Shown: positions 1 through 64,000 of the stretch, piece after piece
Layout of the letters: each line of letters begins with the position of its first letter
Numbering within the stretch: the first letter of the stretch is position 1
Assembly (NCBI GenBank): GCA_963783135.1
Contig: CAWAMH010000006.1
Coordinates: forward strand, 21,792 to 85,791
Direction: 5' to 3'
Source of the DNA: an uncultured Chloroflexia bacterium
GTDB lineage: Bacteria > Chloroflexota > Limnocylindria > Limnocylindrales > CSP1-4
Length of the DNA: 64,000 nt
Made by a program: the position numbers and the translations under genes
The notes under the pieces: model-generated
Databases searched by the model: none
Seen by the model: only the letters and a program-made list of their open reading frames with translations
Told to the model about the DNA's origin: nothing

Positions 1-207
1 AACGCTGCCGACCGCTCGCGCCGCGCCGTCCACGGCCCGGCTCTCCCAGTCGTCGCCGGCCGACCCAGGACCGCACCAATTCATCCGGAGCCGTCTCCTC
101 GGCGCATGCCTTTCCGAGACGTTCGGCGGGTCGCGACGCCGCCACGTCGGCCCATCCCCAGGCGGCGGACCAGCGGGTGCGTCGTGACATCAGGAAAGGA
201 CCGGACC

Positions 208-1329
208 ATGCGGAGAGCCTTCTCCGTCCCCGCGCTGGGCGCGGCGATGGTGGTGCTGACGATCGGGGGCGCGCCACTGCTGGCGCTCGCCGCCGACCAT
301 CTCGACGCACCGAACCTGGGATCCATCCATGTGGATCCCAGCGACAACCTATCGGTCACCAAGCTCAATGGCCCACTCGACATCAACGACGTGTACGTCT
401 TCAAGGGAGGGTCGGCCAACCATACCGTCCTGGCGATGACCGTGAACCCGGCGGTCAACCTGGGCATCGGGCCAAGCACATTCCAGGCTGGCGCCGCGTA
501 CGCGTTCAACGTCGATACCAACAAGAACTCACGAGCCGATCGCCAGTTCGAGATCGTCTTCGGGAAGCCGAAGGCGAACGGCTCGCAGTCCTACAAGGTC
601 ACCTATGAGAAGGGTGACCACACGCGGACGATCGCCCGCGGCTGGACCGGCAAGTCCACCTGGACCGGTCATGTCGGCTCGTTCGCCGGCGTGCGCTCGG
701 ACCCGTTCTTCTTCGATCTGCTCGGGTTCCTCGGCTCGGTCAAGGGCGAGGGCACCCGCCGGCTCGATGACACGAAGGAGTCGGACTTCTTCGTCGGGCT
801 GAACACGCTGGCGATCGTCATCGAAGTGCCGAACGCCCAGCTGGGCGGCAATGGACGGAACATCGGCGTCTGGGCCACCACCCGGGACAAGCACGACCGG
901 CGCATCGACCAGATGGGTCGACCGGCGATCAACACCGTATTCAACCCCGCCGCCGACAAGATCGCCTTCAACAAGACCGCGCCCTACAAGCAGCCGACGG
1001 CCATGGGCGGCAAGTTCCGGTCGAACGTGATCGGGACGCTCGAAGCATTCTCGGCGCTTGATGCCGAGGGTGCCTACGCCCCGGGCGACGCGGCCACGCT
1101 GGCCGGGATCCTCCTGCCCGACGAGCTGCGCTACGACGTCGGCTCGATGGCGGCCGGACCGCTCAACGGTCGCGGCCTCGCCGACGACGTCATCGACGCC
1201 GAGCTCAACATCGTGACGGGCGGGTTCCCGTTCGCCGGCCGCGACGCGACCGGCGCCATCCCGACCGACGGTGTCGGCCCCCACGCGGATTACCTGGCCA
1301 GCTTCCCGTACCTCGGGATGCCCCACTAG
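208..1329 (+). CDS. Secreted DUF4331-family protein. Signal peptide MRRAFSVPALGAAMVVLTIGGAPLLALA, followed by an AADHLDAPN motif.
   Basis: In-frame ATG at 208 inside ORF 106..1329, with an AGGAAAGGA ribosome-binding site 8 nt upstream. The N-terminal signal peptide is hydrophobic. The mature N-terminus 'DHLDAP' is typical of DUF4331 proteins. Confidence 0.6.
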   Translation: MRRAFSVPALGAAMVVLTIGGAPLLALAADHLDAPNLGSIHVDPSDNLSVTKLNGPLDINDVYVFKGGSANHTVLAMTVNPAVNLGIGPSTFQAGAAYAFNVDTNKNSRADRQFEIVFGKPKANGSQSYKVTYEKGDHTRTIARGWTGKSTWTGHVGSFAGVRSDPFFFDLLGFLGSVKGEGTRRLDDTKESDFFVGLNTLAIVIEVPNAQLGGNGRNIGVWATTRDKHDRRIDQMGRPAINTVFNPAADKIAFNKTAPYKQPTAMGGKFRSNVIGTLEAFSALDAEGAYAPGDAATLAGILLPDELRYDVGSMAAGPLNGRGLADDVIDAELNIVTGGFPFAGRDATGAIPTDGVGPHADYLASFPYLGMPH

Positions 1330-1401
1330 GACCAAGCATCGCTGGGAGCGGCCGCGACGCCGTTCCCAGCGAGCCGACTCCACGAAAGGACGGCGCCCGA
1401 C

Positions 1402-2857
1402 ATGGCCACGACCACGACCCGCTCGCGATCCTCGCACCGATCCCGCCGACCTCTGCTGTTCATCGTTGCGGCGTTCGCGGTCGCGGCAGGCAGCTACGGC
1501 GCCGACCATCTCGGTCTGTTCCGGTCGGCGCGGACGTCCGACGCCATGACGTCGAGCTCGGTCGTCCGGCCCCCGACCACCACGACCAGCGGATCGGTCG
1601 CCAGCGGCGGGACCGTGGACGCCCCCGTCGCGCCGGACGGCCCGTCCGGAGCCGGCCAGGCTGCGACGACCCAGGACCTCGACCGAGCGATCGGTGTCTG
1701 GACCGCCAACCTCCAGCGCGACCCGGCGGACTTCATCAGTGCCCAGAACCTCGCCGTCGCCTACTACACCCGCGGTCGCCTGACGGGCAGCGCCGACGAC
1801 TATGGGCGTGCCCAGGAGGCCGTCGACGCCGGACTCGTCGTCTATCCCGACGACCGAGCGGCCCAGACGCTCAAGGCGCTGCTCCTGTACACCCTGCATG
1901 ACTTCGACGGCTCCATCCGCGCCGCCCAGGCGATCGTCGATGCCGATCCGGGTCAGCTCCAGGCGCTCGCGACGGTCGGCGACAGTCTGCTCGAGCTCGG
2001 TCGCTACGATGCTGCGGCCGCCACGTTCACGACGCTCGCCAAGGCGCAGCCGGGGGCCGCCGTGACCGCCCGTCTCGCTCGCCTGGCGTCCCTTCGCGGC
2101 GCCGACGCCGACGCGATGACGCTCGCTCGACGCGCCCGACAGGAGGCCGTCGCCGAAGGGAGCGACGGGACGTCACTGGCCTTCTACGACTACCTGATCG
2201 GGTATCTCGCCTTCCAGGCCGGTCGGCTGGACCCCGCCGCCGCGGGCTATGAGGCGGCCCTCGAGGATTGGCCCGGGTCGTACCTTGCCCTGGAGGGCCT
2301 CGCGAAGGTGCGAGCCGCACAGGACCGGGTACCCGACGCGATCGACCTGTATCGTCGGGCCATCGCCATCGTGCCCGCAGCCCGAGTTCCTGTCCGGGCT
2401 CGGCGACCTCTACGCGCTCCAGGGAGACGCGGCTGACGCCGCCAAGCAGTACGCGACCGTTCGTGCGATCGCCCGGCTCCAGGCGCTCCAGGCGCAGCTC
2501 TTCAACCGCCAGCTCGTGCTGTTCCGGGTCAACCACGGCGAGGACGTCGCTGCGGCGCTCGCGATGGCCGAACAGGAGCTCGCCGTCCGCAAGGACGTCT
2601 ACGGCTGGGATGCCGACGCGTGGGCCCTTCTCGCCAACGGCCGCGCGGCCGATGCCGACGTCGCGATGCGCAACGCGCTCGCGCTCGGGACTCACGATCC
2701 GTTGCTGGCCTACCACGCGGGGATGATCGCCCACGCCCTCGGTGACGACGCACGAGCCCGGACGTACCTGACCGCTGCGCTCCACACCAACCCCGGGTTC
2801 GATCCGTTGCAGGCCGCCCGCGCCCGATCGACCCTCGCTGGACTGTCCACGCCCTGA
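1402..2857 (+). CDS. TPR-repeat protein with an N-terminal membrane anchor and an apparent frameshift near 2385. ORF 1402..2436 continues in ORF 2249..2857.
   Basis: Repeated TPR-like helices (AYYTRGRL, LELGRYDAA, AFQAGRLDPAA, YALQGDAADAAKQY, AHALGDDARART) run across two frames. The reading frame changes between '...AIAIVPA' and 'QPEFLSGLGDLYALQGD'. Confidence 0.55.
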
Positions 2858-2916
2858 GCCGGCCGACCGGTCTCACGCAGGCCGGCTGGACAGGGGGGTC
2901 GAGTACACTCGCGGCC

Positions 2917-3609
2917 GTGGACGACCGGGCGACGCCGACAGCACGCGGCTGGTTCATCACCATCGAAGGGCCGGACGGGGCCGGCAAGACGCTCGTGACC
3001 GAGCGCCTGCGCGAGGCCTTCGAGACACGCGGGATGCACGTCCTCGTGACCCGCGAGCCAGGCGGGACCGCCGTCGGCGAGCAGGTCCGCCACATCGTCC
3101 TGGATCATGCCCCGGACGACGTCGCCCACGATCCGCGAGCCGATGCGCTCCTGTTCAGCGCCGCCCGGGCGCAGCTCGTCGCCCAGGTCATCGAGCCGGC
3201 GCTCGCGGCCGGCGCGATCGTGCTCGACACCCGGCACGCCGACTCGACGCTCGCCTACCAGGGCTACGGCGGTGGCCTGCCGGTGGCGACCCTCCGGGAA
3301 CTCCAGTCGTTCGCGACCGGCGGCCGGCGGCCCGACCTGACCCTGCTCCTTGACGTCCCGGTCGAGATCGGCTTGGCCCGGAAGCAGGACGACGAGCAGA
3401 CACGCTACGAGGCGGCCTTCGACCTGGCGTTCCATCGGCGCGTTCGCGAGGGCTACCTCGCTCTCGCCGCCGCCGAGCCGGAGCGGTTCGTCGTCATCGA
3501 CGCCACGGCGCCCGTCGACGCGGTCGTCGACCTCGGCGAACGGGCGATCCTGGCGCGCATCGGCACCGCGACTGAACCGGCATCGGCCTCGGTGCGCATG
3601 CATCGATGA
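2917..3609 (+). CDS. tmk: Thymidylate (dTMP) kinase
   Basis: P-loop IEGPDGAGKT, the REPGGT motif and a DTRHADSTLAYQG lid region. Length of 230 aa is typical for Tmk. Confidence 0.9.
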   Translation: MDDRATPTARGWFITIEGPDGAGKTLVTERLREAFETRGMHVLVTREPGGTAVGEQVRHIVLDHAPDDVAHDPRADALLFSAARAQLVAQVIEPALAAGAIVLDTRHADSTLAYQGYGGGLPVATLRELQSFATGGRRPDLTLLLDVPVEIGLARKQDDEQTRYEAAFDLAFHRRVREGYLALAAAEPERFVVIDATAPVDAVVDLGERAILARIGTATEPASASVRMHR

Positions 3610-4247
3610 ACCGATCCTCGGGGACCGTCCCGGGGCGGCTGGCGACCGCCGCCGACGATGCCGACCGAGCCGCGCTCGACCGGCTGGCCGGCGGTGACCA
3701 CGAGGCGATCGAGATCCTGTACGAGCGCTACAAGACCATGGCCTACGCACTTGCCCTTCGGATCACCGGCGACAGCGCCAGCGCCGAGGACGTCGTCCAG
3801 GACGCCTTCGTCGGTGCGTGGCGGAACGCCGCGCGCTACGAGCAGGGTCGTGGCAGCGTGAAGACGTGGCTGCTGTCGATCGTCCACCATCGGGCGATCG
3901 ACGCCACGCGTCGGCGACGACCGACGACCGAGCTCCCGGAGACCGAGGGTCCGACGCCGAGCGCGCTCACCATCCCCGACGTCTGGCCCGAGGTCGCCGG
4001 CCGCCTCGACCGCGACGCGGTCCTCGCTGCACTCGCGACCCTGAGTGACGTCCAGCGCGAGGCGATCGAGCTCGGCTACTTCGGCGGACTCACGCAACAG
4101 GAGGTCGCCGCCCGGACGGGCGCCCCGCTCGGGACGGTCAAGAGCCGGATGCGGCTGGGCCTGCTGGCGCTGCGGCGCGAGCTCACCGACGACCGACCCG
4201 CGGGCGACGGACCGCCGCTCGGCGCCGACCAGGCGGGCGTGACATGA
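3606..4247 (+). CDS. ECF (sigma-70 family, group IV) RNA polymerase sigma factor
   Basis: Region 2 (EDVVQDAFVGAWRNAARYE) and region 4 (LSDVQREAIELGYFGGLTQQEVAARTGAPLGTVKSRM). The ATGA overlap with the tmk stop suggests translational coupling. Confidence 0.85.
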   Translation: MNRSSGTVPGRLATAADDADRAALDRLAGGDHEAIEILYERYKTMAYALALRITGDSASAEDVVQDAFVGAWRNAARYEQGRGSVKTWLLSIVHHRAIDATRRRRPTTELPETEGPTPSALTIPDVWPEVAGRLDRDAVLAALATLSDVQREAIELGYFGGLTQQEVAARTGAPLGTVKSRMRLGLLALRRELTDDRPAGDGPPLGADQAGVT

Positions 4248-5119
4248 CCGCGCATCGACCGACCGATCCGCTGACCTGCGACGAGGCCCGCGACCTGGCG
4301 GCGGGGTTCGTCCTCGGGGCGCTCGATCCGGCCGAGATGGCCGCGGTCCGGGATCACCTCGCGACGTGCCTCGAGCCCCATCCGGAGTTCGACGAGCTGG
4401 GCGGCGTCGTGCCGTATCTGGCCGACGCGCTCGAGCCCGTCGAGCCGCCCGCGACACTCGGGGCCCGGGTCATGGCCGCCGTTGCGGCCGACGCGGCCCA
4501 GGCTGGCTCGACAGCCGCAGCTCCGTCACCGTCCGACGTCGCAGTTCCGTCACCATCCCAGGCGGCTGGGCCGGATCGGCCCACGCCATCGTCGAGCGAG
4601 GTCATCGACCTCGCGTCCGAGCGGACCCGACGGCGGTCGCCGCTCGTCTGGCTCGCCGCGGCTGCGGCCGTCCTCCTCATCGTCGCGCTCGGCGCCTGGA
4701 ACGTCTCGCTCCGGACACAGCTCGACGATGCTGCTGCGTACGCGGCTGCCGTCGACGAGGTCCTGGCCCTGGCCGCCACGCCCGGTGGCCAGGCGGCCAT
4801 CCTCACGCCCGGCGCTGCCGGCGGTCCGAGTGGCATCGCCGCGATCGGCTCCGATGGCCGGATCCAGCTCGCGATGCGCGGGTTGGCGCCGACGTCGGGG
4901 AGCCAGGTCTACGAAGCGTGGGTGATCGGCGCCGGCGGGCCGGACCCGATCGCGATCGGCTCGTTCACGCCCGACGGCCAGGGCTTCGGCACGTTGACGA
5001 CCAGCGGGGCGTCGGGCGCGACCGGCGTGACGATCGCGCTCACCCTGGAGCCGAACGCGGGGCGGACGACGCCGACGCCACCGGTGCTCGCCAGCGGGGT
5101 CGCCTCCGGCTCGAGCTGA
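4244..5119 (+). CDS. Anti-sigma factor, RskA-like: N-terminal anti-sigma domain, a TM helix and a C-terminal extracytoplasmic domain
   Basis: ATGA overlap with the upstream sigma factor gene. N-terminus CDEARDLAAGFVLGALDPAEMAAVRDHLATC. A single TM segment (PLVWLAAAAAVLLIVALGAW) is followed by a C-terminal domain resembling anti-sigma-K RskA. Confidence 0.75.
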   Translation: MTAHRPTDPLTCDEARDLAAGFVLGALDPAEMAAVRDHLATCLEPHPEFDELGGVVPYLADALEPVEPPATLGARVMAAVAADAAQAGSTAAAPSPSDVAVPSPSQAAGPDRPTPSSSEVIDLASERTRRRSPLVWLAAAAAVLLIVALGAWNVSLRTQLDDAAAYAAAVDEVLALAATPGGQAAILTPGAAGGPSGIAAIGSDGRIQLAMRGLAPTSGSQVYEAWVIGAGGPDPIAIGSFTPDGQGFGTLTTSGASGATGVTIALTLEPNAGRTTPTPPVLASGVASGSS

Positions 5120-5170
5120 CCCGCCGGGCGCCCGAGCACGGCAGCGCGCGCGGGCCTGCCCCCGACTCGG

Positions 5171-6152
5171 TCAGCCTTCGGCGGCGGCCGTCGGTGGTGC
5201 GGCGAGCATCCCGCCGCCGGCTTCCCGGGCGGCGGCCAGCGCGGCGTCGGCGGCGGCCCGGAGATCATCGGCGGTGCCGCCATCGACCGGGAACCGGGCC
5301 ACTCCGGCCGAGACCGTGATCGACCGGCCGTCGGACGCCGGCAACGCGGCGATCCCGTCGAGGACCCGCTGGGCGACGGTCACTCCTGCCGAGCCCGGCG
5401 CGACGAGGACGAACTCGTCGCCGCCGATCCGAGCGACCGTGTCCACGAGCCGGACGGACTCGGCGAGGACCGCCGCGACGGCGCGGAGGACGTCGTCGCC
5501 GGCCCCGTGGCCGGCGGCCTCGTTGACCGCGGTCAGGTCGTCGACGTCGAAGACCGCCAGCGAGACTTCGCCGCCCTGTCGGCCGGCTCGCGCGAGCTCG
5601 AGCTCGAGGATCCGGCCGAACGTCCGCTCGTTCGCCAGCCCGGTCAGTGGGTCCGTGTGGGCCATCCGCTCGAACCACTCCGATCGCTCGGCGATCATCG
5701 AGCCGAGACGGGCTCGATCGACGGCGACGGCGGTGAGCGCGGCGAGGGCGCCGAGCGTCGTCCGCTCGTCATCGTCGGGCTCCGAGTCGCCCGCCCGACC
5801 GAGGGTCAGCACGCCGACGAGCTGCTCGATCCCGCCCCGGCTGACCACGAGCGGCAGGTGGATGAGATCCTCGCCCATCCGGGCGACCCGGTCGGCGGCC
5901 GTCTGGGCGACCGGACCGTCCGGCCCGACGTAGGTCGTCTCGAACTCCGCCGCGCGTCTCGTCGTCGGCGCCGCTCACCACGCGCGACCTGGAGCTCGGC
6001 TCGATCGGGATCCTGGAGGGTGACGGCCGCGAACGACGACGCCCAGGCTGCGACGTCGCGACCTCGAGGAGGGCCCCGACGCTGGCGTCGAGGTCGTCGC
6101 TGGCGGCGAGCGTGGCCGCGGCTCGGGCGAGAAGGTCGGCGACGGGATCCAT
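5171..6152 (-). CDS. GAF-GGDEF diguanylate cyclase. The GGDEF domain is intact (RIGGDEF); the N-terminal GAF region is broken by at least 2 frameshifts between about 5975 and 6060.
   Basis: The GGDEF domain carries the RIGGDEFVLV signature. The upstream GAF-like sequence is split over three frames: MDPVADLLARAAATL..., AAVTLQDPDRAELQVAR and RRAAEFETTYVGPDGPVAQTAADRVARMGEDL. Confidence 0.7.
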
Positions 6153-6232
6153 GCGCGAGCGGTCCTCCGGCGGTGGCGCGAGAGCCTGCATCGTACGCCC
6201 CGCCGGGGTCTCCGTGCGAGCCTGAGCGCACC

Positions 6233-6238
6233 TATACT
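6233..6238 (+). promoter_or_regulatory. -10-like hexamer TATACT ending 7 nt before the darA ATG. The transcript is probably leaderless.
   Basis: TATACT at 6233-6238, start codon at 6246. The spacing is typical of actinobacterial leaderless mRNAs. Confidence 0.3.
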
Positions 6239-6245
6239 CCGGCCG

Positions 6246-6575
6246 ATGAAGCTCGTCGTCGCCATCGTCCACAACGAGGACGCCGGCACGTTGGTCGACG
6301 CCCTGCTCGAGCGTGAGCATCGGGCGACCCGACTGCACTCCTCGGGCGGGTTCCTCAAGCAGTCGAACGCGACGATCCTCGTCGGCATCGACGACGACCG
6401 GGTCGAGGAGATCCTCGGGATCGTCCGCGAGAACTGCACGGCCCGCACCCAGATCGTCAACCCGATGCCGCCGATCATGGAGCCCGGCGAGTTCTTCATG
6501 CCCTACCCGCTCGAGGTCGAGGTCGGCGGGGCGACCGTGTTCGTCCTCCCGGTCGAGCGCTTCGAGCGGCTCTGA
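6246..6575 (+). CDS. darA: Cyclic-di-AMP receptor, PII-like protein (DarA/PstA/YaaQ, DUF970)
   Basis: Near full-length similarity to Bacillus YaaQ/DarA: MKLVVAIVHNEDAGTLVDAL, GGFL, DDRVEEILGIVRENC and PYPLEVEVGGATVFVLPVERF. Length is 109 aa. Confidence 0.85.
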   Translation: MKLVVAIVHNEDAGTLVDALLEREHRATRLHSSGGFLKQSNATILVGIDDDRVEEILGIVRENCTARTQIVNPMPPIMEPGEFFMPYPLEVEVGGATVFVLPVERFERL

Positions 6576-6585
6576 CGGCCCTCCC

Positions 6586-7185
6586 GTGACGGCTGCCGCA
6601 GCCGACCGGCTCGACCGGCTCGCGATCGACGCACCGGACGTCGTCGCGGCCTACCGCGGCATCGACGAAGGTCGCTCGGAGACCGTCCGGCGCGAGATCC
6701 GTCGGCGGGCCGGCCCGGGCACCGCCGAAGCGCTGATCCTCCAGCTGGCAGCGACGGCCCGCGCCCTGGTGGGCGTGGTCGGTGGGCTTCCAGCCGTGGC
6801 CCTCGAGTGGCCCGGGGGCGAGGCCGAGTGGAACGTGGCCGAGACGATCGGCCACGTGGCGGCCGCCCGGTCCGGGCTGGCCCTGGCAGCGAGCCTCGCT
6901 GCGCAGGGTCGCTGGCCTACCGCCACGGCGGCCGTGGTACCGGGCGTTCCGGGACCCGCGGACGCCGACGTTCCGGTACTGATCGCCAGGATCGAGCGGA
7001 GCCAGCGGATCGCCCAGCGCGCGGCCCGGGCGGTGGTCGGCCACGAGACCGATGACTGTCCCCTGGACCACCCGCTCGTCGGCCGGCTGCGCTGCGGCGA
7101 GTGGCTCCTGTTCGCCGGCGTCCACGACCTCATGCACCTCGACCAGCTCGAAGGGATCGTCCGCGACCACGGCGCGGCGTACTGA
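6586..7185 (+). CDS. DinB/YfiT-like (DinB_2 superfamily) metal-dependent protein
   Basis: GTG start immediately after the darA stop. The sequence has a four-helix-bundle character, with an HVAAAR motif and a C-terminal HDLMHLDQL motif typical of the DinB_2 family. Confidence 0.55.
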   Translation: MTAAAADRLDRLAIDAPDVVAAYRGIDEGRSETVRREIRRRAGPGTAEALILQLAATARALVGVVGGLPAVALEWPGGEAEWNVAETIGHVAAARSGLALAASLAAQGRWPTATAAVVPGVPGPADADVPVLIARIERSQRIAQRAARAVVGHETDDCPLDHPLVGRLRCGEWLLFAGVHDLMHLDQLEGIVRDHGAAY

Positions 7186-7191
7186 ATCGGG

Positions 7192-7678
7192 ATGTACCGT
7201 CCTGATCTCGTCGACGTCTGGATCTTCCGGATCGCGGAGCACGGTCAGGAGATCCTGCGTCATGCGCCGAGCGGCGGGCCGGGTCCTGCCCGGGCTGTGG
7301 CAGGGCGTCTCCGGCTCGATCGAGCCCGACGAGCGGATCGCCGCCGCGGCCCGCCGCGAGCTGGCCGAGGAGACCGGCTTCGCAGATGCGGCGCTCGAGG
7401 CCTTCTACGATCTCGACCTGGTCAACCAGTTCCACTGGCCGGCGGTCGACGCGATCGTCAGCGCGGCGGTCTTCGGCGCCCGGGTCGGGCCGGCCGCCGA
7501 TCCGGTGCTGTCGGAGGAGCACGACGCGTTCCGCTGGGTCCGACCGGCGGCGGCGCTCGACCTCCTCGTCTGGCCGGCCTACCGGACGGCGATCGAGATC
7601 GTCGCGCGCGACCTCGTCGATCCGGCCCGCGAGCCCTGGTTCCGCCTCCGGCCCGACGGCAGCCGGATGGTAGACTGA
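7192..7678 (+). CDS. NUDIX hydrolase with an apparent 1-bp frameshift near 7258. The N-terminus is in ORF 7192 and the remainder in ORF 7052..7678.
   Basis: N-terminal strand MYRPDLVDVWIFRIAEHGQEIL, followed in another frame by MRRAAGRVLPGLWQGVSGSIEPDERIAAAARRELAEETGF, which contains the Nudix box. Confidence 0.75.
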
Positions 7679-7731
7679 CCCGCAACCTGCCCCCATTCGC
7701 GGACGGCGGCCGCGCACCCTCGGAGGCCAGA

Positions 7732-8934
7732 TTGCTCGATCGACCCGACTCCCCGACGACCCCGCTCGCGTCCCTTCCCGAGGCCGCCCAGCGGCGGGTC
7801 TTCCGGTCGAAGGTCGACACGATCCGGCCGACCTACGGGTTCGAGGACGTCAGCCTGGCGCCGGGGACGAGCACGATCGAGCCCGACGACGTGGAGCTGG
7901 CTCAGACGTTCTGCGGGATCGAGCTCGCGGTCCCGATCCTCGCCTCGGCGATGGACGCGGTCGTCGATGTCCGGCTGGCCGGAGAGCTGGCTCGGCTCGG
8001 CGGGCTGGCGGTGCTCAACCTCGAAGGTGTCCAGGCTCGCTACGACGACCCGGACGTCGTCCTCGAGCGGATCGCCTCGGCGGCCGATGCCGACGTCCAG
8101 GACCTGCTCGCCGAGGCGTACGCCCAGCCGATCCGCGAGGAGCTGATCGCCCGGCGGATCGCCGAGATCCATGCAGCCGGGTCGAAGGTCGCCGTGGCCG
8201 CCACGCCGGCGGCGGCTCGCCGGTTCGGCCCGTTCTGCGCTGAGCACGGGGCCGACCTGTTCCTCGTCCAGAGCCAGGTCTCGAGCGCTCGTCACCTGGC
8301 GACGCAGTACGACCCGCTGTCGCTCGAGGAGTTCACCCGGTTCATGCCGATCCCGGTCGCGGTCGGCAACACGACGAACGCCGAGGCGGCGTTCGCGCTG
8401 ATGGAGCAGGGCGCTGCTGCCGTGTTCGTCGGCGTCGGCCCGGGCGCGGCCTGCACGACGCGGGAGGTCCTCGGGATCGGCGTCCCGCAGGTCAGCGCGA
8501 TCAGCGACGTCGCGGCCGCGCGCGAGGCCTACGTCGCCGAGACCGGCCGCTACGTCCCGGTCGTCGCCGATGGCGGGATGCGTCGCGGGGGCGAGCTGGC
8601 CAAGGCGATCGCCGCCGGCGCCGACGTGCTCATGCTCGGTTCGCCGCTCGCCCGCGCCGCCGAGGCGCCCGGGCGAGGCATGAACTGGGGGATGGCCGCG
8701 CCGTCACCGACACTCCCGCGCGGGACGCGGATCAAGGTCGGGACGGTCGGGCCGCTCGAGCGGATCCTGTTCGGTCCCGCCCACGTGACCGACGGGTCCG
8801 AGAACCTGACCGGCGCCCTCCGCCAGTCGATGGCCGCGCTCGGCGCCCGGACCATCCGCGACATGCAGGCGGTCGAGATGGTCTTCGCGCCGTCGGTCCA
8901 GACCGAGGGCAAGTCCTGGCAGCGATCTCGCTGA
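7732..8934 (+). CDS. IMP dehydrogenase-family protein (GuaB3-like, no CBS insertion)
   Basis: TTG start with a GGAGG ribosome-binding site. An IMPDH TIM barrel is recognisable (GFEDVSLAPGTSTIEP, GVGPGAACTTREVLGIGVPQVSAI, VVADGGMRRGGELAKAIAAGADVLMLGS). Sequence and length match actinobacterial GuaB3. Confidence 0.8.
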   Translation: MLDRPDSPTTPLASLPEAAQRRVFRSKVDTIRPTYGFEDVSLAPGTSTIEPDDVELAQTFCGIELAVPILASAMDAVVDVRLAGELARLGGLAVLNLEGVQARYDDPDVVLERIASAADADVQDLLAEAYAQPIREELIARRIAEIHAAGSKVAVAATPAAARRFGPFCAEHGADLFLVQSQVSSARHLATQYDPLSLEEFTRFMPIPVAVGNTTNAEAAFALMEQGAAAVFVGVGPGAACTTREVLGIGVPQVSAISDVAAAREAYVAETGRYVPVVADGGMRRGGELAKAIAAGADVLMLGSPLARAAEAPGRGMNWGMAAPSPTLPRGTRIKVGTVGPLERILFGPAHVTDGSENLTGALRQSMAALGARTIRDMQAVEMVFAPSVQTEGKSWQRSR

Positions 8935-9017
8935 GCGATCCGGGCGATGCTGCCGAGGCGGCGTCGAACAGCGCGGCCCAGATCGCGGAGGACAGCCTGT
9001 ACGCCCTTGTCGGCGGG

Positions 9018-9362
9018 ATGCCCTTCTTCGAGCGGCTGGTCGGACGGTTCTACGACGGGGTCGCGGCCGATCCGGCGCTCCGGCCGCTGTACCCCGAGAC
9101 CGACAACTCGCTTCCGGACGCGCGTCATCGACTGACGCTCTTCCTGGCTCAGTACTGGGGCGGTCCGACGACCTACGACCAGGAGCGCGGTCATCCTCGG
9201 CTCCGGATGCGTCACGCGCCGTTCGCGATCGGCCCCGCCGAGCGCGACGCCTGGCTGCGCCACATGTCCGAGGCGATCGCCGACACCCGGCCGCCGGCAG
9301 CGGCCGCCACCCGGCTCCACGACTACTTCGAGATGGCCGCCGAGGCGATGCGCAACCGCTGA
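9018..9362 (+). CDS. glbO: Group II truncated haemoglobin (trHbO/GlbO)
   Basis: Strong similarity to M. tuberculosis GlbO: FYDGVAADPALRPLYPE, LFLAQYWGGPTTYDQERGHPRLRMRHAPFAIGPAERDAWL. The N-terminus 'SLYALVGG' lies in-frame upstream of the first ATG, so the real start may be a non-canonical codon upstream. Confidence 0.8.
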   Translation: MPFFERLVGRFYDGVAADPALRPLYPETDNSLPDARHRLTLFLAQYWGGPTTYDQERGHPRLRMRHAPFAIGPAERDAWLRHMSEAIADTRPPAAAATRLHDYFEMAAEAMRNR

Positions 9363-9426
9363 GTCGCGGAGCCTGCCCGAAGCGCATCCCACGCGACGAT
9401 GCGGGCCGGAGCACCACCCGTGGACG

Positions 9427-11647
9427 GTGGACTGGTACGCTGCGCCGGTGCGTCCGACGTCGCCGCTCGGTCTGCGTCCTGCTCGAGGCCTGATCGGTCT
9501 GACGTTGGTCGTCGCCCTGCTCGCAGGCTGCGGCACGAGCCCGGGCTTCACGCTCCTCCCCGGCCAGCTGCCCGCGCCGTCCGCGTCGGGCGCCCCCGGC
9601 TCGACGGCTCCCGGGGCATCCCCTTCGGCACCGGCCGCGTCGGCCTCAGCACCGGCCGCGTCGGCACCGGCCGCCTCCGCCGAGCCCAGCCCGTCGGCCG
9701 CCGGTTCGCCCGGCGCCTCGGGAGCGCCGGCCCCGTCGGGTTCGCCCGCCCCGTCATCGTCGCCCGGCGCGACCGGACAGACCTGGAAGTTCGTGAAGTC
9801 CGAGCCGTGCCCGAAGAGCCGGTTCACCTGCGTGACATTGTCGGTCCCACGCGACCACGCGAACCCGACCGGACCGATGTGGGACGTCGTCGTTCGCGAT
9901 CCAGCGGGCGTCCGGGGTGAAGCGCGGGACGTTCGTGACGATCACCGGCGGCCCGGGCTACGCGGGGGTCTCGGCGGCCGACGACTACGCCGACTACTGG
10001 GACCCGGGCATCGCCGAGCACTACGACATCGTGTTCGCCGACCAGCGCGGGACCGGGATGTCGCACACGATCACCTGTCCGGCCGCGACCTCGACCTACT
10101 ACGGCACCGACGCGGATCCCAAGGTCTCCGCCGACGCCGCTGCGGTCCGGGCGGCAGCGTCGACGTACGTCACCGACTGCATCGCCGAGGCGAAGGCCGA
10201 CCCGGCCGACCTGCCGTACTACGCCACCTCGCAGGCCATCGACGATCTCGAGGCGTTCCGTGAATACCTCGACGCGGACAAGCTCCAGCTGTACGGCGAG
10301 AGCTACGGCACCCAGTTCGTCCAGACGTACGCCGCGAAGTATCCCGAGCACATCGACTCGCTGTTCATCGACGGGCCGGTCGATCTCGTCCCGGACGGGA
10401 TCGACTACTACACCGAGGCCGCGCGCGCCTGGGATGACGTCCTGGTGTCGACCACGGCGGCATGCCTGGCCGACGCGGCCTGCAAGGCCGACACGGCCTG
10501 CGTTCTGCCTTCGGCGCTATCGGAACGCTGCGAACGCGACCCGATGGCGGCCTACGACAACCTCATCAAGAAGCTCAAGGCCGGCCCGATCATGGTCCGC
10601 TTCCCGCTCGCCGATGGGACGTTCACCGACCGACCGCTGGCCAAGACCGACGTCGAGACGACGGCCGTCAGCTACGGCTACGGCCCGTTCGGACGGTCCC
10701 AGTTCCTGCGTGCGCTGACGGCGGCGTCGAATGGCGACTACGTGCCGATGCTGCGGGCCTACTACGACTCGATCGTGGTCGACCCCGAGACGCTCAAGAC
10801 GATCCCCGACCCGACCTACAGCGACGCGATGTACTACGCGACCGAGTGCCAGGACTACGCCTTCTTCCTCGGCCAGGGCGACGGGGACGCCCGGGCGAAC
10901 GCCTGGCTGGCGGAGGGCGCGAAGACGGGGATCAACGACCTGCGTCTCGGCGGGACGTACTACGGCGACATGCCGTGCGTCTACTGGCCGGCTCAACCGA
11001 AGACGGATCCCCGCCCGACCGCGATCCTGGACACACCGTACCCGACGTTCATCATGACGGCGACGAGCGACCCGGCGACCCCGATCGCCAACGCGATGCG
11101 GCTCTATGGCCGTCTGAACGACGCCTACTTCATCGAGGCGCTCGGCGGCGACCACGTGATCTTCGGTCGTGGCGATGACTGTCCGGACAAGATGATCACC
11201 GCCTACCTCGTGTCCGGGACGCTCCCGTCGACCCGGGTGACGACCTGCCCGAACGACTACGTCGACGAGTACGTCGCGAACGCGCGACCCCGCGCCGGCG
11301 ACTACCGTGACGCCCTCGCCCTGATGGCCGACATGGAAGCCCAGATCAGCAACACCGACGACTACAACTACCGCCTCGACGAGGACCCGATCACGATGGG
11401 CTGCTACCTCGGCGGATCGCTCAAGTACGAGCCGGTCGACGGCGGCACGAAGCTGACCCTGAACGATTGCGCGTTCACCCGTGGCGCGCCGATGACCGGC
11501 ACCGGCAACATCAACGACGACGCCGGCACCTTCCGCCTCGATGTCCGGCTCGGGCCTGGGAGTCGTCTGCGGTACTTCGACAACGCCGACGGGGTCAAGT
11601 CGGTCAAGGGGACGTACCGCGGCAAGCAGGTCGACCTCAAGCGCTGA
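9427..11647 (+). CDS. Lipoprotein alpha/beta-hydrolase of the S33 tripeptidyl-aminopeptidase type. Lipobox LLAGC plus an Ala/Pro/Ser linker. Apparent frameshift near 9905.
   Basis: ORF 9427 supplies the signal/lipobox and linker. ORF 9917..11647 supplies VTITGGPGYAGV, the GESYGTQF nucleophile elbow and the C-terminal GGDH motif. The two parts lie in different frames but are contiguous in sequence. Confidence 0.7.
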
Positions 11648-11738
11648 CCTCCCGCGCATCGCGTGCGTCGGGTGCGTCGGGGCACCGGTTTCGGGCCGGG
11701 CCACCGGTAGGTCTCTCGCCGAAGCGGCACGCTGGGTC

Positions 11739-11744
11739 TAGAGT
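11739..11744 (+). promoter_or_regulatory. -10-like TAGAGT followed by the palindrome GGCGGACATCCGCC, upstream of the DUF5666 gene
   Basis: The 15-mer TAGAGTGGGCGGACA is shared with the guaA upstream region, where it reads TAGACTGGGCGGACA at 12775. Confidence 0.3.
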
Positions 11745-11771
11745 GGGCGGACATCCGCCTCGGAGATCCCC

Positions 11772-12746
11772 GTGCCCGCTGACGAACTCGATCGAACCCC
11801 GCATCGCCGGACCCGCGACCTCATCCGTGTCGCGGCGGTCGTCGTCGCCGGTCTGGCCCTGATCCTCAGCGCCGTCGTCGCGCTCGGCGCGTCGCCGGTC
11901 CCCGCGACCGACCAGCCCGCAGCGAGCGCCAAGATCGAGGCCAAGCCGGGCACGACGGACCGTCAGGGCTCCAAGCTGCCGAGCGGCCTCCGTGGCTTCA
12001 TCGGTCTCTTCAAGAACGGTGAGCGGGCCCTTGGCGGCTTCGGTGGCGCGGCCGGGATCGGCTACCGCGGGATCACGATCACGAAGGTCGACGGCTCGAC
12101 GCTCGAGCTCAAGACCGACGACGGCTGGACCCGGACGATCACGGTCACCCCCGACACCAAGATCAGCAAGGACGGCGAGACCGCCAAGGTCGGCGACCTG
12201 AAGGCCGGCGACAAGATCTCGCTGCGCCAGAAGCGGAACGACGACGGGACCTACGCCATCGTCGCGATCGTCGTGCCCGTCCCGGTCGTTGCCGGGACCG
12301 TCACCGCGGTCGACGGCGACAGCATCACGGTCAAGACGCGCGACGGCTCGCCCGCGACGATCGGCCTGACCGGGACCACCACCTTCAAGCTCGGCCGCGC
12401 CGACGGCAAGAAGACCGACGTCAAGGTCGGGTCGGTCGTGGTCGCGTCCGGCACGAAGGCGGCGAACGGCGACTTCAGCGCGAAGACCGTCCGCATCCAG
12501 GTCCGGCTCTCCCGGGTCGGTGGCGAGGTCACGGCCAAGACCAAGGACTCGATCACGGTCAAGCAGCGCGATGGCAAGAGCGTGACGGTCAAGGTCGGTT
12601 CCGACACGAAGTTCGCGCTCCGTGGCGACACGACGCCCGCCCTGGCCGATATCGCCGTCGGGATGCGGGTGCTGGCGTACGGCACGCTCGGAACCGACGG
12701 CAGCCTGGACGCCAGCTTCGTCGCGGCGGGCAAGGCCAAGCCGTAA
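11772..12746 (+). CDS. Membrane-anchored DUF5666 repeat protein
   Basis: N-terminal TM helix. Repeated beta-rich modules ([17 protein letters not shown]..., [28 protein letters not shown]...) are typical of DUF5666. Confidence 0.55.
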
Positions 12747-12774
12747 CCGTCCGCCGTCCGCTCGCCGGCCCGGG

Positions 12775-12780
12775 TAGACT
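12775..12780 (+). promoter_or_regulatory. -10-like TAGACT, flanked by the inverted repeat GTCCGCC...GGCGGAC, upstream of guaA
   Basis: TAGACTGGGCGGACA is followed by a GGGAGGGG ribosome-binding site and a TTG start at 12803. Confidence 0.3.
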
Positions 12781-12802
12781 GGGCGGACAGCGGGAGGGGC
12801 GA

Positions 12803-14650
12803 TTGAGCGACGCGGAGACCATCGACCGGGCCGGCTCGGCGACGACGCCGGCCGATCCGACGGCAGCCCAGCAGCCGGCCTCGAGCCGAGCGCCCGCGCC
12901 GCCCGACCTCCACGAAGCACCGCCGAAACCCCGCCGCGGCAAGACCGTCCACGGCGAGCCCGCCAACGCCGGCCATCGGGTCCTGGCGCCCGACGACGCC
13001 GAGGTCGAGGCCTACCTCGAGACGGCACTCCATGCCCCGGCCCCGGACCGCTCCCGCGGGGACCGGCCCGGGATCGAGACCACGACCGAGCCCGACACGG
13101 TCATCGTCCTCGACTTCGGCAGCCAGTTCGCCCAGCTCATCGCCCGCCGCGTCCGCGAGCTGAACGTCTACTCCGAGCTCCTGCCGCACGATACGCCGTG
13201 GCCCGAGATCGAACGGCGCCGGCCGAAGGCGATCATCCTGTCGGGCGGCCCGAACTCGGTCTACGACGCCGACGCCCCGCGGCCCGATGCGAAGGTCTGG
13301 AGTGGCCGGGTCCCGGTCCTCGGGATCTGCTACGGGGCCCAGCTCATGGCCCACGAGCTCGGCGGCGACGTGCTCCCGGCCGCGAAGCGCGAGTACGGGC
13401 CTGCCACGGTGACATTCACGTCGGACGACGGGTTGTTCAACGGACTCGATCGCGATCAGCCGGTCTGGATGAGCCACGGTGACTCGATCTCCCGACTGCC
13501 GGACGGATTCCGGCCGACCGCCCAGACCGACTCGACCCCGTTCGCCGGTCTCGTCGACCCGAGCCGCAAGTTGTACGGCATCCAGTTCCACCCAGAGGTC
13601 GCCCACACCCCGCGCGGGAAGGACGTCCTCCGCAACTTCGTGCTCGGCATCGCTGGCGCACGCCCGACCTGGACGCCAGCCAACTTCATCGAGTCGACCG
13701 TGGCCGAGATCCGGGCCCGGGTCGACCGCCACGCCAGCGATGTGTCGTCGGATGGTCTGGTGATCTGCGCCCTGAGCGGCGGGGTCGACTCGGCGGTCGC
13801 CGCGGCGCTCGTCCACCGGGCCGTCGGCGACCGGCTCACCTGTATCTACGTCGACCACGGGCTCATGCGCAAGAAGGAGTCGGAGCTCCTCCGCGCCACG
13901 TTCGAGCAGAACCTCGGGATGCGCCTCGTGATGGTCGACGCCCGCGAGCGGTTCCTCGCCCGGCTCGCCGGCGTCGTCGACCCCGAGCAGAAGCGGAAGA
14001 TCATCGGCGACGAGTTCATCCGCGTCTTCGAGGAGGAGTCGGTCAAGCTCGGACGGATCGACTTCCTGACCCAGGGCACGCTCTACCCCGACGTCATCGA
14101 GAGCGCCACCTCCGAGACGAAGGCGGCGCAGAAGATCAAGACCCACCACAACGTGGGCGGGCTGCCGGCCGATCTGCGGTTCAAGCTCATCGAACCGCTC
14201 CGCTATCTGTTCAAGGACGAGGTCCGGGCGGTCGGTGCCGAGCTGGGACTGCCCGAGGCCATGGTCCAGCGCCAGCCGTTCCCCGGACCCGGCCTGGCGA
14301 TCCGGATCATCGGCGAGGTCACCGCCGAGCGGCTCGACACGCTGCGCGAGGCCGACTGGATCGTCATCGACGAGATCAAGGCGGCGGGGCTGTACCGCAG
14401 CGTCTGGCAGTCGTTCGCGATCCTGACCCCGGTGCGGTCGGTCGGGGTGATGGGCGACGGCCGGACGTACGCCAACGTCGTCGCGATCCGGGCCGTCACG
14501 AGCGATGACGGGATGACGGCGGATTGGGCGAAGCTCCCATACGACGTCCTCGGCCGGATCTCGAGTCGGATCGTCAACGAGGTCCCGGGCGTCAATCGAG
14601 TCGTCTACGACATCAGCTCGAAGCCACCGGCCACGATCGAGTGGGAGTGA
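12803..14650 (+). CDS. guaA: GMP synthase (glutamine-hydrolysing), with an N-terminal extension of about 90 aa
   Basis: GATase domain ([30 protein letters not shown]). ATP-PPase P-loop (SGGVDSAV) and the C-terminal dimerisation domain are conserved throughout. Confidence 0.9.
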
Positions 14651-14733
14651 CCGAAGCGCGCCCGGGTCGGCTCGTCGGCCCGTAGGACCTTCGGGGGGTC
14701 CAATCGTCGCCGGGAGGCGGTAGAGTTTCGGCG

Positions 14734-15513
14734 ATGGTCGATCCGAACACCGAAGACGCGACGACATCCGTGCCCCGTTGCCCATGGTGCTCCACCGAGC
14801 TGCCCGTGGGCGACGCGCGGACCTGCCCGTCCTGCCATGCGAATCTTGCCGGTGAGGCGGAGGCCCCCGTCCCGGGCCTGACCGCGCTCGACCTCGAGCG
14901 TCTCGCGTTCCGGCGCTCGACGACGCCGAAGAAGAGCCGGATCCTGTCCTGGATCAGCGGCGACAGCGACTACGAGGACGCCACGGATCCGCTCCCGCCG
15001 CCCGGTTCGCTCGACCTGCCCCCGTTCGAGGTCCGGCGCGAGATGCTCCGGCTCGAGATGGACGCCCTCATCGCCGATCTGACCGCCGAGGCCGGGGCAC
15101 TCGCCTCCGACGAAGCCGACGCGAACGGGACCGATCCCGTGGCTGCCGCAGCCGCGCTCCAGGCCGAGATCGATGCCGTGCGCCGGGCCGAGGCGGTCCA
15201 TGCCGCGGCGGGCTTCGCCGAGGAGGTCTCGGTCGTCGATCCGGACGCCCCGCCGGCTGGTCCCGAGACGCTGACCGCGGTCCTTGCCGTCGACGACCCG
15301 TCCGCCCATGACCACGTGCTCACGGCGACCGGTCTCACCGACGTCGACGTCGCTGCTCCGGCTGAGACCGATGTCGCGGCGGCCGACGGGGCATCTCCCG
15401 CGACGACCGCCGACGCGGCTGTGGTCGCGACGGACGGAGATCCCGATGCGGTCCCGTCGCCTGAGCCCGCCGCTCCCGCTCCCCGGTCGCGTCGGTTCCG
15501 CCGCTCGCGCTGA
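14734..15513 (+). CDS. Acidic zinc-ribbon (CPWC...CPSC) protein of unknown function
   Basis: N-terminal C-x2-C...C-x2-C motif, then a long Asp/Ala-rich region. A TAGAGT -10 element lies 7 nt upstream of the ATG. Confidence 0.45.
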   Translation: MVDPNTEDATTSVPRCPWCSTELPVGDARTCPSCHANLAGEAEAPVPGLTALDLERLAFRRSTTPKKSRILSWISGDSDYEDATDPLPPPGSLDLPPFEVRREMLRLEMDALIADLTAEAGALASDEADANGTDPVAAAAALQAEIDAVRRAEAVHAAAGFAEEVSVVDPDAPPAGPETLTAVLAVDDPSAHDHVLTATGLTDVDVAAPAETDVAAADGASPATTADAAVVATDGDPDAVPSPEPAAPAPRSRRFRRSR

Positions 15514-15582
15514 TCGCGCAGCGGATCCCCGGCCACCGGCCGCTGGTCCGCCGGCTACCGTCTTGCGGCTATCCTCGGGCGC

Positions 15583-16041
15583 ATGCCCCAGCAGCTGAGC
15601 CCGCCTGGCCCGTCGTATCTGCGCGAACACGAGGTCCGGATCGGCGACCGCCGGCTGCGTGCGGGGATGAGCCGGCCGACGACGCTCGACGACGGGTGGT
15701 GGCTCGCCATCCTGTGGGTCGCCGACGACACCGGCGTCGTCAGCTTCCGCGACGTCGCGCCGCCGGCCGGTCCGCCACCGGATCCACCCCTCGGCCGGCT
15801 GGGCCCGTCCTTGTCCGGGGCGTTGTCCGGGTTCATCCTCGAAGAGGATGGTCGGTTGTCGATCCGACTCGCCCAGGTCGCCCAGCCGGACGACCCGCTC
15901 CGTCCGTGGCTGTCGCCGGTGGCGATCCGCGCGGCCTTCCGCTGGGAGCCGATGCGCGCCGCGGCGATGTCGCCGGCCGAGCTGGCGGAGACCGTCCTGG
16001 CGGCGTTCCGGAGATCGATCGAGAGCCTCGCTCGACCCTGA
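15583..16041 (+). CDS. Hypothetical protein
   Basis: ORF positioned between neighbouring genes and co-oriented with them. No recognisable domain. Confidence 0.35.
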   Translation: MPQQLSPPGPSYLREHEVRIGDRRLRAGMSRPTTLDDGWWLAILWVADDTGVVSFRDVAPPAGPPPDPPLGRLGPSLSGALSGFILEEDGRLSIRLAQVAQPDDPLRPWLSPVAIRAAFRWEPMRAAAMSPAELAETVLAAFRRSIESLARP

Positions 16042-16124
16042 CCGTCGGCGCGGGCGACCGGTGGCGTCGGCACTGGGCGGCCCCGGCGGCCTTTGCCGGG
16101 CGCGCGGGGTAGACTCCGGGCCAC

Positions 16125-19100
16125 GTGAAGAACATGTTCGACGACTTCATGGAAGAGCTGCGCCGGCGCCAGGAGGCGCTGGCCGCCGGCCGCGACCCCG
16201 ACGTACCGGATCCCGATGCTCGCCGGGCCGTCGACGACGCGGCCGAGCACGCGACCGACGAGGACGACGAGCCGCGGGCCGACACGGACGACGACGACGA
16301 CGCTGTCGACGCCGACGCCGACGAGACCGACGACGACCGGGAACCGCAGCCGGTGCCGCTCCGACCGGGCTCCGGCGGGCAGCGACGGCCACCGGGCCGG
16401 CGGCCGGCCAAGGTCGGCGGCCCGGACGACGGCGCGCCACGGACCCGGGATCGGGCGCGCGGGATCGTCGTCGCCCTGGTGATCCTGGCGATCGTCGTCT
16501 TCTTCACGCTGGCCGGGTTCATCCTCGACCTCGTCACCGACGCGATCTGGTTCAAGAGCGTGGGCTACGACGGCGTCTTCTTCATCCGGATCGCCACCCA
16601 GGCGGCCCTGTTCGTCGGCGTCTTCATCGCGGTCCTGACGTTCCTCGGCTTCAACGTCTGGCTGGCCGGCCGACTGGCCCCTCCGCCCGACCCCGAGCGG
16701 GCAGGCCGCGTCGGCGAGCTCGCCGCCCGGCTCGGCGAGGCGTTCGGGGTCGACGACAGCGGCATCCGCGGCGGCGGTCGGACGAACTTCGCGGGGGCTG
16801 GGTTCGGGCCGGGTGGGGCCCGGACGATCACGTTCGAGGCGGACGACATGCCCGACCTCGTCCCGATCGCCCGCTGGGGGCTGATCGCCCTGACCGTGTT
16901 CATCGCGCTCGCGACCGCCGCGGCCGCGGCGGGCCAGTGGGAGACGGTCCAGCTCTGGAACAACCAGGTCCCGTTCGCGCCGCCCGGCACGCCGGCCGTG
17001 GTCGATCCGAACTTCGGCCGCGACATCGGCTACTACCTGTTCGAGCTGCCGTTCCTCCGTGAGATCCAGGGCGGCCTCAACGGGCTGCTCATCGCCGCGC
17101 TCGTCCTGAGCTTCGGCCGCTACCTCATCGCCGGTGTGCGCGGCGGGCTCGTGTTCACGACCCAGATGCGCCTCCACCTCGCCGTCCTCGGCGGGCTGTA
17201 CCTGCTGTCTGTCGCCTGGGGCTACCAGCTCGACAAGCTCGAGCTCGTGTACAGCGTCAACCTGCTCGGCACGCAGGGCGGGAACTTCGTGGGGGTCGCC
17301 TACACGGACCAGAACGCCCGGTTCCTCGCGTTCGACGTGCTGACGGCGGTCTCGGCGTTCGCGGCCGCGTTCCTCGTCATCGGGGCGTTCACCCGGGCGA
17401 TGTGGCCGCTCGCCGCCGTGATCATCATCTGGTTCAGCGCCTCGGTCGTCCTCGGGACGGTGTATCCGGGTCTCGTCCAGCGCTTCAGCGTCGACCCCGA
17501 CCAGCTCAACCGCGAGACGCCGTACATCGGCAACAACATCAACATGACCCGCATCGCGTTCGACGTGGGGGACTGGGAGCGGCGCGACTACGGTGGTGAG
17601 GCGCCGCTGACGCCCGAAGCGGTGACCCAGGAGGCGACGACGTTCCAGAACGCGCGCCTGTGGGACTACCGGCCGCTGAAGGATTCGCTCGACCAGCTCC
17701 AGACGGTCCGCCAGTACTACATCTTCACGGACGTCGACACGGACCGCTATGACATCAACGACACCCGGCGCCAGGTGATGCTGTCCGCTCGCGAGCTCGC
17801 ACCTGAGCGCAACCCGCAGGGCGGGACCTGGGTGAACCAGCGGATCACGTTCACCCACGGCATCGGCGTCGCGATGGTCCCGGTCAACGAGGCGACCGAG
17901 ACCGGCCAGCCGCGACTGATCATCCGGGACCTGCCCTCGACCTCGCTGGCCGGTGCGCCGACGATCGCCCAGCCCCGGATCTACTTCGGTGAGCGGCCGA
18001 GCGACTGGATCATCACCGGCGCCCGTCAGGCCGAGTTCGACTACCCGGTCGGCCAGACGACGACGGACGGCCAGCTCGAGCCCGGTCAGGTGACCCGCTG
18101 GAGCGGCAAGACCGGCGTCAAGCTCGACACGACCCTGTCGCGCCTGCTGTTCGCACTCCGCTTCCGCGACCTGAACCTGCTGATCAGCGACCAGGTGACC
18201 GCCGACAGCCAGCTCCTGTTCCACCGTTCGATCGGGGACCGGCTGCCGCGGATCGCGCCGTTCCTGCGCTACGACAAGGATCCGTACATGGTCGTGACCG
18301 CCGACGGTGGGCTCGTCTACATCCAGGACGCGTACACGGTCAGCGACCGATTCCCCGATGCCCAGTGGCTCGACCCGCGTTCGCTGCCCGGAGCCTCCGG
18401 CTTCGGGGGCGACGCGTTCAACTACCTCCGGAACAGCGTCAAGATCGTCATGGACGCGTACACCGGTGACATGTCGTTCTACGTATCCGATCCGGCAGAC
18501 CCGATCGTCCGGACCTACCAGCGGATCTTCCCCGACCTGTTCAAGCCGCTCGATCAGATGCCGGCCGACCTGAAGGCGCACCTGCGCGTGCCGGAGGAGC
18601 TGTTCAACGCCCAGACCCGAACGTACGCCCGCTACCACATCACCGATCCGGCGGCCTTCTACAACAACGAGGACCTGTGGACCGTGCCGCCCGATCCGGG
18701 TGGGACCCAGAGCCTGCCGAACGAGGCCTACTACGTCGAGATGCGTATGCCGGGCGAGCCGGATCCGGAGTTCCTGCTCCTCCAGCCGATGGTCCCGAGC
18801 ACCCGCCCGAACATGATCGCCTGGATCGCCGCCCGGATGGACCCGAACGTCTATGGGACCGTCCGGGTCTACCGCTTCCCGCAGTCCACCTCGGTCCTCG
18901 GTCCGACCCAGATCGAGGCGAAGATCGACGCCGATCCGGTCATCGCGGCCCAGACCACGCTGTGGGACCAATCCGGGAGCACGGTGATCCGGGGCAACCT
19001 CATCGTGGTCCCGGTCCAGGATTCGCTCATCTATCTCCAGCCGGTCTACCTCCAGTCGGCGAACAGCGCATTCCCCGAGTTCCAGCGGATCATCGTTGCC

Positions 19101-19451
19101 ACGCCGCGTCGCATCGTGTGGGGCACGACGCTCACCGAGGCGCTCCAGCTCCTGTTCGCGAGCGAGGGCACGCCGGGTGCTGGGCCATCCCCGAGCCCGA
19201 CACCCGGGCCCGGCGTCAGCCCCACGCCCGGCCCGGTGACGAGCCCGACCCCGAGCCCATCCGGCGGCCCGATCGCGAGTCCGCCCGGCGGCGACGTCGC
19301 CGCGCTCATCGCCTACGCGAACGAGCACTTCGACAAGGCCCAGACGGCGCTGCGCAACGGCGACTTCGCGACCTATGGGACCGAGATGGCGCTGGTCCAG
19401 GACGCGCTCCGACAGCTCGACGCGCTGGTCAAGACCAGCCCGGCGCCGTGA
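16125..19451 (+). CDS. UPF0182-family large membrane protein
   Basis: GTG start 9 nt after a TAGACT -10 element. The acidic N-terminus, the TM cluster FTLAGFILDLVTDAIWFKSVGYDGVFFIRIATQAALFV and the roughly 1100-aa length match the actinobacterial UPF0182 family. Confidence 0.8.
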   Translation: MKNMFDDFMEELRRRQEALAAGRDPDVPDPDARRAVDDAAEHATDEDDEPRADTDDDDDAVDADADETDDDREPQPVPLRPGSGGQRRPPGRRPAKVGGPDDGAPRTRDRARGIVVALVILAIVVFFTLAGFILDLVTDAIWFKSVGYDGVFFIRIATQAALFVGVFIAVLTFLGFNVWLAGRLAPPPDPERAGRVGELAARLGEAFGVDDSGIRGGGRTNFAGAGFGPGGARTITFEADDMPDLVPIARWGLIALTVFIALATAAAAAGQWETVQLWNNQVPFAPPGTPAVVDPNFGRDIGYYLFELPFLREIQGGLNGLLIAALVLSFGRYLIAGVRGGLVFTTQMRLHLAVLGGLYLLSVAWGYQLDKLELVYSVNLLGTQGGNFVGVAYTDQNARFLAFDVLTAVSAFAAAFLVIGAFTRAMWPLAAVIIIWFSASVVLGTVYPGLVQRFSVDPDQLNRETPYIGNNINMTRIAFDVGDWERRDYGGEAPLTPEAVTQEATTFQNARLWDYRPLKDSLDQLQTVRQYYIFTDVDTDRYDINDTRRQVMLSARELAPERNPQGGTWVNQRITFTHGIGVAMVPVNEATETGQPRLIIRDLPSTSLAGAPTIAQPRIYFGERPSDWIITGARQAEFDYPVGQTTTDGQLEPGQVTRWSGKTGVKLDTTLSRLLFALRFRDLNLLISDQVTADSQLLFHRSIGDRLPRIAPFLRYDKDPYMVVTADGGLVYIQDAYTVSDRFPDAQWLDPRSLPGASGFGGDAFNYLRNSVKIVMDAYTGDMSFYVSDPADPIVRTYQRIFPDLFKPLDQMPADLKAHLRVPEELFNAQTRTYARYHITDPAAFYNNEDLWTVPPDPGGTQSLPNEAYYVEMRMPGEPDPEFLLLQPMVPSTRPNMIAWIAARMDPNVYGTVRVYRFPQSTSVLGPTQIEAKIDADPVIAAQTTLWDQSGSTVIRGNLIVVPVQDSLIYLQPVYLQSANSAFPEFQRIIVATPRRIVWGTTLTEALQLLFASEGTPGAGPSPSPTPGPGVSPTPGPVTSPTPSPSGGPIASPPGGDVAALIAYANEHFDKAQTALRNGDFATYGTEMALVQDALRQLDALVKTSPAP

Positions 19452-19461
19452 CCGCCGGACG

Positions 19462-20397
19462 GTGACCCCGGGCCCGCTCGGCCGAGGAGCGCGGGCAGCG
19501 CTCGAGACGCCGGGCCTGTGGCCGGTCGGGCTCGCCGGGTTCCTGGCCCGTGGGGGGATCCTCCTGTTCGCGCTGCCGATCGTCGCCCTGCCGAGCGTGG
19601 TCGGTCTCACGACGTTCATCGGCCCGAACGCGATCACGGCAGCGGGCCTGGCGCCGCGCCTCGTGGCGCTGATCGGCGCGTCGACCGCCATCCTCATGGT
19701 CTGGATCATCATCGCGACGCTCATCGGCGCGGCGGCGGACCGCCTGCTCATCCGGGCGGTCGTCGTTGGGCGCCCGCGGAGCGACCTCGCATTGCGCGCC
19801 CCCGATCGCGACCTCGCGACACTGTTCGTCATCCGGCTCGTGAGCCTCGTCCCGTTCGCGCTCGGCGTCGCGGTCGGCGGGGCGCGGCTCGGCCAGGTCG
19901 CCTACGACGAACTCGTCCTGCCGACGGACTCGTCCGCACCGCTCGTGGTCCGCATCCTCGCCGGTGCGCCCGAGGTCGTGGCCCTGCTCGTCGTGACCTG
20001 GCTCGCGAGCGAGCTTATCGGGGCGATCGGCGTCCGCCTGGCGATGCGCGACGACCGGTCCGCCATGCGATCGCTGACCGGCGCCCTGGGCTGGACCGTC
20101 CGCCATCCCATCCGTTCGCTCGGGACGCTCGCGGCGACCGTCCTTGTGAGCGTGATCGTCATCGGCCCGCTGATCGGCGTCTCGCTCGCGGCCTGGTCGG
20201 CCGTCCGCGACCTGCTGCTCGGCGGCGTCCGGCCGTCGGTCGGGTTCATCGCAATCGTCCTGTTCGTGGTCGCCTGGCTCGTCGGGCTCCTCGTGGCAGC
20301 CGTGGTCGCGACGTGGCGGAGCGCCGCCTGGAGTCTGGCCGTGGTGGAGGACCATCGGGGGGGTGGTCCGGTCGCACCCGGCGGTGGCACCCTGTAG
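19462..20397 (+). CDS. Polytopic membrane protein of unknown function
   Basis: In-frame GTG after the UPF0182 stop. At least 6 hydrophobic helices. Confidence 0.45.
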   Translation: MTPGPLGRGARAALETPGLWPVGLAGFLARGGILLFALPIVALPSVVGLTTFIGPNAITAAGLAPRLVALIGASTAILMVWIIIATLIGAAADRLLIRAVVVGRPRSDLALRAPDRDLATLFVIRLVSLVPFALGVAVGGARLGQVAYDELVLPTDSSAPLVVRILAGAPEVVALLVVTWLASELIGAIGVRLAMRDDRSAMRSLTGALGWTVRHPIRSLGTLAATVLVSVIVIGPLIGVSLAAWSAVRDLLLGGVRPSVGFIAIVLFVVAWLVGLLVAAVVATWRSAAWSLAVVEDHRGGGPVAPGGGTL

Positions 20398-20447
20398 GCC
20401 GTTCGGCGCCGGCAGGGTCCGGCGCAGGTCTGCGCTGGAGGACATCG

Positions 20448-21632
20448 ATGACGGCGACCTCGGTCGTCTGCCCGGAATGTGGCAGCCCGGTCGCGCCCGG
20501 CCGACTGTCGTGTCAGTCGTGCGGGACGCTCCTCGCCTCCGTGGTCGGCTCGGACCGGCGACGGACATGGTCGGCGACCTCGTCGGCACTGCCCGAGATC
20601 GACGAGGACGGCCCGCTCGCCTCGTCGCTCCTGCTCGAACCGGCTCCGCCTGCCGCCCCCGTCGCCACCGAGATCGCCCAACCGGCACCGGCCCCGAAAC
20701 GTGGACCGCGCCGCCTGAGCCGGCCCAAAGCCGCGCCGAGCACGGCACCGGCCAAGGCGCGCTACGTGAAGAGCCCGCCCGACGACGGACCACCGCCGCT
20801 CGACCCGACCACGCTGTTCGGTCCGGTCCCGAGCGTCGCCCCGCCGATCCTCCATGACTGGTCCGACGAATCCCCCGACCTCCATGACGCCGATGCCACC
20901 GCCGCCGCAGTCGCGGCGGCAGCGATCCTGACGCCGAGTGCGACCGCGACGGCCGCCCGCCCCGCGGTCCGGCAGCAACGGCCGCTGGCAGCCCCGCCCG
21001 AGCCGCGCCCGGCGGGCGCCACGTCGGTCCCGGGTTCGTACCTGGCCCCGTCGGCGACGTATGCCGCACCGATCTCGCGCGGCGCACCGCTGCTGCCCGT
21101 CGCCCCGGCGGCGACCGCCTGGCCGAGCCAGCGTCCGGCTCCGGTCGCTCCGAACGGCAACGGGACGTACGCTCCAGCCGCCGCGGCCGCCGCGCCGGCC
21201 GTCGCCGCCGCCCCGGCGGAGGCCGCCCCGTCGCGCGGGCTGGCCGATTGGGTCACGCTCGGTGGCTCTGTGCTCGTCATCATCAGCTTCCTGCTGCCGT
21301 GGGCGACCGACGGGGTCATCGGTTCGCGCGGGACCGGCTTCACCGCGGATTGGGGCCTGGCCAACCCGGGCCATCTCATCCTGATCGCGGCCGCCGTCGC
21401 GGTCCTCCTGCTCCAGGCGGTCGCCAACCCGGTCCCGGTCTGGATCCGTTCGGCGGCGCTGCCGCTGCTCGTCGGCGGGATCCTCACCGGCCTTGCGTTC
21501 GCCTACTACGCCCGGCCGGCCGGCGGAGGCGCCGGCGTCGCCGTCCTGCTCGCCGGCGCCCTGCTCCTGATCGCCGGTGGGGTCCTCGCCAGCCGTCCGC
21601 AGCGCAACGGATCGCGCGCGCCGAGCGTCTAG
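20448..21632 (+). CDS. Zinc-ribbon membrane protein: N-terminal CPECG...CQSCG, a Pro/Ala-rich linker and a C-terminal 4-TM domain
   Basis: GGAGG ribosome-binding site 7 nt upstream of the ATG. Zinc-ribbon motif at the N-terminus. The C-terminus has hydrophobic helices (WVTLGGSVLVIISFLLPW...). Confidence 0.5.
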   Translation: MTATSVVCPECGSPVAPGRLSCQSCGTLLASVVGSDRRRTWSATSSALPEIDEDGPLASSLLLEPAPPAAPVATEIAQPAPAPKRGPRRLSRPKAAPSTAPAKARYVKSPPDDGPPPLDPTTLFGPVPSVAPPILHDWSDESPDLHDADATAAAVAAAAILTPSATATAARPAVRQQRPLAAPPEPRPAGATSVPGSYLAPSATYAAPISRGAPLLPVAPAATAWPSQRPAPVAPNGNGTYAPAAAAAAPAVAAAPAEAAPSRGLADWVTLGGSVLVIISFLLPWATDGVIGSRGTGFTADWGLANPGHLILIAAAVAVLLLQAVANPVPVWIRSAALPLLVGGILTGLAFAYYARPAGGGAGVAVLLAGALLLIAGGVLASRPQRNGSRAPSV

Positions 21633-21730
21633 ACCTCGCGCCCGCCCCTGCTACACTGCGCCGGACGCACCGGCCGTGCCCGCCGGGTCGCCGCTGATGG
21701 ACCACGCCGCGGGAGGCAAGCACCAGGCGG

Positions 21731-22390
21731 ATGGATCAGATCTTCCAGCAGGTCGGCTCGACGATCGGCGGGTTCTTCGGGAACCCGGCCGTGCAGTTCG
21801 CGCTCCAGGCGGCCGCTGTCTACGTCGTCGGCCTCTGGCTGGCGTCAGCCTATTGGGCGTTCCGCGACCTCCAGGGTCGGACCGATAATCCGGTCGCCCC
21901 GTACCTCGCGGCGACCCTCGTCATCCTGTTCACCCCGGTCTTCTTCGTGCTCGCGGTGATCATCTATCGGATCGTCCGGCCGCACGAGCGGATCGGCGAT
22001 GTCAACGAGCGGGCATTGGCCGAGGAGGCCCTGCTCAACGAGGTGGAATCGGTCCCGCACTGCCCCGGCTGTCATCGCCGGATCAATGCCGAGTGGCTCA
22101 TCTGCCCGGCCTGCCGGACGCGGCTCAATCGGGTCTGCCCGAACTGCAGCCGGCTCGTCGGCCTCGACTGGTCGCTGTGCGCGTGGTGCGGCAAGGACTT
22201 CGAGCGTCGTGAGGTCGCCGCGGCCTTCTCGGCGCCGCGACCTGCCGTCGTCGTCCAGCGGACCGAGACGCCTGCTCTCGCACCGCCGACCCAGCTGCCG
22301 ACCGCCCAGCCGCGCGCCGCGGCGGCCTCGGCCACGAACGGTCGGGCACCGCAGCGCAAGACGGGCATCCGGGCGACGCGCCAGCCGTAG
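21731..22390 (+). CDS. Double zinc-ribbon membrane protein: two N-terminal TM helices, then CPGC...CPAC and CPNC...CAWC
   Basis: Two TM helices followed by two C-x2-C pairs, characteristic of the double zinc-ribbon family. Confidence 0.5.
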   Translation: MDQIFQQVGSTIGGFFGNPAVQFALQAAAVYVVGLWLASAYWAFRDLQGRTDNPVAPYLAATLVILFTPVFFVLAVIIYRIVRPHERIGDVNERALAEEALLNEVESVPHCPGCHRRINAEWLICPACRTRLNRVCPNCSRLVGLDWSLCAWCGKDFERREVAAAFSAPRPAVVVQRTETPALAPPTQLPTAQPRAAAASATNGRAPQRKTGIRATRQP

Positions 22391-22414
22391 CGCAGCGGAT
22401 CCGATCCCGGAGCG

Positions 22415-23493
22415 TTGACCGAACCTCCCGACCTGCCTCGACCGGACGGGTCACCGGACCTCCGGGCGCCGACCCGCGAGGCGGAACCATCCGCCGAGCT
22501 GGCGGAACGCCGACCGACTCCGTCGGACCCCGGCGGTCCGACGGCCGGGTCTCCGGACGTTCTCGCTCGAGGGCCGGGCGGCCCCCGGGCTGTACTTCGT
22601 CGGCTGGCTCGGGACGATCCTCGGCGGTGCCCTGCTCCTCGTCGCCGCGCTCGCTCAGCCCGGTGGGGCCGGCGGGCTGGTCCTCGGGGTCGGCGGCGTC
22701 AGCCTGCTGGCGATCGGGCTCGTCGCCGCGAGCGGTGCCCAGGGCATCGACCGGCGGGCGCGTGACGATCTCGCCTACCGCGGCCCGTCGCCGTTCCTCG
22801 TGTTCGCGGCCAGCGTCCCGCTCGTGGTCGTCGCCGGGTTGCCGTTCGCGATCATCGGTCTCGAACCGGACTCGCCGACGGCTGCACTCATCTCCGTCTC
22901 GATCACGGCTGCGATCTGGATCGGCCTCGTCGGGCTGACCGTCGTCGGCGTCGGTGCGCTCCGCTGGCGGGACATCCTGGTCGGGTTGGCCGACGCGCCG
23001 GTCGCTCGGGTCGCCGGCGACCTGGTGATCGGCGCGGCCGCGGCGTTCCCGGTGCTGCTGGCGACGAGCGTACTCGCCGTGATCGTCGTGTCGCTCGTCG
23101 GCGTGTCGCCCGGATCCGCCGATCGCGGTGCCGTCGGGTGGATCGGGCCTCGCCATCGCGCTCATCGCGGCAGCCGTCGTCGCCCCGATCAGCGAGGAGA
23201 TCTTCTACCGGGGCTTCGCGACCACCGCCTGGCTGCGTGCGCTCGGACCGACGTCGGCGATCGTCCGCGGCGGCCTGTTCTTCGCCGCCGTCCACGTCCT
23301 GACGATCGGCGGGTCCGCGTTCGAGCCGGCCGTCCGGGCGGCGATGGTCGGGTTCGTCGTGCGCATCCCGATCGCCCTCGCGCTCGGCTGGATCTTCGTC
23401 CGGCGCCGGTCGCTCGCGGCGTCGATCGGTCTCCACGCTGCCTACAACGGGATCGCCGTGCTCATCACGGCCGCGACGATCGGGTCCCTCTAA
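22415..23493 (+). CDS. CPBP-family intramembrane metalloprotease (CAAX protease/Abi-like), interrupted by about 2 frameshifts near 22560 and 23110
   Basis: The C-terminal segment (ORF 23128..23493) carries the CPBP motifs ISEEIFYRGF, FFAAVH and HAAYN. Upstream TM helices are in frame 0 (ORF 22800) and a disordered N-terminus is in ORF 22415. Confidence 0.6.
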
Positions 23494-23702
23494 GCGCCTG
23501 CCTCGCGCTCGCCCCGGTGGGGCCTGGCGGCCGCCGCCACCTGGATCCGTCCACAAACGCGCCGTGCAGCCGCCGATGAGCCTCCGCGAAGCGCCCCTCG
23601 GTAGGGTGACCGTGTTCCCGGGTCCGGATGGCGGGGGAGATCGGCGGGCTCCCGTCGTCCGGGTCCGGGGACGCCCACGCTCCACCCGCTCGGAGGTCGA
23701 CG

Positions 23703-24467
23703 ATGGCCGGCCAGCGCAGCGACCACCTCGCGCCCGACGCCGTCGTCGATCGGGCGACCGCGGGCGATCCGCGAGATGCCGCGCCGACCGAGCGTCCGCG
23801 CGAGCGACTCGCGCTGCGTGGCCCGGGGGGTCTGACCGCCGCCGAGCTCATCGCGCTCATCTGGGGCTCCGGATCGCGCGGCGTCAGCGCCGTCGACCTG
23901 GCCGAGGAGGCCCTGACCCGGCACGAGGGTCTGACCGGTCTGGCCCGGGCGACCGATCTCGAGCTCGAGTCGATCCCGGGTGTCGGCTCGGCGAAGGCCG
24001 CCCAGCTCGCTGCGGCGTTCGAGCTCGGCCGACGTCTGCTAGCCGACTGGCCGTCCGGGCGCTGGACGATCCGCTCACCGGTCGACGTCGCCGATCGGCT
24101 GATCCTCCAGATGGGCCGTCTGGAGCGCGAGGAGCTGCGGGCCGTCCTGCTCAACACGAAGAACGTCGTGCTGCGGGTCGCGACCGTCTACCAGGGCAAC
24201 GTGTCGTCGAGCCTCGTCCGGATCGGCGAGCTCTTCCGCGACGCGGTCCGGCTGAACGCCAGCGGGATCATCCTCGTCCACAACCATCCGAGCGGCGACC
24301 CGACCCCGAGCCCCGACGATCTCCACCTGACGGCCGAGGCGCTCGCTGCGGGCCGGCTGCTCGACATCGACCTGCTCGACCATCTCGTGATCGGCCACGA
24401 CGCGTATGTCTCGCTGCGCGATCGCGGCGTCGTGTTCGACCGGCCGGGCCGCGCTCGTGGGCCGTGA
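23703..24467 (+). CDS. radC: RadC-family JAB/MPN-domain protein (UPF0758)
   Basis: Helix-hairpin-helix N-terminus and the JAMM motif HNHPSGDPTPSPDD. GGAGG ribosome-binding site upstream of the ATG at 23703. Confidence 0.85.
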   Translation: MAGQRSDHLAPDAVVDRATAGDPRDAAPTERPRERLALRGPGGLTAAELIALIWGSGSRGVSAVDLAEEALTRHEGLTGLARATDLELESIPGVGSAKAAQLAAAFELGRRLLADWPSGRWTIRSPVDVADRLILQMGRLEREELRAVLLNTKNVVLRVATVYQGNVSSSLVRIGELFRDAVRLNASGIILVHNHPSGDPTPSPDDLHLTAEALAAGRLLDIDLLDHLVIGHDAYVSLRDRGVVFDRPGRARGP

Positions 24468-24482
24468 CGGGCGGTGCTCGGC

Positions 24483-25539
24483 TCAGTGGAGCGGCAGTCG
24501 CCAGACCGAGCTGACATCGTGGGCGCTGATCCAGGCGGCCGTCGCGTCGGCGGCCACGCTGCCACTCCCGGCCGGCGGGCCGTAGCGCTCGACGACCGTA
24601 TCGGTCGCCGGGTCGATCCGGGCGACGAGCGAGTCGCTGACGCGGACCCAGACCGACCCGCCGCCGACCGCGATGTCACCGCCGTCGATCGGGCCGTTGC
24701 CCGACCGGGATCGTGGCCACGACCCGGTTCGTCTTCGGATCCACGTGCGATACGGATCCGTCGAGCTGGTTCATGACCCAGATGCCGTCCTCGCCGACCG
24801 CCAGGAAGCGCGGGACCTGGCCGACGGCGATCTCGGCGACGACCGAAGCGTCCGCCGGATCGAGCCGAAGGAGCTTGCCCGCCGGGGCGTCGGTCAGCCA
24901 CAGGCCGCCGTACGCCGCCCGGATCGCGGCCGCCCCACGGGGTTGATCGAAGGTCGCGGCGACCGTGTCGGTGGCCGGGTCGATCTTCACGATCTTCGGG
25001 TCGGCCCCGTCGGTCAGGACCCAGACGCCGCCTTCGCCCGCGGCCACCGACGACTCCTCGCGCAGGTCGCCGCCGGCGGCGATCGGGATCGTCGCGACCA
25101 CCTTGGCCGTCACCGGGTCGATCCGGACGATCGACGGCGCATCCCCACACGAGCCGACCCACAGCGCATCGAAGCCGATGTCCATCGCCAGGCAGATCGC
25201 CCCGGGCACGGCGACCGACCCGAGGAGCTTGCCCGTCTCGCCGTCGAGCCGGCCGACGCCGGTGCCGACCCCGGCGGCCCAGGCCGATCCGCCGGCCAGG
25301 ATCAGCCAGTCGGGCTGCCCGAGATCGCCGATCCGGGTCGCTCCGGCGGCCGCGATGTCGGTCACCGGGACGAGCGCGACGGTCGGCGACGGCGCGTCGG
25401 TCGGGAGGCTGGATGCGATCGTCGCCGGTCCGCGACTCGCCGGGGGTGAGCTGGCGATCCCGCCACTCGCACAACCGGCGACGACCAGCGAGACCGTGAC
25501 GACCCCGACGCGGAGTCGCCACGTGCGAGCGATGGCCAT
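24483..25539 (-). CDS. Lipoprotein with a YVTN/NHL-like beta-propeller repeat domain; apparent frameshift near 24700
   Basis: Lipobox LVVAGCASG. Repeated ~40-aa units (VVATIPI..., VVAEIAVGQVPRFLAVGEDGIWVMNQLDGSVSHVDPKTNRVVATIPVG). The C-terminal repeat continues in another frame (GNGPIDGGDIAVGGGSVWVRVSDS...). Confidence 0.55.
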
Positions 25540-25676
25540 CGGTCCCCTCTCGTGACAGCTGGTCCCCGGCTCGATCGGTGCGCGCCAGCGGTCCGCCCCG
25601 CGCCTGATCGTCGCGCTAGCCTAGCGTGGCGGCGTGCCCCGGCGAGCGGGCAGCGCGATCGATCGGAGGGCGGCCT

Positions 25677-26240
25677 GTGGTCACGTCGATGGACCTCATC
25701 CTCGGGACGTTCATCGTCGGCGGTGTCTTCGTCGGCTGGCGGAGCGGGCTCGTGGCCCAGCTCATCGGCCTGTTGATGTTCCTCGTCGCGTTCGTGGCCG
25801 GCGCCTATCTGCGGGAGCCGATCGGCAAGGTCGTGGCCGCGGTCTGGACGACGCTGCCGCCGGCGTACGCCGAGATGGTCGGCTACGGCATCGCGTTCCT
25901 TGTCGTGTTCATCGTCGGCAACATCGTCGTCGGGCGACTCTACGGGCAGGTCCGACTCGCGGGCGTGTCGCAGATGGCCGACCAGGCCCTGGGGGCGGTC
26001 ATCGGTGGGTTCGTCGCGGCGCTGCTCGCCTCGGGTGCCATCGCCATCCTCGACACGTTCTACGGCCAGCCGAGCCAGCTCGGGCGGACCGCCGCGGGGA
26101 TCTTCATCCTCGAGTACGTCCATGACGGGCTGAAGGACTCGTGGGTCGCCGACGTGCTCCGGTCGACGACGGTCCCGGTGATGCTGACGATCCTCGGCCC
26201 GATCATCCCCAAGGACATCAGCCTCCCGTTCCTCGAATAG
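25677..26240 (+). CDS. cvpA: CvpA-family membrane protein (colicin V production protein)
   Basis: GGAGGG ribosome-binding site plus a GTG start. Four TM helices and the length match CvpA/DedE. Confidence 0.65.
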   Translation: MVTSMDLILGTFIVGGVFVGWRSGLVAQLIGLLMFLVAFVAGAYLREPIGKVVAAVWTTLPPAYAEMVGYGIAFLVVFIVGNIVVGRLYGQVRLAGVSQMADQALGAVIGGFVAALLASGAIAILDTFYGQPSQLGRTAAGIFILEYVHDGLKDSWVADVLRSTTVPVMLTILGPIIPKDISLPFLE

Positions 26241-26248
26241 GCGCCGGT

Positions 26249-26296
26249 CGGGAGCCCGGAGCCCGCCGGGTATACTGCTCGGGCTCTCCCGCCGGC
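26249..26296 (+). terminator. Possible stem-loop between cvpA and mreB (GAGCCCG...CGGGCTC). It also contains a TATACT -10-like hexamer.
   Basis: 7-bp inverted repeat with a 14-nt loop immediately after the cvpA stop. No U-tract follows, so this is weak evidence for a terminator. Confidence 0.2.
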
Positions 26297-26369
26297 TCGG
26301 CCGCGCGTCCCGCCTCCTCGGCGGACGGCCGCGCGACGCCAGCCTCATGCGAAGGACCTGCCCCGCACC

Positions 26370-27428
26370 ATGCTCGATCGGATCCTCGGCTACTTCTCCC
26401 GCGACATCGGGATCGACCTCGGGACCGCCAACACGCTGGTCCATGTCCGGAACCGCGGGATCGTCATGAGCGAGCCGAGCGTGGTCGCGATCGAGGCCAA
26501 GACGAAGAAGGTCCTGGCGATCGGGGCAGAGGCGAAGCGCATGGTCGGCCGGACGCCGGCCAACATCATCGCGGTGCGCCCGCTCCGCGACGGGGTCATC
26601 AGCGACTTCGACGTGACCGAGCAGATGATCAAGTACTTCGTGAACCGGGTCCACGACCGGGTCGGGCTCATCCCGCGACCGCGGATGCTGCTCGGCATCC
26701 CATCCGGCGTGACCGAGGTCGAGAAGCGGGCGGTCCGCGATGCCGCGCTCAACGCCGGCGCGCGCTGGGCGCGGCTCATCGAGGAGCCGATGGCCGCGGC
26801 GATCGGCGCCGGCCTGCCGGTCAGCGAACCATCGGGCAGTCTCATCGTCGACATCGGCGGTGGCACCACCGAGGTCGCCGTCATCAGCCTCGGTGGGATC
26901 GTCGTCGCCCGGAGCATCCGGATCGGCGGTGACGAGATGGACCAGGACATCGTCCTGTTCGCGCGGCGCGAGTACAACCTGTTCCTCGGCGAACGGACCG
27001 CCGAGGACATCAAGATCGCGATCGCCTCGGCCTACCCCGGCGAATGGGATGCCCAACGGGTCATGCTCCGCGGCCGCGACCTGCTGACGGGCCTGCCCCG
27101 CAGTGTCGAGGTCGGCGCCGACCAGATCCGCGAGGCGATCGAGCCGTCGGTCCAGCAGATCGTCGACACGATCAAGGACACGATCGAGGAGACCCCGCCG
27201 GAGCTCGTGGCCGACATCATGGACCAGGGCATCGTCCTGGCCGGTGGCGGCGCATTGCTCGCCGGGCTCGACCAGCGCATCGCGGAAGCGACCCAGATGC
27301 CGGTCCACATCGCGGACGACCCGCTCACCTGCGTCGCACGCGGGACCGGCATCGTCCTCGAGCAGCTGACGAACCCCGCGATGCAGCGCGTCCTGGTCGC
27401 CGACACGTACGCGCGGGCGCCGCGCTGA
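26370..27428 (+). CDS. mreB: Rod-shape-determining actin homologue MreB
   Basis: Full-length conservation: DIGIDLGTANTLV, phosphate-2 motif DIGGGTTEVAVISLGGIV, and GIVLAGGGALLAGLD. Confidence 0.95.
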   Translation: MLDRILGYFSRDIGIDLGTANTLVHVRNRGIVMSEPSVVAIEAKTKKVLAIGAEAKRMVGRTPANIIAVRPLRDGVISDFDVTEQMIKYFVNRVHDRVGLIPRPRMLLGIPSGVTEVEKRAVRDAALNAGARWARLIEEPMAAAIGAGLPVSEPSGSLIVDIGGGTTEVAVISLGGIVVARSIRIGGDEMDQDIVLFARREYNLFLGERTAEDIKIAIASAYPGEWDAQRVMLRGRDLLTGLPRSVEVGADQIREAIEPSVQQIVDTIKDTIEETPPELVADIMDQGIVLAGGGALLAGLDQRIAEATQMPVHIADDPLTCVARGTGIVLEQLTNPAMQRVLVADTYARAPR

Positions 27429-27441
27429 TCCGGGATCGTCG

Positions 27442-28383
27442 ATGACCAGCCTGTCCAGCGACCGGCTCGCGCGGCGCAGGACGATCCTGTTCGGCGGCCT
27501 CCTCGGGATCAGCGTCCTGCTCATGGTCGTCTCGTCGACGGCCCCGGCGGTCGAGCTCCAGCGGGGCGTCGAGTTCGCATTCCGGCCGATCCAGAGCGGA
27601 CTCGATTCGATCGCCCGCGGCGTGTCGGGGATGGTCGAGACGGTGACCGAGATCGACACCCTCCACCGCACGAACGAGCAGCTCGCCCAGGAGAACGCCA
27701 GGCTCGCCGCGGAGAACGCCCGGACGAAGGAGCTCGAGCGTCAGAACGAGCTGCTGACCGCCCTCCTCGAGGTCAAGGGCTCGCTCGGGTTCGACACCGT
27801 GACGGGCTCGGTCGTCGGCCGCGAGAGCGCCCAGTTCCGGCGGGTGATCACGGTCGACGTCGGGGCGGACCACGGGGTCAAGGAAGGCGACGTCGTCGTC
27901 GGAGCCGGTGGAGCGCTCGTCGGTCGGGTCACCGGTGTGACCGGCAACTCGGCGACGATCCTGCTGATCAACGACACGAGCTCGACCGTCATCGGCCAGC
28001 TCGGCGCCAACCAGGCGACCGGCTCGATCATCGGCCAGCTCGGCGGCGTCCTGATCATGGAGAACATCGACTCGGCCGAGCGGCTCCAGATCGGCGACAC
28101 GGTCACGACCGCCGGCATCGATCTCGGTGGCGGTGTCCGCTCGCCGTTCCCGAAGGGGATCCTCGTCGGCAGCGTCGTCGACGTGCTGCGCGATGCGAAC
28201 GCGGTGACCCAGACGGCGTTCATCCAGCCGGCGACCGACCTCGAGCGACTCGAGTACGTGCTGATCATCACCGACTACCAGGGCGGTCTTCCACCGGTCG
28301 ACCAGCAGCCGATCCCATGTGCGTCCGGCGGGACGCTGCCCGAGGGCGAGCAGCCCTGCGTCACCGTCACGCCGAAGCCGTGA
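27442..28383 (+). CDS. mreC: Rod-shape-determining protein MreC
   Basis: N-terminal TM helix, a coiled coil (LAQENARLAAENARTKELERQNELL) and a C-terminal beta domain. Gene order is conserved after mreB. Confidence 0.85.
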   Translation: MTSLSSDRLARRRTILFGGLLGISVLLMVVSSTAPAVELQRGVEFAFRPIQSGLDSIARGVSGMVETVTEIDTLHRTNEQLAQENARLAAENARTKELERQNELLTALLEVKGSLGFDTVTGSVVGRESAQFRRVITVDVGADHGVKEGDVVVGAGGALVGRVTGVTGNSATILLINDTSSTVIGQLGANQATGSIIGQLGGVLIMENIDSAERLQIGDTVTTAGIDLGGGVRSPFPKGILVGSVVDVLRDANAVTQTAFIQPATDLERLEYVLIITDYQGGLPPVDQQPIPCASGGTLPEGEQPCVTVTPKP

Positions 28384-28409
28384 CCGGGAGCGGACCCGGT
28401 CCGCGCTGC

Positions 28410-28415
28410 TACGCT
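28410..28415 (+). promoter_or_regulatory. -10-like TACGCT ending 8 nt before the rmlA ATG; the rml operon may be leaderless
   Basis: Hexamer position relative to the ATG at 28424. Confidence 0.25.
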
Positions 28416-28423
28416 ACCGCCCG

Positions 28424-29191
28424 ATGAAGGGCATCGTCCTGGCCGGTGGGACCGCGACCCGGCTCTATCCGCTGACGATCGTCACCAACAAGCACCTCCT
28501 GCCGATCTACGACCGGCCGATGATCTACTACCCGATCGAGACGCTGGCCGGGATGGGGATCCGCGAGGTGATGGTCATCGTCGGCGGCAAGAGCGTCGGC
28601 GATGTCGTCGAGCTGCTCGGCGACGGCTCGACGTTCGGGCTCGACCTGACCTACCGCTACCAACCGGGCGCGCTGGGGATCGCCCACGCGATCGGGCTGG
28701 CCCGCGGGTTCGTCGGCGACGAGCCGTTCTGCTGCGTGCTCGGCGACAACATCCTGCGTGGCCCGGCGCTGGAGCCGATCGCTCGCGAGTTCACCGCGGG
28801 CCCGTGGGGCGCGGGGACGCTCCTCTACCGGGTCCCGGATCCCGAGCGGTTCGGGGTCGCCGAGCTGGACGCCGCCGGCAACGTCGTCGGGTTCGAGGAG
28901 AAGCCCGAGGCCCCGAAGAGCGACCTCATCCCGATCGGCGTCTACTTCCTGCGTCCCGATGCCTTCGCGGTCATCGAGCGGCTCGCGCCGTCCGGGCGGG
29001 GTGAGTTCGAGATCACTGACGTGCTGAATCACTACATCCCCGGCGGCGGGCTGTACAGCCGGGTCTTCGAGGGTCACTGGACCGATGCCGGGACGGTCCC
29101 TAGCCTGCTGCGCGCGGCGGAGCTCGCCGCCGAGGATCACGCCAACGGGCTCCTGGCGGATCCGCCCCAGCGGCCGATCGAGGGATCGTGA
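28424..29191 (+). CDS. rmlA: Glucose-1-phosphate thymidylyltransferase (short form)
   Basis: MKGIVLAGGTATRLYPLT signature at the N-terminus. Length of about 255 aa. Confidence 0.85.
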   Translation: MKGIVLAGGTATRLYPLTIVTNKHLLPIYDRPMIYYPIETLAGMGIREVMVIVGGKSVGDVVELLGDGSTFGLDLTYRYQPGALGIAHAIGLARGFVGDEPFCCVLGDNILRGPALEPIAREFTAGPWGAGTLLYRVPDPERFGVAELDAAGNVVGFEEKPEAPKSDLIPIGVYFLRPDAFAVIERLAPSGRGEFEITDVLNHYIPGGGLYSRVFEGHWTDAGTVPSLLRAAELAAEDHANGLLADPPQRPIEGS

Positions 29192-30354
29192 CGGACGCCG
29201 CCTCCGCGCAGCCGTGGAGCGCGCCCGGCGTGCGGCTGCTCGTGACCGGCGGAGCCGGGTTCATCGGGTCGTGCTTCGTCCGGGAGGTCCTCGGGCGGCA
29301 TGACGGGACCCGGATCGCCGTCCTCGACACGCTGACCTACGCGGGCAATGAGGCGAACCTCCGGACGGTCTTCGACGATCCCGAGCAGGCCGCCCGGTTG
29401 ACGTTCGTCCGGGGCGACATCGCCGACCCGGTCGTCGTCGCACCGCTCGTCGCCGACGCCGACGCCGTCGTCAACTTCGCGGCCGAATCGCACGTCGATC
29501 GGTCGATCCTCGATCCCGAGGCGTTCCTGCGGACTGGGGTCATCGGCGTCCATGTGCTCCTCGAGGCGTGCCTGGCGGCTGCGCGCGGCGGTCGGCCCGT
29601 GCGCTTCCTCCAGGTGTCGACGGACGAGGTCTACGGCTCGGTCGAGACCGGACGCTCGGTCGAGACCGATCGGCTTGCGCCGCGCTCGCCGTATGCCGCG
29701 GCCAAGGCCGCCGGCGAGCTGCTCGTTCGGTCGTACGTCGTGACCCACGGGGTCGATGCGGTCGTGACCCGCGGATCGAACACGTACGGGCCGTACCACC
29801 ACCCGGAGAAGCTCATCCCGCTGTTCATCACGAACGCGCTCGACGATCAGGCCCTGCCGCTGTACGGCGACGGGCTGCAGATCCGCGACTGGCTGTACGT
29901 CGCCGACCACGCGGCGGGGATCGAGCACGTCCTCCGCCACGGGCGCGCCGGCGAGACCTACAACCTGCCCGGTGGGCTCGAGCTCCCGAACCGCGACGTC
30001 GTCCGGCGGATCCTCGAGCGGCTGGGCAAGCCATGGTCGCTCGTACGCCAGGTCGCCGACCGTCCCGGCCACGACCGTCGCTACGCGATGGACGGGTCGA
30101 AGATCGCCGAGCTCGGCTGGCGGCCGCGCGTCGGCTTCGACGTCGGATTGACGGCGACCATCGACTGGTTCGTCGCGAACGAAGCGTGGTGGCGGGCGAT
30201 CAAGGCCGACGAGTGGGATGCCTACTACGAGCGCCAGTACGGGGCCAGGCTCGCCGGGTCGACGGCCGCGGCGGTCGATCCCGCGGACGGCCACGCGGGC
30301 GCCGGATCCGTCGGGCCGGCTGGCGTCGCCGGGACGCGCGCCGAGGCGGACTGA
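29188..30354 (+). CDS. rmlB: dTDP-glucose 4,6-dehydratase
   Basis: Rossmann motif TGGAGFIGS, the YAAAKAAGE active site and a VSTDEVYG motif. Confidence 0.9.
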   Translation: MTDAASAQPWSAPGVRLLVTGGAGFIGSCFVREVLGRHDGTRIAVLDTLTYAGNEANLRTVFDDPEQAARLTFVRGDIADPVVVAPLVADADAVVNFAAESHVDRSILDPEAFLRTGVIGVHVLLEACLAAARGGRPVRFLQVSTDEVYGSVETGRSVETDRLAPRSPYAAAKAAGELLVRSYVVTHGVDAVVTRGSNTYGPYHHPEKLIPLFITNALDDQALPLYGDGLQIRDWLYVADHAAGIEHVLRHGRAGETYNLPGGLELPNRDVVRRILERLGKPWSLVRQVADRPGHDRRYAMDGSKIAELGWRPRVGFDVGLTATIDWFVANEAWWRAIKADEWDAYYERQYGARLAGSTAAAVDPADGHAGAGSVGPAGVAGTRAEAD

Positions 30355-30355
30355 G

Positions 30356-31298
30356 GTGCGCGTCGCGGTCACTGGGTCGGGCGGGCGGCTCGGTCGGGCC
30401 CTCGATCGCCGCCCTCGCCGACGCGCCGTTCACCGGGCTCGCCGGCCCGATCGCCTGGAGCCGGCCCGACTACGACCTCGACGATCCCGGCGCCGCGGCA
30501 CGTCTCGTCGCGCGCGATCGACCGGAGGTCGTCGTCCACGCCGCGGCCTGGACGGATGTCGACGGCTGCGCAGGCGACCCGGATCTGGCCCTCCGCCGGA
30601 ATGCCGCGGCGACGGCCGAACTGGCCGGGGTCTGTGCCGCGGCCGGGCACGATCTGGTCGTCGTCTCGACGAACGAGGTGTTCGACGGAGCACGGACCGA
30701 TGGCCGGGGCTACCGACCCGACGACCCGACCGTGCCCGCCAACGCGTACGGGGCGAGCAAGCTCGCCGGCGAGCTTGCCGCCAGGTCGGCTTACGCCGAC
30801 CCCGACGTCGCGGGTGGGTCGCATCTGGCGATCGTCCGGACCGCCTGGCTGTACGGTCCGCCCGGGAACGACTTCCCGGCCAAGATCGTCGTCGCGGCGC
30901 TGCGAGCCAAGGCCGAGGGCGATGCCCTTCGGGTCGTGGACGACGAGTACGGCTCGCCGACCTCCGCGGCGGACGTCGCCGAAGCGATCGTCGAGCTCAT
31001 CGGCTCCGGCTCGATCGACGGCACCTTCCACTACGTCGATCTCGGCGCGGTCTCCCGAGCCGCCTGGGCCCGCGAGGTCCTGCGCCTGGCCGGGGTCGAC
31101 GTCGAGCTCGAGGAGGTCCCCGCCACGAGCTGGGTCCGAGCATCGACCCCACCACGCTGGGCGGTCCTCCAGTCGAGCCCGCTCGCCTCGGGGGAGCCGA
31201 TGCGGACCTGGACCGAGGCGCTCGCGGATCACGCCCCGTTCCTGCGCCGGCTGACGTCGTCGCTGGCGGGCGGCGCGCCGGCCGGTGGTCGGTCGTGA
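30356..31298 (+). CDS. rmlD: dTDP-4-dehydrorhamnose reductase, with an apparent frameshift near 30405
   Basis: N-terminus MRVAVTGSGGRLGRAL (GTG start). The remainder sits in another frame (ORF 29568..31298): IVRTAWLYGPPGNDF and the C-terminal RmlD domain. Confidence 0.8.
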
Positions 31299-31885
31299 CG
31301 ACGCCGGAGCGGGCCGCGTCGGGGCTGCCGGGCGTCCGATACGGCGCGGTCGTCCGCCACGTCGATGCGCGCGGCTCGTTCCGCGAGCTGTGGCGCGCGA
31401 GCGCCTACCCGGCCGATGGGATCCCGGCCGATCTGGCCGGCTCCGACGGTTCGCGGTTCGTCCAGGCGAACCTGTCGACATCGGCTGCCGGGGTCCTGCG
31501 CGGGTTGCACTACCACCGCCGGCAGCTCGACCGCTGGATCGTCGCGAGCGGGCAGGCGTTCGTCGCCCTGGTCGATGTCCGGCCGGTCACCGCCGGCACA
31601 GGTCGAGCCGTGGTCGAGACGCGGATCCTCGCGGCCGACGACTGGGTCGAGATCCCGGCCGGGGTGGCCCATGGGTTCCTCGCGGTCGAACCGCTCGAGC
31701 TCGTCTATCTCGTCACCTCCGAGTTCGATGCCAGCGACGAGCTCGGCTTCGCCTGGGACGACCCGGCGGTCGGGGTCGCCTGGCCACTGCCGATCCGGGC
31801 GACCGGTGATGGCCGTCCGATCGTCTCGGAGCGCGATCGGACGAACCCGCCACTGACGGATCTGGTGGCCAGCCTCCGAGGGTGA
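31295..31885 (+). CDS. rmlC: dTDP-4-dehydrorhamnose 3,5-epimerase (cupin)
   Basis: The GTG start forms a GTGA overlap with the rmlD stop. Motifs GVLRGLHYH and VAHGFLA. Confidence 0.85.
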   Translation: MTTPERAASGLPGVRYGAVVRHVDARGSFRELWRASAYPADGIPADLAGSDGSRFVQANLSTSAAGVLRGLHYHRRQLDRWIVASGQAFVALVDVRPVTAGTGRAVVETRILAADDWVEIPAGVAHGFLAVEPLELVYLVTSEFDASDELGFAWDDPAVGVAWPLPIRATGDGRPIVSERDRTNPPLTDLVASLRG

Positions 31886-32140
31886 CCGCGGGGCGGCCCC
31901 GGCCTGGAGTTGGTGGCGCGTCCGTGCACCGCCCACCGGCGCTCCCGACCGCACCGCTCCGATCGCAGCCGTACCGGGCGAGCGGCAGACGGACCATGGG
32001 CACCCGGACCAAGTCTCCATCGACGCCCCGGAGTCGCGTCGGGACGCTGCGCTCGTACTCATCCCGCCCGCCGGTCGAGGGTCACCTGCGTTCGTCAGGG
32101 GCACTCGGACGGCGGGCACCATCATCTGGAGACCCTTCGA

Positions 32141-33061
32141 GTGCGTCCGATCGCGGCTGCGGCCGTCATCAGCCTGCTCATCGTGGCCGGCTTCGCCGTG
32201 CCTGGTGTCGCTGCGGCCAGCCCGCAACCGAAGGTCGTCATCATCGTCGGACCCGTCGATTCGTCGACGGCGTCGTACAAGGCCGATGGGGATGCCGCCT
32301 ACGCCGAGGCGCTCAAGTACACGACGAACGTCGTCAAGGTCTACACCCCGAACGCGACCTGGGCGGCCGCCAAGAAGGCGATGCAGGGCGCGTCGATCGT
32401 CATCTACATGGGCCACGGCAACGGCTTCCCGAGCCCGTACCGGACGAGCCCGTGGCCGTACTCGCAGAACGGCCTCGGGCTGAACCCGAAGGCCGGTGGG
32501 AACAACAGCACGACCGAGTATTACGGCGAGTACTACCTGGCCAAGGAGGTGGACCTCGCGCCGAACGCGATCGTCCTCCTCAGCCATCTCTGCTACGCGT
32601 CGGGCAACAGCGAGTCCGGCCAGCCGAAGCCGACCCTGACCCAGGCCAAGCAGCGCGTCGACAACATGGCGGCCGGCTGGCTGAAGGCGGGCGCCCGGGC
32701 GGTCGTGGCCGAGGGCCACTTCGGGCCGGCCTGGTACGTGCACCAGCTGTTCACGACCCAAGAGACCGTCGACCGGATCTTCCACGACTCGCCGACCTTC
32801 AACGACAACGCCTTCACCTTCGCCTCGACGCGCACGAAGGGAGCCACGGCCGAGATGGACCCCGACGGCACGCCGGGTGGCTACTGGCGCGCGCTGACGG
32901 GCTGGCTGGATACGAAGACCGACGACATCATCGGGGCGACCTACCTCGGCACGATCGAGTCCAAGGCGACCGGCACGGCCGGGACCGTGCGCTCCTCGGT
33001 CAGCGGCACGGAAGCCGCCGGCGACGTCGACCGCGAGTCGAGGGCCTTCGCCCGGCGCTGA
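32141..33061 (+). CDS. Secreted protein. Candidate caspase-fold (clan CD-like) cysteine peptidase: 'YMGHGNG' and 'LSHLCYASG'.
   Basis: GTG start followed by a signal peptide (IAAAAVISLLIVAGFAVPGVAAA). The His-Gly ... Cys arrangement resembles the catalytic dyads of C11/C13/C25 peptidases. This call is inference only. Confidence 0.4.
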   Translation: MRPIAAAAVISLLIVAGFAVPGVAAASPQPKVVIIVGPVDSSTASYKADGDAAYAEALKYTTNVVKVYTPNATWAAAKKAMQGASIVIYMGHGNGFPSPYRTSPWPYSQNGLGLNPKAGGNNSTTEYYGEYYLAKEVDLAPNAIVLLSHLCYASGNSESGQPKPTLTQAKQRVDNMAAGWLKAGARAVVAEGHFGPAWYVHQLFTTQETVDRIFHDSPTFNDNAFTFASTRTKGATAEMDPDGTPGGYWRALTGWLDTKTDDIIGATYLGTIESKATGTAGTVRSSVSGTEAAGDVDRESRAFARR

Positions 33062-33117
33062 GCGACCGGCTCGCACGCGCGGGGAACGCCCGGACGACCG
33101 CGCGCCCGCGCCCTGGG

Positions 33118-33265
33118 GCATGGCACGCCGCGCGCCGCTCGAACGGGGATCGAGCCTGCGGAGGGCCCGGGCTGTGCGTGGCACGCTCGAACGGCGATCG
33201 AGCCCTGCGGGAAGCTCTTGGCTGTGCGTGGCACGCTCGAACGGGGGGACGAGCGGGGCGTCGGA
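33118..33265. repeat. Three tandem, imperfect ~50-60-bp direct repeats (TGGCACGCTCGAACGG[C/G]GATCGAGCC[C]TGCGG...GCTGTGCG) inside a 525-nt leader upstream of the GH18 gene
   Basis: Direct reading of the sequence: copy 1 at about 33118-33178, copy 2 at about 33179-33228, and a partial copy 3 at about 33229-33265. Confidence 0.6.
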
Positions 33266-33586
33266 CCGCACGTCGGCCGCGGTCCATGCCGAGCTGAGCG
33301 TGGTGCGGGAGGATCACGGGCCCCATAACGGCCTTCGGAGGCCGTCCGGCGCTGCTCGGCCCCGCACTCGAGCGCAGGGTGCACATGAGGACTCGGATCC
33401 GCGAGACGGGCACGCCGCAAGAGAGCGGCTCGGCGCGCACGCCCCGGGGCAAAGCGCCGGCCCTGTGTGACCCCACTCGAGCGCACCTGACGCCACCGTA
33501 CCCGTCCGGACCGGGACCTTCGGGCGATGGTCCCGCCCGCCCGCCCGCACGTACGGTCAGCGCCTGACCGCAGCCGAGGAGGTCCC

Positions 33587-36500
33587 GTGACCGACGACCG
33601 CGTCCGACCGTGCACGGCAGCACCGACCGATCGTCGGGCCGTGCAGCCGCTCCGTCGCGCCGCACAACGCGTCGGCGCCGGGCTGCTCGCCGTGGCGCTC
33701 CTGGCCGAGCTCGGGTCGTCGGCGGCACAGGCCGTGAACCCCTCGATCGCCACCGCCGGCCCGCGCACCGCCGGCGCGGCGAGCGGACGATCGACGTCGC
33801 CGGCCGTCCAGGCCCGGGACGACGGGCCGGCGGGAGCCGAGTCGACCCGCGTCGAGGCGGCGCAGCGGCGCGCGGCTCGGACCCCGGTCCCCGACGGACC
33901 CGCGACCCAGGAGCCGTCGATCATCGCCCTCGATGCCGAGGCGCACGCGCACGACCGGATCGCCTTCCCGCCGGGCGCCCGGGTGACCGTCCCGTTCGTT
34001 CCGCGGCTCGATGACGGGTGGTCGGTCGGCGGAGCCGCACCCCAGCGGCTGCCGGCCGGTGCGGCATCCGGCCGGGCGATGGCGCTGGCCGCCCAGGGCT
34101 CGGTCTGGGCCCATGGATCCATGGCGGCGGAGGCACGGGACGCGACCACGGACCCGACCGCCGACCCCGTCGGGGAGCATCCGATCGACGGGCCGGCCGG
34201 CACCGCCGCGCCGGCGGCCGATCCGGTCTCGGTGGTCGTGCCCGCGCCCGATGTCGCGGACCCGCCGGCCGCCACCGACCTCCGTCGCCAGGTCTTCGGG
34301 TTCCTGCCCTATTGGGAGCTGTCGGACTCATCGACCCGACTGGACTACCAGCTGCTCTCGACCGTGGCCTACTTCGGGGTCGGCGCGGAAGCCGACGGCG
34401 ATCTGCGCAAGCGGGACCGAGACGGGTCGATCTCGGTCGGCTGGGCGGGCTGGACGAGCTCGCGGATGACCTCGGTCATCCGGGCCGCGCACAAGCGTCG
34501 GACACGGGTCGTCCTGACGGTCCAGTCGTTCGCGTGGACCTCGAGCCAGGCCGACACCCAGTCCGCGCTGCTCGGGAGCGCGGCCGCCCGCCAGCGGCTC
34601 GCCCGCCAGATCGCGGCGGCGGTCCGTGACCGGGGCGCCGACGGGGTGAACCTCGACTTCGAGCCGCTCGTCTCCGGCCGGGCCGATGAGTTCGTCGCGC
34701 TCGTCCGGTCCGTCCGCGCCGCCCTCGACAAGGTCCACAAGGGCTATCAGGTGACGTTCGACACGACCGGCTCCATCGGCAACTACCCGATCGAGGCCGC
34801 CACCGCGCCCGGCGGCGCCGACGCGATCTTCGTCATGGGCTACGACTACCGGACCGCATCCGCGAGCTCCGCCGGGTCGATCGCCCCGCTCGGCGGTCCC
34901 GGGTACGACCTCGTCGATACGATCCTCGCGTTCACCGACCGGGTCTCGCCGAGCAAGCTCATCCTCGGCCTCCCGTATTACGGTCGGGCCTGGTCGACCA
35001 CGTCGAACAAGCCGCGGGCCGCCACGCGGACCGGCGCGAAGTACGGTTGGTCGTCGTCGGTCACCTACGCCAACGCCGTCGCGCTGGCCAAGAAGCACCA
35101 CCGACGCTACGACCGGCGCGACGCCTCCGCCTGGTTCGCCTACAAGCGTCGGAACTGCACGGCGACGTACGGCTGCGTGACGACCTGGCGCGAGGTCTAC
35201 TACGACGACGTCCAGAGCCTCCGGGCGAAGTACGACACGATCAATCGCTACGGGCTGCGCGGGGCCGGGATCTGGGCGCTCGGCTACGAGGATGCGCGAC
35301 CGGAGCTGGCCAAGGTGATCGTCGCCAAGTTCCTCCACGACACGACACCGCCCGAGACCGGGATCGATGTCCTGCCCGCGCATCAGGGTGACGAGGGATT
35401 CGTCGTGGGCTGGTCGGCGCTCGACATGAACCCGATCCGCGGCTACGACGTCCAGGTGTCGATCGACGGCGGGCCCTGGCGAGCCTGGCTGACCAGGACG
35501 AAGGCGACCCAGGCCGTCTGGCTCGGGCGGAGCGCCCACGCCTATGCGTTCCGGGCGCGAGCGACCGATGCGAAGGGCAATCGCGGCACGTGGGACATCG
35601 CCAGCCTGCCGAGCCCCCGACCCACGCTCCACAAGGGCGGGTTCGCGACCGTTCGGACGGGCTCCCTGACCGTGCGCAGCCGACCCGACACCTCGAGCGG
35701 CGCCGTCAGCCAGCTCGAGCGCGGCGACGTCGTGGCGATCACCGGCGGCCCGGTCGCCGCCGACGGCTACACCTGGTTCAAGATCAGCGGGCCGCTCCGG
35801 TCCTGGGGGCCGACCGAACCGGTCCGGACCGGCGTGTGGGTCGCCGGGCGCAACGGGTCGACCACGTATCTCACGCCGCGGACGCCACCGAACACGACGA
35901 TCGTCGCCGCCGGGATCGCCGGGCTGACCTTCGGAGCCGGTGGATCGGGGTCCGTCGGCTCGTCCGAGGCGGCGAAGGCCGCGCGCGCGTTCTCGCCGAA
36001 CGGCGACACCTCCGAGGATCGCCTGACCCTGCGCTGGACGAACGCCCTCGCCTTCGACAGCCTGACGCTCCGGGTCTTCCGGCCGACCGGCACGCTGCTC
36101 GGCACGCGAGCGGTGACGGCGACCGGTGCGGGCGCGCAGGCGTGGGCCTGGGACGGCTCCATCGGCGGCCACCGACTCGCCGATGGACGCTACCTCGTCC
36201 AGCTCGTCGGCCGCGCCGATGGGCACACCTACACCGCACCGTTCCGGCCGCTGCTCGCCGCCCAGGTCGCCGCGTACGCGGTCACGATCGACACGGTGCG
36301 CCCGAGGCTCACGAGCGCCGCGATCGGTGGCCACCTGGTCTCGCCGCTGCGCGACGGACGACACGATGCCGTCGCCGTCAGCGGGGCGTCCAGCGGGGCG
36401 ACCCGCTGGCGACTCACCGTCGCTGCATCGAGCGGACCGAGCCCTGGCGCCGTCATCCGGACGATCGCTGGGCGCGGCGGTCGACCCAGGACCTCGTGGG

Positions 36501-37510
36501 ACGGCCGGACGGACGCTGCCAGCCCGGCTCGCGACGGGCGCTACCGCGTCAGCCTGGCCGTCCTCGACGCTGCCGGCAACTTCGCGACCCGGTCCTGGAC
36601 GGTCGTCGTGGATGGGACCGCGCCGACGACGAGTGTCTCGACCGAACCGGCATCGATCTCGCCCGACGGCGACGGCGCGGCCGATAGCGCCGTGATCCGC
36701 TGGGCAGCCGCCGAGCCGGCGAAGGTGACGACTCGGATCTACCGCGGCACGCGGCTTGTGCGGACCTACGCGGGCGGCGGCACGTCCAAGGCGGGCGCGA
36801 CCCGTTGGGACGGCCGGACGCGGGCGAAGACGCGCCTCGCCGACGGCACCTACCGGGCCGTCCTCACCGCCCAGGATCCGGCCGGCAACCGACGCGCCAC
36901 CAGCGTTACGATCCGGCTCGACCGGACCGCCGGTTGGCTGCGCTGGGCACCGACGGCTTTCTACCCACAGGACGGTGACCGGCTCGCCCGGACGAGTCGC
37001 GCGACGTTCAAGCTCGCCCGGGCCGCACGGACGTCGCTCACGATCGTCGACACCGGCGGCCATGTCGTCCGCACGGCCTGGACCGACCGGAAACGGGCCG
37101 CCGGGACCGTCCGCTGGCGGTGGGACGGTCGTGCGGCAGGTGGCGCGATGGTCGCCCCGGGCACCTATGCGCTGGTCCTGAGCGCACGAAGCGGCTACGG
37201 CACGACGGTCCTGCGCCGGGCGATCGTCGTGGACGCCTTCGCGATCTCGCTGTCCTCGACGAAGCCGAAGGCCGGCCGGCCGCTCGTCGTCTCGTTCCGA
37301 TCGACCGAGCCGCTGTCGAGCCGGCCGATCGTCACCCTGGACCAGACCGGTCGCCCGCCGGTCCGGAAGATCGCCACCCCGGTCGGTCCCGATCGGTTCA
37401 CGGTCCGGTTCGTCGTCGCGGCCGGGCGCGGGCCGGCGACGATCACGGTCAGAGCCACCGACGGAGCCGGTCACCGGAACGCGTCGACCTCGAGGCTGGC
37501 GGTCCGCTAG
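33587..37510 (+). CDS. Large secreted GH18-family (YaaH/SleL-like) glycoside hydrolase with an SH3b domain and four FlgD-Ig-like domains
   Basis: GAGGAGG ribosome-binding site plus a GTG start. Arg-rich signal peptide RRAAQRVGAGLLAVALLAELGSSAAQA. GH18 motifs FGFLPYWE, DGVNLDFEP, IFVMGYDY and LILGLPYYGRAW. SH3b domain (GFATVRTGSLTVRSRPDTSSGAVSQLERGDVVAI...YTWFKI). Four repeats of FlgD-Ig type (FSPNGDTSEDRLTLRW, ISPDGDGAADSAVIRW, FYPQDGDRLARTSRATF and others). Confidence 0.8.
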   Translation: MTDDRVRPCTAAPTDRRAVQPLRRAAQRVGAGLLAVALLAELGSSAAQAVNPSIATAGPRTAGAASGRSTSPAVQARDDGPAGAESTRVEAAQRRAARTPVPDGPATQEPSIIALDAEAHAHDRIAFPPGARVTVPFVPRLDDGWSVGGAAPQRLPAGAASGRAMALAAQGSVWAHGSMAAEARDATTDPTADPVGEHPIDGPAGTAAPAADPVSVVVPAPDVADPPAATDLRRQVFGFLPYWELSDSSTRLDYQLLSTVAYFGVGAEADGDLRKRDRDGSISVGWAGWTSSRMTSVIRAAHKRRTRVVLTVQSFAWTSSQADTQSALLGSAAARQRLARQIAAAVRDRGADGVNLDFEPLVSGRADEFVALVRSVRAALDKVHKGYQVTFDTTGSIGNYPIEAATAPGGADAIFVMGYDYRTASASSAGSIAPLGGPGYDLVDTILAFTDRVSPSKLILGLPYYGRAWSTTSNKPRAATRTGAKYGWSSSVTYANAVALAKKHHRRYDRRDASAWFAYKRRNCTATYGCVTTWREVYYDDVQSLRAKYDTINRYGLRGAGIWALGYEDARPELAKVIVAKFLHDTTPPETGIDVLPAHQGDEGFVVGWSALDMNPIRGYDVQVSIDGGPWRAWLTRTKATQAVWLGRSAHAYAFRARATDAKGNRGTWDIASLPSPRPTLHKGGFATVRTGSLTVRSRPDTSSGAVSQLERGDVVAITGGPVAADGYTWFKISGPLRSWGPTEPVRTGVWVAGRNGSTTYLTPRTPPNTTIVAAGIAGLTFGAGGSGSVGSSEAAKAARAFSPNGDTSEDRLTLRWTNALAFDSLTLRVFRPTGTLLGTRAVTATGAGAQAWAWDGSIGGHRLADGRYLVQLVGRADGHTYTAPFRPLLAAQVAAYAVTIDTVRPRLTSAAIGGHLVSPLRDGRHDAVAVSGASSGATRWRLTVAASSGPSPGAVIRTIAGRGGRPRTSWDGRTDAASPARDGRYRVSLAVLDAAGNFATRSWTVVVDGTAPTTSVSTEPASISPDGDGAADSAVIRWAAAEPAKVTTRIYRGTRLVRTYAGGGTSKAGATRWDGRTRAKTRLADGTYRAVLTAQDPAGNRRATSVTIRLDRTAGWLRWAPTAFYPQDGDRLARTSRATFKLARAARTSLTIVDTGGHVVRTAWTDRKRAAGTVRWRWDGRAAGGAMVAPGTYALVLSARSGYGTTVLRRAIVVDAFAISLSSTKPKAGRPLVVSFRSTEPLSSRPIVTLDQTGRPPVRKIATPVGPDRFTVRFVVAAGRGPATITVRATDGAGHRNASTSRLAVR

Positions 37511-37537
37511 GCGGCGCGGCGCGCCTCGGCTCTCCCG

Positions 37538-37543
37538 TACACT
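37538..37543 (+). promoter_or_regulatory. -10-like TACACT ending 6 nt before the ppm GTG start; the transcript is probably leaderless
   Basis: Hexamer position relative to the GTG at 37550. Confidence 0.25.
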
Positions 37544-37549
37544 GCTCGC

Positions 37550-38386
37550 GTGACGGTCGAGTCCTCTGGTCCAGTCGCGCATGCCGACGAGGTGATCGTG
37601 ACGATCTCACCCCTTCCGGTGCCCGATCCCAGCTTGCCGGTCGGGACGGGCGCATGGGTCGTGCTGCCGACCTTCAACGAGGCGGAGAACCTCGGTCCGA
37701 TCGCGACGGCGATCCTCGAGCAGCTCCCGGGGGCGACCCTCCTCGTCGTCGACGACGGCTCGCCCGATGGCACCGGAAAGCTCGCCGACGACCTCGCCGA
37801 CGACGACCCTCGGGTCCGGGTCCGGCATCGCAGTTCGAAGCAGGGGCTGGGCCGGGCATATCTCGACGGTTTCGGGGTCGCGATCGCCGGTGGCGCGGGC
37901 ATCGTCGTCCAGATGGACGCCGACTTCAGCCACGACCCGTCGATCCTGCCGAGCCTGATCGCGCCGATCGGCGCCGACGAGGCCGACCTGGTCATCGGCT
38001 CACGCTACGTCGCGGGTGGCGGCGTCCGCGACTGGGGCATCGTCCGCCGCGTCATCTCGCGCGGTGGCAGCCTCTTCGCACGGGTGGTCCTCGGGCTCAA
38101 GCCGCACGATCTCACCGGCGGGTTCAAGGCCTGGCGCTCGTCGACCCTGGCTGGGATCCCGTTCGACGGCGTGCATGCCGGCGGGTACGTGTTCCAGATC
38201 GAGATGACCTACCGGGCAAGCCGTCTGGGGGCGCGCGTGACCGAGGTGCCGATCGTCTTCCAGGATCGGCGCGCGGGCCAGTCGAAGATGTCGCGCCGGA
38301 TCATCGTGGAGGCGCTGATCGTCGTCCTCACGCTGCGCTGGGACGAGCTGCGCGGTCGAGGTCCCCGCCCGAAGGATCGGGCCTGA
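37550..38386 (+). CDS. Polyprenol/dolichol-phosphate mannosyltransferase (GT2, Ppm1/DPM1-like)
   Basis: VVLPTFNEAENL, VVDDGSPDGT, QMDADFSHDP and GSRYVAGGG motifs. Length of about 270 aa matches actinobacterial Ppm1. Confidence 0.8.
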   Translation: MTVESSGPVAHADEVIVTISPLPVPDPSLPVGTGAWVVLPTFNEAENLGPIATAILEQLPGATLLVVDDGSPDGTGKLADDLADDDPRVRVRHRSSKQGLGRAYLDGFGVAIAGGAGIVVQMDADFSHDPSILPSLIAPIGADEADLVIGSRYVAGGGVRDWGIVRRVISRGGSLFARVVLGLKPHDLTGGFKAWRSSTLAGIPFDGVHAGGYVFQIEMTYRASRLGARVTEVPIVFQDRRAGQSKMSRRIIVEALIVVLTLRWDELRGRGPRPKDRA

Positions 38387-38395
38387 GCGTCGCCG

Positions 38396-39618
38396 TCAGA
38401 CGGCGAACCGACTCGGCGCCGACGCCCCGCTCGGCGACGGGCTCGGCGAGACGCCGGGGGATGCCGCGGGCGGAGGCGCACCCTTGGTGATCGTGACCTT
38501 CGTCCCGGTCGGCATGACGTTGATGAACGTCTGACCGGCCGTGAGGGTCACCTCCTGGCCGGCCGCGTCGTAGAACTTCGTCGGGCCGGTGAGTGACTTC
38601 TTCCGCCAGGTGCCCTTGATCGTCCGGCCGTTCGTCGAGATCCAGGCGATGCCGCTGCCGATGACCTTCGCCTCGAGACGATGCTTCGGGCTGCCGTCGT
38701 TGAGCGGCCCGAAGCGCATCAGCATGACGATCACGTTCTTCGGTGCGACCCGCTTCTTCGTCGCCGCATCCTTCTGCTTGCCCTCGACGCTGACCGAGCG
38801 CAGGTACGTGTTCGTCTCCCGGTTGTACTCGTAGCGGATCGAGCTGGTCGGGTAGGCGAAGCTGATCCTGCCGCCGACGGGGCGCGCCTCGAGCGGCGCA
38901 TCCGGCGCGAACTGCCAGATCGGCTGGTAGTCCCGCGCCTTCGCCCCGAGCCGCCTGGCGAGCGCGTCGAGCTGCTTGCCGGTCGTGTACAGGTTGTGCG
39001 GCGCGAACCGATTGCAGACCCGCCGGAACGTCCCGGCCCAGCGGAACTCGTCGGCGTTGTAGACGAGCTGGCCGTTGCCCTTGGCCGCCAGGGTCTTCAT
39101 CGCCTGGGGTGATCCACCGGCATGGGCGTAGACCGCCCGCCACTCGGCCGCCCAGGCGATGTAGTAGTAGCGCGAGCTCCGGACCGGGCCCACGTCGGTC
39201 GGCCGGTTCTCACCGAAGACCATCATGTAGCGCGGGATGCCGCCTTCGGCCGGTGCCTGCCAGACGATCGACGCCGAGCTGAACCCGGATTGCGGGCGGG
39301 CGGGCGAGAGGTCGTCGATCATCACCGCGATCGGATGGCGTCGGGCGGCGGCCGGCAGTGACCGGCAGGCCGGTCAGCGGCGCAGGCACGAGGATCGGGC
39401 GTGGGTTCCGGCGTCGGCGTCGGCAGCGGCGTCGCCGTCGGGCTCGGCGTGGATGACGGGCTGCTCGTCATCGAGGGTGGTGGCGCCGCGCTCGGTGAGG
39501 CCGGGAGGCTCGCGATGGCCGGCTGACTGGGGGTCGAGCTGCCACAGGCGCCGGCGAGCACGCCGACGACCAGGGCGAGGGCCGACCAGCGCAGCGGGAC
39601 CACGACTCGGAACGGCAT
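38396..39618 (-). CDS. DUF3048 (YerB-like) lipoprotein, with an apparent frameshift between the lipobox/linker and the domain near 39330-39400
   Basis: ORF 39322..39618 supplies the lipobox LAGACGSS and a Pro/Ser/Thr linker. ORF 38396..39325 supplies the DUF3048 core (DDLSPARPQSGFSSASIVWQAPAEGGIPRYMMVF). Confidence 0.6.
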
Positions 39619-39755
39619 CAGGGATCCTCACGATCCGGGCCGCCTCCGGGCCCGACGCCGGGCAGGATACCCCGAGTCGGTCAAGACCACGTCTCGCGCC
39701 CCTTCGGCCCGGCCGCGGTAGGCTGGGCATCCGTCCAGATCCGAGGAGCCGACCC

Positions 39756-40224
39756 ATGTCCGACCCATCGAAGCCCGAGTCGCCCGAGAGCGCGCCACCC
39801 AGCCGTCGAGATCGTCCCGACCCCGACCGGGGTGGACACGTCGATCCCCGATGTCCAGGTCCAACGTGGTGCCGTCGGGGCGCTCCAGGCGGGCGAGGTC
39901 GTCGTCTCGGTCGGGGCGATCGGAGCGGCCCGGGCGGAGCGGGTCTCCGTCGAGCTCGGCGCGATCGGCGCGGCCGCGGCCCAGGAGATCCGTGCGTCGA
40001 CGGCCAGCGTCGGCCTCGTCCTCGCCCAGGACGCCCGCTTCGAGCAGGCGCTCGTCCGCTCGGTCCTTGCCCAGCGGGTGACCCTGGGGCGCGGATCCGC
40101 GGCCGGGATCGTCATCGCCGCGCACGCCGACGGCGAAGGCCGGCCGCTGCTCGATTGGCGCGGGGGAGCCGTCGCCGGGACCATCGTCGCCCTCGTCTGG
40201 CTCGTCGTCCGCCGGCTTCGCTGA
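39756..40224 (+). CDS. Small membrane-anchored protein of unknown function, with an apparent frameshift near 39800
   Basis: GAGGAG ribosome-binding site plus an ATG at 39756. The sequence continues in ORF 39832..40224 with a C-terminal TM helix (AVAGTIVALVWLVVRRL). Tentative. Confidence 0.3.
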
Positions 40225-40270
40225 CCTGTCCGAGGCTATACTCAGGGTTCGGTCGGTCGTCACCGGGAAC

Positions 40271-41473
40271 ATGTTCGTCGTCACCCGATCTGGAGTGGAG
40301 CCCGGAGGCACCGTGATCGATCCGTCCGCGCGCAGCGCGAGCGCGCACGTGATCCCGGCGGTGCGGCCCGACGTGGGGCCGGAGGAGTCGGCTGCGGTCG
40401 CCGACGTGCTCCTGTCGGGCGCGACCCAGCCGGGTCGGCGGGTCGACGAGATCGAGGCGCGCTGGGCCGACTACGTCGGGGTCCGTCACGCGGTCGCGGT
40501 GGTCAACGGGACCGTGGCCCGGATGTGCATCCTGGCCGGCATCGGGATCGGACCGGGCGACGAGGTCGTGACCGTCAGTCACACCGTCAATGCCACGGTC
40601 AGCTCGATCCTGTTCACCGGGGCCAGTCCGGTCTTCGTCGACATCGAGCCCGACACGTACCTCATCGACGCCGCCCGGATCGAGGCCGCGCTCACCGCCC
40701 GGACGCGGGCGATCTATCCCGTCCATCTCCACGGGCTCGTGGCCGACATGGACATGATCAGCGCGATCGCCGATCGGCACGGACTGGCGGTCGTCGAGGA
40801 CGGCGGTGGCTCGCACGGGGCGACGTTCCGCGGCCGTCGGGCGGGATCGTGGGGCCATGGCGCATTCGGGCTGTACGGTGCCGGCGAGGGCGGCCTGATC
40901 ACGACCGACGACGACCGCCTCGCCGATTGGATCCGCCGCTACCGCGACCACGGCCGACGCGGCCGCCAGGCCGAGATCCTCGGGTTCGACTTCCGCCTCT
41001 CCGAGGTGGCGGCGGCGATCGGGCTCGTCGGACTCGACCGGCTCGGGTCCGGGATCGCCGCCCGGCGGACCATCGCGGCCCGCTACGACGCGGCGTTCGC
41101 CGACCTGCCGATCCGCCGGCCGCTCGTGCCCGTCGGTCGCAAGCACGTCTTCCATCGCTACACGATCGGTCTCGGATCGGCCCGGGATGCGGTCGCCGCC
41201 GAGCTGGCCGAGCACGGTGTCGAGGTGGCGATCGAGTACCCCGTCCCGATCCACCGCCAGCCGTACGTGCTCGAACGGGGCATCGACGCGGACCTGCCGG
41301 TCACCGACGCGGCCGCCGAAGGCTCGCTCGGCCTGCCGATCTACGCCGGGTTGACCAGTGACGACGAGCGACGCGTCGTCGACGCGGTCCGCGAGGCCGT
41401 CGGTCGTCACGTGAGCGAGCCGGTCCGCGTTCCCAGCCGGGCGCGGGCCCGGGCCACGCCCGCCCGACCGTGA
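40271..41473 (+). CDS. DegT/DnrJ/EryC1/StrS-family sugar aminotransferase homologue lacking the PLP-binding lysine segment
   Basis: Fold-type I aminotransferase conservation across the whole length (AVVNGTVARMCILAGIGIGPGDEVVTVSHTVNAT, AIYPVHLHGL). Where the conserved 'FSFxPxKNL' block should be, the sequence reads GAFGLYGAGEGG, with no lysine. An alternative start is the GTG near 40349. Confidence 0.7.
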   Translation: MFVVTRSGVEPGGTVIDPSARSASAHVIPAVRPDVGPEESAAVADVLLSGATQPGRRVDEIEARWADYVGVRHAVAVVNGTVARMCILAGIGIGPGDEVVTVSHTVNATVSSILFTGASPVFVDIEPDTYLIDAARIEAALTARTRAIYPVHLHGLVADMDMISAIADRHGLAVVEDGGGSHGATFRGRRAGSWGHGAFGLYGAGEGGLITTDDDRLADWIRRYRDHGRRGRQAEILGFDFRLSEVAAAIGLVGLDRLGSGIAARRTIAARYDAAFADLPIRRPLVPVGRKHVFHRYTIGLGSARDAVAAELAEHGVEVAIEYPVPIHRQPYVLERGIDADLPVTDAAAEGSLGLPIYAGLTSDDERRVVDAVREAVGRHVSEPVRVPSRARARATPARP

Positions 41474-42873
41474 CGTCGGCGGGGCCGGTGCCGGGCCGGC
41501 TCCGGGTCGCGATCGTCGCGGCGAACACGTTCGAGTACGAGTCGCGCCTGCTCAAGACCGCTCAGACCCTCGCCGGCGACGGCCACGAGGTGACCGTGGT
41601 GGCGTTCGCCGGCCCGGGTCTGCCGGCGTCGGCCTCGATCGGGCCCCGGATCGAGCTTCGGCGTGTCGAGCTCGACCGGCGGATCGCCGAGGGGCTCCGC
41701 CCGCTGCCGAGCGGCGTCCGGGCGGCCGTCCTCCGCGCGACGGGCCTGGCGGCCGACGCCACGGCGTTGCCGACGCACGGAGGCCCGCGGCATCGATCGG
41801 TTCCGCGCACCGCTCCGCCGGGGCCTCGAGATCCTCGCCACGATCCGGCGTGGGGGATCGTGGGCCCGCGCCGTGGCCGACGCGGCCCCGGGTGCCCAGG
41901 TCGTCCATGCCAAGGCGCTGATCGCGCTGCCGGTCGCCCGCTCGGCGGTGAGGATCACTGCCGGTCGGGACGGACGGTTCGTCTACGACGTCGCCGACCT
42001 CCACACCGAATCGGCCCGACTCGTGCGGCTGCCGGGTGCGCTGCGCGAGCTCGTCCGGCGCCGCGAGGGCCGGCTCGTGCGCGAGGCGGCCGGCGTCCTC
42101 GCCGCGACGCCGGCGATGGCCGCCGAGGTCGCCCGCCGCTTCCGGGTCGTCGAACCGGTCGTGCTGCTGAACTGCCCGCCGGCCTGGCGGCCGGAGATCG
42201 CCGGCGCGATCCGATCGGATCGGCTGGCGGACGCGCTCGGGCTCGGATCCGGACCCGACCGGCGGCCGATCGTCCTGTACCAGGGCGCCTTCCGGGTCGA
42301 TCAGGGCATCGAGGAACTCGTGGCCGCCACGGACGATCCCGCGCTGGTCGCGAGCGGCGCGCTCGTCGCGTTCCTGGGCTTCGGCCACCTCGAGGGGTGG
42401 CTGCGGGCCGAGGCGGCCCGTCGGCCCGACCGGCTGGCGGTCCTGCCGGCGGTCCCCGAGGCCGAGCTCCTGGACTGGACCGCCGGCGCCGACGTCGCCT
42501 TCGTCGGGGCCCCGCCCCGGACCCTCAACCAGCGACTGACCTTGCCGAACAAGCTCTTCCAGTCGTTGATGGCCGGAGTCCCGATCGTCGTCGGGACCGG
42601 GACCGAGCACTGCCGGCTCACGGAGGCGGAGGTCGTCGGGCCGCTGCTGTGACGTGGACGCGCCGGCATCGATCGCGGCCGCCGTCGCCGACCTGCTCGC
42701 GATGGATCCGGCCGAACGCGAGGCGCTGCGGGCCCGGTGCCGGACGATCGCGCTCGAGAAGTACAGCTGGGAGACGACCCGGGGTGGGCTCGTCGAGCTC
42801 TATCGCCGCCTGGCGGACACTGGCGACGCGAGCGGCTGGGGCTCCGCTGCCGACGCTCGAGGCGCAGCCATGA
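41470..42873 (+). CDS. GT4 (GT-B fold) glycosyltransferase with a long disordered insertion; about 3 apparent frameshifts near 41775, 42645 and 42830
   Basis: N-domain RVAIVAANTFEYESRLLKTAQTLAGDGHEVTVVAF. C-domain in ORF 41663..42652 (PIVLYQGAFRVDQGIEEL, EX7E-like region, GVPIVV). The tail continues in frame 0 (CDVDAPASIAAAVADLL...YSWETT...ELYRRL) and the stop probably overlaps the next gene as ATGA at 42870-42873. Confidence 0.6.
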   Translation: MTSAGPVPGRLRVAIVAANTFEYESRLLKTAQTLAGDGHEVTVVAFAGPGLPASASIGPRIELRRVELDRRIAEGLRPLPSGVRAAVLRATGLAADATALPTHGGPRHRSVPRTAPPGPRDPRHDPAWGIVGPRRGRRGPGCPGRPCQGADRAAGRPLGGEDHCRSGRTVRLRRRRPPHRIGPTRAAAGCAARARPAPRGPARARGGRRPRRDAGDGRRGRPPLPGRRTGRAAELPAGLAAGDRRRDPIGSAGGRARARIRTRPAADRPVPGRLPGRSGHRGTRGRHGRSRAGRERRARRVPGLRPPRGVAAGRGGPSARPAGGPAGGPRGRAPGLDRRRRRRLRRGPAPDPQPATDLAEQALPVVDGRSPDRRRDRDRALPAHGGGGRRAAAVTWTRRHRSRPPSPTCSRWIRPNARRCGPGAGRSRSRSTAGRRPGVGSSSSIAAWRTLATRAAGAPLPTLEAQP

Positions 42874-44264
42874 GCGCCGTCTCCGGGTCCGCCCCGCGTC
42901 CGGCGGGCGACGCACGACGCGGATCGCATTGCTCCTCAACAACGGGTTCGTCGCAGACTCGCGCTCCTGGAAGCTCGCCCGCAGCCTGGCCGACCGCGGG
43001 CTGGACCGTCACCGTGGTGGCGCGGACGGGCGAGGGGCTCCCGGCGCGGGAGGACCGTGACGGGTTCCGGGTGGTCCGGATCGCCCAGCCACGGCCGCTC
43101 CGCTGGCTGCCGTCACCGCATCTGCCGGAGGCCGCGACGGGCGATCCTCGACGTCCGGCGTCGGCGTCGGCGCCGAGCGGCCCGTTCCCAGCTCGGCGGA
43201 GGTCGCTCCTCGGCCGTGCGCGGTCGGTCGCGATCGAGCTCGTCGGGCGGCCCGTCCAGGCGGTGCGCTACCTGCGCCTCACCCGCCTGTGGGCCGAACG
43301 CATCGGCGCGGACGTCCCGGCCGTGGACATCTGGCAGGCCGAGGGGATGATCACGCTGCCGGTCGCCCTCGCCCTGCGCCGCCGGCGTGGTGGGCGGGTC
43401 GTCTACGACGCGCGCGACCTCCAGGTCGACAGTACCCGGTTCGCGCGGCTGCCCGGTCCGTGGCGCCGGCTCCTTGCCCGTCGCGAGCGCAGCTGGGCGC
43501 GCTCGGCGGATGCGACGATCACGGCCAACGAGCCGTACGCCGACGTCCTTCGGCGGAAACAGGGGATCGATGCGACGGTCGTGTTCAACGGCCCGGTCGG
43601 GACCGACCCGGAGACGGACGCGGCCGGCGCCTCGTCGACCTCGGCTGGAGCGGCGATCCGGGAGCGACTGGCCATCCCGGCGTCGATCCCGATCGTGCTC
43701 TGCCTGGGCAATGTCGCGCCCGGTCGGGGCGTCGAGCAGCTGTGCCGAGCCATGGCCGAGGTCCCCGTGGCGGTGCTCCTCGTGGTCGGTCCCGGTGGCC
43801 CGTTCCGTGAGCAGGTCCGGGCGGAGGCCGCGACGCTGCCGCACGCCGATCGGATCCGGTTCCTGCCGGGTGTCGCGCCCGAGGAGATCCCGGCCTGGAC
43901 GGCCGCTGCCGACGTGGCCGCGATGCCGATCCAGCCGACGACCCTCAACCACCGCCTGACGACGCCCACGCGGTTGTTCGACGCGCTCGGTGCCGGCGTC
44001 CCGATCGTCGCGTCCGATCTGCCCGGGATGGCCGCGATCGTCCGGGCGACCGGAGCCGGCGTGGTGTGCGATCCGGCGGATCCGAACGCGATCGCTGCGG
44101 CGATCCGGGAGATCCTCGAGGCGTCCCCCGAGCGCCGGGCGGCCTATCGTCGGGCGTCGCTCGCCGCGGGCCACGGGGTCTACGCCTGGGAGCGCCAGGT
44201 CGAGGCGCTGCTCGGCGTCTACCGTCGGCTGGGGACTGCGACTCCGTCGCCGCGCCGCGACTAG
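42870..44264 (+). CDS. GT4 glycosyltransferase, paralogue of the preceding gene; about 2 apparent frameshifts near 42920 and 42995
   Basis: MSAVSGSAPRPAGDARR followed by RIALLLNNGFVADSRSWKLARSLADRG in frame 2, then WTVTVVARTGE and the rest in frame 0. C-domain motifs PIVLCLGNVAPGRGVEQL and GVPIVASDLPGM. Confidence 0.6.
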   Translation: MSAVSGSAPRPAGDARRGSHCSSTTGSSQTRAPGSSPAAWPTAGWTVTVVARTGEGLPAREDRDGFRVVRIAQPRPLRWLPSPHLPEAATGDPRRPASASAPSGPFPARRRSLLGRARSVAIELVGRPVQAVRYLRLTRLWAERIGADVPAVDIWQAEGMITLPVALALRRRRGGRVVYDARDLQVDSTRFARLPGPWRRLLARRERSWARSADATITANEPYADVLRRKQGIDATVVFNGPVGTDPETDAAGASSTSAGAAIRERLAIPASIPIVLCLGNVAPGRGVEQLCRAMAEVPVAVLLVVGPGGPFREQVRAEAATLPHADRIRFLPGVAPEEIPAWTAAADVAAMPIQPTTLNHRLTTPTRLFDALGAGVPIVASDLPGMAAIVRATGAGVVCDPADPNAIAAAIREILEASPERRAAYRRASLAAGHGVYAWERQVEALLGVYRRLGTATPSPRRD

Positions 44265-44307
44265 CCCCGAGTCCGGGCGCGGACTCGGGGCTGGCGCCGA
44301 TCCCTGT

Positions 44308-45159
44308 CTAGCGCCGCCCCGCCGAACCGGCGGCGCCGGGGACCGCGGCGAACCGCTGTGCGTCCTCCTCGGCCAGCAGCTTCCGCTGGGCGACCCGCTC
44401 GCGGTACAGATCGACGATCGCTCCCGGATCGCCCTCCTGGATGATCGTGCCCTTCTCGAGCAGGATCGCCCGGTTGCAGAACTCGGCCACGAAGGTGAGG
44501 TCGTGGGTCACCAGGACGATCGCTTTCGCCCGGTTGACGAGCTCGCGGACCCGGGCCTGGCTGCGTGCCCGGAACGTCTGGTCGCCGGTCCCGAGGACCT
44601 CGTCGAGCAGCAGGATGTCGGGTGTGATCGCGGTCGCGATCGAGAACCCGAGTCGGGCGCGCATCCCCGTCGAGTACGTCTTGACCGGCGCATCGATGAA
44701 CTGGCCGATGTCGGCGAACTCGATGATCGACGGCGCGAGCTCGTCCATCTGGTCCTGGTCGATCCCGAGGAACGCCCCGGCCAGGTCGATGTTGTCGCGG
44801 CCGGTCAGCTCGTGCTCGAAGCCGGCCCCGAGCGTCAGCAGCGTCGACACCCGACCGTGGGTCAGGATCTCGCCTTCGGTCGGCTCGAGGATCCCGGCGA
44901 GCGCGAGCAGGAGCGTGCTCTTGCCGGCGCCGTTCGGCCCGATCACCGCGAGCGATTCGCCCTGGGCGAGCTTGAACGACAGGTGACGCAGCGCCCAGAA
45001 GTGGTTCTCCCGGCCGGCGTCGCGGCGGAGCATCCCGGCCAGGGATCCCTTGAGCGTCGTCCGCTTCGTGAGGCGCAGGTCGTAGCGGATGCCGAGGTCG
45101 CGGATGTCGACCGCCGGCTCGGCCTCGCGGCCGACCTCCTGCTGGATCATCGGGTCCAT
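44308..45159 (-). CDS. wzt: ABC transporter ATP-binding protein, polysaccharide export type (Wzt/TagH/KpsT-like), short form without a C-terminal carbohydrate-binding domain
   Basis: Walker A GPNGAGKST, ABC signature YSTGMRARL and Walker B ILLLDEVLGTGD. Size and N-terminal region are typical of Wzt/TagH. Confidence 0.85.
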   Translation of the reverse strand: MDPMIQQEVGREAEPAVDIRDLGIRYDLRLTKRTTLKGSLAGMLRRDAGRENHFWALRHLSFKLAQGESLAVIGPNGAGKSTLLLALAGILEPTEGEILTHGRVSTLLTLGAGFEHELTGRDNIDLAGAFLGIDQDQMDELAPSIIEFADIGQFIDAPVKTYSTGMRARLGFSIATAITPDILLLDEVLGTGDQTFRARSQARVRELVNRAKAIVLVTHDLTFVAEFCNRAILLEKGTIIQEGDPGAIVDLYRERVAQRKLLAEEDAQRFAAVPGAAGSAGRR

Positions 45160-46019
45160 CACAGGATCCTCGCGAACGCCGGCTCGGCGCGCTTGAAGAT
45201 GTAGATCGCGACGAGCAGCAGCCCGAGCGAGAACACGAGGAGAAGGGCCAGCCCGAACCAGTCCGGCGGGCTGGTGCCCCAGGTCACGGCTCGGTACGAG
45301 TCGAACAGGACGGCGAACGGGTTGAGCGACAGGATCGTGTACAGCTGCGGGTGCGACTTCGCGATCACGTCGAGCGAGTAGAGCGCCGGCGACAGGTAGA
45401 ACCACAACCGGAGCACGTGGCGCAGGACGTTCTGGATGTCGCGGAAGAACGCGTTCAGCGATGACGAACAGGACGCCCATCGCCATCGTGAACACGAACT
45501 GGACACCCGCGATCAGCGGCAGGGTCAGGATCCAGAGCGCTGATCCGCTGCGGGTAGAAGAGCGTAGACGATCGCCAGTGCGATGAGTCCGAACACGAAG
45601 CTGACCGTGCCCGCGACCACGGCCGACGTGGGTAGCACGATCTTCGGGAACTGGACCTGGCGGATGAGGCTCTGGCGGCCGGTGACCGACAGCGTCGCCT
45701 CGTTGAGGGTCGTGCTGAACCACTTCCACGGCAGGATCGCCGCGAACAGGAACAGCGGGTAGTCCGGGATCGTCTTCTGGAAGATGATCGTGACCAGGAC
45801 GTAGTAGACGGCCATCTGGAGGAGCGGATCGATGATCCACCAGAGCTGGCCGAAGGCCGTGTCGGCGTGCGTCCGCTTGAGCTCCGCCCCGACGAGGTAG
45901 CGCGTCAGCCGGCGTCGGCCGAGGATCTCGCCGATGCCGGCCCGGACCAGGGCGATGGCGCCGCGCCGACGGACGGAGGGTCGCGGGGAGGCGATCGCCT
46001 CGGTGGTGGGAGCGCTCAT
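45159..46019 (-). CDS. wzm: ABC-2 type polysaccharide export permease (Wzm/TagG-like), with about 2 apparent frameshifts near 45480 and 45540
   Basis: N-terminal part in ORF 45525..46019 (LKRTHADTAFGQLWWIIDPLLQMAVYYVLV). C-terminal part in ORF 45159..45506 (FFRDIQNVLRHVLRLWFYLSPALY). ATGA overlap with wzt. Confidence 0.7.
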
Positions 46020-46046
46020 GAGCGTGCGTACGGTAGCACTTGTCGG

Positions 46047-47531
46047 TCAGGAGCCATCGAGCAGCCGCGTGTAGAGCTCGAACAGCACGTCCACCTGGTG
46101 CTCCCAGTCGTAGACGGCTCCGGCGGCCGCACAGCGCGCCAGCAGGGCCGCCCGATCGGGCTCCGACGCGTCGAGGATCGCCCGGATGCCACGGCCGATA
46201 TCGGCCGGATCGGTCGGATCCACGAGCTCGCCGCAGCGCGTCTCGCGGACCACCTGGGACATCCCGGGCAGGTCCGACGCGACGACCGGGACCCCGGCCG
46301 CGATCGCCTCCCAGAGCTTGTTCGGCGTCGTGAAGCGATGGTTGAGCGAGGTCGGCTGGATGGCCATCAGCATGACGTCGGCGGAGGCCGTCCAGTCGAG
46401 GAGCTCGGCCGGCAGGGCCGGTCCGATGACCCGAACCCGATCGGCATAGCGGGGCGTGGCGGCGAGCCGGCGGATGTCAGTCTCGTGCGAGCCGAAGCCC
46501 ATCAGCACGAGCACTGCGTCCGGGACCGCCAGGATCGCCTCCATCCCCTGCTCGATGCCCCGGTCGCTCATCAGCCCGCCCTGGTAGAGGACGATCCGGG
46601 TCGAGGCCGGCAGGTCCAACCGCCGGCGGAGCAAGTCGGGCGCGGGGCTGGGCCGCACGTAGCGACGGGGCGTATTGCGCACGACCGGCGGGATCGGCAC
46701 CCGGAGCTGACCGGCGAGGATCCGGGCATACGCGTCGTTGACCGTGAGGATCGCATCGGCACGGCGGGCCCAGCGCCGCTCGAGCCGCCCGAGCAGCGAC
46801 TTCCAACCGCGGCCCATCGTCTCGACCCCACGGGCGTGGACGTAGATGTCGCGACTGTCGTAGATCGTCCGACCGCCGTGACGCCGGCGGAGCCGATCGA
46901 GTGCCGGCAGTGAGGCGGCCCACATCCCGTGCCACAGGTCCGCCGGGTCCGCGGTGTCGGCCAGGGCGACCGCCCAGCCCATCGGCCGGAGCGGGAACAG
47001 GACGAGCCGGCGGCGCCAGACGCCGAGGTCGTTCGAGACGATCCGGGCCCGCCGCAGCGGCCAGCCGAACACGGTCCCACGCATCGACCGCGGCAGGTGG
47101 TCCACCCAGCGTCCCTGCGCGGGTGCGGTCGATCCTGCCGGCTCGGAGTCCGGCGCCGGAGCCGATCCCGGTCCGCTGGCAGCGGACACTGGCGCCGCAT
47201 CGCGATCCTGTCGCGCCGCATCACGACCCGGTGCGGCTCCCGATGCAGCGTCCGCCGACCGCCCGGCGGACAGGATCGCGCGAAGACGCCGACGACCCCT
47301 CCCGCGCAGGCCCGGGATCGCCAGCTCGGCCAGCGCCGGGACGCGCACGATCCGATAGCCGCGGCCCTCGGACTCCAGCGCGACCCCCGGCTCCCAGCGG
47401 GCGTAGACCACGACGTCATAGCCGCGCTCGACGGCCGACTCGGCCATGCGCTCCGTCCGCGAATCGAACTGGCCGGTGGAGTAGGTGAGGTAGGCGATCC
47501 GCCGCCGCGACCCCGGCGCCTCCTCGCTCAC
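46047..47531 (-). CDS. GT4 glycosyltransferase, third paralogue of the same subfamily, intact
   Basis: The likely GTG start (VSEEAPGSRRRIAYLTYSTGQFDSR...) overlaps the upstream stop as GTGA. C-domain IVLYQGGLMSDRGIEQ and GVPVVASDLPGM. The domain order is the same as the paralogues at 41470 and 42870. Confidence 0.7.
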   Translation of the reverse strand: MSEEAPGSRRRIAYLTYSTGQFDSRTERMAESAVERGYDVVVYARWEPGVALESEGRGYRIVRVPALAELAIPGLRGRGRRRLRAILSAGRSADAASGAAPGRDAARQDRDAAPVSAASGPGSAPAPDSEPAGSTAPAQGRWVDHLPRSMRGTVFGWPLRRARIVSNDLGVWRRRLVLFPLRPMGWAVALADTADPADLWHGMWAASLPALDRLRRRHGGRTIYDSRDIYVHARGVETMGRGWKSLLGRLERRWARRADAILTVNDAYARILAGQLRVPIPPVVRNTPRRYVRPSPAPDLLRRRLDLPASTRIVLYQGGLMSDRGIEQGMEAILAVPDAVLVLMGFGSHETDIRRLAATPRYADRVRVIGPALPAELLDWTASADVMLMAIQPTSLNHRFTTPNKLWEAIAAGVPVVASDLPGMSQVVRETRCGELVDPTDPADIGRGIRAILDASEPDRAALLARCAAAGAVYDWEHQVDVLFELYTRLLDGS

Positions 47532-49264
47532 ACGACACCCAGGCGTTCGTACAGCGCCCGATAGCGCGCCCCGTTCTGGCGCCACGTCCGATTCTCGGCG
47601 ACCCACATCCGGGCCGATCGACCGAGGCGCTCGCGCTCGGCCGGATCGTCGAGCAGCGGTTCGAGCACATCGGCGAGCGCGATCGGATCCTCGGGCCGGA
47701 ACGAGCGACCCGTCTCGCCGTCGTGGACGATCTCGAGCAGCGCCCCGACCTCGCTCACGACGAGCGCGCGCTCCATCGCCATCGCCTCGTAGGGCTTCAA
47801 CGGCGTGACGAGCTGCGACACGCGGTCGTTCGTGCGCGGGACGACGAACACGTCGATGAGCCGGTAGTAGTCGAGGACCTGGTCGTGGGGGACCCGTCCG
47901 GTGAAGATCACGGTCCCGTCGTCGACCCCGGCCGCGGTGGCCGTCGCCTCGAGCGCCGCGCGCTCCTCGCCGTCGCCGACAAGGAGGCAGCGGACGCGGC
48001 GACCGCGTCGGCGCAGCTCGGCCGTCGCCTCGATGAGGTAGCGGATCCCCTCGTAGCCGGTGAAGCTCGAGATGTAGCCGATGACCGGGTCCGTCCCGAC
48101 CCCGACCCGGGTGGCCAGCGCGGGGTCGCGCGGCCCAGGGACGAACCGGTCGACGTCGACCCCGTTCGGGACCACGACCACGCGATCGGGGTCGGTCCCG
48201 CCGCGGTCGAGGATGTCCGCGCGCATCGTCTCGGACAGGGTCACGACGGCGTCGGCGTCGCGCATGCAGGCGGTCTCGACGTCACGGGACGCGCGGTAGC
48301 GGTCGCTCTCGGCGACATCGGTGTCGGCCCGCGATCGCCACGTCTCCTCGAGGAAGCCGCGGACCTCGTAGACGACCGGGATCCCGTACCGGTCGCGCAG
48401 CGCGAGCGCCACCTGGGCGTTGACGTGGTTCGAGGCCGGCTGGAGGACGGCGGGCCGGAGCTGCTCGACGAGCGCCGTGGCGGCCTCGGCCTCCGCACGG
48501 ACCAGGTCGTCGATCGGCGTGGCGGGGTCGAGATCGGGCAGGATCCGGTGGTACGTGACCCCGTCCACGACCGATGTCGGCGGCGCCCCGCGGATCCCCT
48601 CGTTGCGCGGGAACGCGGCTCGGGTGGCCATCCGCGGGTCGAGCCCGGCGTCGATCTGGCAGCGGGCCACCTGCTGGGCGCGGACGGTGTAGCCGGCCTC
48701 GCGGTACGGCAGCGAGTTCGTGAGGAGGTGGAGGACCCGCCCGGGGATCGGCGTGGGTCGTTCGGAGACGACATCGAGCGTCGGTCGCCAGCCAGGGGTG
48801 AGCACCGTGAGCTCGGCCCGGGCCCGATCGCGGATCGTCGCCGCGGTCAGGTCGCGCGGGCGTAGCTCGGCCGCGCGGGTCGCCCGCTCGGCGGCGGACG
48901 TGTAGCGGCCGAGCTGGAGGTCGACCTCCGCCCGGAGGACGAGCTCGGCCGGGTCGTCCTCGGGTGGGAGGGCGTCGAGCAGTCCCGCCGCGGTCCCACG
49001 TGCCCCGATCTCGAGGCACGCCCGGGCGAGCCGGATCGTTCCCGACCGGCGGATCCGGGGCTCGCGCCCGGCGCGCTCGGCATAGGCCGCCGCGTCCGCC
49101 GTCGATGCGGTCCAGCGCAGGCCCAGCGTCCGGAAGGTCGGGCCGCTCGGGCTCTTCGGGCCACCCAGGATGAACGCTCGGTGTGACAGGGCGAGGAAGG
49201 TCCGGCCGACGAGTCGTCGGCGCGGCGGCGCGAGGCCGTCGGTCAGCCGGACGATCAACCGCAT
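47528..49264 (-). CDS. GT4 glycosyltransferase with an N-terminal helical (TPR-like) extension of about 190 aa
   Basis: ATG at about 49262-49264 (MRLIVRLTDG...). C-terminal region has a classic GT4 signature (GRVLHLLTNSLPYREAGYT, VVPNGVDVDRF, EAMAMERALVVSEVGALLEIV). Confidence 0.75.
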   Translation of the reverse strand: MRLIVRLTDGLAPPRRRLVGRTFLALSHRAFILGGPKSPSGPTFRTLGLRWTASTADAAAYAERAGREPRIRRSGTIRLARACLEIGARGTAAGLLDALPPEDDPAELVLRAEVDLQLGRYTSAAERATRAAELRPRDLTAATIRDRARAELTVLTPGWRPTLDVVSERPTPIPGRVLHLLTNSLPYREAGYTVRAQQVARCQIDAGLDPRMATRAAFPRNEGIRGAPPTSVVDGVTYHRILPDLDPATPIDDLVRAEAEAATALVEQLRPAVLQPASNHVNAQVALALRDRYGIPVVYEVRGFLEETWRSRADTDVAESDRYRASRDVETACMRDADAVVTLSETMRADILDRGGTDPDRVVVVPNGVDVDRFVPGPRDPALATRVGVGTDPVIGYISSFTGYEGIRYLIEATAELRRRGRRVRCLLVGDGEERAALEATATAAGVDDGTVIFTGRVPHDQVLDYYRLIDVFVVPRTNDRVSQLVTPLKPYEAMAMERALVVSEVGALLEIVHDGETGRSFRPEDPIALADVLEPLLDDPAERERLGRSARMWVAENRTWRQNGARYRALYERLGVV

Positions 49265-49441
49265 CTTGTGCGAGCGAAGGACCTCGAGTGCCGAGCCAGG
49301 GTCGGCGATCGCGTGGCGGAGGGCCGCACCCGGGCCCGTCGGTCGGCTCAACGGACGGCGTCGAGCCCGCCCGGTTTCGGGGATACTGCGCCGAAGGCCG
49401 CGGCGCAGGCGTCGACCGTCGGGCCGAACGGGAAGGGGACC

Positions 49442-50545
49442 ATGGCGGAGACCGTAGCACACGTCGTCGGCGCGCGGCCCAACTTCATGAAGGCCGCTCC
49501 GGTCATCCGTGCGCTCACCGCGAAGGGCGTCCCGCAGGTCATCGTCCACACCGGCCAGCACTACGACGACCGGATGTCCGAGGTGTTCTTCCGCGAGCTC
49601 GATCTGCCCCGTCCCGACCTCAACCTCGGGGTCGGGTCGGGCAGTCACGCGGAGCAGACGGCCAGGATCATGGTCGCCCTCGAGGGCGCCTTCGCGGACC
49701 TCGATCCGGCGCTCATCGTGGTCTACGGCGACGTGAACTCGACCCTCGCTGCCGCCGTGGTCGCAGCGAAGCTCGGCCGGCCCATCGCCCATGTCGAGGC
49801 CGGCCTGCGGAGCTTCGACCGATCGATGCCCGAGGAGGTCAACCGGGTCGTCACCGACGTCCTGTCCGACCTCCTGTTCACGACGAGCCCCGAGGCCGAG
49901 ACCAACCTCGCGCGCGAGGGGATCGACCTGGGCCGCGTCCACTTCGTGGGCAATCCGATGATCGACACGCTCCTCGCCAACCTCGACCGGTTCGACGTCG
50001 CCGCGGCCCGCGCCCGGCTCACGCTCGCCGGCCGGTACGGTGTCGCGACCCTCCACCGCCCGGCCAACGTCGACGACCCGGTCACAGCCGGGCGGATCGT
50101 CGCCGCGCTGCGCGGCGTCGCGGAGCTCGTGCCGCTCGTCATCCCGCTCCACCCGCGCGGGCGGGCGACGCTCGAGGCCGCCGGCCTGGCGGGCGATCCG
50201 CGGGTAACGGTCATCGACCCGCTCGGCTATATCGACTTCATGTCGCTCGTCCGTGGCGCGGCGATCGTCGTGACCGACTCGGGCGGGATCCAGGAGGAGA
50301 CGACGATCCTCGGGGTCCCGTGCCTGACCGTCCGGCCCAACACGGAGCGTCCGATCACGATCAGCCACGGGACGAACCGACTCGTCGAACCCGAGGACGT
50401 GGCCGCGGTGGCGCGCGTCGTCCTCGACGGACCGTCGGGCGATCCGCCATCCCCGCCACCGCTCTGGGACGGCGCCGCCGGTGAGCGGATCGCGTCGATC
50501 GTCGAACGCTGGCTGGCGGCCCCGGCCGCGGTCGGCCGACCCTGA
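49442..50545 (+). CDS. wecB: UDP-N-acetylglucosamine 2-epimerase (non-hydrolysing)
   Basis: HVVGARPNFMKAAPV, HTGQHYD, GDVNSTLAAA and VTDSGGIQEE motifs, with a GAAGGGGA ribosome-binding site. Confidence 0.9.
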   Translation: MAETVAHVVGARPNFMKAAPVIRALTAKGVPQVIVHTGQHYDDRMSEVFFRELDLPRPDLNLGVGSGSHAEQTARIMVALEGAFADLDPALIVVYGDVNSTLAAAVVAAKLGRPIAHVEAGLRSFDRSMPEEVNRVVTDVLSDLLFTTSPEAETNLAREGIDLGRVHFVGNPMIDTLLANLDRFDVAAARARLTLAGRYGVATLHRPANVDDPVTAGRIVAALRGVAELVPLVIPLHPRGRATLEAAGLAGDPRVTVIDPLGYIDFMSLVRGAAIVVTDSGGIQEETTILGVPCLTVRPNTERPITISHGTNRLVEPEDVAAVARVVLDGPSGDPPSPPPLWDGAAGERIASIVERWLAAPAAVGRP

Positions 50546-50663
50546 CCGGCGGTCGCGACGGCCGAGACCGGGTATCCTCTCGCGGTGCGCTGCGCCCCGC
50601 CTGCCTCGTCCGCGGCGCCGGGTGCGCGACCCCGGCTACGCCGGTGACCGGACTGGAGGATCC

Positions 50664-51968
50664 ATGAACGAAGACCGTCGCCTGGCCGTGATCGGCCTGG
50701 GCTACGTCGGGCTCCCGCTTGCCATCTCGTTCGTCGAGGCGGGGCTGGAGGTCGAGGGCGTCGACGCCCACCCGGGCCGGATCGCCGAGCTGAGCGCCGG
50801 CCGATCGCCGATCGACGACATCCCCGACGACCGTCTGACCGGGGCGCTCGCCGCGGGCCTCCGGCTGGTCGGGACGGATGCGGCCCGCCTGACCGAGGCG
50901 GATGTGATCTTCGTCTGCGTCCCGACCCCGATCGATCAGGCCAAGGACCCCGATCTCGGCCCGGTCCTGTCGGCGGCCGAGCTCATCCGGCGCCATCTCC
51001 GGAAGGGCCAGCTCATCATCCTCCAGTCGACGACGTTCCCCGGGACGACGACCGGTCCCTTCCGCAAGGTCCTCGAGCAGAGCGGCCTCATCGCCGGACG
51101 GGACTTCGATCTCGCCTTCGCGCCCGAGCGGGTGAACCCGGGCGATCCGGCCAGCGCCGCCAAGGACGTCCCGCGTCTCGTCGGCGCGACGACGCCCGAG
51201 GCGACCGACCGGGCGGCCGCGCTTCTCGGCCGGATCAACAACCACGTCGTCAAGCTGTCGTCACCCGATGCCGCCGAGCTGGCGAAGATCCTCGAGAACG
51301 TCTTCCGGAACGTGAACATCGCGCTCGTCAACCAGCTCGCGCTGCTCTGCGAGCGGATGGGCATCGACGTCTGGGAGGTGATCTCGGCCGCCGCGACCAA
51401 GCCGTTCGGGTTCATGCGCTTCACGCCGGGTCCGGGCGTCGGCGGGCACTGCATCCCGGTCGACCCGTACTACCTCGCCTGGCGGGCACGCGAGTTCGAC
51501 TTCGTCGACCGCTTCGTCGAGCTCGCCGGCGACATCAACTACGCGATGCCGCGCCACGTCGTGGACCTCGTCGCCGAGGCGCTCAACGATCGGGGCAAGG
51601 CGCTCAAGGGCGCCCGGGTCGGTGTTCTCGGGGTCGCGTTCAAGCCGGGTGTCCGCGACGCGCGGAACTCGCCGGCCGCCGCGATCCTGGCCGGCCTGGC
51701 GACCCGAGGTGCGGTCGTCGATTACCACGACCCGCACGTCCCACGGTTCCGCGACACCGACGGCGTCGCGCGCGATTCGGTCGGGCTCGATGCGGTCCTC
51801 GCCGACAGCGACGTGGTGGTCGTCGTGACGGCCCACCGTGAGATCGACTGGGACCGCGTCTACGGGTCCGCCGGACTCGTCGTGGATACGGTCGACAGCT
51901 CGCGCGGCCGGACGGCCACCGACCGCCAGGTGCTCCGGCTCGGCGCCGGCTGGACGGTCCGGGCGTGA
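50664..51968 (+). CDS. wecC: UDP-N-acetyl-D-mannosamine dehydrogenase (nucleotide-sugar dehydrogenase family)
   Basis: Rossmann motif IGLGYVGLPLA, catalytic region GFMRFTPGPGVGGHCIPVDPYYL, and a GGAGGA ribosome-binding site. The adjacent wecB suggests the product is UDP-ManNAcA. Confidence 0.8.
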   Translation: MNEDRRLAVIGLGYVGLPLAISFVEAGLEVEGVDAHPGRIAELSAGRSPIDDIPDDRLTGALAAGLRLVGTDAARLTEADVIFVCVPTPIDQAKDPDLGPVLSAAELIRRHLRKGQLIILQSTTFPGTTTGPFRKVLEQSGLIAGRDFDLAFAPERVNPGDPASAAKDVPRLVGATTPEATDRAAALLGRINNHVVKLSSPDAAELAKILENVFRNVNIALVNQLALLCERMGIDVWEVISAAATKPFGFMRFTPGPGVGGHCIPVDPYYLAWRAREFDFVDRFVELAGDINYAMPRHVVDLVAEALNDRGKALKGARVGVLGVAFKPGVRDARNSPAAAILAGLATRGAVVDYHDPHVPRFRDTDGVARDSVGLDAVLADSDVVVVVTAHREIDWDRVYGSAGLVVDTVDSSRGRTATDRQVLRLGAGWTVRA

Positions 51969-54175
51969 GCGGGACGGGAACCCAGCCGGGCGACGCCCGG
52001 GCCGACGAGCTGACGATGACCTCCGCCGACCTGTCGCTCGAGCGGAAGCTGAGCCTGTTCATCCTGGCGATCACGCCGATCCTGTTCCTGGTCTTCCTGG
52101 CGCTGACACCGCCGGTCAACCCGACGTTCGACGACGCCAAGTACATCGGCGTCGGCCGCAACTTCCTCGACGGGAACGGCCCGACGACCGTCTTCGGGGT
52201 CGTCTTCCTCAAGCACTCGCCGCTGTGGCCGATGATCATCGTGATCCCCGAGAAGCTGTTCGGGATCCACCCGGTCGCGACCGGCCACTTCATCAACGCG
52301 GTCAGCGGCGCCCTGACGATCGTCCTCGTCGGCTTCCTCGGCTGGCGGGTCCGGCCGGCGATCGGCGCCGTGGCGGCGGTCCTCTTCGCCGCGCTGCCGT
52401 ACGTCTTCGACATCGCCCGGACCGCCGGCATCGACCTGCCATCGATCGCCCTGACCCTGCTCTACATCATCGTCGGCTTCAGCGTCGTCCGGACCGGATC
52501 GATCTGGCGGGCGATCGTCCTCGGGGGGATCTTCGCGGCCGCATTCCTGATCAAGGAGACGATCCTGCCGTTCGCGGTCGTTCCGTTCATCCTCGGGATG
52601 ATGTGGGGCGTGTCCTGGACGAACCTGGCCAGGACCGCGGCGGTGACCCTCGCGACCGCGGCCGTCGGGATGTCGTGGTGGTTCGTGATGTACGCGGGCT
52701 ACACGCAGGAGGTCTACCGGGCCGACTTCCCGGAGTGGACGCTGATCCCGAGCGCGTTCGCGGTCGTCGTCTTCCTCATCCTCGGGCTGGCTGCGGGGCC
52801 GATCGCCCGAGCGATCGACCGTCGTGGCTGGGACGCTCGGGTGGCCGCCCGACTCCCCGGTCGGCTCCGGAGCCGGACGTTCCTCGGCTGGACGGCCGTC
52901 CTCGTCTGGTTCGTCCTCCTGACGATCTTCTTCGGCCGGACGCCGAAGCTGCTCGGCGCCTCGCTGTTCGACCCGCGCCAGCTCTACTACATGGTTGTGA
53001 ACTCGCTCGGCTCGGTCCGCCTGGCGTTCGCCTACGGACTCGGGACGTTCCTGCTCGTGGCCGAGCTCATCCGCGATCGGCGGCGGGTCGCCCAGGCCAG
53101 CATCGATGCACTCGTGCCGATGCTCTGCGGGATCCCGCTCGTGCTGCTCGTCGTCGGGGTGGGCGAGACGCCGCGGCACTACATCGCCGAGCTCGCGCTG
53201 ATCATCCTGACCGGCACGATCGGCTGGTATCACGGCCTGATCCGGCTCCGAGAGCGCGATCGGTTCATGGCCGCGCTGTTCACGGGGCTCGTCGTCCTGG
53301 CCGCCGTCATCCTCGCCCTGTCGACGCTCCAGCGGATCACCCCGAAGGTGATCGTCGCGGGCATCGTCGGCCTCGTCGTCCTGGCGGTGGCCGCGGTCGT
53401 CGTCGTGACCGTGCTCCGGCGGCGCGGCCGGCTGTCCGCGATCGGCGTGGTCGCGCTCGGGGCCATCTTCGTGCTCGCGATCGGGACTGTCGGCGTTCGC
53501 GCGATCCGCCTGCCGGGCACCACCAGCGCCAACGAGATCAAGGCGACCGCCGATACGATCGCCTGGCTGAAGGCGAACGTGCCCAAGGGCGCCACCGTCG
53601 CATTCGGGCCGTACCTCAGCATGGAGACCTCGATCGACATCCCGGCCGGCTACAAGGCGATCCAGGTCCGGCACTACCTCGCGATCGAGGACCCGAAGGC
53701 GCCGCTCGGACTGCGCAGCGCGACCGGTACCGCCACGGACTACGTCGCCGTCGATACCGCCCCGATCAAGGCGAACCAGTTCAACGTGTACGCGTCCAGC
53801 CTCATCACGCGACTGATGAAGGACGGGAACGCGCTGTACTACGTCTATCCGGTCACCCGGGCGCGATCGTCGAAGGAGGTCCTCAACGTCCTCACCCCGG
53901 AGAACGGCTTCACCGAGGTCGACACCCGGACGTACGAAGGCCCGAGCGACACGATCGACGTCCACACCTACAAGGTGGACCTCGACAAGCTGGCCATCCC
54001 GACCGACAAGATCTACGTGGCGGCCGACGCGCTCGACCGCCTCGTGACCAGCCTCGAGGCCGACCCGACGAACGGCGCGACCGCGGCCGGCAACCTGCTC
54101 GATCGGGTCGTCCGGCCGGCCGACGGCTCGGAGGACGCGCTCCTCGCTCGGCTCAAGACGCTGGCGGGTCGCTGA
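51965..54175 (+). CDS. Polytopic membrane glycosyltransferase of GT-C type (ArnT/PMT/EmbC-like, 12 or more TM helices) with a C-terminal extracytoplasmic domain
   Basis: GTGA overlap with wecC. The N-terminal helices match GT-C topology, with an early periplasmic loop (FDDAKYIGVGRNFLDGNG). A soluble domain of about 200 aa lies at the C-terminus. A polyprenol-P-mannose synthase is encoded in the same locus. Confidence 0.6.
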   Translation: MSGTGTQPGDARADELTMTSADLSLERKLSLFILAITPILFLVFLALTPPVNPTFDDAKYIGVGRNFLDGNGPTTVFGVVFLKHSPLWPMIIVIPEKLFGIHPVATGHFINAVSGALTIVLVGFLGWRVRPAIGAVAAVLFAALPYVFDIARTAGIDLPSIALTLLYIIVGFSVVRTGSIWRAIVLGGIFAAAFLIKETILPFAVVPFILGMMWGVSWTNLARTAAVTLATAAVGMSWWFVMYAGYTQEVYRADFPEWTLIPSAFAVVVFLILGLAAGPIARAIDRRGWDARVAARLPGRLRSRTFLGWTAVLVWFVLLTIFFGRTPKLLGASLFDPRQLYYMVVNSLGSVRLAFAYGLGTFLLVAELIRDRRRVAQASIDALVPMLCGIPLVLLVVGVGETPRHYIAELALIILTGTIGWYHGLIRLRERDRFMAALFTGLVVLAAVILALSTLQRITPKVIVAGIVGLVVLAVAAVVVVTVLRRRGRLSAIGVVALGAIFVLAIGTVGVRAIRLPGTTSANEIKATADTIAWLKANVPKGATVAFGPYLSMETSIDIPAGYKAIQVRHYLAIEDPKAPLGLRSATGTATDYVAVDTAPIKANQFNVYASSLITRLMKDGNALYYVYPVTRARSSKEVLNVLTPENGFTEVDTRTYEGPSDTIDVHTYKVDLDKLAIPTDKIYVAADALDRLVTSLEADPTNGATAAGNLLDRVVRPADGSEDALLARLKTLAGR

Positions 54176-54180
54176 ACCCG

Positions 54181-55407
54181 GTGACGTCCCGGGAAGATCG
54201 TCCGGCCCGGCTTCGCCCGGTCTGCATGATCGTCCACTCGTACTACGAGGAGGATCCCCGGGTCCGGCGCGAGGCCGAGGGGCTCGTTGCCCGCGGCCGG
54301 CCGGTGGACGTCATCGCCCTCCGCCTCCCCGGCGACCCGGCGAACGGCATCCTGAACGGGGTCCGGATCCGACGGCTCGGCGTCCAGCGCCACCAGGGGG
54401 CCGGGCTGTGGGTCTACCTGCGCGAATATCTGAGCTTCCTGGTCCGGGCCGGCTGGGCGGCGACGACCGCCTACCGGAGCCGGCGCTACCGGGTCATCCA
54501 GGTCCACAGCCTGCCGGATTTCCTCGTGTTCGCCGCCCTGCCGGTCAAGCTGGCCGGGGCGAAGGTGATCCTCGATCTCCACGAGGCGATGCCGGAATTC
54601 TTCCGGACCCGGTTCCCGACCGTCCGCAACCCCCTCGTCCACCGTGCGCTCCTGTTCCAGGAGCGGCTGTCGATCGCGTTCGCCGACCGGGTCTTCTCGG
54701 TCAACGAGCTGATGGCCGACCGGCTCCTTGGGCTCGGGGTGGATCCGGACAAGCTGACGATCGTGCCGAACGCGCCGAACCTCGAGCTGTTCGACGCGGC
54801 CGCGTATCCGCGGCGGACGTTCCGTGCCGACGGGTCGTTGCGGGTGGTCTACACCGGGGCCCTGACGCCGACCTACGAGCTCGACGTCGCGCTCGACGCG
54901 ATCGGCCGGCTGGCGACCGACCGACCCGACCTCGACATCCGGCTCGAGCTCTACGGCCGAGGCGACAGCGAAGACGCCCTCCGCCACCGGATCGACGATC
55001 GGGCGATCGCCGACCGGGTCACGTTCCACGGCCGGATCCCGATCGAGTCCGTGCCTGCGGCGGTGGCCGCCGCGGATGTCGGGATCGCCCCGACGCGGCT
55101 CGATGAGTTCACGGCGGTCACGATGTCGACCAAGGTCTTCGAGTACGCGGCGATGGGCAAGCCCGTGGTGGCATCGCGCCTGCCGCTCGTCGAGCGGACG
55201 TTCGCCCCGGACACGATCCTGACCTATCCCTCGGGCGACGCGGACGCGCTGGCCGCGGCGATCGTCCGTCTGGCCGACGAACCGCTCGAGCGCGAGGCAC
55301 GCGTCGCCCGGACGGCGGCCCGCGTCCGCGCGCTCGGTTGGGCCGCCGAGGCGGACCGCTACTCCGCCGTCGTCGACGCGCTCGCCGGCGATCGTCCGGC
55401 GTCCTGA
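54181..55407 (+). CDS. GT4 glycosyltransferase
   Basis: GTG start 6 nt after the upstream stop. VVYTGALTPTYELDVAL, KVFEYAAMGKPVVASRLP, and an EX7E-like region. Confidence 0.75.
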   Translation: MTSREDRPARLRPVCMIVHSYYEEDPRVRREAEGLVARGRPVDVIALRLPGDPANGILNGVRIRRLGVQRHQGAGLWVYLREYLSFLVRAGWAATTAYRSRRYRVIQVHSLPDFLVFAALPVKLAGAKVILDLHEAMPEFFRTRFPTVRNPLVHRALLFQERLSIAFADRVFSVNELMADRLLGLGVDPDKLTIVPNAPNLELFDAAAYPRRTFRADGSLRVVYTGALTPTYELDVALDAIGRLATDRPDLDIRLELYGRGDSEDALRHRIDDRAIADRVTFHGRIPIESVPAAVAAADVGIAPTRLDEFTAVTMSTKVFEYAAMGKPVVASRLPLVERTFAPDTILTYPSGDADALAAAIVRLADEPLEREARVARTAARVRALGWAAEADRYSAVVDALAGDRPAS

Positions 55408-55409
55408 CG

Positions 55410-57689
55410 ATGCTCGGCGTGCCCCGGCGCAAGGCACGCACAGCGCTCCGTCTCGCACGGATCGCCGCGGCGCGTCAGCGGTTGCGTGCGCTGCCCGGGC
55501 AGGAGCGGGCGATGATCCGACGCCTCGGCGCGCGGATGCCGGTGTCGACGGTGGTCGACGGTCCGCTCGTGTCGGTCGTCGTGGTCGGTCGCGACCGCGG
55601 CCCGATCCCCGCGGCCCTGCGCCGGGCGATCGAGCACACGACCTACCGGCCGATCGAGATCCTGCTGTCCGACGCGACCCCCGAGACCCGGGCCAGCGCG
55701 ATCGGGTCGGCGGTGGCCGGCGCGCGTGGCGAGATCGTCTGCCTGCTCGATCCCGCCGCTGAACCGGCCCGCGCCGATTGGCTCGGGCACCTCGTCGAGT
55801 CGCTGCTCGGTGGCGCCGTCGGCGTGGGTCCCCTCATCGTCCGGGCCGCGGGTCGCCGACCCGTCCCGGCCAGCCAGACGGAACCCGACCTGACGCTCCT
55901 GTCGTCCGGGATCGACCTCGCCCGGGAGGGTGCCGACGCCCTCCCGCGCCACATCGGGATCGGCGCGGACCCGCTGACGTCCGCCGGACGTGTCGTGGCG
56001 GTGCCCGGCCTCGCGACGGCCTGCCTGGTCGTGCGTCGAGCGGACCTCGTCGCGGCGGGCATCCCGTCCGGCTACGAGTACGACGGTATCGCGAGCGGTC
56101 CGGCCGCCACGCCCTACCTCGACATGGACCTGTCGATCCGACTCCGCTCGGTCGGCGGGTCGATGCTGGTCGACGGGCGGACGGCGATCCGCTACCACGT
56201 GGAGCGCGGGCCGCTGCCGCCGCTGCCGGTCCGACCGGCGCGACGCTCGGACCCGATCCCGGACCCGGAGCGCGACGTCTTCCTCGACGCGTGGGGTCCG
56301 CGGCTCTGGCGGGAGGCGATGCTCGACGTCGTCGACGATCGACACCTCTGGTCGTCCAGGCCGCTCGCCGTGGCGATCGTGGGGCCGGCTGGGGTCCGGC
56401 CGATCCTGCCCGACGGCCCACCGCCCGGGCTCGATTGGCAGCTCGCGCGCTGGTCGGCCGGGCTGCCGGAGCCGGACGATCCCGCCTGGTCGGCCACCGA
56501 CGTCGCGATCGTCGTCGACCCCGGCCCGGAGCTCGCCGGCGCGCCGCCCGGGCCGATCCGGATCGCCTGGCTGGACCCTCCCGGGTCCCCGGCCGACGAT
56601 CGGCGCCTCCAGGCGTTCGACATCGTCCTGGCCGGCGACGCCGACACGGCGGCTCGCGTCCAGGCCACGGTCGGCACCGGCGTGACCGTCGCCGACCTGC
56701 GCGGGCCGGCCGCGGCTGAGCAGGTCGAGCGGGCGCTCGTCGGCTGGCTGCGGACCCGTCGGGTCGGGATCCGGATCGGGGTCACACGACCGGAGGCCAC
56801 CGAGCGCTGGGGCGACACGCACTTCGCGCGCGCCGTCCAGCGTGAGCTCGAGCGCAGCGGCTATCCGACCCGGATCCACATCCTCCCGTCGTGGGCGGCG
56901 CCCGTCGCGGCGCGCGAGGACGCGACGCTCCACGTCTTCGGCCTTCGGGCTGCCCCGACCCGACCGTCGCAGGTCAACCTGCTCTGGCAGATCAGCCATC
57001 CCGACCTGGCGGATCCGGACCTCTACGATCACTACGACGCCGCGTTCGTCGCCTCGGACCGGTTCGCGGCGTCGATGGCCGCCCGGACGACGACGGCCGT
57101 CCGCGCGCTCCATCAGGCGACCGATCCGGACCTGATGCGACCGGATCCCAGCGGGCCGCACCATGAGCTCCTGTTCGTCGCCAACTCGCGCAACATCCGC
57201 CGCACGATCGTCGACGACCTCGCCGACACGAGCCACGACCTCGCGATCTACGGCCAGAAGTGGACTCCGGAGCTGGTGGATCCACGCTTCGTCCGCGGTG
57301 ACGGGGTCCCGGCCGACGAGCTGGCTCGCTACTATTCGTCGGCCGACATCGTGCTCAACGACCACTGGCAGGACATGCGGACCGAAGGGTTCATCTCCAA
57401 CCGGATCTACGACGCGCTCGCCGCCGAGGCCTTCGTGATCTCCGACCATCTCGACGAGATCGCTCCGGAGTTCGACGGCGCTGTCCCGACGTTCGCCGAC
57501 CGGGCCGGCCTCGAGGCGCTCATCGACCGGTACCTCGCCGATCCACCGGAGCGCCGACGGCTGGCCGAGCGCGGCCGACGGATCGTCCTCGAGCGGCACA
57601 CGTTCCGCCAGCGTGTCGATGTCATCGTCGCGACGCTCCGGCCGCTCCTCGCGGAACGTCCGTCGCGGATCGTCGAGGACGGTCCGTGA
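55410..57689 (+). CDS. Fusion glycosyltransferase: an N-terminal GT2-like domain plus a C-terminal CgeB-like (DUF3880 / Glyco_trans_1_2) domain
   Basis: N-terminal domain: VSVVVVGRDRGPIPAALRRAIEHTTYRPIEILLSD. C-terminal domain: ELLFVANSRNIRRTIV...IYGQKW...YYSSADIVLNDHWQDMRTEGFISNRIYDALAAEAFVISDH, typical of the CgeB family. Confidence 0.65.
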   Translation: MLGVPRRKARTALRLARIAAARQRLRALPGQERAMIRRLGARMPVSTVVDGPLVSVVVVGRDRGPIPAALRRAIEHTTYRPIEILLSDATPETRASAIGSAVAGARGEIVCLLDPAAEPARADWLGHLVESLLGGAVGVGPLIVRAAGRRPVPASQTEPDLTLLSSGIDLAREGADALPRHIGIGADPLTSAGRVVAVPGLATACLVVRRADLVAAGIPSGYEYDGIASGPAATPYLDMDLSIRLRSVGGSMLVDGRTAIRYHVERGPLPPLPVRPARRSDPIPDPERDVFLDAWGPRLWREAMLDVVDDRHLWSSRPLAVAIVGPAGVRPILPDGPPPGLDWQLARWSAGLPEPDDPAWSATDVAIVVDPGPELAGAPPGPIRIAWLDPPGSPADDRRLQAFDIVLAGDADTAARVQATVGTGVTVADLRGPAAAEQVERALVGWLRTRRVGIRIGVTRPEATERWGDTHFARAVQRELERSGYPTRIHILPSWAAPVAAREDATLHVFGLRAAPTRPSQVNLLWQISHPDLADPDLYDHYDAAFVASDRFAASMAARTTTAVRALHQATDPDLMRPDPSGPHHELLFVANSRNIRRTIVDDLADTSHDLAIYGQKWTPELVDPRFVRGDGVPADELARYYSSADIVLNDHWQDMRTEGFISNRIYDALAAEAFVISDHLDEIAPEFDGAVPTFADRAGLEALIDRYLADPPERRRLAERGRRIVLERHTFRQRVDVIVATLRPLLAERPSRIVEDGP

Positions 57690-57705
57690 CCGGGCCGAGC
57701 GGGTC

Positions 57706-58572
57706 GTGAGCGGCCCGACGGGCCGCGCCCGATCGGCTGCCCGCCGCCTGCCGCGATCGATCCGGCGGCCGATCTTCCGGCTGCTCGGACGGCCGTTCCC
57801 GGAGAGCGACCCGCCGCCGATCACGGCACCGAGCGACGGCGAGGCCACCGACGCGACGGGCTTCAACCGGGCCTACGTCGGCGCCCGCCCCGAGCTCGTG
57901 GAGCGTCTGCCGGCCACGTGTCGGAACGTCCTCGACCTTGGCTGCGCGACCGGCGAGGTCGGGGCCGCCGTGAAGCGCCGGATCCCCGCCGCGAGCGTGA
58001 CCGGCGTCGAGCTCGACCCGGCGATGGCCGCGCTCGCCGCCGAACGGCTCGACCACGTCGTCGCGGCGAACCTCGAGGACGGCGATGCCATCGCCCGGGA
58101 ACTGGCCGGTCCGCCGTTCGATGGGGTGATCGCCGGGGACATCCTCGAACATCTCGTCGACCCGTGGCGGACCCTGCGCGATCTCCGGGCGGTCCTGGCC
58201 CCCGGCGCGGTCATCGTCGCGAGCCTGCCGAACGTCGGCTTCTGGGACACGTGGTGGAACGCGATGGTCCGCCGGCGCTGGCCGTACCGGCCACGCGGGA
58301 TCCACGACGCGACCCATCTGCGGTTCTTCGCCCGCCACAACGTCGAGCCGCTGTTCAGCCAGGCAGGCTTCCGGATCGAGCGTCTCGACCGGACCTACCG
58401 CCTCGTCGAGCGGCCCCATCCACGCAACCGGCATGCGCGGCTCTTCGCGCTGCCCGGTCTGCGCGACCTGCTCACGTTCCAGTTCCTCATCGTGGCCCGG
58501 CTCGAGGCCGCGGACGCGGGCGGCATCGACGACCCCACGGACGACCGCGCCGAACTGGTGCCGCCCGGCTGA
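57706..58572 (+). CDS. Class I SAM-dependent methyltransferase
   Basis: Motif I VLDLGCATGEVG, the post-I acidic residue VTGVELD, motif II VIAGDILEHL and LAPGAVIVASLPN. The gene lies at the end of the glycosyltransferase operon. Confidence 0.75.
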   Translation: MSGPTGRARSAARRLPRSIRRPIFRLLGRPFPESDPPPITAPSDGEATDATGFNRAYVGARPELVERLPATCRNVLDLGCATGEVGAAVKRRIPAASVTGVELDPAMAALAAERLDHVVAANLEDGDAIARELAGPPFDGVIAGDILEHLVDPWRTLRDLRAVLAPGAVIVASLPNVGFWDTWWNAMVRRRWPYRPRGIHDATHLRFFARHNVEPLFSQAGFRIERLDRTYRLVERPHPRNRHARLFALPGLRDLLTFQFLIVARLEAADAGGIDDPTDDRAELVPPG

Positions 58573-58658
58573 GCCGGGCCCTGGGCGACGTCGGTGTACG
58601 ATACGCGCCCCATCCCTCCCGCGACTGTCGGGATCCACTTGCAGGAAGCCACGTCCGA

Positions 58659-60414
58659 ATGACCTCACGTACCAAGCCGACCGCCAAGCGGTCGGGCCGG
58701 TTCGGCCACGATGACCGGGACCGGCGCGGTCTCTATCTCAACCTGGCCTTCGGCCTCGTCATCGCCATCGGGGTGATCACGCTCGTCGGGGCCGCCATCG
58801 CGACCTACATGGGCAGCCACTTCGCCGAGGCCGCCAAGGTCAACGGCCAGACCATCACCGAGGAGGCGGTCGCCGAGCAAGGCCAAGGTCGACACCTTCC
58901 GGATCAACGCCGCAGAGTCCCAGCTGCGCGACCAGAACCAGCTCGGGCGGCTGACCGACTCCGAGCTCGAGCAGCGGCTCGCGGTCCTCGAGCAGCAGCG
59001 CACCACCCTGTCGGGCAACACGCTCGACCGGCTCGTCGACTCGACGCTCCAGGGCCAGCTCGCGACCCAGAAGGGGATCACGATCACCGACGCCCAGATC
59101 GACCAGCGGCTCGTCGACGAGGCGACCCAGAAGGAGCAGCGTCAGATCGGGCAGATCACGATCGAGCCCGAGGTGACGACCGGCGCGACCGGTCCGACCG
59201 ACGCCCAGAAGGCCACCGCGAAGGCCGCCGCCGACAAGGCGCTCGCCGACATCAAGGGCGGCAAGACGTTCGAGGAGGTCGCCAAGGCGGTCTCGAAGGA
59301 CGCCTACGCGGCCTCCGGCGGCGACGTCGGCTGGCTCGATCGCCGACGATCCGTCGGTCGATCCCGCGTCCTCACGGCCGCGTTCGCCCTGACCGAGCCG
59401 GGTCTGACCGAGGTCGTCGACCGGCGCCGGCGACGCCTACCTCATCGGCCAGGTCCGTCAGATCTCGCCGGCCACGGTCGACGGTCCGACTGGACCGAGA
59501 AGATCAAGGACGCCGGGCGTCCCGCTGGGCGCCTATCGCGACGCCGTCCGGGCCGATCTCGTCCGCGACGCGCTGACCAAGCAGGTCGTCGCCGAGGCCA
59601 CCGAACAGCCGACCACCCAGCGCCAGGTCAGCGAGATCTTCGTCTCGAGCGCCGACTACCAGGGCCCGGCGACGAGGTCCTGGTCAAGCACATCCTGTAC
59701 ACGCCGGGCGACAAGGCGCCCGACGCCGCAGAACCCGGTCGCATCGGACGATCCGGGCTGGGCCACGGCCAAGGCCAAGGCGCAGGCCACGTACGACAAG
59801 CTCAACGGCGCTGACCGGCAAGCCGGACGAGCTCGAGACCCAGTTCGCGGCGATCGCCAAGACCGACAGCCTCGACAGCGGGTCGGCGGCCAACGGCGGC
59901 GAGCTCCAGTGGTTCACCCGGAGCGCAGCTCGACTCGGGCTTCGGCGACGCGATCTTCAAGGACGGACTCAAGAAGGACGACCTCCTCGGCCCGGTCCAG
60001 AGCCAGTACGGCTACCACGTCATCCTGTTCGAGGAGCGTCGGCCGCCGCCCGAGGGCCGGATCGAGGGGCTCCAGGTCCAGGCGAACGCGCCCGGTGCCG
60101 ACTTCGCGGCGCTGGCCAAGGCCGAACTCGGACGGCGCCGAGAAGACCCAGGGCGGCGACCTCGGCTGGGTCGCGCCGCTCCAGCTCGACGCGGAGCGCG
60201 AGCAGGCGATCTTCGCTGCGCCGATCGGCAAGGTCAGCGACACGCTCAAGACCGACAGCGGCTACTACGTGTTCCTCGTCCGCGACCGAGCAGAGCCGGC
60301 TGCCGGACGGCGACCAGCTCGCGACGCTGAAGGACAGCGCGTTCACGAACTGGTTCGCGACCGAGACGGGCGAAGGCGGACATCACGCCCGACCTCTCGG
60401 CCGGCAGCTCCTAG
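58659..60414 (+). pseudogene. Membrane-anchored parvulin-type peptidyl-prolyl isomerase (SurA-N plus two PpiC domains), heavily frameshifted (at least 6 frame changes)
   Basis: N-terminal anchor MTSRTKPTAKRSGRF...LAFGLVIAIGVITLVGAAIATY. Parvulin motifs (GGDVGWLD, GGDLGWVAPLQLDAEREQAIFAAPIGKVSDTLKTDSGYYVFLV) are scattered over all three frames. Confidence 0.55.
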
Positions 60415-60424
60415 CGGCCGGATC

Positions 60425-61713
60425 GTGCTCGACGCGCTCCTCGCCGAGGCGCGCCTGCGCTGGGGCCTGGACCCTGCCGGCGGGGTCCAGGTCGTGGCCG
60501 CCGAGCACCTGATCGGGACGCCGATCGAGCCCTCGCGGCCGGTCCTCGTCGTCCCGCTGGCGATCCTGCTCGGTCGGGCCGGCGGACCCGCCGACGAGGC
60601 CGGACACCGACGGCGCGCGTCCGGTCGCCGCCCCGTTGCCGGGCCGCGCGGGCCCGGGCGGGGGCGAGCCGATCGCGCTCCTCGGCCGGCTCTACCCGGC
60701 GGACCATCCGGTCGGTCGGTTCCGGGTCGCGGCGGAGACGACGGTCGGTGCGCTCGGACCGGACGACCTGACCGCGCCGCTCTACCTCCGCCCGGTCAGC
60801 CCCGAGGTCGGGGTCGCCGGGCCATGGGCGATGCCCTGGATCTCCGCCCGGCTGCGGCAACCGGACGGCTGTCCGTGGGACCGCGAGCAGACCCACGAGA
60901 CGCTCCGGAAGCACCTCCTCGAGGAGAGCTACGAGGTCTACGACGCGCTCGGTCGGGGCGCTTCGGCCGATCTGGCCGAGGAGCTCGGCGACCTCCTCCT
61001 CCAGGTCGTCCTCCACGCCCAGCTCGCGCGCCGAGGAGGGCGTCTTCGACCTGACCGATGTCCAGCGTGTCCTGGGTGCGAAGATCGTCCGGCGCCATCC
61101 CCATGTGTTCGGTGAGGCCGACGCCCGGACAGCGGCCGACGTCACCCGCCAATGGGAGGCGATCAAGGCCGTGGAGCGGGCCGACGCAGCCGACACCGCG
61201 GCCCGCGCGACCGGCCATCCATCGGCCGATGGGGCTGCCCCAGCCGATGGCGCCGACCCGGCTCCGGTCACCCCGCGCAGCGCGCTCGACGGGATCAGCC
61301 GGTCGATGCCGGCGCTGGCCGCGAGCCAGGAGATGCAGGAGCGGGCCGCCGCCCTGGGCTACGACTGGCCGACCGTCGACGGGATCGTGGCCAAGGTCCA
61401 CGAAGAGCTCGCCGAGCTCGCCGCGGCGGGCGACGCGGCCGAGCGGATGGAGGAGGTCGGCGATCTCCTGCTCGTCCTCGTCAACCTCGCCCGCCGGAAC
61501 GGCGTCGAGGCCGAAGCCGCCTTGCGCGCTGCGAACGACAAGTTCCGGCGTCGGTTCGGCTCGGTCGAGCGGATGGCCGCGGAGCGGGGCGTGGCCCTGC
61601 GCGAGCTCGACTTCGACGCGCTCGACGCGCTATGGGATGCTGCCAAGGACGAGGAGCGGGCCAGCCAGGCCGGCGCGTCGGCCCAGGTCGCCACGAAGGA
61701 GCCGCCCCGATGA
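60425..61713 (+). CDS. mazG: MazG-family nucleoside-triphosphate pyrophosphohydrolase (tandem MazG domains, Rv1021-like), with about 2 apparent frameshifts near 60605 and 61030
   Basis: [60 protein letters not shown], and the second domain [41 protein letters not shown]. Sequence is contiguous across three frames. Confidence 0.75.
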
Positions 61714-62447
61714 CGATCGGCAACCGCCCGTCGACGATCCGCGCCGACGGTCGCCGTCCGGACGAGCTCCGACCGGTGACGCTCACCCTCGGCGTGCTGA
61801 AGTGGGCCGAGGGCTCGTGCCGGATCCGGGTCGGCGACACCGACGTGCTGTGCGCGGCCACGATCGAGGATCGCGTCCCGCCCCATCTCCGCGGCAAGGG
61901 CACCGGCTGGGTCACCGCCGAGTACGCGATGCTGCCGCGCGCGACCGCCGAGCGCTCACAGCGCGAGTCGGCCAAGGGTCGGATCGGCGGGCGGACCCAC
62001 GAGATCCAGCGCCTGATCGGGCGCTCGCTCCGCGGGGTCGTGGACCTCGGCAAGCTCGGCGAGCGGACGATCACCGTCGACTGCGACGTCATCCAGGCCG
62101 ACGGTGGGACGCGGACCGCATCGATCACCGGCGGCTACGTAGCCCTTGCATCTGCGCTCGTGACGTTCGGCATGGAGCGGCTGCTCATCGGCAAGATCGC
62201 CGCGGTCAGCGTCGGCATCGTCGACCGCGTCCCGCTGCTCGACCTCGACTACTCCGAGGATTCGCGCGCCGACGTCGACTTCAACGTCGTCGGCACGGAC
62301 GCCGGCGCCTACATCGAGGTCCAGGGCACGGCCGAAGGCGAGGCGTTCGACCGGGGCGCGATGACCGGTCTGCTCGACCTCGCCCAGGTCGGGCTGGACC
62401 GCCTGTTCGAGCAGCAGGCCGCGGCGATCGCCACCGTCAAGCGCTGA
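61710..62447 (+). CDS. rph: Ribonuclease PH
   Basis: ATGA overlap with maz[47 protein letters not shown]. Confidence 0.9.
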
Positions 62448-62467
62448 GCCGACCGGGGCGGCGGAGC

Positions 62468-63127
62468 GTGAGCGGCACCTCGACGGGATCGCAGATCGTC
62501 GTGGCGACCCGGTCGGTCCACAAGCTGCGCGAGCTCGGCGAGCTGCTCGGACCGCTCAACGACCGGCTCGTCGGTCTCGACGACGTCGGCGTCCCGGCCG
62601 GGCTCGAACCGGTCGAGGACGGCACGACGTTCGAGGCGAACGCCCGGCTCAAGGCCCGGTTCTACGCGCGACTGGCTGGCGAGCTGACCCTCGCCGACGA
62701 CTCCGGGATCGAGGTCGACGCCCTCGACGGCGGCCCGGGCGTCTACACCCGGCGCTATGCCGGCCCCGACGCGACCGACGCGGACAACAACGCGAAGCTC
62801 CTTGCGGCGCTGGCCGGTCTGCCGCCCGATCGACGCGGGGCGCGCTACGTCTGCGTCCTCGTCCTCGTCGACGGCCGGCTGTCCGCCCGCGGCCACCGCG
62901 GCGCCAGCCCGATCATCGCCGAGACGCGTGGGACCTGCCGGGGCCGGATCGCGTTCGGACCACGCGGCGGCGGTGGCTTCGGCTACGACCCGATCTTCGA
63001 ACCGGCGAGCGAGCCGCCCGGCGGGCGGACGCTCGGGCTGTGGACGGCGGCGGAGAAGCACCGCATCTCGCATCGGGCGAGGGCTGCCCGGCGGATGGCC
63101 GCCCGGATCGGCGCGCTGGGGATCTAG
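62468..63127 (+). CDS. rdgB: Non-canonical purine NTP (dITP/XTP) pyrophosphatase RdgB/Ham1
   Basis: IVVATRSVHKLRE, FEANARLKARFYA and GFGYDPIF motifs. Position after rph is conserved. Confidence 0.85.
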   Translation: MSGTSTGSQIVVATRSVHKLRELGELLGPLNDRLVGLDDVGVPAGLEPVEDGTTFEANARLKARFYARLAGELTLADDSGIEVDALDGGPGVYTRRYAGPDATDADNNAKLLAALAGLPPDRRGARYVCVLVLVDGRLSARGHRGASPIIAETRGTCRGRIAFGPRGGGGFGYDPIFEPASEPPGGRTLGLWTAAEKHRISHRARAARRMAARIGALGI

Positions 63128-63128
63128 G

Positions 63129-64000
63129 TCAGCCGGCCGGGGTCGGGCTGGCGGCGGGGTCCGGGCTCGCGTCCGGGCCGGGGCTGACGGCCGGGCGCGG
63201 CGTGGGGGCGAGCGCGTCCTTCACGGTCCAGCGCTTCGGCGGCGTGCCCGGGGCCGAGAACAGGCCGGTCGCCATCGCCAGGATCCGGTCGAGGTCGGGC
63301 AGCTGGACGGCGCCGTACTTGTTCTGACCCGGCTTCGCCGGGTGGATCAGCGGGTACTGGACGACGACGCGGACGATGCGCTTCGTCGGGATCTCGTCGG
63401 CCAGCACGGCCAGGTCGGGCAGGCGCTCCGGTGGCAGGTCGGTCGCGACGGTCTTGCCGACCGCCTCGAGCAGGCTCGGCAGGCTGAACAGGGCATCGCC
63501 CTTGACGATCTTCGCCCGGAGGGCCATGAGGATCTCCTGCTGGCGAGCCTGGCGGGTGAAGTCGGTCTGGCCCTCGGAGCGGCGGATCCGGGCGTAGGCG
63601 AGGGCGTGGGTGCCGTCGAGGTGCTGCGGGCCGACCTCGAACGTGACGCCCTTCCGGCCGGTGATCCCGAAGCCGCGGTACTTCGGGTCGTCGAGCCGGG
63701 TCTTGACGTCGACGTCGACGCCGCCGACGGCGTCGACCATCTTCGAGAACCCGGCGAGATCGACCGTCGCGTAGTAATGGATCGGGATGCCGAGGAGCGC
63801 ACCGGCGGCGTTCTCGAGCGTCCGCATCCCGCCCGCTGGGAAGTCCGCCGGGTGGGCGGTCGCATAGCTGAGCAGGCTGTTGAGCTTCGGCGCGAACGTC
63901 CGGCCGTCGCCGAGCGGGACGTTGACCAGATCGCGCGGCAGCGAGGCCAGGCTCACCGACTTCCCGACGGGGTCGAGCGAGACGACGATCAGCGAGTCGG
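63129..64000 (-). CDS. LCP-family (LytR-CpsA-Psr) cell-wall glycopolymer ligase, partial; the 5' end runs off the window
   Basis: LCP core: LAYARIRRSEGQTDFTRQARQQEILMAL, HYYATVDLAGFSKMVDAVGGVDVDV. The C-terminal Pro-rich tail ends at 63129. Confidence 0.75.
   Translation of the reverse strand, partial: DSLIVVSLDPVGKSVSLASLPRDLVNVPLGDGRTFAPKLNSLLSYATAHPADFPAGGMRTLENAAGALLGIPIHYYATVDLAGFSKMVDAVGGVDVDVKTRLDDPKYRGFGITGRKGVTFEVGPQHLDGTHALAYARIRRSEGQTDFTRQARQQEILMALRAKIVKGDALFSLPSLLEAVGKTVATDLPPERLPDLAVLADEIPTKRIVRVVVQYPLIHPAKPGQNKYGAVQLPDLDRILAMATGLFSAPGTPPKRWTVKDALAPTPRPAVSPGPDASPDPAASPTPAG

Follow-up and report, generated by a model that had tools for sequence, protein, structure and literature searches.

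The window analysed here is a stretch of 64,000 nucleotides of genomic DNA. It holds a real and intact gene for a predicted secreted family-18 glycoside hydrolase (GH18) of an uncultured member of the Limnocylindria (Chloroflexota). The gene extends from a GTG start codon at 33587 to 37510, within an open reading frame of 33527–37510 (all coordinates are on the plus strand). A GAGGAGG Shine–Dalgarno sequence lies 5 nucleotides 5′ of the GTG, the GC3 of the gene is 0.90, and the product is identical to the 1307-residue public gene call P0407, initiator residue aside. The protein is already annotated as GH18 and its chemistry is ordinary; the kind of enzyme is known, and this uncharacterised member varies it in architecture. 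An earlier note on this DNA had described the gene with its DGVNLDFE, MGYDY, and LGLPYYGR motifs, an SH3b domain, and four domains of the FlgD-Ig type. All of these are borne out, the SH3b domain as a probable one. The note had overlooked a conserved segment near the N-terminus and two further β-sandwiches, one Fn3-like and directly behind the barrel, the other a fifth one at the C-terminus.

Ahead of the gene, an alignment of 18 loci has invariant columns at a −10-like TACGGT (TAnnnT; 33552–33557), 30 nucleotides 5′ of the start codon and preceded by the conserved blocks CCGTAC (33496–33501) and GGGAC (33513–33517). This region had been taken for a structured leader, a description that does not hold up, as RNAalifold gave no consensus structure and 0 covarying pairs, and Rfam returned no match. 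The conserved blocks are probably the promoter or operator of the GH18 gene rather than an RNA element.

The protein carries its catalytic head toward the N-terminus. AlphaFold2 models (mean pLDDT 82 and 91, the latter covering the FlgD-Ig stalk) display a TIM barrel followed by seven all-β modules, and non-catalytic β-sandwich makes up roughly two thirds of the protein. Residues 1–49 (33587–33733) are a predicted Sec signal peptide with a basic, RR-rich n-region, a hydrophobic helix at residues 21–39 that is also in the model, and an AQA motif at 47–49, which together suggest secretion. Neither end shows an anchor; display far from the membrane, which the earlier note had suggested, is conjectural. 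Two disordered linkers rich in Ala and Pro enclose a conserved segment, residues ~106–190 (33902–34156), where Phe127, Gly130, Pro139, Asp143, Pro152, Leu155, and Gly162 are invariant in 63 sequences. Its pLDDT is 81–95 across residues 121–170 and drops to ~50–60 by residue 190; the Pfam scan gave no match to it. The GH18 catalytic domain, residues 232–585 (34280–35341), is identified by sequence and PDB profiles, structure comparison, model, and invariant residues. Glyco_hydro_18 (PF00704), whose cut-off is 29.6 bits, matches at 99 bits and is found in 38 of 38 orthologues. Strands and helices alternate over model residues 235–583 as a (β/α)8 barrel, and Foldseek against the PDB returned 227 matches at E ≤ 0.001, with a GH18 fold in all 50 of those listed. 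An α+β insertion of the barrel holds the invariant Cys524 and Cys530, consistent with an extracytoplasmic disulfide.

The modules beyond the barrel begin with an Fn3-like β-sandwich, residues 590–665 (35354–35581), recognized by its model strands and by alignment to the Fn3 region of the chitinase ChiA74 (6BT9); the Pfam scan found no match there. The following SH3b-like domain, residues 686–777 (35642–35917), is modelled as all-β with a block pLDDT of ~80–97. SH3_3 (PF08239) scores 24.3 bits in the whole protein, under the 27-bit cut-off, and 29.3 bits on the segment alone, and it is found in 17 of 38 orthologues at E ≤ 0.001. Four FlgD-Ig-like β-sandwiches come next, at residues 800–900, 907–1008, 1015–1111, and 1115–1215 (35984–37231), with block pLDDT mostly 83–96. 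FlgD_ig (PF13860) matches four stretches with 86 bits summed (28.7, 21.0, 21.2, and 42.5 bits for the single segments, two of them under the 27-bit cut-off) and is present in 38 of 38 orthologues, and the Foldseek matches of the region are tandem Ig, macroglobulin, and adhesin arrays. Structure prediction gives all-β modules where the earlier note had read SH3b and Ig-like folds from the sequence; the SH3b assignment is tentative. A last β-sandwich, residues 1218–1306 (37238–37507), is seen in the model and also occurs on the long form of the upstream protein. The Pfam scan detected no LysM or other classic peptidoglycan module and no chitin-binding module of the CBM5/12/2/73 type at E ≤ 0.1.

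The catalytic motif DGVNLDFE (34640–34663; Asp352, Asn355, Asp357, and Glu359) departs from the full canonical DxxDxDxE at its second Asp, which is Asn355 (codon AAC). MGYDY begins at 34835 and LGLPYYGR at 34964, and the SxGG motif is replaced by S-V-F-A. Asp352, Asn355, Asp357, Glu359, Met417–Arg422, and Trp563 are invariant among orthologues (n = 63 and n = 38), and the residues for substrate-assisted catalysis (Asp357, Glu359, Tyr419 and Asp420 of MxYD, and Trp563 of β8) are all retained. The earlier note had allowed for a sequencing error at the Asn codon; Asn355 is kept in 120 of 120 orthologues and in 124 of the 135 nearest 50%-identity cluster representatives, so the residue is genuine and clade-wide. 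The second Asp is not obligatory for GH18 activity, as SleL shows, and a natural clade with Asn in its place offers a useful test of the dispensability of this residue.

DGVNLDFE had also been taken as characteristic of the SleL/YaaH subgroup, which the motifs themselves contradict: SleL reads RDIHFDFE, YdhD GGVTIDFE, 4WIW DGVVIDFE, and 5JH8 SGINVDFE. The window motif has just two features in common with the spore-type motifs, a missing middle Asp and a Phe in front of the Glu. Among the motifs compared, Asn itself recurs only in 5JH8 and the fungal GH18 5XWF; since 5XWF is deposited as a chitinase and reads DGLNLDWE, the Asn alone is no argument against a chitinase. The two features agree with the spore-type subgroup, the Asn is not a signature of it, and membership is only a tentative assignment. 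A small neighbor-joining tree has three separate clades, with the window protein in a Chloroflexota clade of its own, a spore clade that excludes it at 99.5% bootstrap, and chitinases split from the rest at 100%. Spore-type enzymes and true chitinases are approximately equidistant from the GH18 domain, at 20–30% identity. Among solved structures, 4WIW and then YdhD match the family profile best, both of the spore type and without the second Asp; SleL/YaaH rank under many chitinases in that search, and the top Foldseek matches of the domain are chitinases. The LysM repeats and sporulation setting of the spore subgroup are missing (no LysM, and neighbours that are mreBC, rml, and glycosyltransferase genes), as are the DGxDxDWE and SxGG motifs, chitin-binding module, and chitin-utilisation context of bacterial chitinases (subfamily A).

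The same ~1250–1330-residue architecture occurs in 1380 homologues. A relative is encoded in 508 species-representative genomes, of which the best 80 are nearly all labelled Chloroflexota/Limnocylindria. Such genomes keep a nearly fixed order of cell-shape and wall-sugar genes around it, mreB-mreC-rmlABDC-(orphan enzyme)-GH18-GT2-DUF3048. Counted only over loci with enough flank, MreB is present in 47/47, MreC in 49/49, RmlA and RmlB each in 43/49, RmlD in 45/54, the upstream orphan in 59/63, GT2 in 62/64, and DUF3048 in 55/55. Rather than lying just upstream of a glycan locus, as previously described, the GH18 gene sits inside it, with rml genes upstream and glycosyltransferases downstream. 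It lies between rmlC and a GT2 gene (37550–38386) similar to polyprenyl-phosphate sugar synthases (Pfam 100 bits; NCBIfam matches are weak and all far under cut-off, with AglJ at 51, PpgS at 46, and dolichyl-phosphate hexose transferase at 38.5 bits). As only 39 nucleotides separate the GH18 stop from GT2, the two genes are probably co-transcribed. Further downstream are a DegT aminotransferase, GT4 genes, an ABC2-type exporter, in some loci a UDP-GlcNAc 2-epimerase, and a GT-C (PMT_2-like) gene at 51842–54175. In the four Pfam-annotated loci, genes for chitin uptake or GlcNAc catabolism were not seen.

The upstream orphan (32141–33061, 306 residues) has a Cys/His head that is weakly gingipain (C25)-like. 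The version in the window is short, an internal deletion having removed the stalk. In the long form, the stalk and C-terminal domain align with those of the GH18 protein at 30% identity (BLASTP, E 7e-37). A profile HMM of the C-terminal domains of the GH18 orthologues, run against 1.6 Mb of flanking DNA, matches these two proteins and no others. Elsewhere the head family is fused to SLH, CW_binding_2, or DPBB plus SH3_3, a sign that enzymes of this family are targeted to the wall. It is a long shot that the pair is a monoderm counterpart of PorU, in which the C25-like enzyme would act as a sortase-like transpeptidase, recognize the shared C-terminal β-sandwich, and covalently attach the GH18 protein (and itself) to an amino-sugar-containing wall polysaccharide made by the locus. 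The shared domain, the weakly C25-like head, and the conserved adjoining DegT aminotransferase and glycan genes are compatible with this. The PorU system itself belongs to Bacteroidota, and in the DNA sampled the C-terminal domain sits on these two proteins only.

A role in the cell wall is the best reading of the GH18 protein. With somewhat better than even confidence, it is a secreted, catalytically competent β-N-acetylhexosaminidase-type hydrolase that acts on the envelope glycans of its own cell, most likely the GlcNAc-MurNAc strands of peptidoglycan. That the enzyme remodels the wall had been proposed before; gene context favours the proposal, and the motif lends it no support. A probable SH3b domain is present and a chitin-binding module was not detected, both of which speak for a wall role. 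GH18 candidates for wall hydrolases in B. subtilis are YaaH/SleL, YdhD, YkvQ, and YvbX (PMC10653849). After Sec export, the barrel would cleave by the usual substrate-assisted route, with Glu359 as acid/base, Asp357 positioning the N-acetyl group, Tyr419, Asp420, and Trp563 forming the −1 site, and Asn355 standing in for the second Asp in hydrogen bonding to Asp357. Together with the SH3b domain, the ~600-residue β-sandwich chain may hold the enzyme in the wall or make it span the wall. The neighbouring Cys/His enzyme is probably a working partner, a putative peptide-cutter beside a glycan-cutter as in a split bifunctional autolysin, and the GH18 enzyme would be a housekeeping part of the envelope module. 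Limnocylindria, a class of Chloroflexota widespread in soil and freshwater, are known chiefly through metagenome-assembled genomes (PMC10608941); we found no published description of their envelope. The conserved module of GH18 gene, orphan neighbour, and flanking mreBC-rml-GT genes supplies concrete candidates for cutting and rebuilding the wall.

Several observations run against the peptidoglycan reading. The best structural matches are chitinases and the Asn recurs in fungal 5XWF; the SH3b domain is under the whole-protein Pfam cut-off and undetected in about half of the orthologues; the clade is about as far from spore-type enzymes as from true chitinases; and classic peptidoglycan modules such as LysM are lacking. 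The clustering with rml and glycosyltransferase genes, moreover, fits a wall polysaccharide as substrate as well as it fits peptidoglycan. Loci for polysaccharides often carry a glycosidase of their own, such as PslG, PgaB, or BcsZ, and the GH18 enzyme could likewise trim or release a wall polysaccharide containing GlcNAc or another N-acetyl-amino sugar and made by the surrounding rml, glycosyltransferase, and ABC-transporter genes. The position between rmlC and GT2, the downstream DegT, GT4, exporter, and occasional epimerase genes, the GT-C gene, and the near-invariant synteny would all suit such dedication. We nevertheless regard it as unlikely, given that SH3b domains typically bind peptidoglycan, that the fusion of the partner family to several kinds of wall-binding module suggests general wall work, and that the −1 site of a GH18 enzyme must be occupied by a 2-acetamido sugar while the sugars of this polymer are only putative.

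That the protein is an ordinary nutritional chitinase or chitodextrinase on environmental chitin, its Ig-like and SH3-like domains serving for spacing or binding, is less probable still. ChiA74 is its best Foldseek match and has the same GH18-plus-Fn3 arrangement, its identity to chitinases (24–29%) equals that to spore-type enzymes, 5XWF carries DGLNLDWE under a chitinase label, and one IMG record calls an orthologue “chitinase”. However, a chitin-binding module and chitin-uptake genes were not found in the searches above, the gene is embedded in those loci in an mreBC-rml-GT setting whose backbone genes are found again across the species loci, and near-universal conservation at one fixed locus throughout a class is unusual for a nutritional enzyme; SxGG has become S-V-F-A and the clade as a whole lacks the canonical second Asp. 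Very improbable is a mainly structural or lectin-like surface protein, an envelope scaffold whose barrel binds glycan with slow or no turnover through loss of the second Asp, as in chi-lectins. The Asp is indeed replaced and most of the protein is β-sandwich, and the engineered D140N variant of ChiB is reportedly strongly impaired (its structure, 1GOI, is among the PDB matches). Chi-lectins, however, lose the Glu and/or the adjacent Asp, whereas Glu359, Asp357, Tyr419, and Asp420 are invariant here, and SleL, a natural enzyme without the second Asp, is an active peptidoglycan N-acetylglucosaminidase (PMC10653849).

Known enzymes close to the protein include SleL/YaaH and YdhD of the Bacillus spore cortex (4S3J, 4S3K, 3CZ8; COG3858, CDD cd02874). 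These share the GH18 barrel with an α+β insertion, loss of the second Asp, the xDFE ending, and the retained MxYD and β8 Trp; YdhD comes second among solved structures in the family-profile search (75.6 bits), and orthologues of the window protein are named “spore germination protein YaaH” in IMG. The second-Asp position is Asn in the window protein, whereas it is His in SleL and Thr in YdhD. SleL and YaaH carry LysM repeats; the window protein has none, belongs to a separate clade outside any sporulation context, and is threefold larger through its Fn3-like, SH3b, four FlgD-Ig, and C-terminal domains. The best solved match is 4WIW, a GH18 domain of Desulfitobacterium hafniense (70.5 bits by sequence, 85.5 bits by profile), whose DGVVIDFE and GIPYYGRDW motifs are very close. 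It differs in a Val at the second-Asp position, ~30% core identity, and a place in the spore-type clade, and as a structural-genomics entry it gives no functional evidence. ChiA74 of Bacillus thuringiensis, the top Foldseek match (E 4e-23), is also secreted and also has a barrel followed by an Fn3-like domain, the alignment reaching profile position 634. Its motifs are the canonical DGVDLDWE and SVGGW and it has a chitin-binding module, whereas the window protein reads DGVNLDFE and SVFAW, has no such module, and lies in a wall-biogenesis context. For the predicted partnership, Staphylococcus Atl (amidase plus glucosaminidase) is a working analogy only, in which a glycan-cleaver and a putative peptide-cleaver are encoded together with the same wall-targeting repeat on each. 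There is no sequence relationship, and the activities of the window pair are only predicted. In Atl a single polypeptide carries a GH73 head, an Amidase_2 head, and GW/SH3-like repeats, whereas the pair here is split between two genes, one with a GH18 head and the other with an orphan C25-like head.

The GH18 gene (33587..37510, + strand) lies within an open reading frame that spans 33527..37510 on the same strand in an ORF scan of the window. The coordinates proposed in the earlier note are exact, since the 1307-aa product read from GTG 33587 is the public protein P0407, encoded on a 116.6-kb contig and differing only at the initiator residue; a GAGGAGG Shine-Dalgarno sequence 5 nt upstream of this GTG also supports the start. 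GC content is 0.90 at third and 0.63 at second codon positions, the pattern expected of a real gene in DNA of 72% GC. Searching by exact sequence with proteins of the window gave no record. A search of a 5.8-billion-protein collection gave 1380 homologues, the best 120 of which have the same architecture at 48–98% identity and are mostly ~1250–1330 aa, with a few shorter. The named homologues among these 120 are Chloroflexota, mostly Candidatus Limnocylindrales, and are labelled [quoted passage not shown] by IMG and “glycosyl hydrolase family 18 protein” by NCBI. When each species is represented by a single genome, relatives are encoded at 508 loci, and the best 80 are nearly all labelled Chloroflexota or Limnocylindria. 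The window is thereby placed in a member of Limnocylindria, a mostly uncultured class described from 282 genomes with a median of 2.39 Mbp and 68.9% GC (PMC10608941).

The domain list of the earlier note, namely GH18, SH3b, and four FlgD-Ig domains, is correct as far as it goes and incomplete. Pfam matches are Glyco_hydro_18 at 99 bits (cut-off 29.6), four FlgD_ig stretches at 86 bits summed (singly 28.7, 21.0, 21.2, and 42.5 bits), and SH3_3 at 24.3 bits in the whole protein and 29.3 bits for the segment alone (cut-off 27). At E ≤ 0.001, GH18 and FlgD_ig are each matched by 38/38 orthologues and SH3_3 by 17/38. Two AlphaFold2 models from 63-sequence alignments (mean pLDDT 82.1 and 91.0) begin with a hydrophobic helix at residues 21–39 followed by AQA at 47–49, a predicted Sec signal peptide. 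A disordered linker leads to a conserved segment without assignment (~106–190), and a Pro/Ala linker then joins this segment to the GH18 barrel (232–585), which carries an alpha+beta insertion with two invariant cysteines. The barrel is followed by an Fn3-like sandwich (590–665), the SH3-like domain (686–777), four FlgD-Ig sandwiches between residues 800 and 1215, and a fifth, C-terminal sandwich (1218–1306). Foldseek matches to the C-terminal half are tandem beta-sandwich arrays of a generic kind, as in macroglobulins, adhesin extender repeats, and streptococcal envelope proteases. The Fn3-like domain, the last sandwich, and the ~106–190 segment are the parts missing from the original list. 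The catalytic head is N-terminal, and no anchor is visible at either end.

All three motifs first quoted for the barrel are present: DGVNLDFE at nt 34640–34663, MGYDY from 34835, and LGLPYYGR from 34964. In DGVNLDFE, Asn (codon AAC) occupies the position of the second Asp, and it does so in 120/120 orthologues. A sequencing error at this codon, raised in the earlier note as something that would undo its reading, is thereby rejected. Among the nearest 50%-identity cluster representatives in which the motif is visible, Asn is found in 124 of 135, the others having Ser (6), Asp (4), or Ala (1), and Phe directly precedes the catalytic Glu in 122. DG[VI]N[LIV]DFE is a signature of the clade.

Gene context is the strongest functional evidence on the GH18 protein. 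Upstream in the window are, in order, cvpA, mreB (26241–27428), mreC, rmlA, rmlB (29188–30354), rmlD, rmlC, and an orphan gene (32141–33061). Downstream are a GT2 gene (37550–38386) with weak, sub-threshold AglJ/PpgS-like matches to polyprenyl-phosphate sugar synthases, a DUF3048 gene on the minus strand (38396–39325), and a DegT gene (40271–41473) followed by more glycosyltransferases; the same region encodes a 777-aa PMT_2-like GT-C protein (51842–54175). The GT2 and GT-C pair suggests extracytoplasmic glycosylation of a wall polymer or secreted proteins from lipid-linked sugar. Four related contigs for which Pfam annotation was already available repeat this gene order; they also carry an ABC2-type exporter and, on one, a UDP-GlcNAc 2-epimerase. 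Among the best 80 of the 508 species loci, with each count restricted to loci that have sufficient flanking sequence, the neighbours are MreB (47/47), MreC (49/49), RmlA and RmlB (43/49 each), RmlD (45/54), the orphan (59/63), GT2 (62/64), and DUF3048 (55/55). More distant GH18 proteins of the DGVNLDFE type (P0204, P0199; loci L085:10001-12325, L086:10001-11779; ~45% identity, 590–775 aa, no Ig stalk) make up a second group with a conserved but unrelated setting, flanked by a P-type ATPase gene on one side and a TrkA_N gene on the other. The link to the wall locus is therefore specific to the 1300-aa orthologue group and does not extend to the whole clade. Elsewhere in the window, and unrelated to the GH18 protein, are a large UPF0182-family membrane protein (16113–19451, 833 bits), a DUF5666 protein (11742–12746), and an S33-type alpha/beta hydrolase (9836–11647).

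The orphan (306 aa, + strand) has no match in Pfam (E ≤ 0.01), NCBIfam, or PDB, and its N-terminal head has none in PDB even by profile search. Two blocks of the head, GHGNGxPSPY and LCYASGNSE, are invariant, and over the His/Cys region 13/21 members give a weak match to Peptidase_C25, the family of the gingipains, at best with E 9.2e-5. In most loci, the protein is ~740–800 aa (for example, L005:7218-9569 and L037:6879-9302) and retains a ~450-residue SH3-like/FlgD-Ig stalk. The C-terminal ~400 residues of these long forms are homologous to those of the GH18 protein (30% identity, E 7e-37), the common part being the C-terminal sandwich with the three FlgD-Ig domains that precede it. When 1.6 Mb of flanking DNA was searched with a profile HMM for the C-terminal domain of the GH18 protein, only these two were matched. 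The window orphan is a short form with an in-frame internal deletion: against L005:7218-9569, the head in window 32939–33061 runs straight into the final ~38 stalk residues, the only ones kept. L001, L017, L019, L045, and others likewise have short forms. Elsewhere in Limnocylindria, the head is fused to SLH, CW_binding_2, DPBB+SH3_3, or FlgD_ig modules, and the wall-binding fusions mark the orphan as a likely member of a wall-targeted enzyme family. It is predicted to be secreted and is probably a cysteine enzyme of a new, wall-targeted family. Taken with the stalk homology, these fusions indicate an ancestral locus that encodes two predicted secreted enzymes, whose heads differ and whose stalks are paralogous.

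The region between the two genes had been described as a structured leader, a description that does not hold. Across 18 loci, RNAalifold gives no consensus structure (−1.9 kcal/mol, 0 covarying pairs), Rfam has no match at gathering score in the window, and at E ≤ 1 only a chance SECIS match falls within 32900–33800. Elements of the c-di-AMP/ydaO type occur before actinobacterial wall hydrolases, and a riboswitch of this kind is rejected here by these results. Conservation among loci is limited to 33469–33586, where CCGTAC (33496–33501), GGGAC (33513–33517), and a −10-like TAnnnT (TACGGT, 33552–33557, 30 nt upstream of the start codon) are invariant. With these elements conserved and RNA structure absent, the segment probably combines a promoter with an operator ahead of it, where a regulator would bind; scans for sigma-70 consensus promoters and terminators found nothing useful. 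Descent of the leader from the orphan's lost stalk is not supported, as the remnant lies within the orphan's own 3′ end. Shortly after the orphan stop, 33136–33244 contains three direct repeats ~48–50 nt apart, with the core CGCTCGAACGGsGATCGAGCC / GGCTGTGCGTGGCACGCTCGAACGG. The repeats start within a block common to L001, a 98%-identical strain, although most of the repeat region falls in a gap of the BLAST alignment with that strain.

On balance, the GH18 protein is somewhat favoured to be an exported, wall-held hydrolase that cuts beta-linked GlcNAc in the cell's own envelope. After Sec export, the SH3b domain and stalk would keep it within the wall or spanning it; it would most likely cleave peptidoglycan strands and may partner the adjacent putative cysteine peptidase in the manner of a split bifunctional autolysin. 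The proposed cut is modelled on SleL, which cleaves peptidoglycan strands (PMC10653849). The basis for this reading is the intact active site, the SH3b-like domain, the long beta-sandwich stalk held in common with a wall-enzyme family, and the near-invariant cell-shape/wall-glycan locus. That locus also leaves some room for a hydrolase dedicated to its own wall polysaccharide, which appears doubtful.

A nutritional chitinase is less probable still: no chitin-utilisation genes were seen around the GH18 gene in the loci examined. The Asn tells little of substrate, because it is also found in the Rhizomucor GH18 5XWF (DGLNLDWE), deposited as a chitinase. A mainly structural or lectin-like role is very improbable. 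In the barrel, the residues of substrate-assisted catalysis (D357, E359, Y419, D420, and W563) are all invariant in orthologue alignments, so the enzyme is probably active. Engineered D140N in Serratia ChiB reportedly impairs activity strongly; natural GH18 enzymes without the second Asp, such as SleL, are active. The gingipain-like matches of the orphan bring to mind a PorU-like sortase system formed with its neighbour in a monoderm bacterium, for which the chances are slight.

Enzymes of this kind are known, and existing annotation already names the gene as GH18. New are an uncharacterised architecture (GH18, Fn3-like, SH3b, four FlgD-Ig, and a C-terminal domain), a separate clade that bears the Asn, and a genetic link, seen across the class, with mreBC/rml and with an orphan putative wall enzyme. 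A literature search on COG3858, cd02874, DUF3048, and vegetative GH18 autolysins found nothing relevant. Among PDB sequences, the family profile scores 4WIW highest (85.5 bits), followed by YdhD (75.6), several chitinases (69–46), YaaH (4S3K, 40), and 5JH8 (38). Foldseek against PDB does not separate spore-type enzymes from chitinases for the barrel, and NCBIfam gives no specific sub-family name. A neighbour-joining tree of the core region, with the window protein, five spore-type, and three chitinase sequences, has three separate clades, the spore-type clade excluding the window protein at 99.5% and the chitinases standing apart at 100%. Since identities to both groups are also alike at 20–30%, membership of the spore-cortex subgroup is unproven. 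The earlier note had taken DGVNLDFE as a SleL/YaaH signature, and the motif itself differs: aligned counterparts are RDIHFDFE in B. megaterium and B. cereus SleL, GGVTIDFE in B. subtilis YdhD, DGVVIDFE in 4WIW, and SGINVDFE in 5JH8. What stands is the likeness beneath it, in that the spore-type group and the window protein have both lost the second Asp and place Phe before the catalytic Glu.

Follow-up and report, generated by a model that had tools for sequence, protein, structure and literature searches.

The gene described here lies on the forward strand of a 64-kb window, by which the whole stretch of 64,000 nucleotides that was analysed is meant, and appears in the list of open reading frames at positions 40271–41473 with a translation of 400 aa. 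Its product matches the Pfam family DegT_DnrJ_EryC1 (PF01041) with 311.2 bits (cut-off 19.8; E 1.4e-92) over positions 3–360 of the 360-position profile, and the first-pass annotation was right to see a likeness to the DegT family along the whole protein. Its start at the ATG 40271 does not hold, since the homologues begin at the position of a GTG at 40313, after a GGAGG. This GTG is probably the true start, and it gives a coding sequence of 386 aa (40313..41473, + strand, with the TGA stop at 41471–41473), the length found in all close homologues. The GGAGG ribosome-binding site (40304..40308, + strand) is located 4 nt upstream of the GTG, and the string ccGGAGGcacc GTG is kept in seven of the seven loci of clade A, the lysine-less Limnocylindrales clade that contains the window gene and shares the T-K-N-M-T deletion described below; the lysine-bearing relatives are referred to as clade B. 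The in-frame extension up to the first ATG (40271..40312, + strand) comprises 14 codons that are unconserved in the upstream translations of three related loci (L001, L005, and L006), and it is probably untranslated.

Upstream of the gene are a small conserved hypothetical gene (130 aa, 39832..40224, + strand), which occurs in lysine-less and lysine-bearing loci and had no match in Pfam or NCBIfam, and a DUF3048 gene (38396..39325, − strand), which is common to the lysine-bearing loci and serves as the left synteny anchor. Downstream, a GT4-family glycosyltransferase gene, GT4_a (41470..42900, + strand), starts with a GTG that overlaps the TGA of the DegT-like gene (GTGA), and a 4-bp stop/start overlap of this kind (GTGA or ATGA) is present in every clade A locus. 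It is followed by a second GT4 glycosyltransferase gene, GT4_b (42999..44264, + strand), which is 66% identical to its counterpart in L001 and whose relatives carry the Pfam domains Glycos_transf_1 / Glyco_trans_1_4, and by genes for an ABC transporter ATPase and an ABC-2 membrane protein of the polysaccharide-export type (44335..46019, − strand; Pfam ABC_tran and ABC2_membrane), with identities of 82% and 63% to L001 in tblastn. The same ABC block stands after GT4_a and GT4_b in locus L170. The GT4_a of the window is split over three frames, with one +1 insertion near 41775 and another near 42641, for both of which an assembly error is the likelier cause, other split genes being present. If these insertions were real, a glycosyltransferase partner would be broken in the window while the DegT-like gene is intact, which would count against a partnership of the two. 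Farther along, a wecB-type UDP-GlcNAc 2-epimerase gene (49442–50521, + strand; NCBIfam wecB, 292 bits, cut-off 210) and an NDP-sugar dehydrogenase gene (50664–51962, + strand; NCBIfam NDP-sugDHase, 386 bits) share 34–43% identity with the clade B operon genes and are different paralogues.

In the alignment of the window protein with solved enzymes, a gap of five residues, and no lysine, falls exactly at the position of the Schiff-base lysine. The segment reads FSFFGnkiitTGEGG in perosamine synthase, FSFYptknlGAyGDGG in 7b0d, and FGLYG-----AGEGG in the window protein, where the motif F-G-L-Y-G / A-G-E-G-G (40865..40894, + strand) was located by alignment with PDB sequences, with orthologues, and by codon. 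A comparison with 36 close lysine-bearing orthologues identifies the lost residues as T-K-N-M-T, the Schiff-base lysine among them. At the codon level, 15 bp are cleanly missing between GGT (40877–40879) and GCC (40880–40882), with the deletion junction at 40879/40880. A further deletion of one codon is found in a loop of the window gene (RERYHHE to RGR-QAE). All 20 of the closest clusters in the databases, which hold about 98 member sequences from ENA, JGI, NCBI, and Logan, have the identical five-residue gap, and in the codon alignment nine Limnocylindrales (Chloroflexota) DNA loci have the same gap with synonymous differences on both flanks. The deletion is genuine because it is common to independent assemblies with differing synonymous codons around the junction. 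Neighbouring genes of the window do carry 1-bp indels, but the chance that faulty sequencing or assembly took the 15 bases out of a normal aminotransferase gene is negligible, given that the gap recurs in four data sources, across the 20 clusters and the codon-aligned loci, and that many further active-site substitutions are fixed alongside it. The first-pass annotation had described an in-frame loss of about five residues with the lysine and had taken it as probably genuine; exactly five codons are gone, and the gap is ancestral to a conserved clade. The clade A DNA was gathered protein by protein. A scan of JGI metagenome contigs yielded no clade A locus (best match 66% identity), and a scan of genome representatives yielded two clade A species only (L005 and L006).

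The window protein thus lacks the Schiff-base lysine of the DegT family, and a replacement lysine elsewhere in the protein can be rejected, as no lysine is conserved in any alignment column of the 18 clade A members and 10 of the 18 contain no lysine at all. The contact roles of residues that bind PLP and substrate in sugar aminotransferases have been described for Spr1654 (PMC5936713) and were placed on the window protein by sequence alignment, not by coordinates. Asp163, the partner of PLP N1, is invariant in clades A and B. Among the remaining contacts to the cofactor and the amino donor, only the phosphate-contacting Thr67 (N-G-T) is retained in clade A, where the GxGG turn survives too. 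The O3' partner (Gln/His at Asp+3) is replaced by glycine (Q166G) in the motif E-D-G-G-G-S-H-G (40796..40819, + strand; ancestral E-D-A-C-Q-A-H-G), in which Asp163 is kept, and the phosphate-contacting serine at Lys−5 is replaced by Gly186 (S186G). The aromatic residue on the PLP ring, a phenylalanine in 36 of 36 lysine-bearing orthologues, is Val92 in the window (40586..40588, + strand), and seven valines, nine glycines, one threonine, and one alanine occur at this position across clade A. The donor-carboxylate contact of the G-x-N-x-R motif (Asn/Lys in the family, ancestrally Asn here) is replaced by aspartate (N226D) in G-F-D-F-R (40982..40996, + strand; ancestral G-Y-N-F-R). Glu192 (E/Q) and Arg228 (R/H/Q) are variable in clade A; G164, G165, G166, G186, D226, and E308 are each present in 16–18 of the 18 members. 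Residues specific to the clade include R209, D212, H213, R215, D226, R282, E304, and E308. PLP-dependent transamination is excluded because the clade has no usable lysine and its contacts are replaced, and the sequence predicts that UDP-3-keto-GlcNAcA is not transaminated with glutamate. A B6 vitamer may still be bound weakly and non-covalently, since Asp163, Thr67, and the GxGG turn survive. The earlier proposal that the protein is non-catalytic or uses a different mechanism gains support from the absence of a substitute lysine, the replacement of four more contacts, and the strong purifying selection on the gene.

The overall fold is predicted to be intact. An AF2 model of the window protein (pLDDT 86.4, pTM 0.86) gave Foldseek TM scores of 0.86/0.90 to ArnB (8snj) and 0.80–0.86 to WbpE, perosamine synthase, and DesV, in keeping with the fold-type I (aspartate aminotransferase-like) architecture. 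Purifying selection acts on the gene with the same strength as on its catalytic relatives. Pairwise dN/dS within clade A is 0.11–0.20 (mean 0.16), compared with 0.18 ± 0.05 for lysine-bearing pairs at equal divergence and a range of 0.14–0.23 for lysine-bearing orthologues, values that were obtained by Nei-Gojobori counting in a genome of 72% G+C and have meaning only relative to the orthologues. Within the protein, constraint is strongest in the former active-site segments, whose dN/dS is 0.093 vs. 0.10–0.11 in the orthologues; this could point to a pocket that binds a ligand or even catalyses a reaction, rather than to a purely structural role. Measured to an outgroup clade, dN is 0.318 in clade A, as against 0.233 in the sister clade, at equal dS; together with the low present dN/dS, this higher value points to a burst of change that was followed by constraint.

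A pseudogene in slow decay, whose frame survives by chance at very high G+C, might be suspected here, as the pathway partners of the gene are gone, long spurious open reading frames are common at 72% G+C, and the related lysine-less gene of locus L037 is under relaxed constraint (omega 0.35–0.54). Such decay is nevertheless very improbable. The DNA copies of clade A contain no frameshifts and no stops, and their dN/dS of 0.16, far from 1, is that of functional orthologues. All full-length clade A clusters have a length of 385–386 aa among copies with a dS of about 0.5–0.8, conservation extends to the ribosome-binding site and the start codon, and the replaced residues are themselves fixed.

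In the phylogenetic tree, clade A is a monophyletic group (100/100) that lies within the lysine-bearing sequences, and the DUF3048 gene and the small hypothetical gene form a left anchor common to the window and the lysine-bearing loci. The gene order in the latter is WbpD-like, DegT, WbpB-like, dehydrogenase, and epimerase, an operon that matches the five-enzyme UDP-ManNAc3NAcA pathway (PMC10622841). The window gene was formerly called a paralogue; by its position it is instead the descendant (orthologue) of the operon's own wbpE. The N-termini of clade A proteins read VIDPSAR..IPAVRPD, the WbpD-like proteins of clade B start with VIDPSARVHA.., and the DegT proteins of clade B start with MIPPARPD. 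Codons 1–7 of the window gene (V-I-D-P-S-A-R, 40313..40333, + strand), identical to the WbpD-like N-terminus, are thus a fossil of the deleted wbpD. Locus L170 keeps the ancestral order epimerase-GT-GT-GT4_a-GT4_b-ABC. The glycosyltransferases that directly follow the epimerase in locus L002 were considered as counterparts of the clade A GT4_a and GT4_b and were rejected at 35–45% identity; the true counterparts are two genes further along, as in L170. Neither WbpB nor WbpD was found by tblastn or gene calls in the 64-kb window or at any of the clade A loci examined, and both are present beside nearly all lysine-bearing orthologues. On the large clade A contigs, no WbpB homologue was found among the top 120 matches, which reach down to 74% identity only, and a working wbpE/wbpB/wbpD set may exist elsewhere in clade A genomes.

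WbpE/WlbC, the UDP-3-keto-GlcNAcA 3-aminotransferase of the UDP-ManNAc3NAcA pathway (3NU7, 3NYT, and 3NYU), is alike in Pfam family and fold. The WbpE-type, lysine-bearing orthologues of the window gene share about 70% identity with it and belong to an acetyltransferase/aminotransferase/3-dehydrogenase/6-dehydrogenase/2-epimerase operon; the window gene sits in the same syntenic slot as these orthologues. Unlike WbpE, the window gene has no codon for the catalytic lysine and encodes other residues at the Gln, Ser, aromatic, and Asn contacts, its locus is devoid of wbpB and wbpD, and it bears seven wbpD codons and abuts a glycosyltransferase gene.

The lysine is kept in 171 of the 181 homologous regions. 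Outside clade A, it is lost in L014 and L092 (K to A), L037 (K to D), and L149 (K to M), where the Wbp neighbours are also absent. In L014, two clean deletions spare the aminotransferase gene alone and set it against a glycosyltransferase gene, which it overlaps in the same way as clade A genes overlap GT4_a. Most other contacts are kept in the K-to-A genes of L014 and L092. The K-to-A state with an intact pocket and the K-to-D state with relaxed constraint are independent repeats of the process at earlier stages.

Both subunits of the dimer build the active site of sugar aminotransferases (PMC5936713). The window protein might accordingly be the non-catalytic half of a heterodimer, giving a trans-acting loop to one active site in a pair with a lysine-bearing DegT paralogue encoded elsewhere, and the many fixed changes in the 209–232 loop, which reaches the partner's site, would be consistent with this arrangement. 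However, no second DegT homologue is present in the 64-kb window or, in its relatives, within ±10 kb of the gene, none of the 100 lysine-bearing matches listed is located on the 1.10-Mb or 1.02-Mb clade A contigs, and the trans-acting residues N226 and R228 are changed or variable, so that such a heterodimer seems quite unlikely.

It is also conceivable, though unlikely, that the protein is still an enzyme with a remodelled pocket and lysine-independent chemistry, either a PMP-dependent dehydration or a cofactor-free reaction on a UDP-sugar. ColD, E1 (RfbH), and SpnQ are functional nucleotide-sugar 3-dehydratases of the DegT family that naturally work without the lysine (PMC8987622). They belong to the same superfamily, share the absence of the Schiff-base lysine, and were recovered as weak PDB matches (3bb8, 2gms, and 3gr9). 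The strong constraint on the former active-site segments, the fixed rather than random replacements in clade A, and the retention of Asp163 and Thr67 would also agree with an enzymatic role. However, ColD, E1, and SpnQ bind PMP fully and have a catalytic histidine in place of the lysine, to which E1 and SpnQ add a [2Fe-2S] cluster with four cysteines. In the window protein, by contrast, the segment is deleted and no histidine is inserted or found near G-L-Y-G/A-G-E, the residues that would hold PLP or PMP (the aromatic residue, Gln/His at O3', and the phosphate-contacting serine) are lost, with position 92 varying among V, G, T, and A, and there is one cysteine in the whole protein. Similarity to these dehydratases (E 1e-16 to 1e-28) is far lower than to aminotransferases (1e-68), and no substrate supplier of the 4,6-dehydratase type is evident beside the gene.

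The reading we prefer, with a probability of roughly 0.6, is that the gene encodes a conserved pseudo-aminotransferase that descends from wbpE, performs no PLP chemistry, and has taken on a non-catalytic role, most likely as a partner of the GT4 glycosyltransferase. The ancestor was a wbpE-type 3-aminotransferase gene in a wbpD-wbpE-wbpB-dehydrogenase-epimerase operon that served the synthesis of UDP-2,3-diacetamido-2,3-dideoxy-(gluc/mann)uronic acid. Two deletions go back to the ancestor of a single Limnocylindrales lineage: one removed wbpD and fused its start site and first seven codons to wbpE, and the other removed the genes between wbpE and the GT4 glycosyltransferase pair. In the orphaned wbpE, amino-acid changes then came in a burst and took the cofactor site apart: T-K-N-M-T was deleted, Gly or Val took the place of the Gln, Ser, and aromatic residues, and Asp that of Asn. 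The gene has been under purifying selection ever since. The data show that the deletion is real, that no lysine is available, that cofactor contacts have been lost, that the gene has this descent, and that selection acts on its product, whereas the present role is inferred. The product might stabilise or activate the GT4 enzyme encoded by the overlapping gene, or serve it as a subunit that binds the nucleotide sugar, in a glycan assembly locus that depends on an ABC transporter. The GT4 partnership is suggested by gene adjacency, which is itself partly a product of the deletion history.

P450 homologues of the EryCII/DesVIII type lack the haem-ligating cysteine. They are reported to be activating partners of glycosyltransferases (PMC3391682). 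The concept is similar, an enzyme homologue that assists a glycosyltransferase from a nearby gene without catalysis of its own, and the window gene likewise has lost its catalytic and cofactor residues and is co-translated beside a glycosyltransferase gene. The likeness is an analogy of action and not of family, as EryCII and DesVIII have a P450 fold and assist GT1 macrolide glycosyltransferases, whereas a fold-type I PLP fold and a GT4 enzyme are involved here. Engineered K-to-A mutants of WbpE (K185A, 3NYS), ArnB (K188A, 4OCA), and perosamine synthase (K186A, 3DR4) are lysine-less proteins of the same fold, which, according to the titles of the PDB entries, keep their fold and still bind both the cofactor and a nucleotide sugar. 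The natural K-to-A genes of L014 and L092 resemble them. These mutants keep every other PLP contact, whereas the window protein has lost a whole loop segment and four contacts and has evolved under selection. A search of the literature on PLP-fold pseudoenzymes found general reviews only.

Clade A proteins carry automatic names such as "perosamine synthetase", "dTDP-4-amino-4,6-dideoxygalactose transaminase", and "DegT family aminotransferase". Because automatic annotation calls them aminotransferases, metabolic reconstructions of abundant Chloroflexota of soil, peat, and groundwater would wrongly predict an amino-sugar step. The clade also provides a well-documented natural case of an enzyme that became a selected pseudoenzyme, with a known ancestral operon, visible deletion scars, a burst confined to the active site, and restored constraint. 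If the protein does support a glycosyltransferase, sugar aminotransferases would have a hidden structural function in the assembly of envelope glycans, and the motifs E-D-G-G-G and F-G-L-Y-G-A-G-E-G-G would be a simple signature for such proteins. A broader and more doubtful idea is that Limnocylindrales which drop the 2,3-diacetamido-uronic acid pathway repeatedly keep and inactivate wbpE and remodel its pocket for a structural job as a GT4 subunit, be it an activator, a chaperone, or a module that presents the nucleotide sugar. If the protein were an obligatory GT4 subunit, it would be the first PLP-fold counterpart of the P450-like helpers EryCII and DesVIII, and ordinary WbpE-type enzymes would moonlight as glycosyltransferase partners.

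The window ORF at 40271–41473 (+) encodes 400 aa and matches the entire Pfam DegT_DnrJ_EryC1 model (E 1.4e-92), with perosamine synthase, an Archaeoglobus sugar transaminase (7b0d), WbpE, and ArnB as the nearest solved structures (E 1e-68 to 1e-58). In alignments to solved enzymes, a 5-residue gap in the window protein corresponds exactly to the Schiff-base lysine segment (FSFFGnkiitTGEGG or FSFYptknlGAyGDGG in the enzymes vs FGLYG-----AGEGG), and the codon alignment places a clean 15 bp gap between GGT (40877–40879) and GCC (40880–40882). The first-pass annotation, which described DegT similarity along the whole ORF and a missing lysine segment, was therefore correct except for the probable start codon. 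The homologues are 386 aa and begin with a GTG matching 40313, a conserved GGAGG ends 4 nt before it, and the 14 codons between ATG 40271 and GTG 40313 show no conservation, so that GTG 40313 is the probable start, from which expression is predicted, rather than ATG 40271.

A search of 5.8 billion proteins yielded a tight group of 20 clusters (P0001–P0020, hereafter clade A), which share 78–89% identity with the window protein and comprise ~98 sequences, drawn from Chloroflexota or Candidatus Limnocylindrales assemblies in ENA, JGI, NCBI, and Logan. Full-length members have 385–386 aa (three of the 20 clusters are truncated), and every cluster carries the same gap in the lysine segment. The next matches, at ~70% identity and lower, form the lysine-bearing clade B, almost all with FSLY[AG]TKNMTTGEGG. 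The 15-bp gap is common to the clade A DNA copies in the codon alignment (the window and loci L001, L005, L006, and L165–L167), yet synonymous positions vary on both sides of it; at L168 and L169, the protein is likewise 386 aa and the gene order is that of the other clade A loci. A read or assembly error is therefore excluded as the source of the gap, and the in-frame loss is genuine, as had been suspected from the window alone. In cluster P0019, from a 55-kb ENA contig, residues ~270–300 align as frameshifted and then restored (PGRPAPRLPPLHHRRWG...), which is probably a compensating pair of indel errors in that assembly.

Comparison of 18 clade A with 36 clade B sequences (numbering from GTG 40313) revealed that differences fixed in both clades concentrate in the elements building the active site. 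The ancestral EDACQAHG of clade B is EDGGG[SA]HG in clade A (A164G, C165G, Q166G), FSLY is FGLY (S186G), T-K-N-M-T is deleted, and Phe92 is replaced by V, G, T, or A. The loop and G-Y-N-F-R region carries L209R, N212D, Q213H, M215R, a one-residue deletion, H220A, and N226D, and further downstream Q282R and Y308E are found. As described for the Spr1654 structure (PMC5936713), the cofactor of sugar aminotransferases is anchored by a Schiff base to Lys, by Asp at the pyridine N1, by His or Gln (Asp+3) at O3', by an aromatic side chain stacked on the ring, and by Ser (Lys-5) and Thr at the phosphate; the GEGG Glu has a contact mediated by water, and the amino-donor carboxylate is bound by Asn or Lys. 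When the Spr1654 residue roles were transferred by sequence alignment, only Asp163 and Thr67 proved to be unchanged contacts in clade A; Glu192 now varies (E/Q), as does Arg228 (R/H/Q). The absence of the Schiff-base lysine noted in the window extends to the whole clade: none of the alignment columns of the 18 proteins, the catalytic position included, has a conserved Lys, and ten of the proteins contain no lysine at all, indicating that no alternative lysine reaches the site. The window protein thus cannot form the internal aldimine and has lost most cofactor and donor contacts.

The loss of these residues was not accompanied by decay of the gene. Nei-Gojobori dN/dS among seven clade A coding sequences (21 pairs) is 0.11–0.20 (mean 0.16) at dS 0.5–0.8, compared with 0.18 ± 0.05 in clade B (213 pairs at matching dN); as the measure is crude at 72% G+C, weight is placed on this orthologue comparison and not on the absolute numbers. 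The profile along the gene tracks that of the catalytic orthologues, with constraint strongest in the former active-site segments (0.093 in clade A vs 0.10–0.11 in clade B); the remainder of the clade A protein has a dN/dS of 0.18. Pseudogene decay is contradicted by these values, and the clade A protein is kept by selection on its amino-acid sequence. The structure of the window protein is predicted with confidence (pLDDT 86.4, pTM 0.86) and aligns with those of ArnB, WbpE, perosamine synthase, and DesV at TM 0.80–0.90, a short hairpin (E182–186/E194–198) closing over the deletion.

Clade B loci run from DUF3048 (minus strand) through a small hypothetical gene, a hexapeptide acetyltransferase, DegT, a GFO/IDH/MocA oxidoreductase (top NCBIfam match, UDP-GlcNAc 3-dehydrogenase), a nucleotide-sugar dehydrogenase, and a wecB-type 2-epimerase to GT4 glycosyltransferases. 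The set corresponds in content to the WbpA/B/E/D/I pathway, whose five enzymes lead to UDP-2,3-diacetamido-2,3-dideoxy-mannuronic acid (PMC10622841). Clade A genes occupy the same slot behind DUF3048 and the small hypothetical gene, and the acetyltransferase and oxidoreductase are absent from the window and every clade A locus. The DegT-like gene overlaps the glycosyltransferase gene GT4_a by 4 bp (GTGA or ATGA), a second one, GT4_b, follows, and a divergent ABC transporter pair lies nearby in most clade A loci. The clade A N-terminus reads V-I-D-P-S-A-R, which is that of the clade B acetyltransferase, before aminotransferase sequence begins at I-P-x-x-R-P-D. This fossil shows that an internal wbpD deletion joined the wbpD start site and first seven codons to the aminotransferase gene. 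A more distant genome (L170) has the order wbpD-like, DegT, wbpB-like, dehydrogenase, epimerase, GT, GT, GT4_a, GT4_b, ABC, ABC-2; taking out the five genes that separate DegT from GT4_a there gives the clade A arrangement. The direction of change is fixed by the wbpD fossil and the ancestral order in L170; in the neighbour-joining tree, clade A (100/100 bootstrap) is nested inside lysine-bearing Limnocylindrales sequences. The clade A lineage has gathered extra amino-acid change: its dN to the outgroup clade is 0.318 vs 0.233 for the sister clade at equal dS. A burst on the stem was thus followed by a return of purifying selection.

A different wecB-type epimerase and nucleotide-sugar dehydrogenase are still encoded at 49442–51962, and the organisms have probably kept the ability to make a simpler uronic acid sugar, e.g., UDP-ManNAcA. 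Upstream, RmlD-type epimerase/reductase and RmlC-like dTDP-sugar isomerase genes (30381–31879, +) suggest that the glycan locus probably also uses a dTDP-6-deoxyhexose. A gene for a very large secreted-type protein (~1250 aa; 33740–37486, +), whose relatives have GH18 (chitinase-like) and FlgD_ig/Big_13 domains, also lies upstream of the glycan locus and is kept across clade A loci. The small conserved protein at 39832–40224 (+; 130 aa, with repetitive V/G/A-rich segments and a hydrophobic C-terminus) has no match in Pfam or NCBIfam, and its gene always lies between DUF3048 and the wbp-type genes in lysine-less and lysine-bearing loci alike.

Among all fetched loci, the lysine is kept in 171 of 181 DegT-homologous regions, the exceptions being clade A and three further cases. 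The first is an identical coding sequence from a fen MAG and a metagenome contig (L014/L092), with FSLYGSANMTTGEGG (K>A) and EDACHAQG. Aligning the L014 DNA with its closest relatives revealed two clean deletions: an internal, in-frame one of about 585 bp in wbpD, leaving a 40-codon remnant ORF (VIDPAARV...SAASA*; 9880–10003 of PMIE01000088.1) whose stop overlaps the GTG start of DegT(K>A), and one of 3.6 kb removing wbpB, the dehydrogenase, and the epimerase, so that DegT(K>A) now overlaps by 4 bp the glycosyltransferase gene normally found behind the epimerase. The L014 state resembles an early step in what the window's lineage has carried to completion. The second, L037 (10001–11125 of MAG CAVZTA010000002.1), branches in the tree as the sister of clade A and has LYPTDDVATGDGG (K>D), EDAGPADG, and no Wbp neighbours; in contrast to clade A, its omega of 0.35–0.54 points to relaxed constraint or decay. 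The third, L149 (6001–7125 of metagenome contig WNFG01000363.1), is a distant homologue (42% identity) with Met at the Schiff-base position (FSFHATMNMTTGEGG, K>M); homologues of WbpB, WbpD, the dehydrogenase, and the epimerase are all missing from the surrounding 6 kb. Nearly all lysine-bearing relatives retain a WbpB-like neighbour (L045 is one exception). Loss of the lysine therefore coincides with loss of the partner genes, in at least three and probably four independent events; in two or more of these, deletions on both sides left only the aminotransferase gene in place.

The most serious alternative is a lysine-independent enzyme resembling ColD, E1, or SpnQ, because constraint is still strongest in the former pocket. 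In those enzymes, however, a catalytic His stands in place of Lys, PMP is still bound and, in two of them, a four-Cys cluster is added (PMC8987622), whereas the window protein has no catalytic His, a single Cys, and lost cofactor contacts. The protein may otherwise form a heterodimer with a catalytic paralogue, but no second DegT gene occurs within the window or related loci, and the trans-acting residues are altered. In the reading we favor, the protein works without PLP chemistry and probably alongside the product of the overlapping downstream gene, a glycosyltransferase, for which it might serve as a stabilizing, activating, or nucleotide-sugar-binding subunit. P450-like partners of glycosyltransferases, such as EryCII, have no haem-ligating cysteine. 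In function, EryCII is the nearest analogue: a P450 homologue that activates the glycosyltransferase EryCIII (PMC3391682). Against such a partnership, the deletions themselves account in part for the gene adjacency, and GT4_a in the window (41470–42900, +) is spread over three frames by two +1 insertions, near 41775 and 42641, relative to orthologues L001, L167, and L169. This split is either an assembly error or a real pseudogene, which would bear on the partnership; other window genes are also frame-split, suggesting assembly indels. A homologue of a conserved 403-aa protein (L014 14290–15501) is spread over three frames at 60425–61674 (+), consistent with scattered 1-bp indels across the assembly.

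The window protein belongs to PF01041 by sequence and fold but lacks the family's defining catalytic features, so an aminotransferase annotation should be avoided; the labels of its homologues in the source databases, "perosamine synthetase" and "dTDP-4-amino-4,6-dideoxygalactose transaminase", are misleading. To our knowledge, every DegT member described so far without the lysine is a His-containing PMP-dependent dehydratase. A literature search that included few subscription papers found no description of a conserved DegT pseudoenzyme stripped of its cofactor site, which is absence of evidence only. The finding is of moderate interest to enzymologists and for the reconstruction of envelope glycan pathways, and would be of greater interest if the role as a glycosyltransferase partner is true.

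Follow-up and report, generated by a model that had tools for sequence, protein, structure and literature searches.

A GT2-CgeB fusion protein with a degenerate GT-A module and a conserved CgeB-like module encoded in an envelope-glycan gene cluster

Introduction

One gene in the window (the whole 64,000-nt stretch of DNA that was analysed) encodes a 759-aa protein whose two ends resemble glycosyltransferases of different types, and the question this raises is whether such a protein adds two sugar residues to a glycan or only one. The original prediction, made from the sequence alone, described a single polypeptide joining an N-terminal GT2-type segment to a C-terminal DUF3880/CgeB-like GT-B segment, proposed a bifunctional enzyme that adds two residues, and did not recognise the architecture as that of a described family. 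CgeB-type glycosyltransferases are abundant and almost unstudied. Bacillus subtilis encodes the GT2 partner, CgeD, as a protein of its own. Multi-domain polymerising glycosyltransferases such as WbdA, WbbB and WsaE belong to the ABC-transporter-dependent pathways for O-antigen and S-layer glycans.

Results

The 759-aa protein is a single-chain fusion and belongs to a small, uncharacterised family of multi-module cell-envelope glycosyltransferases. Its ORF starts with an ATG at position 55410, 2 nt past the stop of the upstream GT4 gene, and closes with a stop codon at 57687-57689 (Table 1). The GC3 signal remained in a single frame from 55401 to ~57500, and the protein displayed a full-length colinear alignment with at least ten homologues drawn from JGI, ENA, NCBI and Logan assemblies; the continuous frame and the independent colinear homologues together indicate one gene with no frameshift joining two. 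Three 1-nt indels lie within the target gene on the 97% identical contig L084, where the frame of the window is that of the homologues. The possibility of two genes fused by a sequencing error was ruled out by the GC3 frame, the colinear homologues and the comparison with L084. The predicted single polypeptide is therefore real, being one uninterrupted frame colinear with homologues from independent assemblies, and all peptide strings quoted for it were found in the translation. As aa 1-34 are conserved in the aligned relatives, the start at the 55410 ATG was preferred over the M35 start of database entry P0001. The AF2 model of the full-length protein had a pLDDT of 85.1 and a pTM of 0.83.

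Table 1. Features of the target gene and its neighbourhood (positions are those of the window)
Feature	Position	Strand	Basis
Whole gene, multi-module glycosyltransferase, 759 aa	55410..57689 (incl. stop)	+	ORF, GC3, homologues, AF2 model
Two basic N-terminal helices, aa 1-47	55410..55550	+	DSSP helices 4-23 and 29-42; conserved in P0004-P0009
GT2-derived GT-A domain with degenerate donor-binding/catalytic motifs (pseudo-GT2 candidate), aa 48-310	55551..56339	+	BLASTP, Foldseek, motif census
End of strand beta2 (EILLSD88) and junction without the VVDNGSxD...NxSFxxANNQG segment	55656..55685	+	BLASTP gap, alignments
D114-P115-A116, replacing the canonical N-N-D (DXD-type) motif	55749..55757	+	Alignments, motif census
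L237-D-M-D-L241, counterpart of E-D-x-D-L	56118..56132	+	Alignments
Orphan Rossmann-like half domain, aa 318-448	56361..56753	+	Homology via P0015; beta-alpha-beta secondary structure
N-terminal (acceptor-side) Rossmann half of CgeB-like GT-B, aa 450-585; WGDxHFAR, WQISHPD, HQATDP	56757..57164	+	Alignments, Foldseek
C-terminal (donor-side) Rossmann half, PF13524 Glyco_trans_1_2/CgeB-type, aa 586-750	57165..57659	+	Pfam
ABC-2 type polysaccharide exporter: TagH/Wzt-like ATPase (44308-45204), permease (45159-46019)	44308..46019	-	
WecB (non-hydrolysing UDP-GlcNAc 2-epimerase) and nucleotide-sugar dehydrogenase	49268..51968	+	Conserved beside relatives
736-aa polytopic GT-C-type (PMT_2) membrane glycosyltransferase	51965..54175	+	PF13231 E 2e-5, just below cut-off; conserved neighbour
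GT4 glycosyltransferase, upstream	54205..55407	+	Stop 2 nt before target ATG; position conserved in relatives
SAM-dependent methyltransferase, directly downstream	57613..58572	+	True start uncertain; longest ORF overlaps target end

The C-terminal module (GT-B 2, aa ~450-750) is a complete two-lobed GT-B fold with all family-invariant residues, and it is the only module of the protein that still looks catalytic. PF13524, the domain of the CgeB-type glycosyltransferases (COG4641), matched aa 597-740 with 81.5 bits (cut-off 25; E 7.8e-23), covering positions 1-143 of the 144 in the profile, and the donor-side half carries the motifs FVANSR..R, YGxxW, LNDHWxDM and NRxYDALA. The window kept every one of the 24 positions that do not vary across 80 related loci, including W467, G468, D469, W526, S529 and H530 on the acceptor side and R594, R598, G615, W618, N650, D651, H652, M656, N664, R665, D668 and D679 on the donor side; of the 55 positions with at least 90% conservation, 46 were identical. 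The window deviated at a few highly conserved positions, namely A591 (G in 99%), A635 (N in 99%), E673 (G in 95%; the Glu is private to the window sequence), F510 and L538. A Foldseek search with GT-B 2 gave GT4-type GT-B enzymes as the best matches (ManT 7qsg, GlgM, SPS, PglA, MshA and BshA; E 4e-9 to 1e-6), and no sequence link to ManT, the best structural match, was detectable in a profile search of the PDB. The CgeB-like GT-B assignment holds through PF13524 and the fold, and DUF3880 (PF12996), also named in the prediction, was not detected in Pfam at E<=1.

The N-terminal module is a GT-A fold that shares ancestry with bona fide GT2 domains but is degenerate. It aligned to the Pfam-verified GT2 domain of relative P0015 (BLASTP E 2e-27), and the AF2 model predicted a GT-A fold with a beta/alpha/beta core. 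The 50 top Foldseek matches to the isolated domain were all GT-A enzymes, headed by ppGalNAc-transferases (E ~1e-8, TM 0.45-0.51), the moderate TM scores being attributable to the weaker model of the isolated domain (pLDDT 67.3, compared to ~85-95 for the same region in the full-length model). The homology to P0015 and the Foldseek matches rule out an N-terminal half that is not a glycosyltransferase fold. No GT2 model in Pfam or NCBIfam matched the N-terminal segment at E<=1, and a profile from the close subfamily only, searched against the PDB, retrieved no structure of a GT2 at E<=10; a profile that included the canonical relatives P0015 and P0016 matched PDB 6yv7 (E 1e-8), 2z86 and 5hea. 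The GT2-type reading of this half is accordingly borne out for fold and ancestry, and not for an HMM match or for the donor and metal motifs. Relatives such as P0015 and the L003 protein have a longer leader, helical and coiled-coil-like, to which the two helices ahead of the module correspond in shortened form.

The degeneration is concentrated in ligand-binding positions. In the BLASTP alignment with P0015 a 25-aa gap falls over 'VVDNGSSDASVSVVESWQSRFPVRL', with the nucleotide-binding VVDNGSxD segment missing, and the NxSFxxANNQG segment was also missing in the alignments; in both the window and its subfamily, HMM positions 52, 53, 55, 57, 80, 83 and 88 have been either substituted or lost. 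A motif census covered the 48 positions with at least 90% conservation across 28 canonical members and recorded the loss of D52/N53/S55/D57, N80/F83/N88, N103/D105, Q154/H155, E219, T249 and N265, with the structural G, W, P and L residues kept. All 28 canonical members have D at family HMM position 105, the metal-binding Asp; the window has A there (NND to DPA), as have eight of the ten other subfamily members, the remaining two having Thr or Gly. The window has also lost the QH pair and, from EDxDL, the Glu; D238 and D240 (invariant in alignment A1) persist behind a 9-aa insert ahead of L-D-M-D-L. The beta2-alpha3 segment varies in length and sequence among close relatives.

The same module displays a subfamily-specific signature (GELVCLLDPAxEP and DWLGHLVES, with invariant C111, D114, P119, D160, D169 and H181), and its mean pairwise identity within the subfamily is 0.62 compared to 0.64-0.66 for GT-B 2. 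Its dN/dS was 0.23-0.49, and against L085 it was 0.23 compared to 0.29 for GT-B 2; both an extreme GC3 of ~0.9 and erroneous indels in the contigs compared distort these NG86 estimates. GT-B 2 and the GT2 module are under purifying selection of equal strength.

Between these two modules lies a third, at aa ~318-448, which the predicted two-domain layout, sound in its GT2-derived and CgeB-type parts, had overlooked. Its alignments identify this region as what is left of a first CgeB-like GT-B module (GT-B 1), namely the N-terminal half, the donor-binding half having been deleted. Window aa 353-455 matched P0015 480-574 (E 1e-7), and P0015 153-536 is colinear with aa 71-459 of the three-module Methanosphaera protein (L022), after which P0015 jumps to L022 637. 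The ~177 aa matching L022 aa 460-636 are absent from the window, which retains a single PF13524 donor-binding half (aa 586-750). The middle-region link to the Methanosphaera protein was drawn through P0015 because the direct comparison was not significant (BLASTP E 2.1). The middle module had the lowest conservation (0.45 identity) and a dN/dS of 0.56-0.97, the value against L084 being disregarded as an artefact of the indels in that contig.

The ancestral form of the family is GT2 followed by two CgeB-like modules, as in the 958-aa Methanosphaera protein. Three-module proteins of this kind are the Methanosphaera sp. MAG ORF (L022 9896-12772), P0014, P0024 and P0037, and tblastn located a GT2 and two CgeB-like segments in L002-L006 and L022; P0015 and P0016 are two-and-a-half-module forms. 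The window protein has 40% identity to P0015 across 97% of the query, and P0015 matched the L022 protein with E-values of 5e-68 and 1e-69. The window protein and the three-module family share the GT2 subtype, the CgeB-like motifs and the kind of glycan-cluster context, and are colinear over all modules. The window protein and P0015 lack the donor half of GT-B 1, unlike the L022 protein, and the GT2 donor and metal motifs lost in the window are kept in both P0015 and L022. The GT2 module seems to have degenerated more than once in the family (P0025, P0026, P0086, P0092, P0106 and the L003 protein). The reduced architecture of the window protein recurred in more than 10 clusters from independent projects.

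Module counts with HMMs made locally from alignment A1 gave one or two CgeB-like domains in at least 66 of the 105 proteins that have the GT2 subtype of the window, and fusion to CgeB-like modules is the norm in this GT2 subfamily. Such fusions are already labelled in databases, as 'GT2 family glycosyltransferase/spore maturation protein CgeB' in JGI and as 'glycosyltransferase' for the Nocardioides entry in NCBI, and the view of the architecture as unrecognised was not sustained. A literature search found no paper describing the GT2 plus CgeB-like architecture and no experimental study of the three-module or P0015-type proteins.

The neighbourhood agrees with the envelope-glycan context that had been proposed. 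The order WecB, sugar dehydrogenase, PMT_2, GT4, target and methyltransferase is conserved around the target, and an ABC-2 exporter is encoded nearby. The best match of the nucleotide-sugar dehydrogenase was a UDP-ManNAc dehydrogenase, and the WecB/dehydrogenase pair likely serves as precursor supply. The genes around the target include four for GT4 enzymes, one for a GT2 and one for a GT-C. With WecB, the dehydrogenase, the GT-C enzyme and the ABC-2 exporter, this is not a spore locus. The ABC-2 permease gene is broken in the window assembly and a PpiC/SurA-like gene of the window is also frameshifted. Among the relatives, an LCP gene is present in the L081 and L084 neighbourhoods; that of L081 has a Methyltransf_23 gene, with WsaF-like and CmcI-type methyltransferase genes adjoining the homologue, and in L083 only the dehydrogenase, GT4 and WecB genes are kept beside the homologue.

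Discussion

The 759-aa protein is most likely a monofunctional transferase that carries a pseudo-GT2 scaffold, rather than a bifunctional enzyme adding two residues. The best explanation overall, and in our judgement a probable one, is a reduced multi-module glycosyltransferase with one active GT-B, a pseudo-GT2 and a vestigial middle. The protein would be a reduced form within a family of cytoplasmic glycosyltransferases that have several modules and build polymers, and the full form of the family would run from GT2 (GT-A) through CgeB-like GT-B 1 to CgeB-like GT-B 2. GT-B 2 is taken as the single active site because it is the only module with a complete GT-B fold and all invariant residues, and it would transfer one sugar from a nucleotide sugar to a lipid-linked envelope glycan. 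From the adjacent WecB/dehydrogenase pair we infer that the donor may be its product, possibly UDP-ManNAcA, or else the following sugar of the glycan. The glycan would be built by the neighbouring GT4 enzymes, with methylation by the downstream methyltransferase possible, exported by the ABC-2 transporter, and processed outside the cell by the GT-C enzyme (together with an LCP ligase in relatives). From the lost motifs we infer that aa 48-310, the N-terminal module, most likely form a pseudo-glycosyltransferase that is non-catalytic and under purifying selection, and that could provide a scaffold, an oligomerisation surface or an acceptor- or glycan-binding surface for the active module; the middle piece (aa 318-448) would be a relaxed vestige of the first GT-B module acting as a spacer. 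The strong purifying selection, the invariant D114 and the kept D238/D240, which lie where GT2 enzymes have their catalytic base, would also fit an N-terminal site that is remodelled but active, and metal-independent GT-A enzymes exist.

The motif losses bear directly on the function first proposed, in which the GT2-like and CgeB-like modules are both active Leloir glycosyltransferases adding two different residues, as a bifunctional enzyme or alternating co-polymerase. A GT2 module without VVDNGSxD, NxSFxxANNQG, the metal Asp, QH and the Glu of EDxDL is poorly suited to this; its nucleotide-binding segment is deleted, its DXD-type Asp is replaced throughout the subfamily, the subfamily profile finds neither a GT2 model nor a GT2 structure, and the variability of the beta2-alpha3 segment among close relatives is unexpected for a ligand-binding loop. 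The bifunctional model fits P0015 and P0016, which like the L022 protein combine intact GT2 motifs with one or two CgeB-like modules, and the family as a whole is probably multifunctional. For the window protein, where the purifying selection on the GT2-like domain and the retention of D114, D238 and D240 would also be in keeping with it, we consider this model unlikely.

A module conserved this strongly, with a new subfamily-specific signature and under selection equal to that on the catalytic module, might alternatively be catalytic but repurposed, using a non-nucleotide donor (e.g., a polyprenyl-phosphate sugar) or carrying out another glycan reaction. The pattern of structural residues kept and ligand residues lost is, however, the usual signature of a pseudoenzyme, an extra activity is not required by a context with four GT4, one GT2 and one GT-C enzymes nearby, and we know of no precedent for a cytoplasmic GT-A enzyme using lipid-phosphate sugars; a repurposed active site is improbable. 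That the whole gene is decaying or partly an artefact of an indel-prone assembly, and the protein non-functional, is very improbable: it could be argued from the two other frameshifted genes of the window, the indels in L084 and the changes G673E and N635A at highly conserved positions, but the window ORF has no break and reads in the frame of all homologues over the stretch where L084 has its indels, two of the three modules have a dN/dS well under 1, and the same reduced architecture recurs across independent projects.

A monofunctional enzyme with a pseudo-GT2 scaffold can be set beside several known systems. The C-terminal module resembles B. subtilis CgeB (spore-crust maturation, putative UDP-sugar GT-B) in its GT-B fold and in PF13524, the domain by which CgeB-type proteins are defined. 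CgeB is a stand-alone protein of 317 aa that acts on a spore-crust protein, whereas the window module is one part of a 759-aa fusion, encoded in a vegetative envelope-glycan cluster in a Chloroflexota-like organism of high GC that does not form spores. CgeB itself is poorly characterised, with a weak UDP-Glc-dependent modification of CgeA reported (PMC13577073). The GT-A fold of the N-terminal module is shared with the GT2 inverting glycosyltransferases (PF00535; SpsA, the K4CP chondroitin polymerase and PcManGT 6yv7), with homology traced through P0015 and P0016; what sets the window protein apart is the loss of the Asp segment that binds the nucleotide, of the DXD-type Asp and of QH and E.

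For a glycosyltransferase fold kept after the loss of its catalytic residues, and with a presumed structural role, the parallel is a eukaryotic multi-domain glycan-synthesising enzyme with a GT47 pseudo-domain; that domain is a GT-B unrelated in sequence, and its inactivity was demonstrated, whereas that of the window GT-A is deduced from its motifs. The resemblance to WbdA, WbbB and WsaE is one of architecture and context, namely several GT modules per chain, an ABC-2 exporter and a methyltransferase in the window cluster, and a helical/coiled-coil leader in relatives; the GT families differ (GT4/GT4, GT1/GT25/GT99 and GT2/GT2). By analogy with these systems, control of chain length by methylation in the window cluster is speculative.

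The family shows CgeB-type modules fused to GT2 in envelope-glycan clusters far from spore formers, and the conserved WecB/dehydrogenase neighbours give a context for guessing donor and acceptor. Its members form a natural series, from three intact modules (Methanosphaera), through an intact GT2 with half of GT-B 1 lost (P0015), to a form in which the GT2 is degenerate too (window), which amounts to a ready-made dissection of module requirements. For annotation, the label 'GT2 + CgeB fusion' does not by itself justify the reading 'bifunctional'. The series would also offer a clean bacterial example of how pseudo-glycosyltransferase domains originate. In a fuller version that we put forward tentatively, as plausible though short of probable, this bacterial pseudo-glycosyltransferase may have gained a new, selected non-catalytic job, such as holding the lipid-linked polymer or setting oligomeric geometry, within an unstudied three-module polymerase family that would build ManNAcA-type envelope polymers in Chloroflexota, Actinomycetota and methanogens.

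Domain content and predicted fold

The only Pfam match in the target was PF13524 (Glyco_trans_1_2, CgeB-type; aa 597-740, E 7.8e-23), with no match to GT2 families or to DUF3880 at E<=1, and an NCBIfam scan gave nothing beyond this result. Nineteen relatives were retrieved by database search. The close relatives (44-72% identity, 720-780 aa) carried PF13524 alone, as in the target. GT2 matches (PF00535/PF13641/PF10111) in addition to PF13524 were present in two more distant full-length relatives, P0015 and P0016 (identity 39-40%, coverage 93-97%), and in P0018 and P0019 from Nocardioides. Target aa 40-300 aligned with the GT2 domain that Pfam recognises in P0015 (E 2e-27, 33% identity), with a 25-residue gap exactly over 'VVDNGSSDASVSVVESWQSRFPVRL'. 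The full-length AlphaFold2 model was confident (pLDDT 85.1, pTM 0.83) and matched GT4-type GT-B enzymes in Foldseek and, more weakly, GT-A ppGalNAc-transferases. For the isolated N-domain model (pLDDT 67) the top 50 Foldseek matches were all GT-A glycosyltransferases (E ~1e-8, TM ~0.45-0.5). The P0015 alignment and the structural matches establish that the N-terminal half has a GT-A glycosyltransferase fold derived from GT2 and that the C-terminal part is a GT-B fold. The GT2-type N-terminus and CgeB-like GT-B C-terminus of the original prediction were therefore both recovered, and its DUF3880 label was not. CgeB was also rightly described there as poorly characterised, the literature offering only weak biochemical evidence (PMC13577073).

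Loss of GT2 motifs

A family profile including canonical relatives matched solved GT2 enzymes (6yv7, E 1e-8; K4CP; GalT1; heparosan synthase), and a profile restricted to the close subfamily matched no solved GT2 enzyme at E<=10. All retrieved proteins were aligned to a canonical HMM built from 28 relatives, which displayed the signature LVSIVVLNRDG / VVDNGSxD / NxSFSxANNQG / LLNNDVEP / TLQHGG / YGxEDVDLCL. In the target and its subfamily the VVDNGSxD and NxSFSxANNQG blocks were missing or gave way to a stretch that varied in both length and sequence, Q-H had become S-S or L-S, and the Glu of the E-D motif was gone, with D238 and D240 kept. N-N-D was lost there too, reading D114-P-A in the target, where an Asp 100% conserved in the canonical set is Ala. 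Among 48 positions with at least 90% conservation in the canonical HMM, target losses were concentrated on polar, ligand-type residues, and structural Gly, Trp, Pro and Leu positions were retained; the first eight 'gaps' in this comparison reflect local-alignment trimming, and the target does have P52, V54, S55 and R61. At the level of sequence, such losses on a preserved structural framework are the usual signature of a pseudoenzyme.

A vestigial middle module in a small family

Comparison of the target with related loci by tblastn revealed three segments, a GT2 followed by two CgeB-like modules, in L002-L004 (Chloroflexota), L005-L006 (Acidimicrobiia) and L022 (a Methanosphaera MAG). The 958-aa Methanosphaera ORF (L022 9896-12772) combines a textbook GT2 (VDNHSKD, LNNDTEP, YEDVDL) with two PF13524 matches. 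P0015 aa 153-536 is colinear with aa 71-459 of this protein (E 5e-68), after which the match resumes only at aa 637-954 (E 1e-69), so that the donor-binding half (~177 aa) of the first CgeB-like module, GT-B 1, is missing. Target aa 353-455 gave an alignment to aa 480-574 of P0015 (E 1e-7), and the middle region of the target forms a beta-alpha-beta half domain in the predicted structure. The colinearity and this alignment identify the target as a putative pseudo-GT2 module, an orphan N-half of GT-B 1 and an intact second module, GT-B 2. The archaeal protein, with its fully canonical GT2, is 33-37% identical to its bacterial counterparts, so the family crosses domains of life. A three-module relative from a Candidatus Limnocylindrales MAG (L003 9566-12853) has both CgeB-like modules intact, a long coiled-coil-like N-terminal leader and a GT2 in an intermediate state, with H-D-D (DXD) kept and VDNGS and EDxDL lost.

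When 1.84 billion cluster representatives were scanned in full by HMMER with target aa 40-450 as query, only 106 matches passed E<=1e-3 and 4 of these passed E<=1e-30, indicating a small family. Among proteins with this GT2 subtype, a canonical GT2 was joined to two CgeB-like donor halves in 18 and to one in 22, and a degenerate GT2 to one (the target's type) in 21 and to two in 5; the other 39 proteins were mostly short fragments. Judged from these counts, GT2-CgeB fusion is the rule in this GT2 lineage. Full-text literature searches found no papers on the architecture. It was originally taken for an unrecognised one, but besides recurring in other genomes it is labelled in databases ('GT2 family glycosyltransferase/spore maturation protein CgeB', 'glycosyltransferase').

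Integrity of GT-B 2 and proposed mode of action

In GT-B 2, 55 positions were at least 90% conserved over 80 loci that span many taxa. The target was identical at 46, including 24/24 of those at 100% (among them WGD, W526, SH(P), V590, R594, R598, G615, W618, Y642, NDH, M656, NR, D668, A671 and D679). It deviated at A591 (G), A635 (N), E673 (G), F510, L538 and M576, with three further conservative changes. N635 is 99% conserved among related loci; E673 (codon GAG, window 57426-57428) is a private Gly-to-Glu change that lies on the donor side, in the 'ALAxGxFV' loop of that Rossmann half, Gly being present in 95% of the 80 loci. Both could be real divergence or base errors, and activity could be affected.

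Mean pairwise identity over 10 subfamily members was 0.62 for the GT2-like module, 0.45 for the orphan half and 0.64-0.66 for GT-B 2. The respective NG86 dN/dS values were 0.23, 0.56 and 0.29 against L085 and 0.31, 0.97 and 0.57 against L081, absolute values being unreliable owing to GC3 of ~0.9 and indels in the comparison contigs, with the module ranking still consistent. By that ranking the degenerate GT2 module is under as much constraint as the catalytic one, and constraint on the orphan half is relaxed.

The target probably has one active transferase module with a non-catalytic pseudo-GT2. GT-B 2 would be the sole active transferase, the pseudo-GT2 module a conserved partner that may act as scaffold, in oligomerisation or in acceptor binding, and the orphan half a spacer. 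Such a partner would be analogous in principle to the inactive pseudo-GlcA-T domain of EXT2 (PMC9675754). The original prediction of a bifunctional transferase was correct in the fusion and in both folds, but with the GT2 donor and metal motifs lost, bifunctionality is unlikely. That the GT2-like module, constrained yet lacking these motifs, is catalytic in a repurposed form is more doubtful still.

Reading frame and assembly quality

A non-functional gene or assembly artefact is highly improbable: the window (G+C ~72%) comes from an indel-prone assembly, with evident frameshifts in the genes for an ABC-2 permease and a PpiC/SurA-like protein, but the target ORF is intact. It opens with ATG 55410, closes with the stop codon 57687-57689 and contains all peptide strings originally quoted, and third-codon-position G+C remains high in one and the same frame from 55401 to ~57500. 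P0001, a 100% identical database entry, starts at Met35; residues 1-34 are kept in relatives, making ATG 55410 preferable. The L084 contig (sample ERZ25039478; 97% identical to the window) has three 1-nt insertions at 6424-6570 versus window 56439-56585, inside the middle domain, which truncate the protein called from it, P0002. At these sites the window frame agrees with all other homologues, which rules out two genes joined by error and bears out the single polypeptide.

In-frame stops split the permease gene into two same-frame ORFs, between which another frame reads a plausible transmembrane stretch, 'ALWILTLPLIAGVQFVFTMAMGVLFVIA'; this suggests two compensating 1-nt indels, from assembly error or in a pseudogene. 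The rotamase gene changes frame several times and its L081 homologue is an intact 579-aa ORF, further evidence of an indel-prone (long-read) assembly.

Gene context

Features of the window around the target
Feature	Position	Strand	Remark
ORF	31886-33061	+	coding-like GC3; no Pfam/NCBIfam match
1339-aa secreted-type protein	33491-37510	+	GH18, SH3, several Ig-like, two FlgD_ig domains; just upstream of glycan genes
PpgS/AglJ/DPM-like GT2	37511-38386	+	polyprenyl-phosphate sugar synthase type; further upstream of target
GT4 glycosyltransferase	42654-44264
TagH/Wzt-like ABC ATPase and ABC-2 permease	44308-46019	-
ABC-2 (Wzm/TagG-like) permease	45159-46019	-	ORFs 45525-46019 and 45159-45506
GT4 glycosyltransferase	46047-47606	-
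ORF	47723-48865	+	coding-like GC3; no Pfam/NCBIfam match; homologue adjoins GT4 in L002
DegT aminotransferase			further upstream of target
WecB			near target; above NCBIfam cut-off
Nucleotide-sugar dehydrogenase			near target; best match UDP-ManNAc dehydrogenase
PMT_2-type GT-C, 736 aa	51965-54175	+
GT4 glycosyltransferase	54205-55407		TGA 2 nt upstream of target ATG
Target, 759 aa	55410-57689	+
SAM methyltransferase			directly downstream of target
SurA/PpiC-type rotamase	58665-59900	+

The order WecB, dehydrogenase, PMT_2, GT4, target, methyltransferase, rotamase, MazG, RNase PH, Ham1 and LCP ligase recurs whole or partly in L081, L084 and L085. L083 keeps the WecB, dehydrogenase and GT4 genes, and a separate canonical GT2 adjoins its target homologue. 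In L081 (12224-14002) a CmcI-type methyltransferase and a WsaF-like gene, the latter of the S-layer glycan rhamnosyltransferase family, lie between the target homologue and a Methyltransf_23 gene; both are absent from the matching position in the window. The PpgS/AglJ/DPM-like GT2 and the PMT_2 GT-C form a pairing typical of extracytoplasmic decoration with lipid-phosphate sugar. We infer that the target cluster is consistent with an ABC-transporter-dependent pathway to an envelope glycopolymer, possibly one containing ManNAcA.
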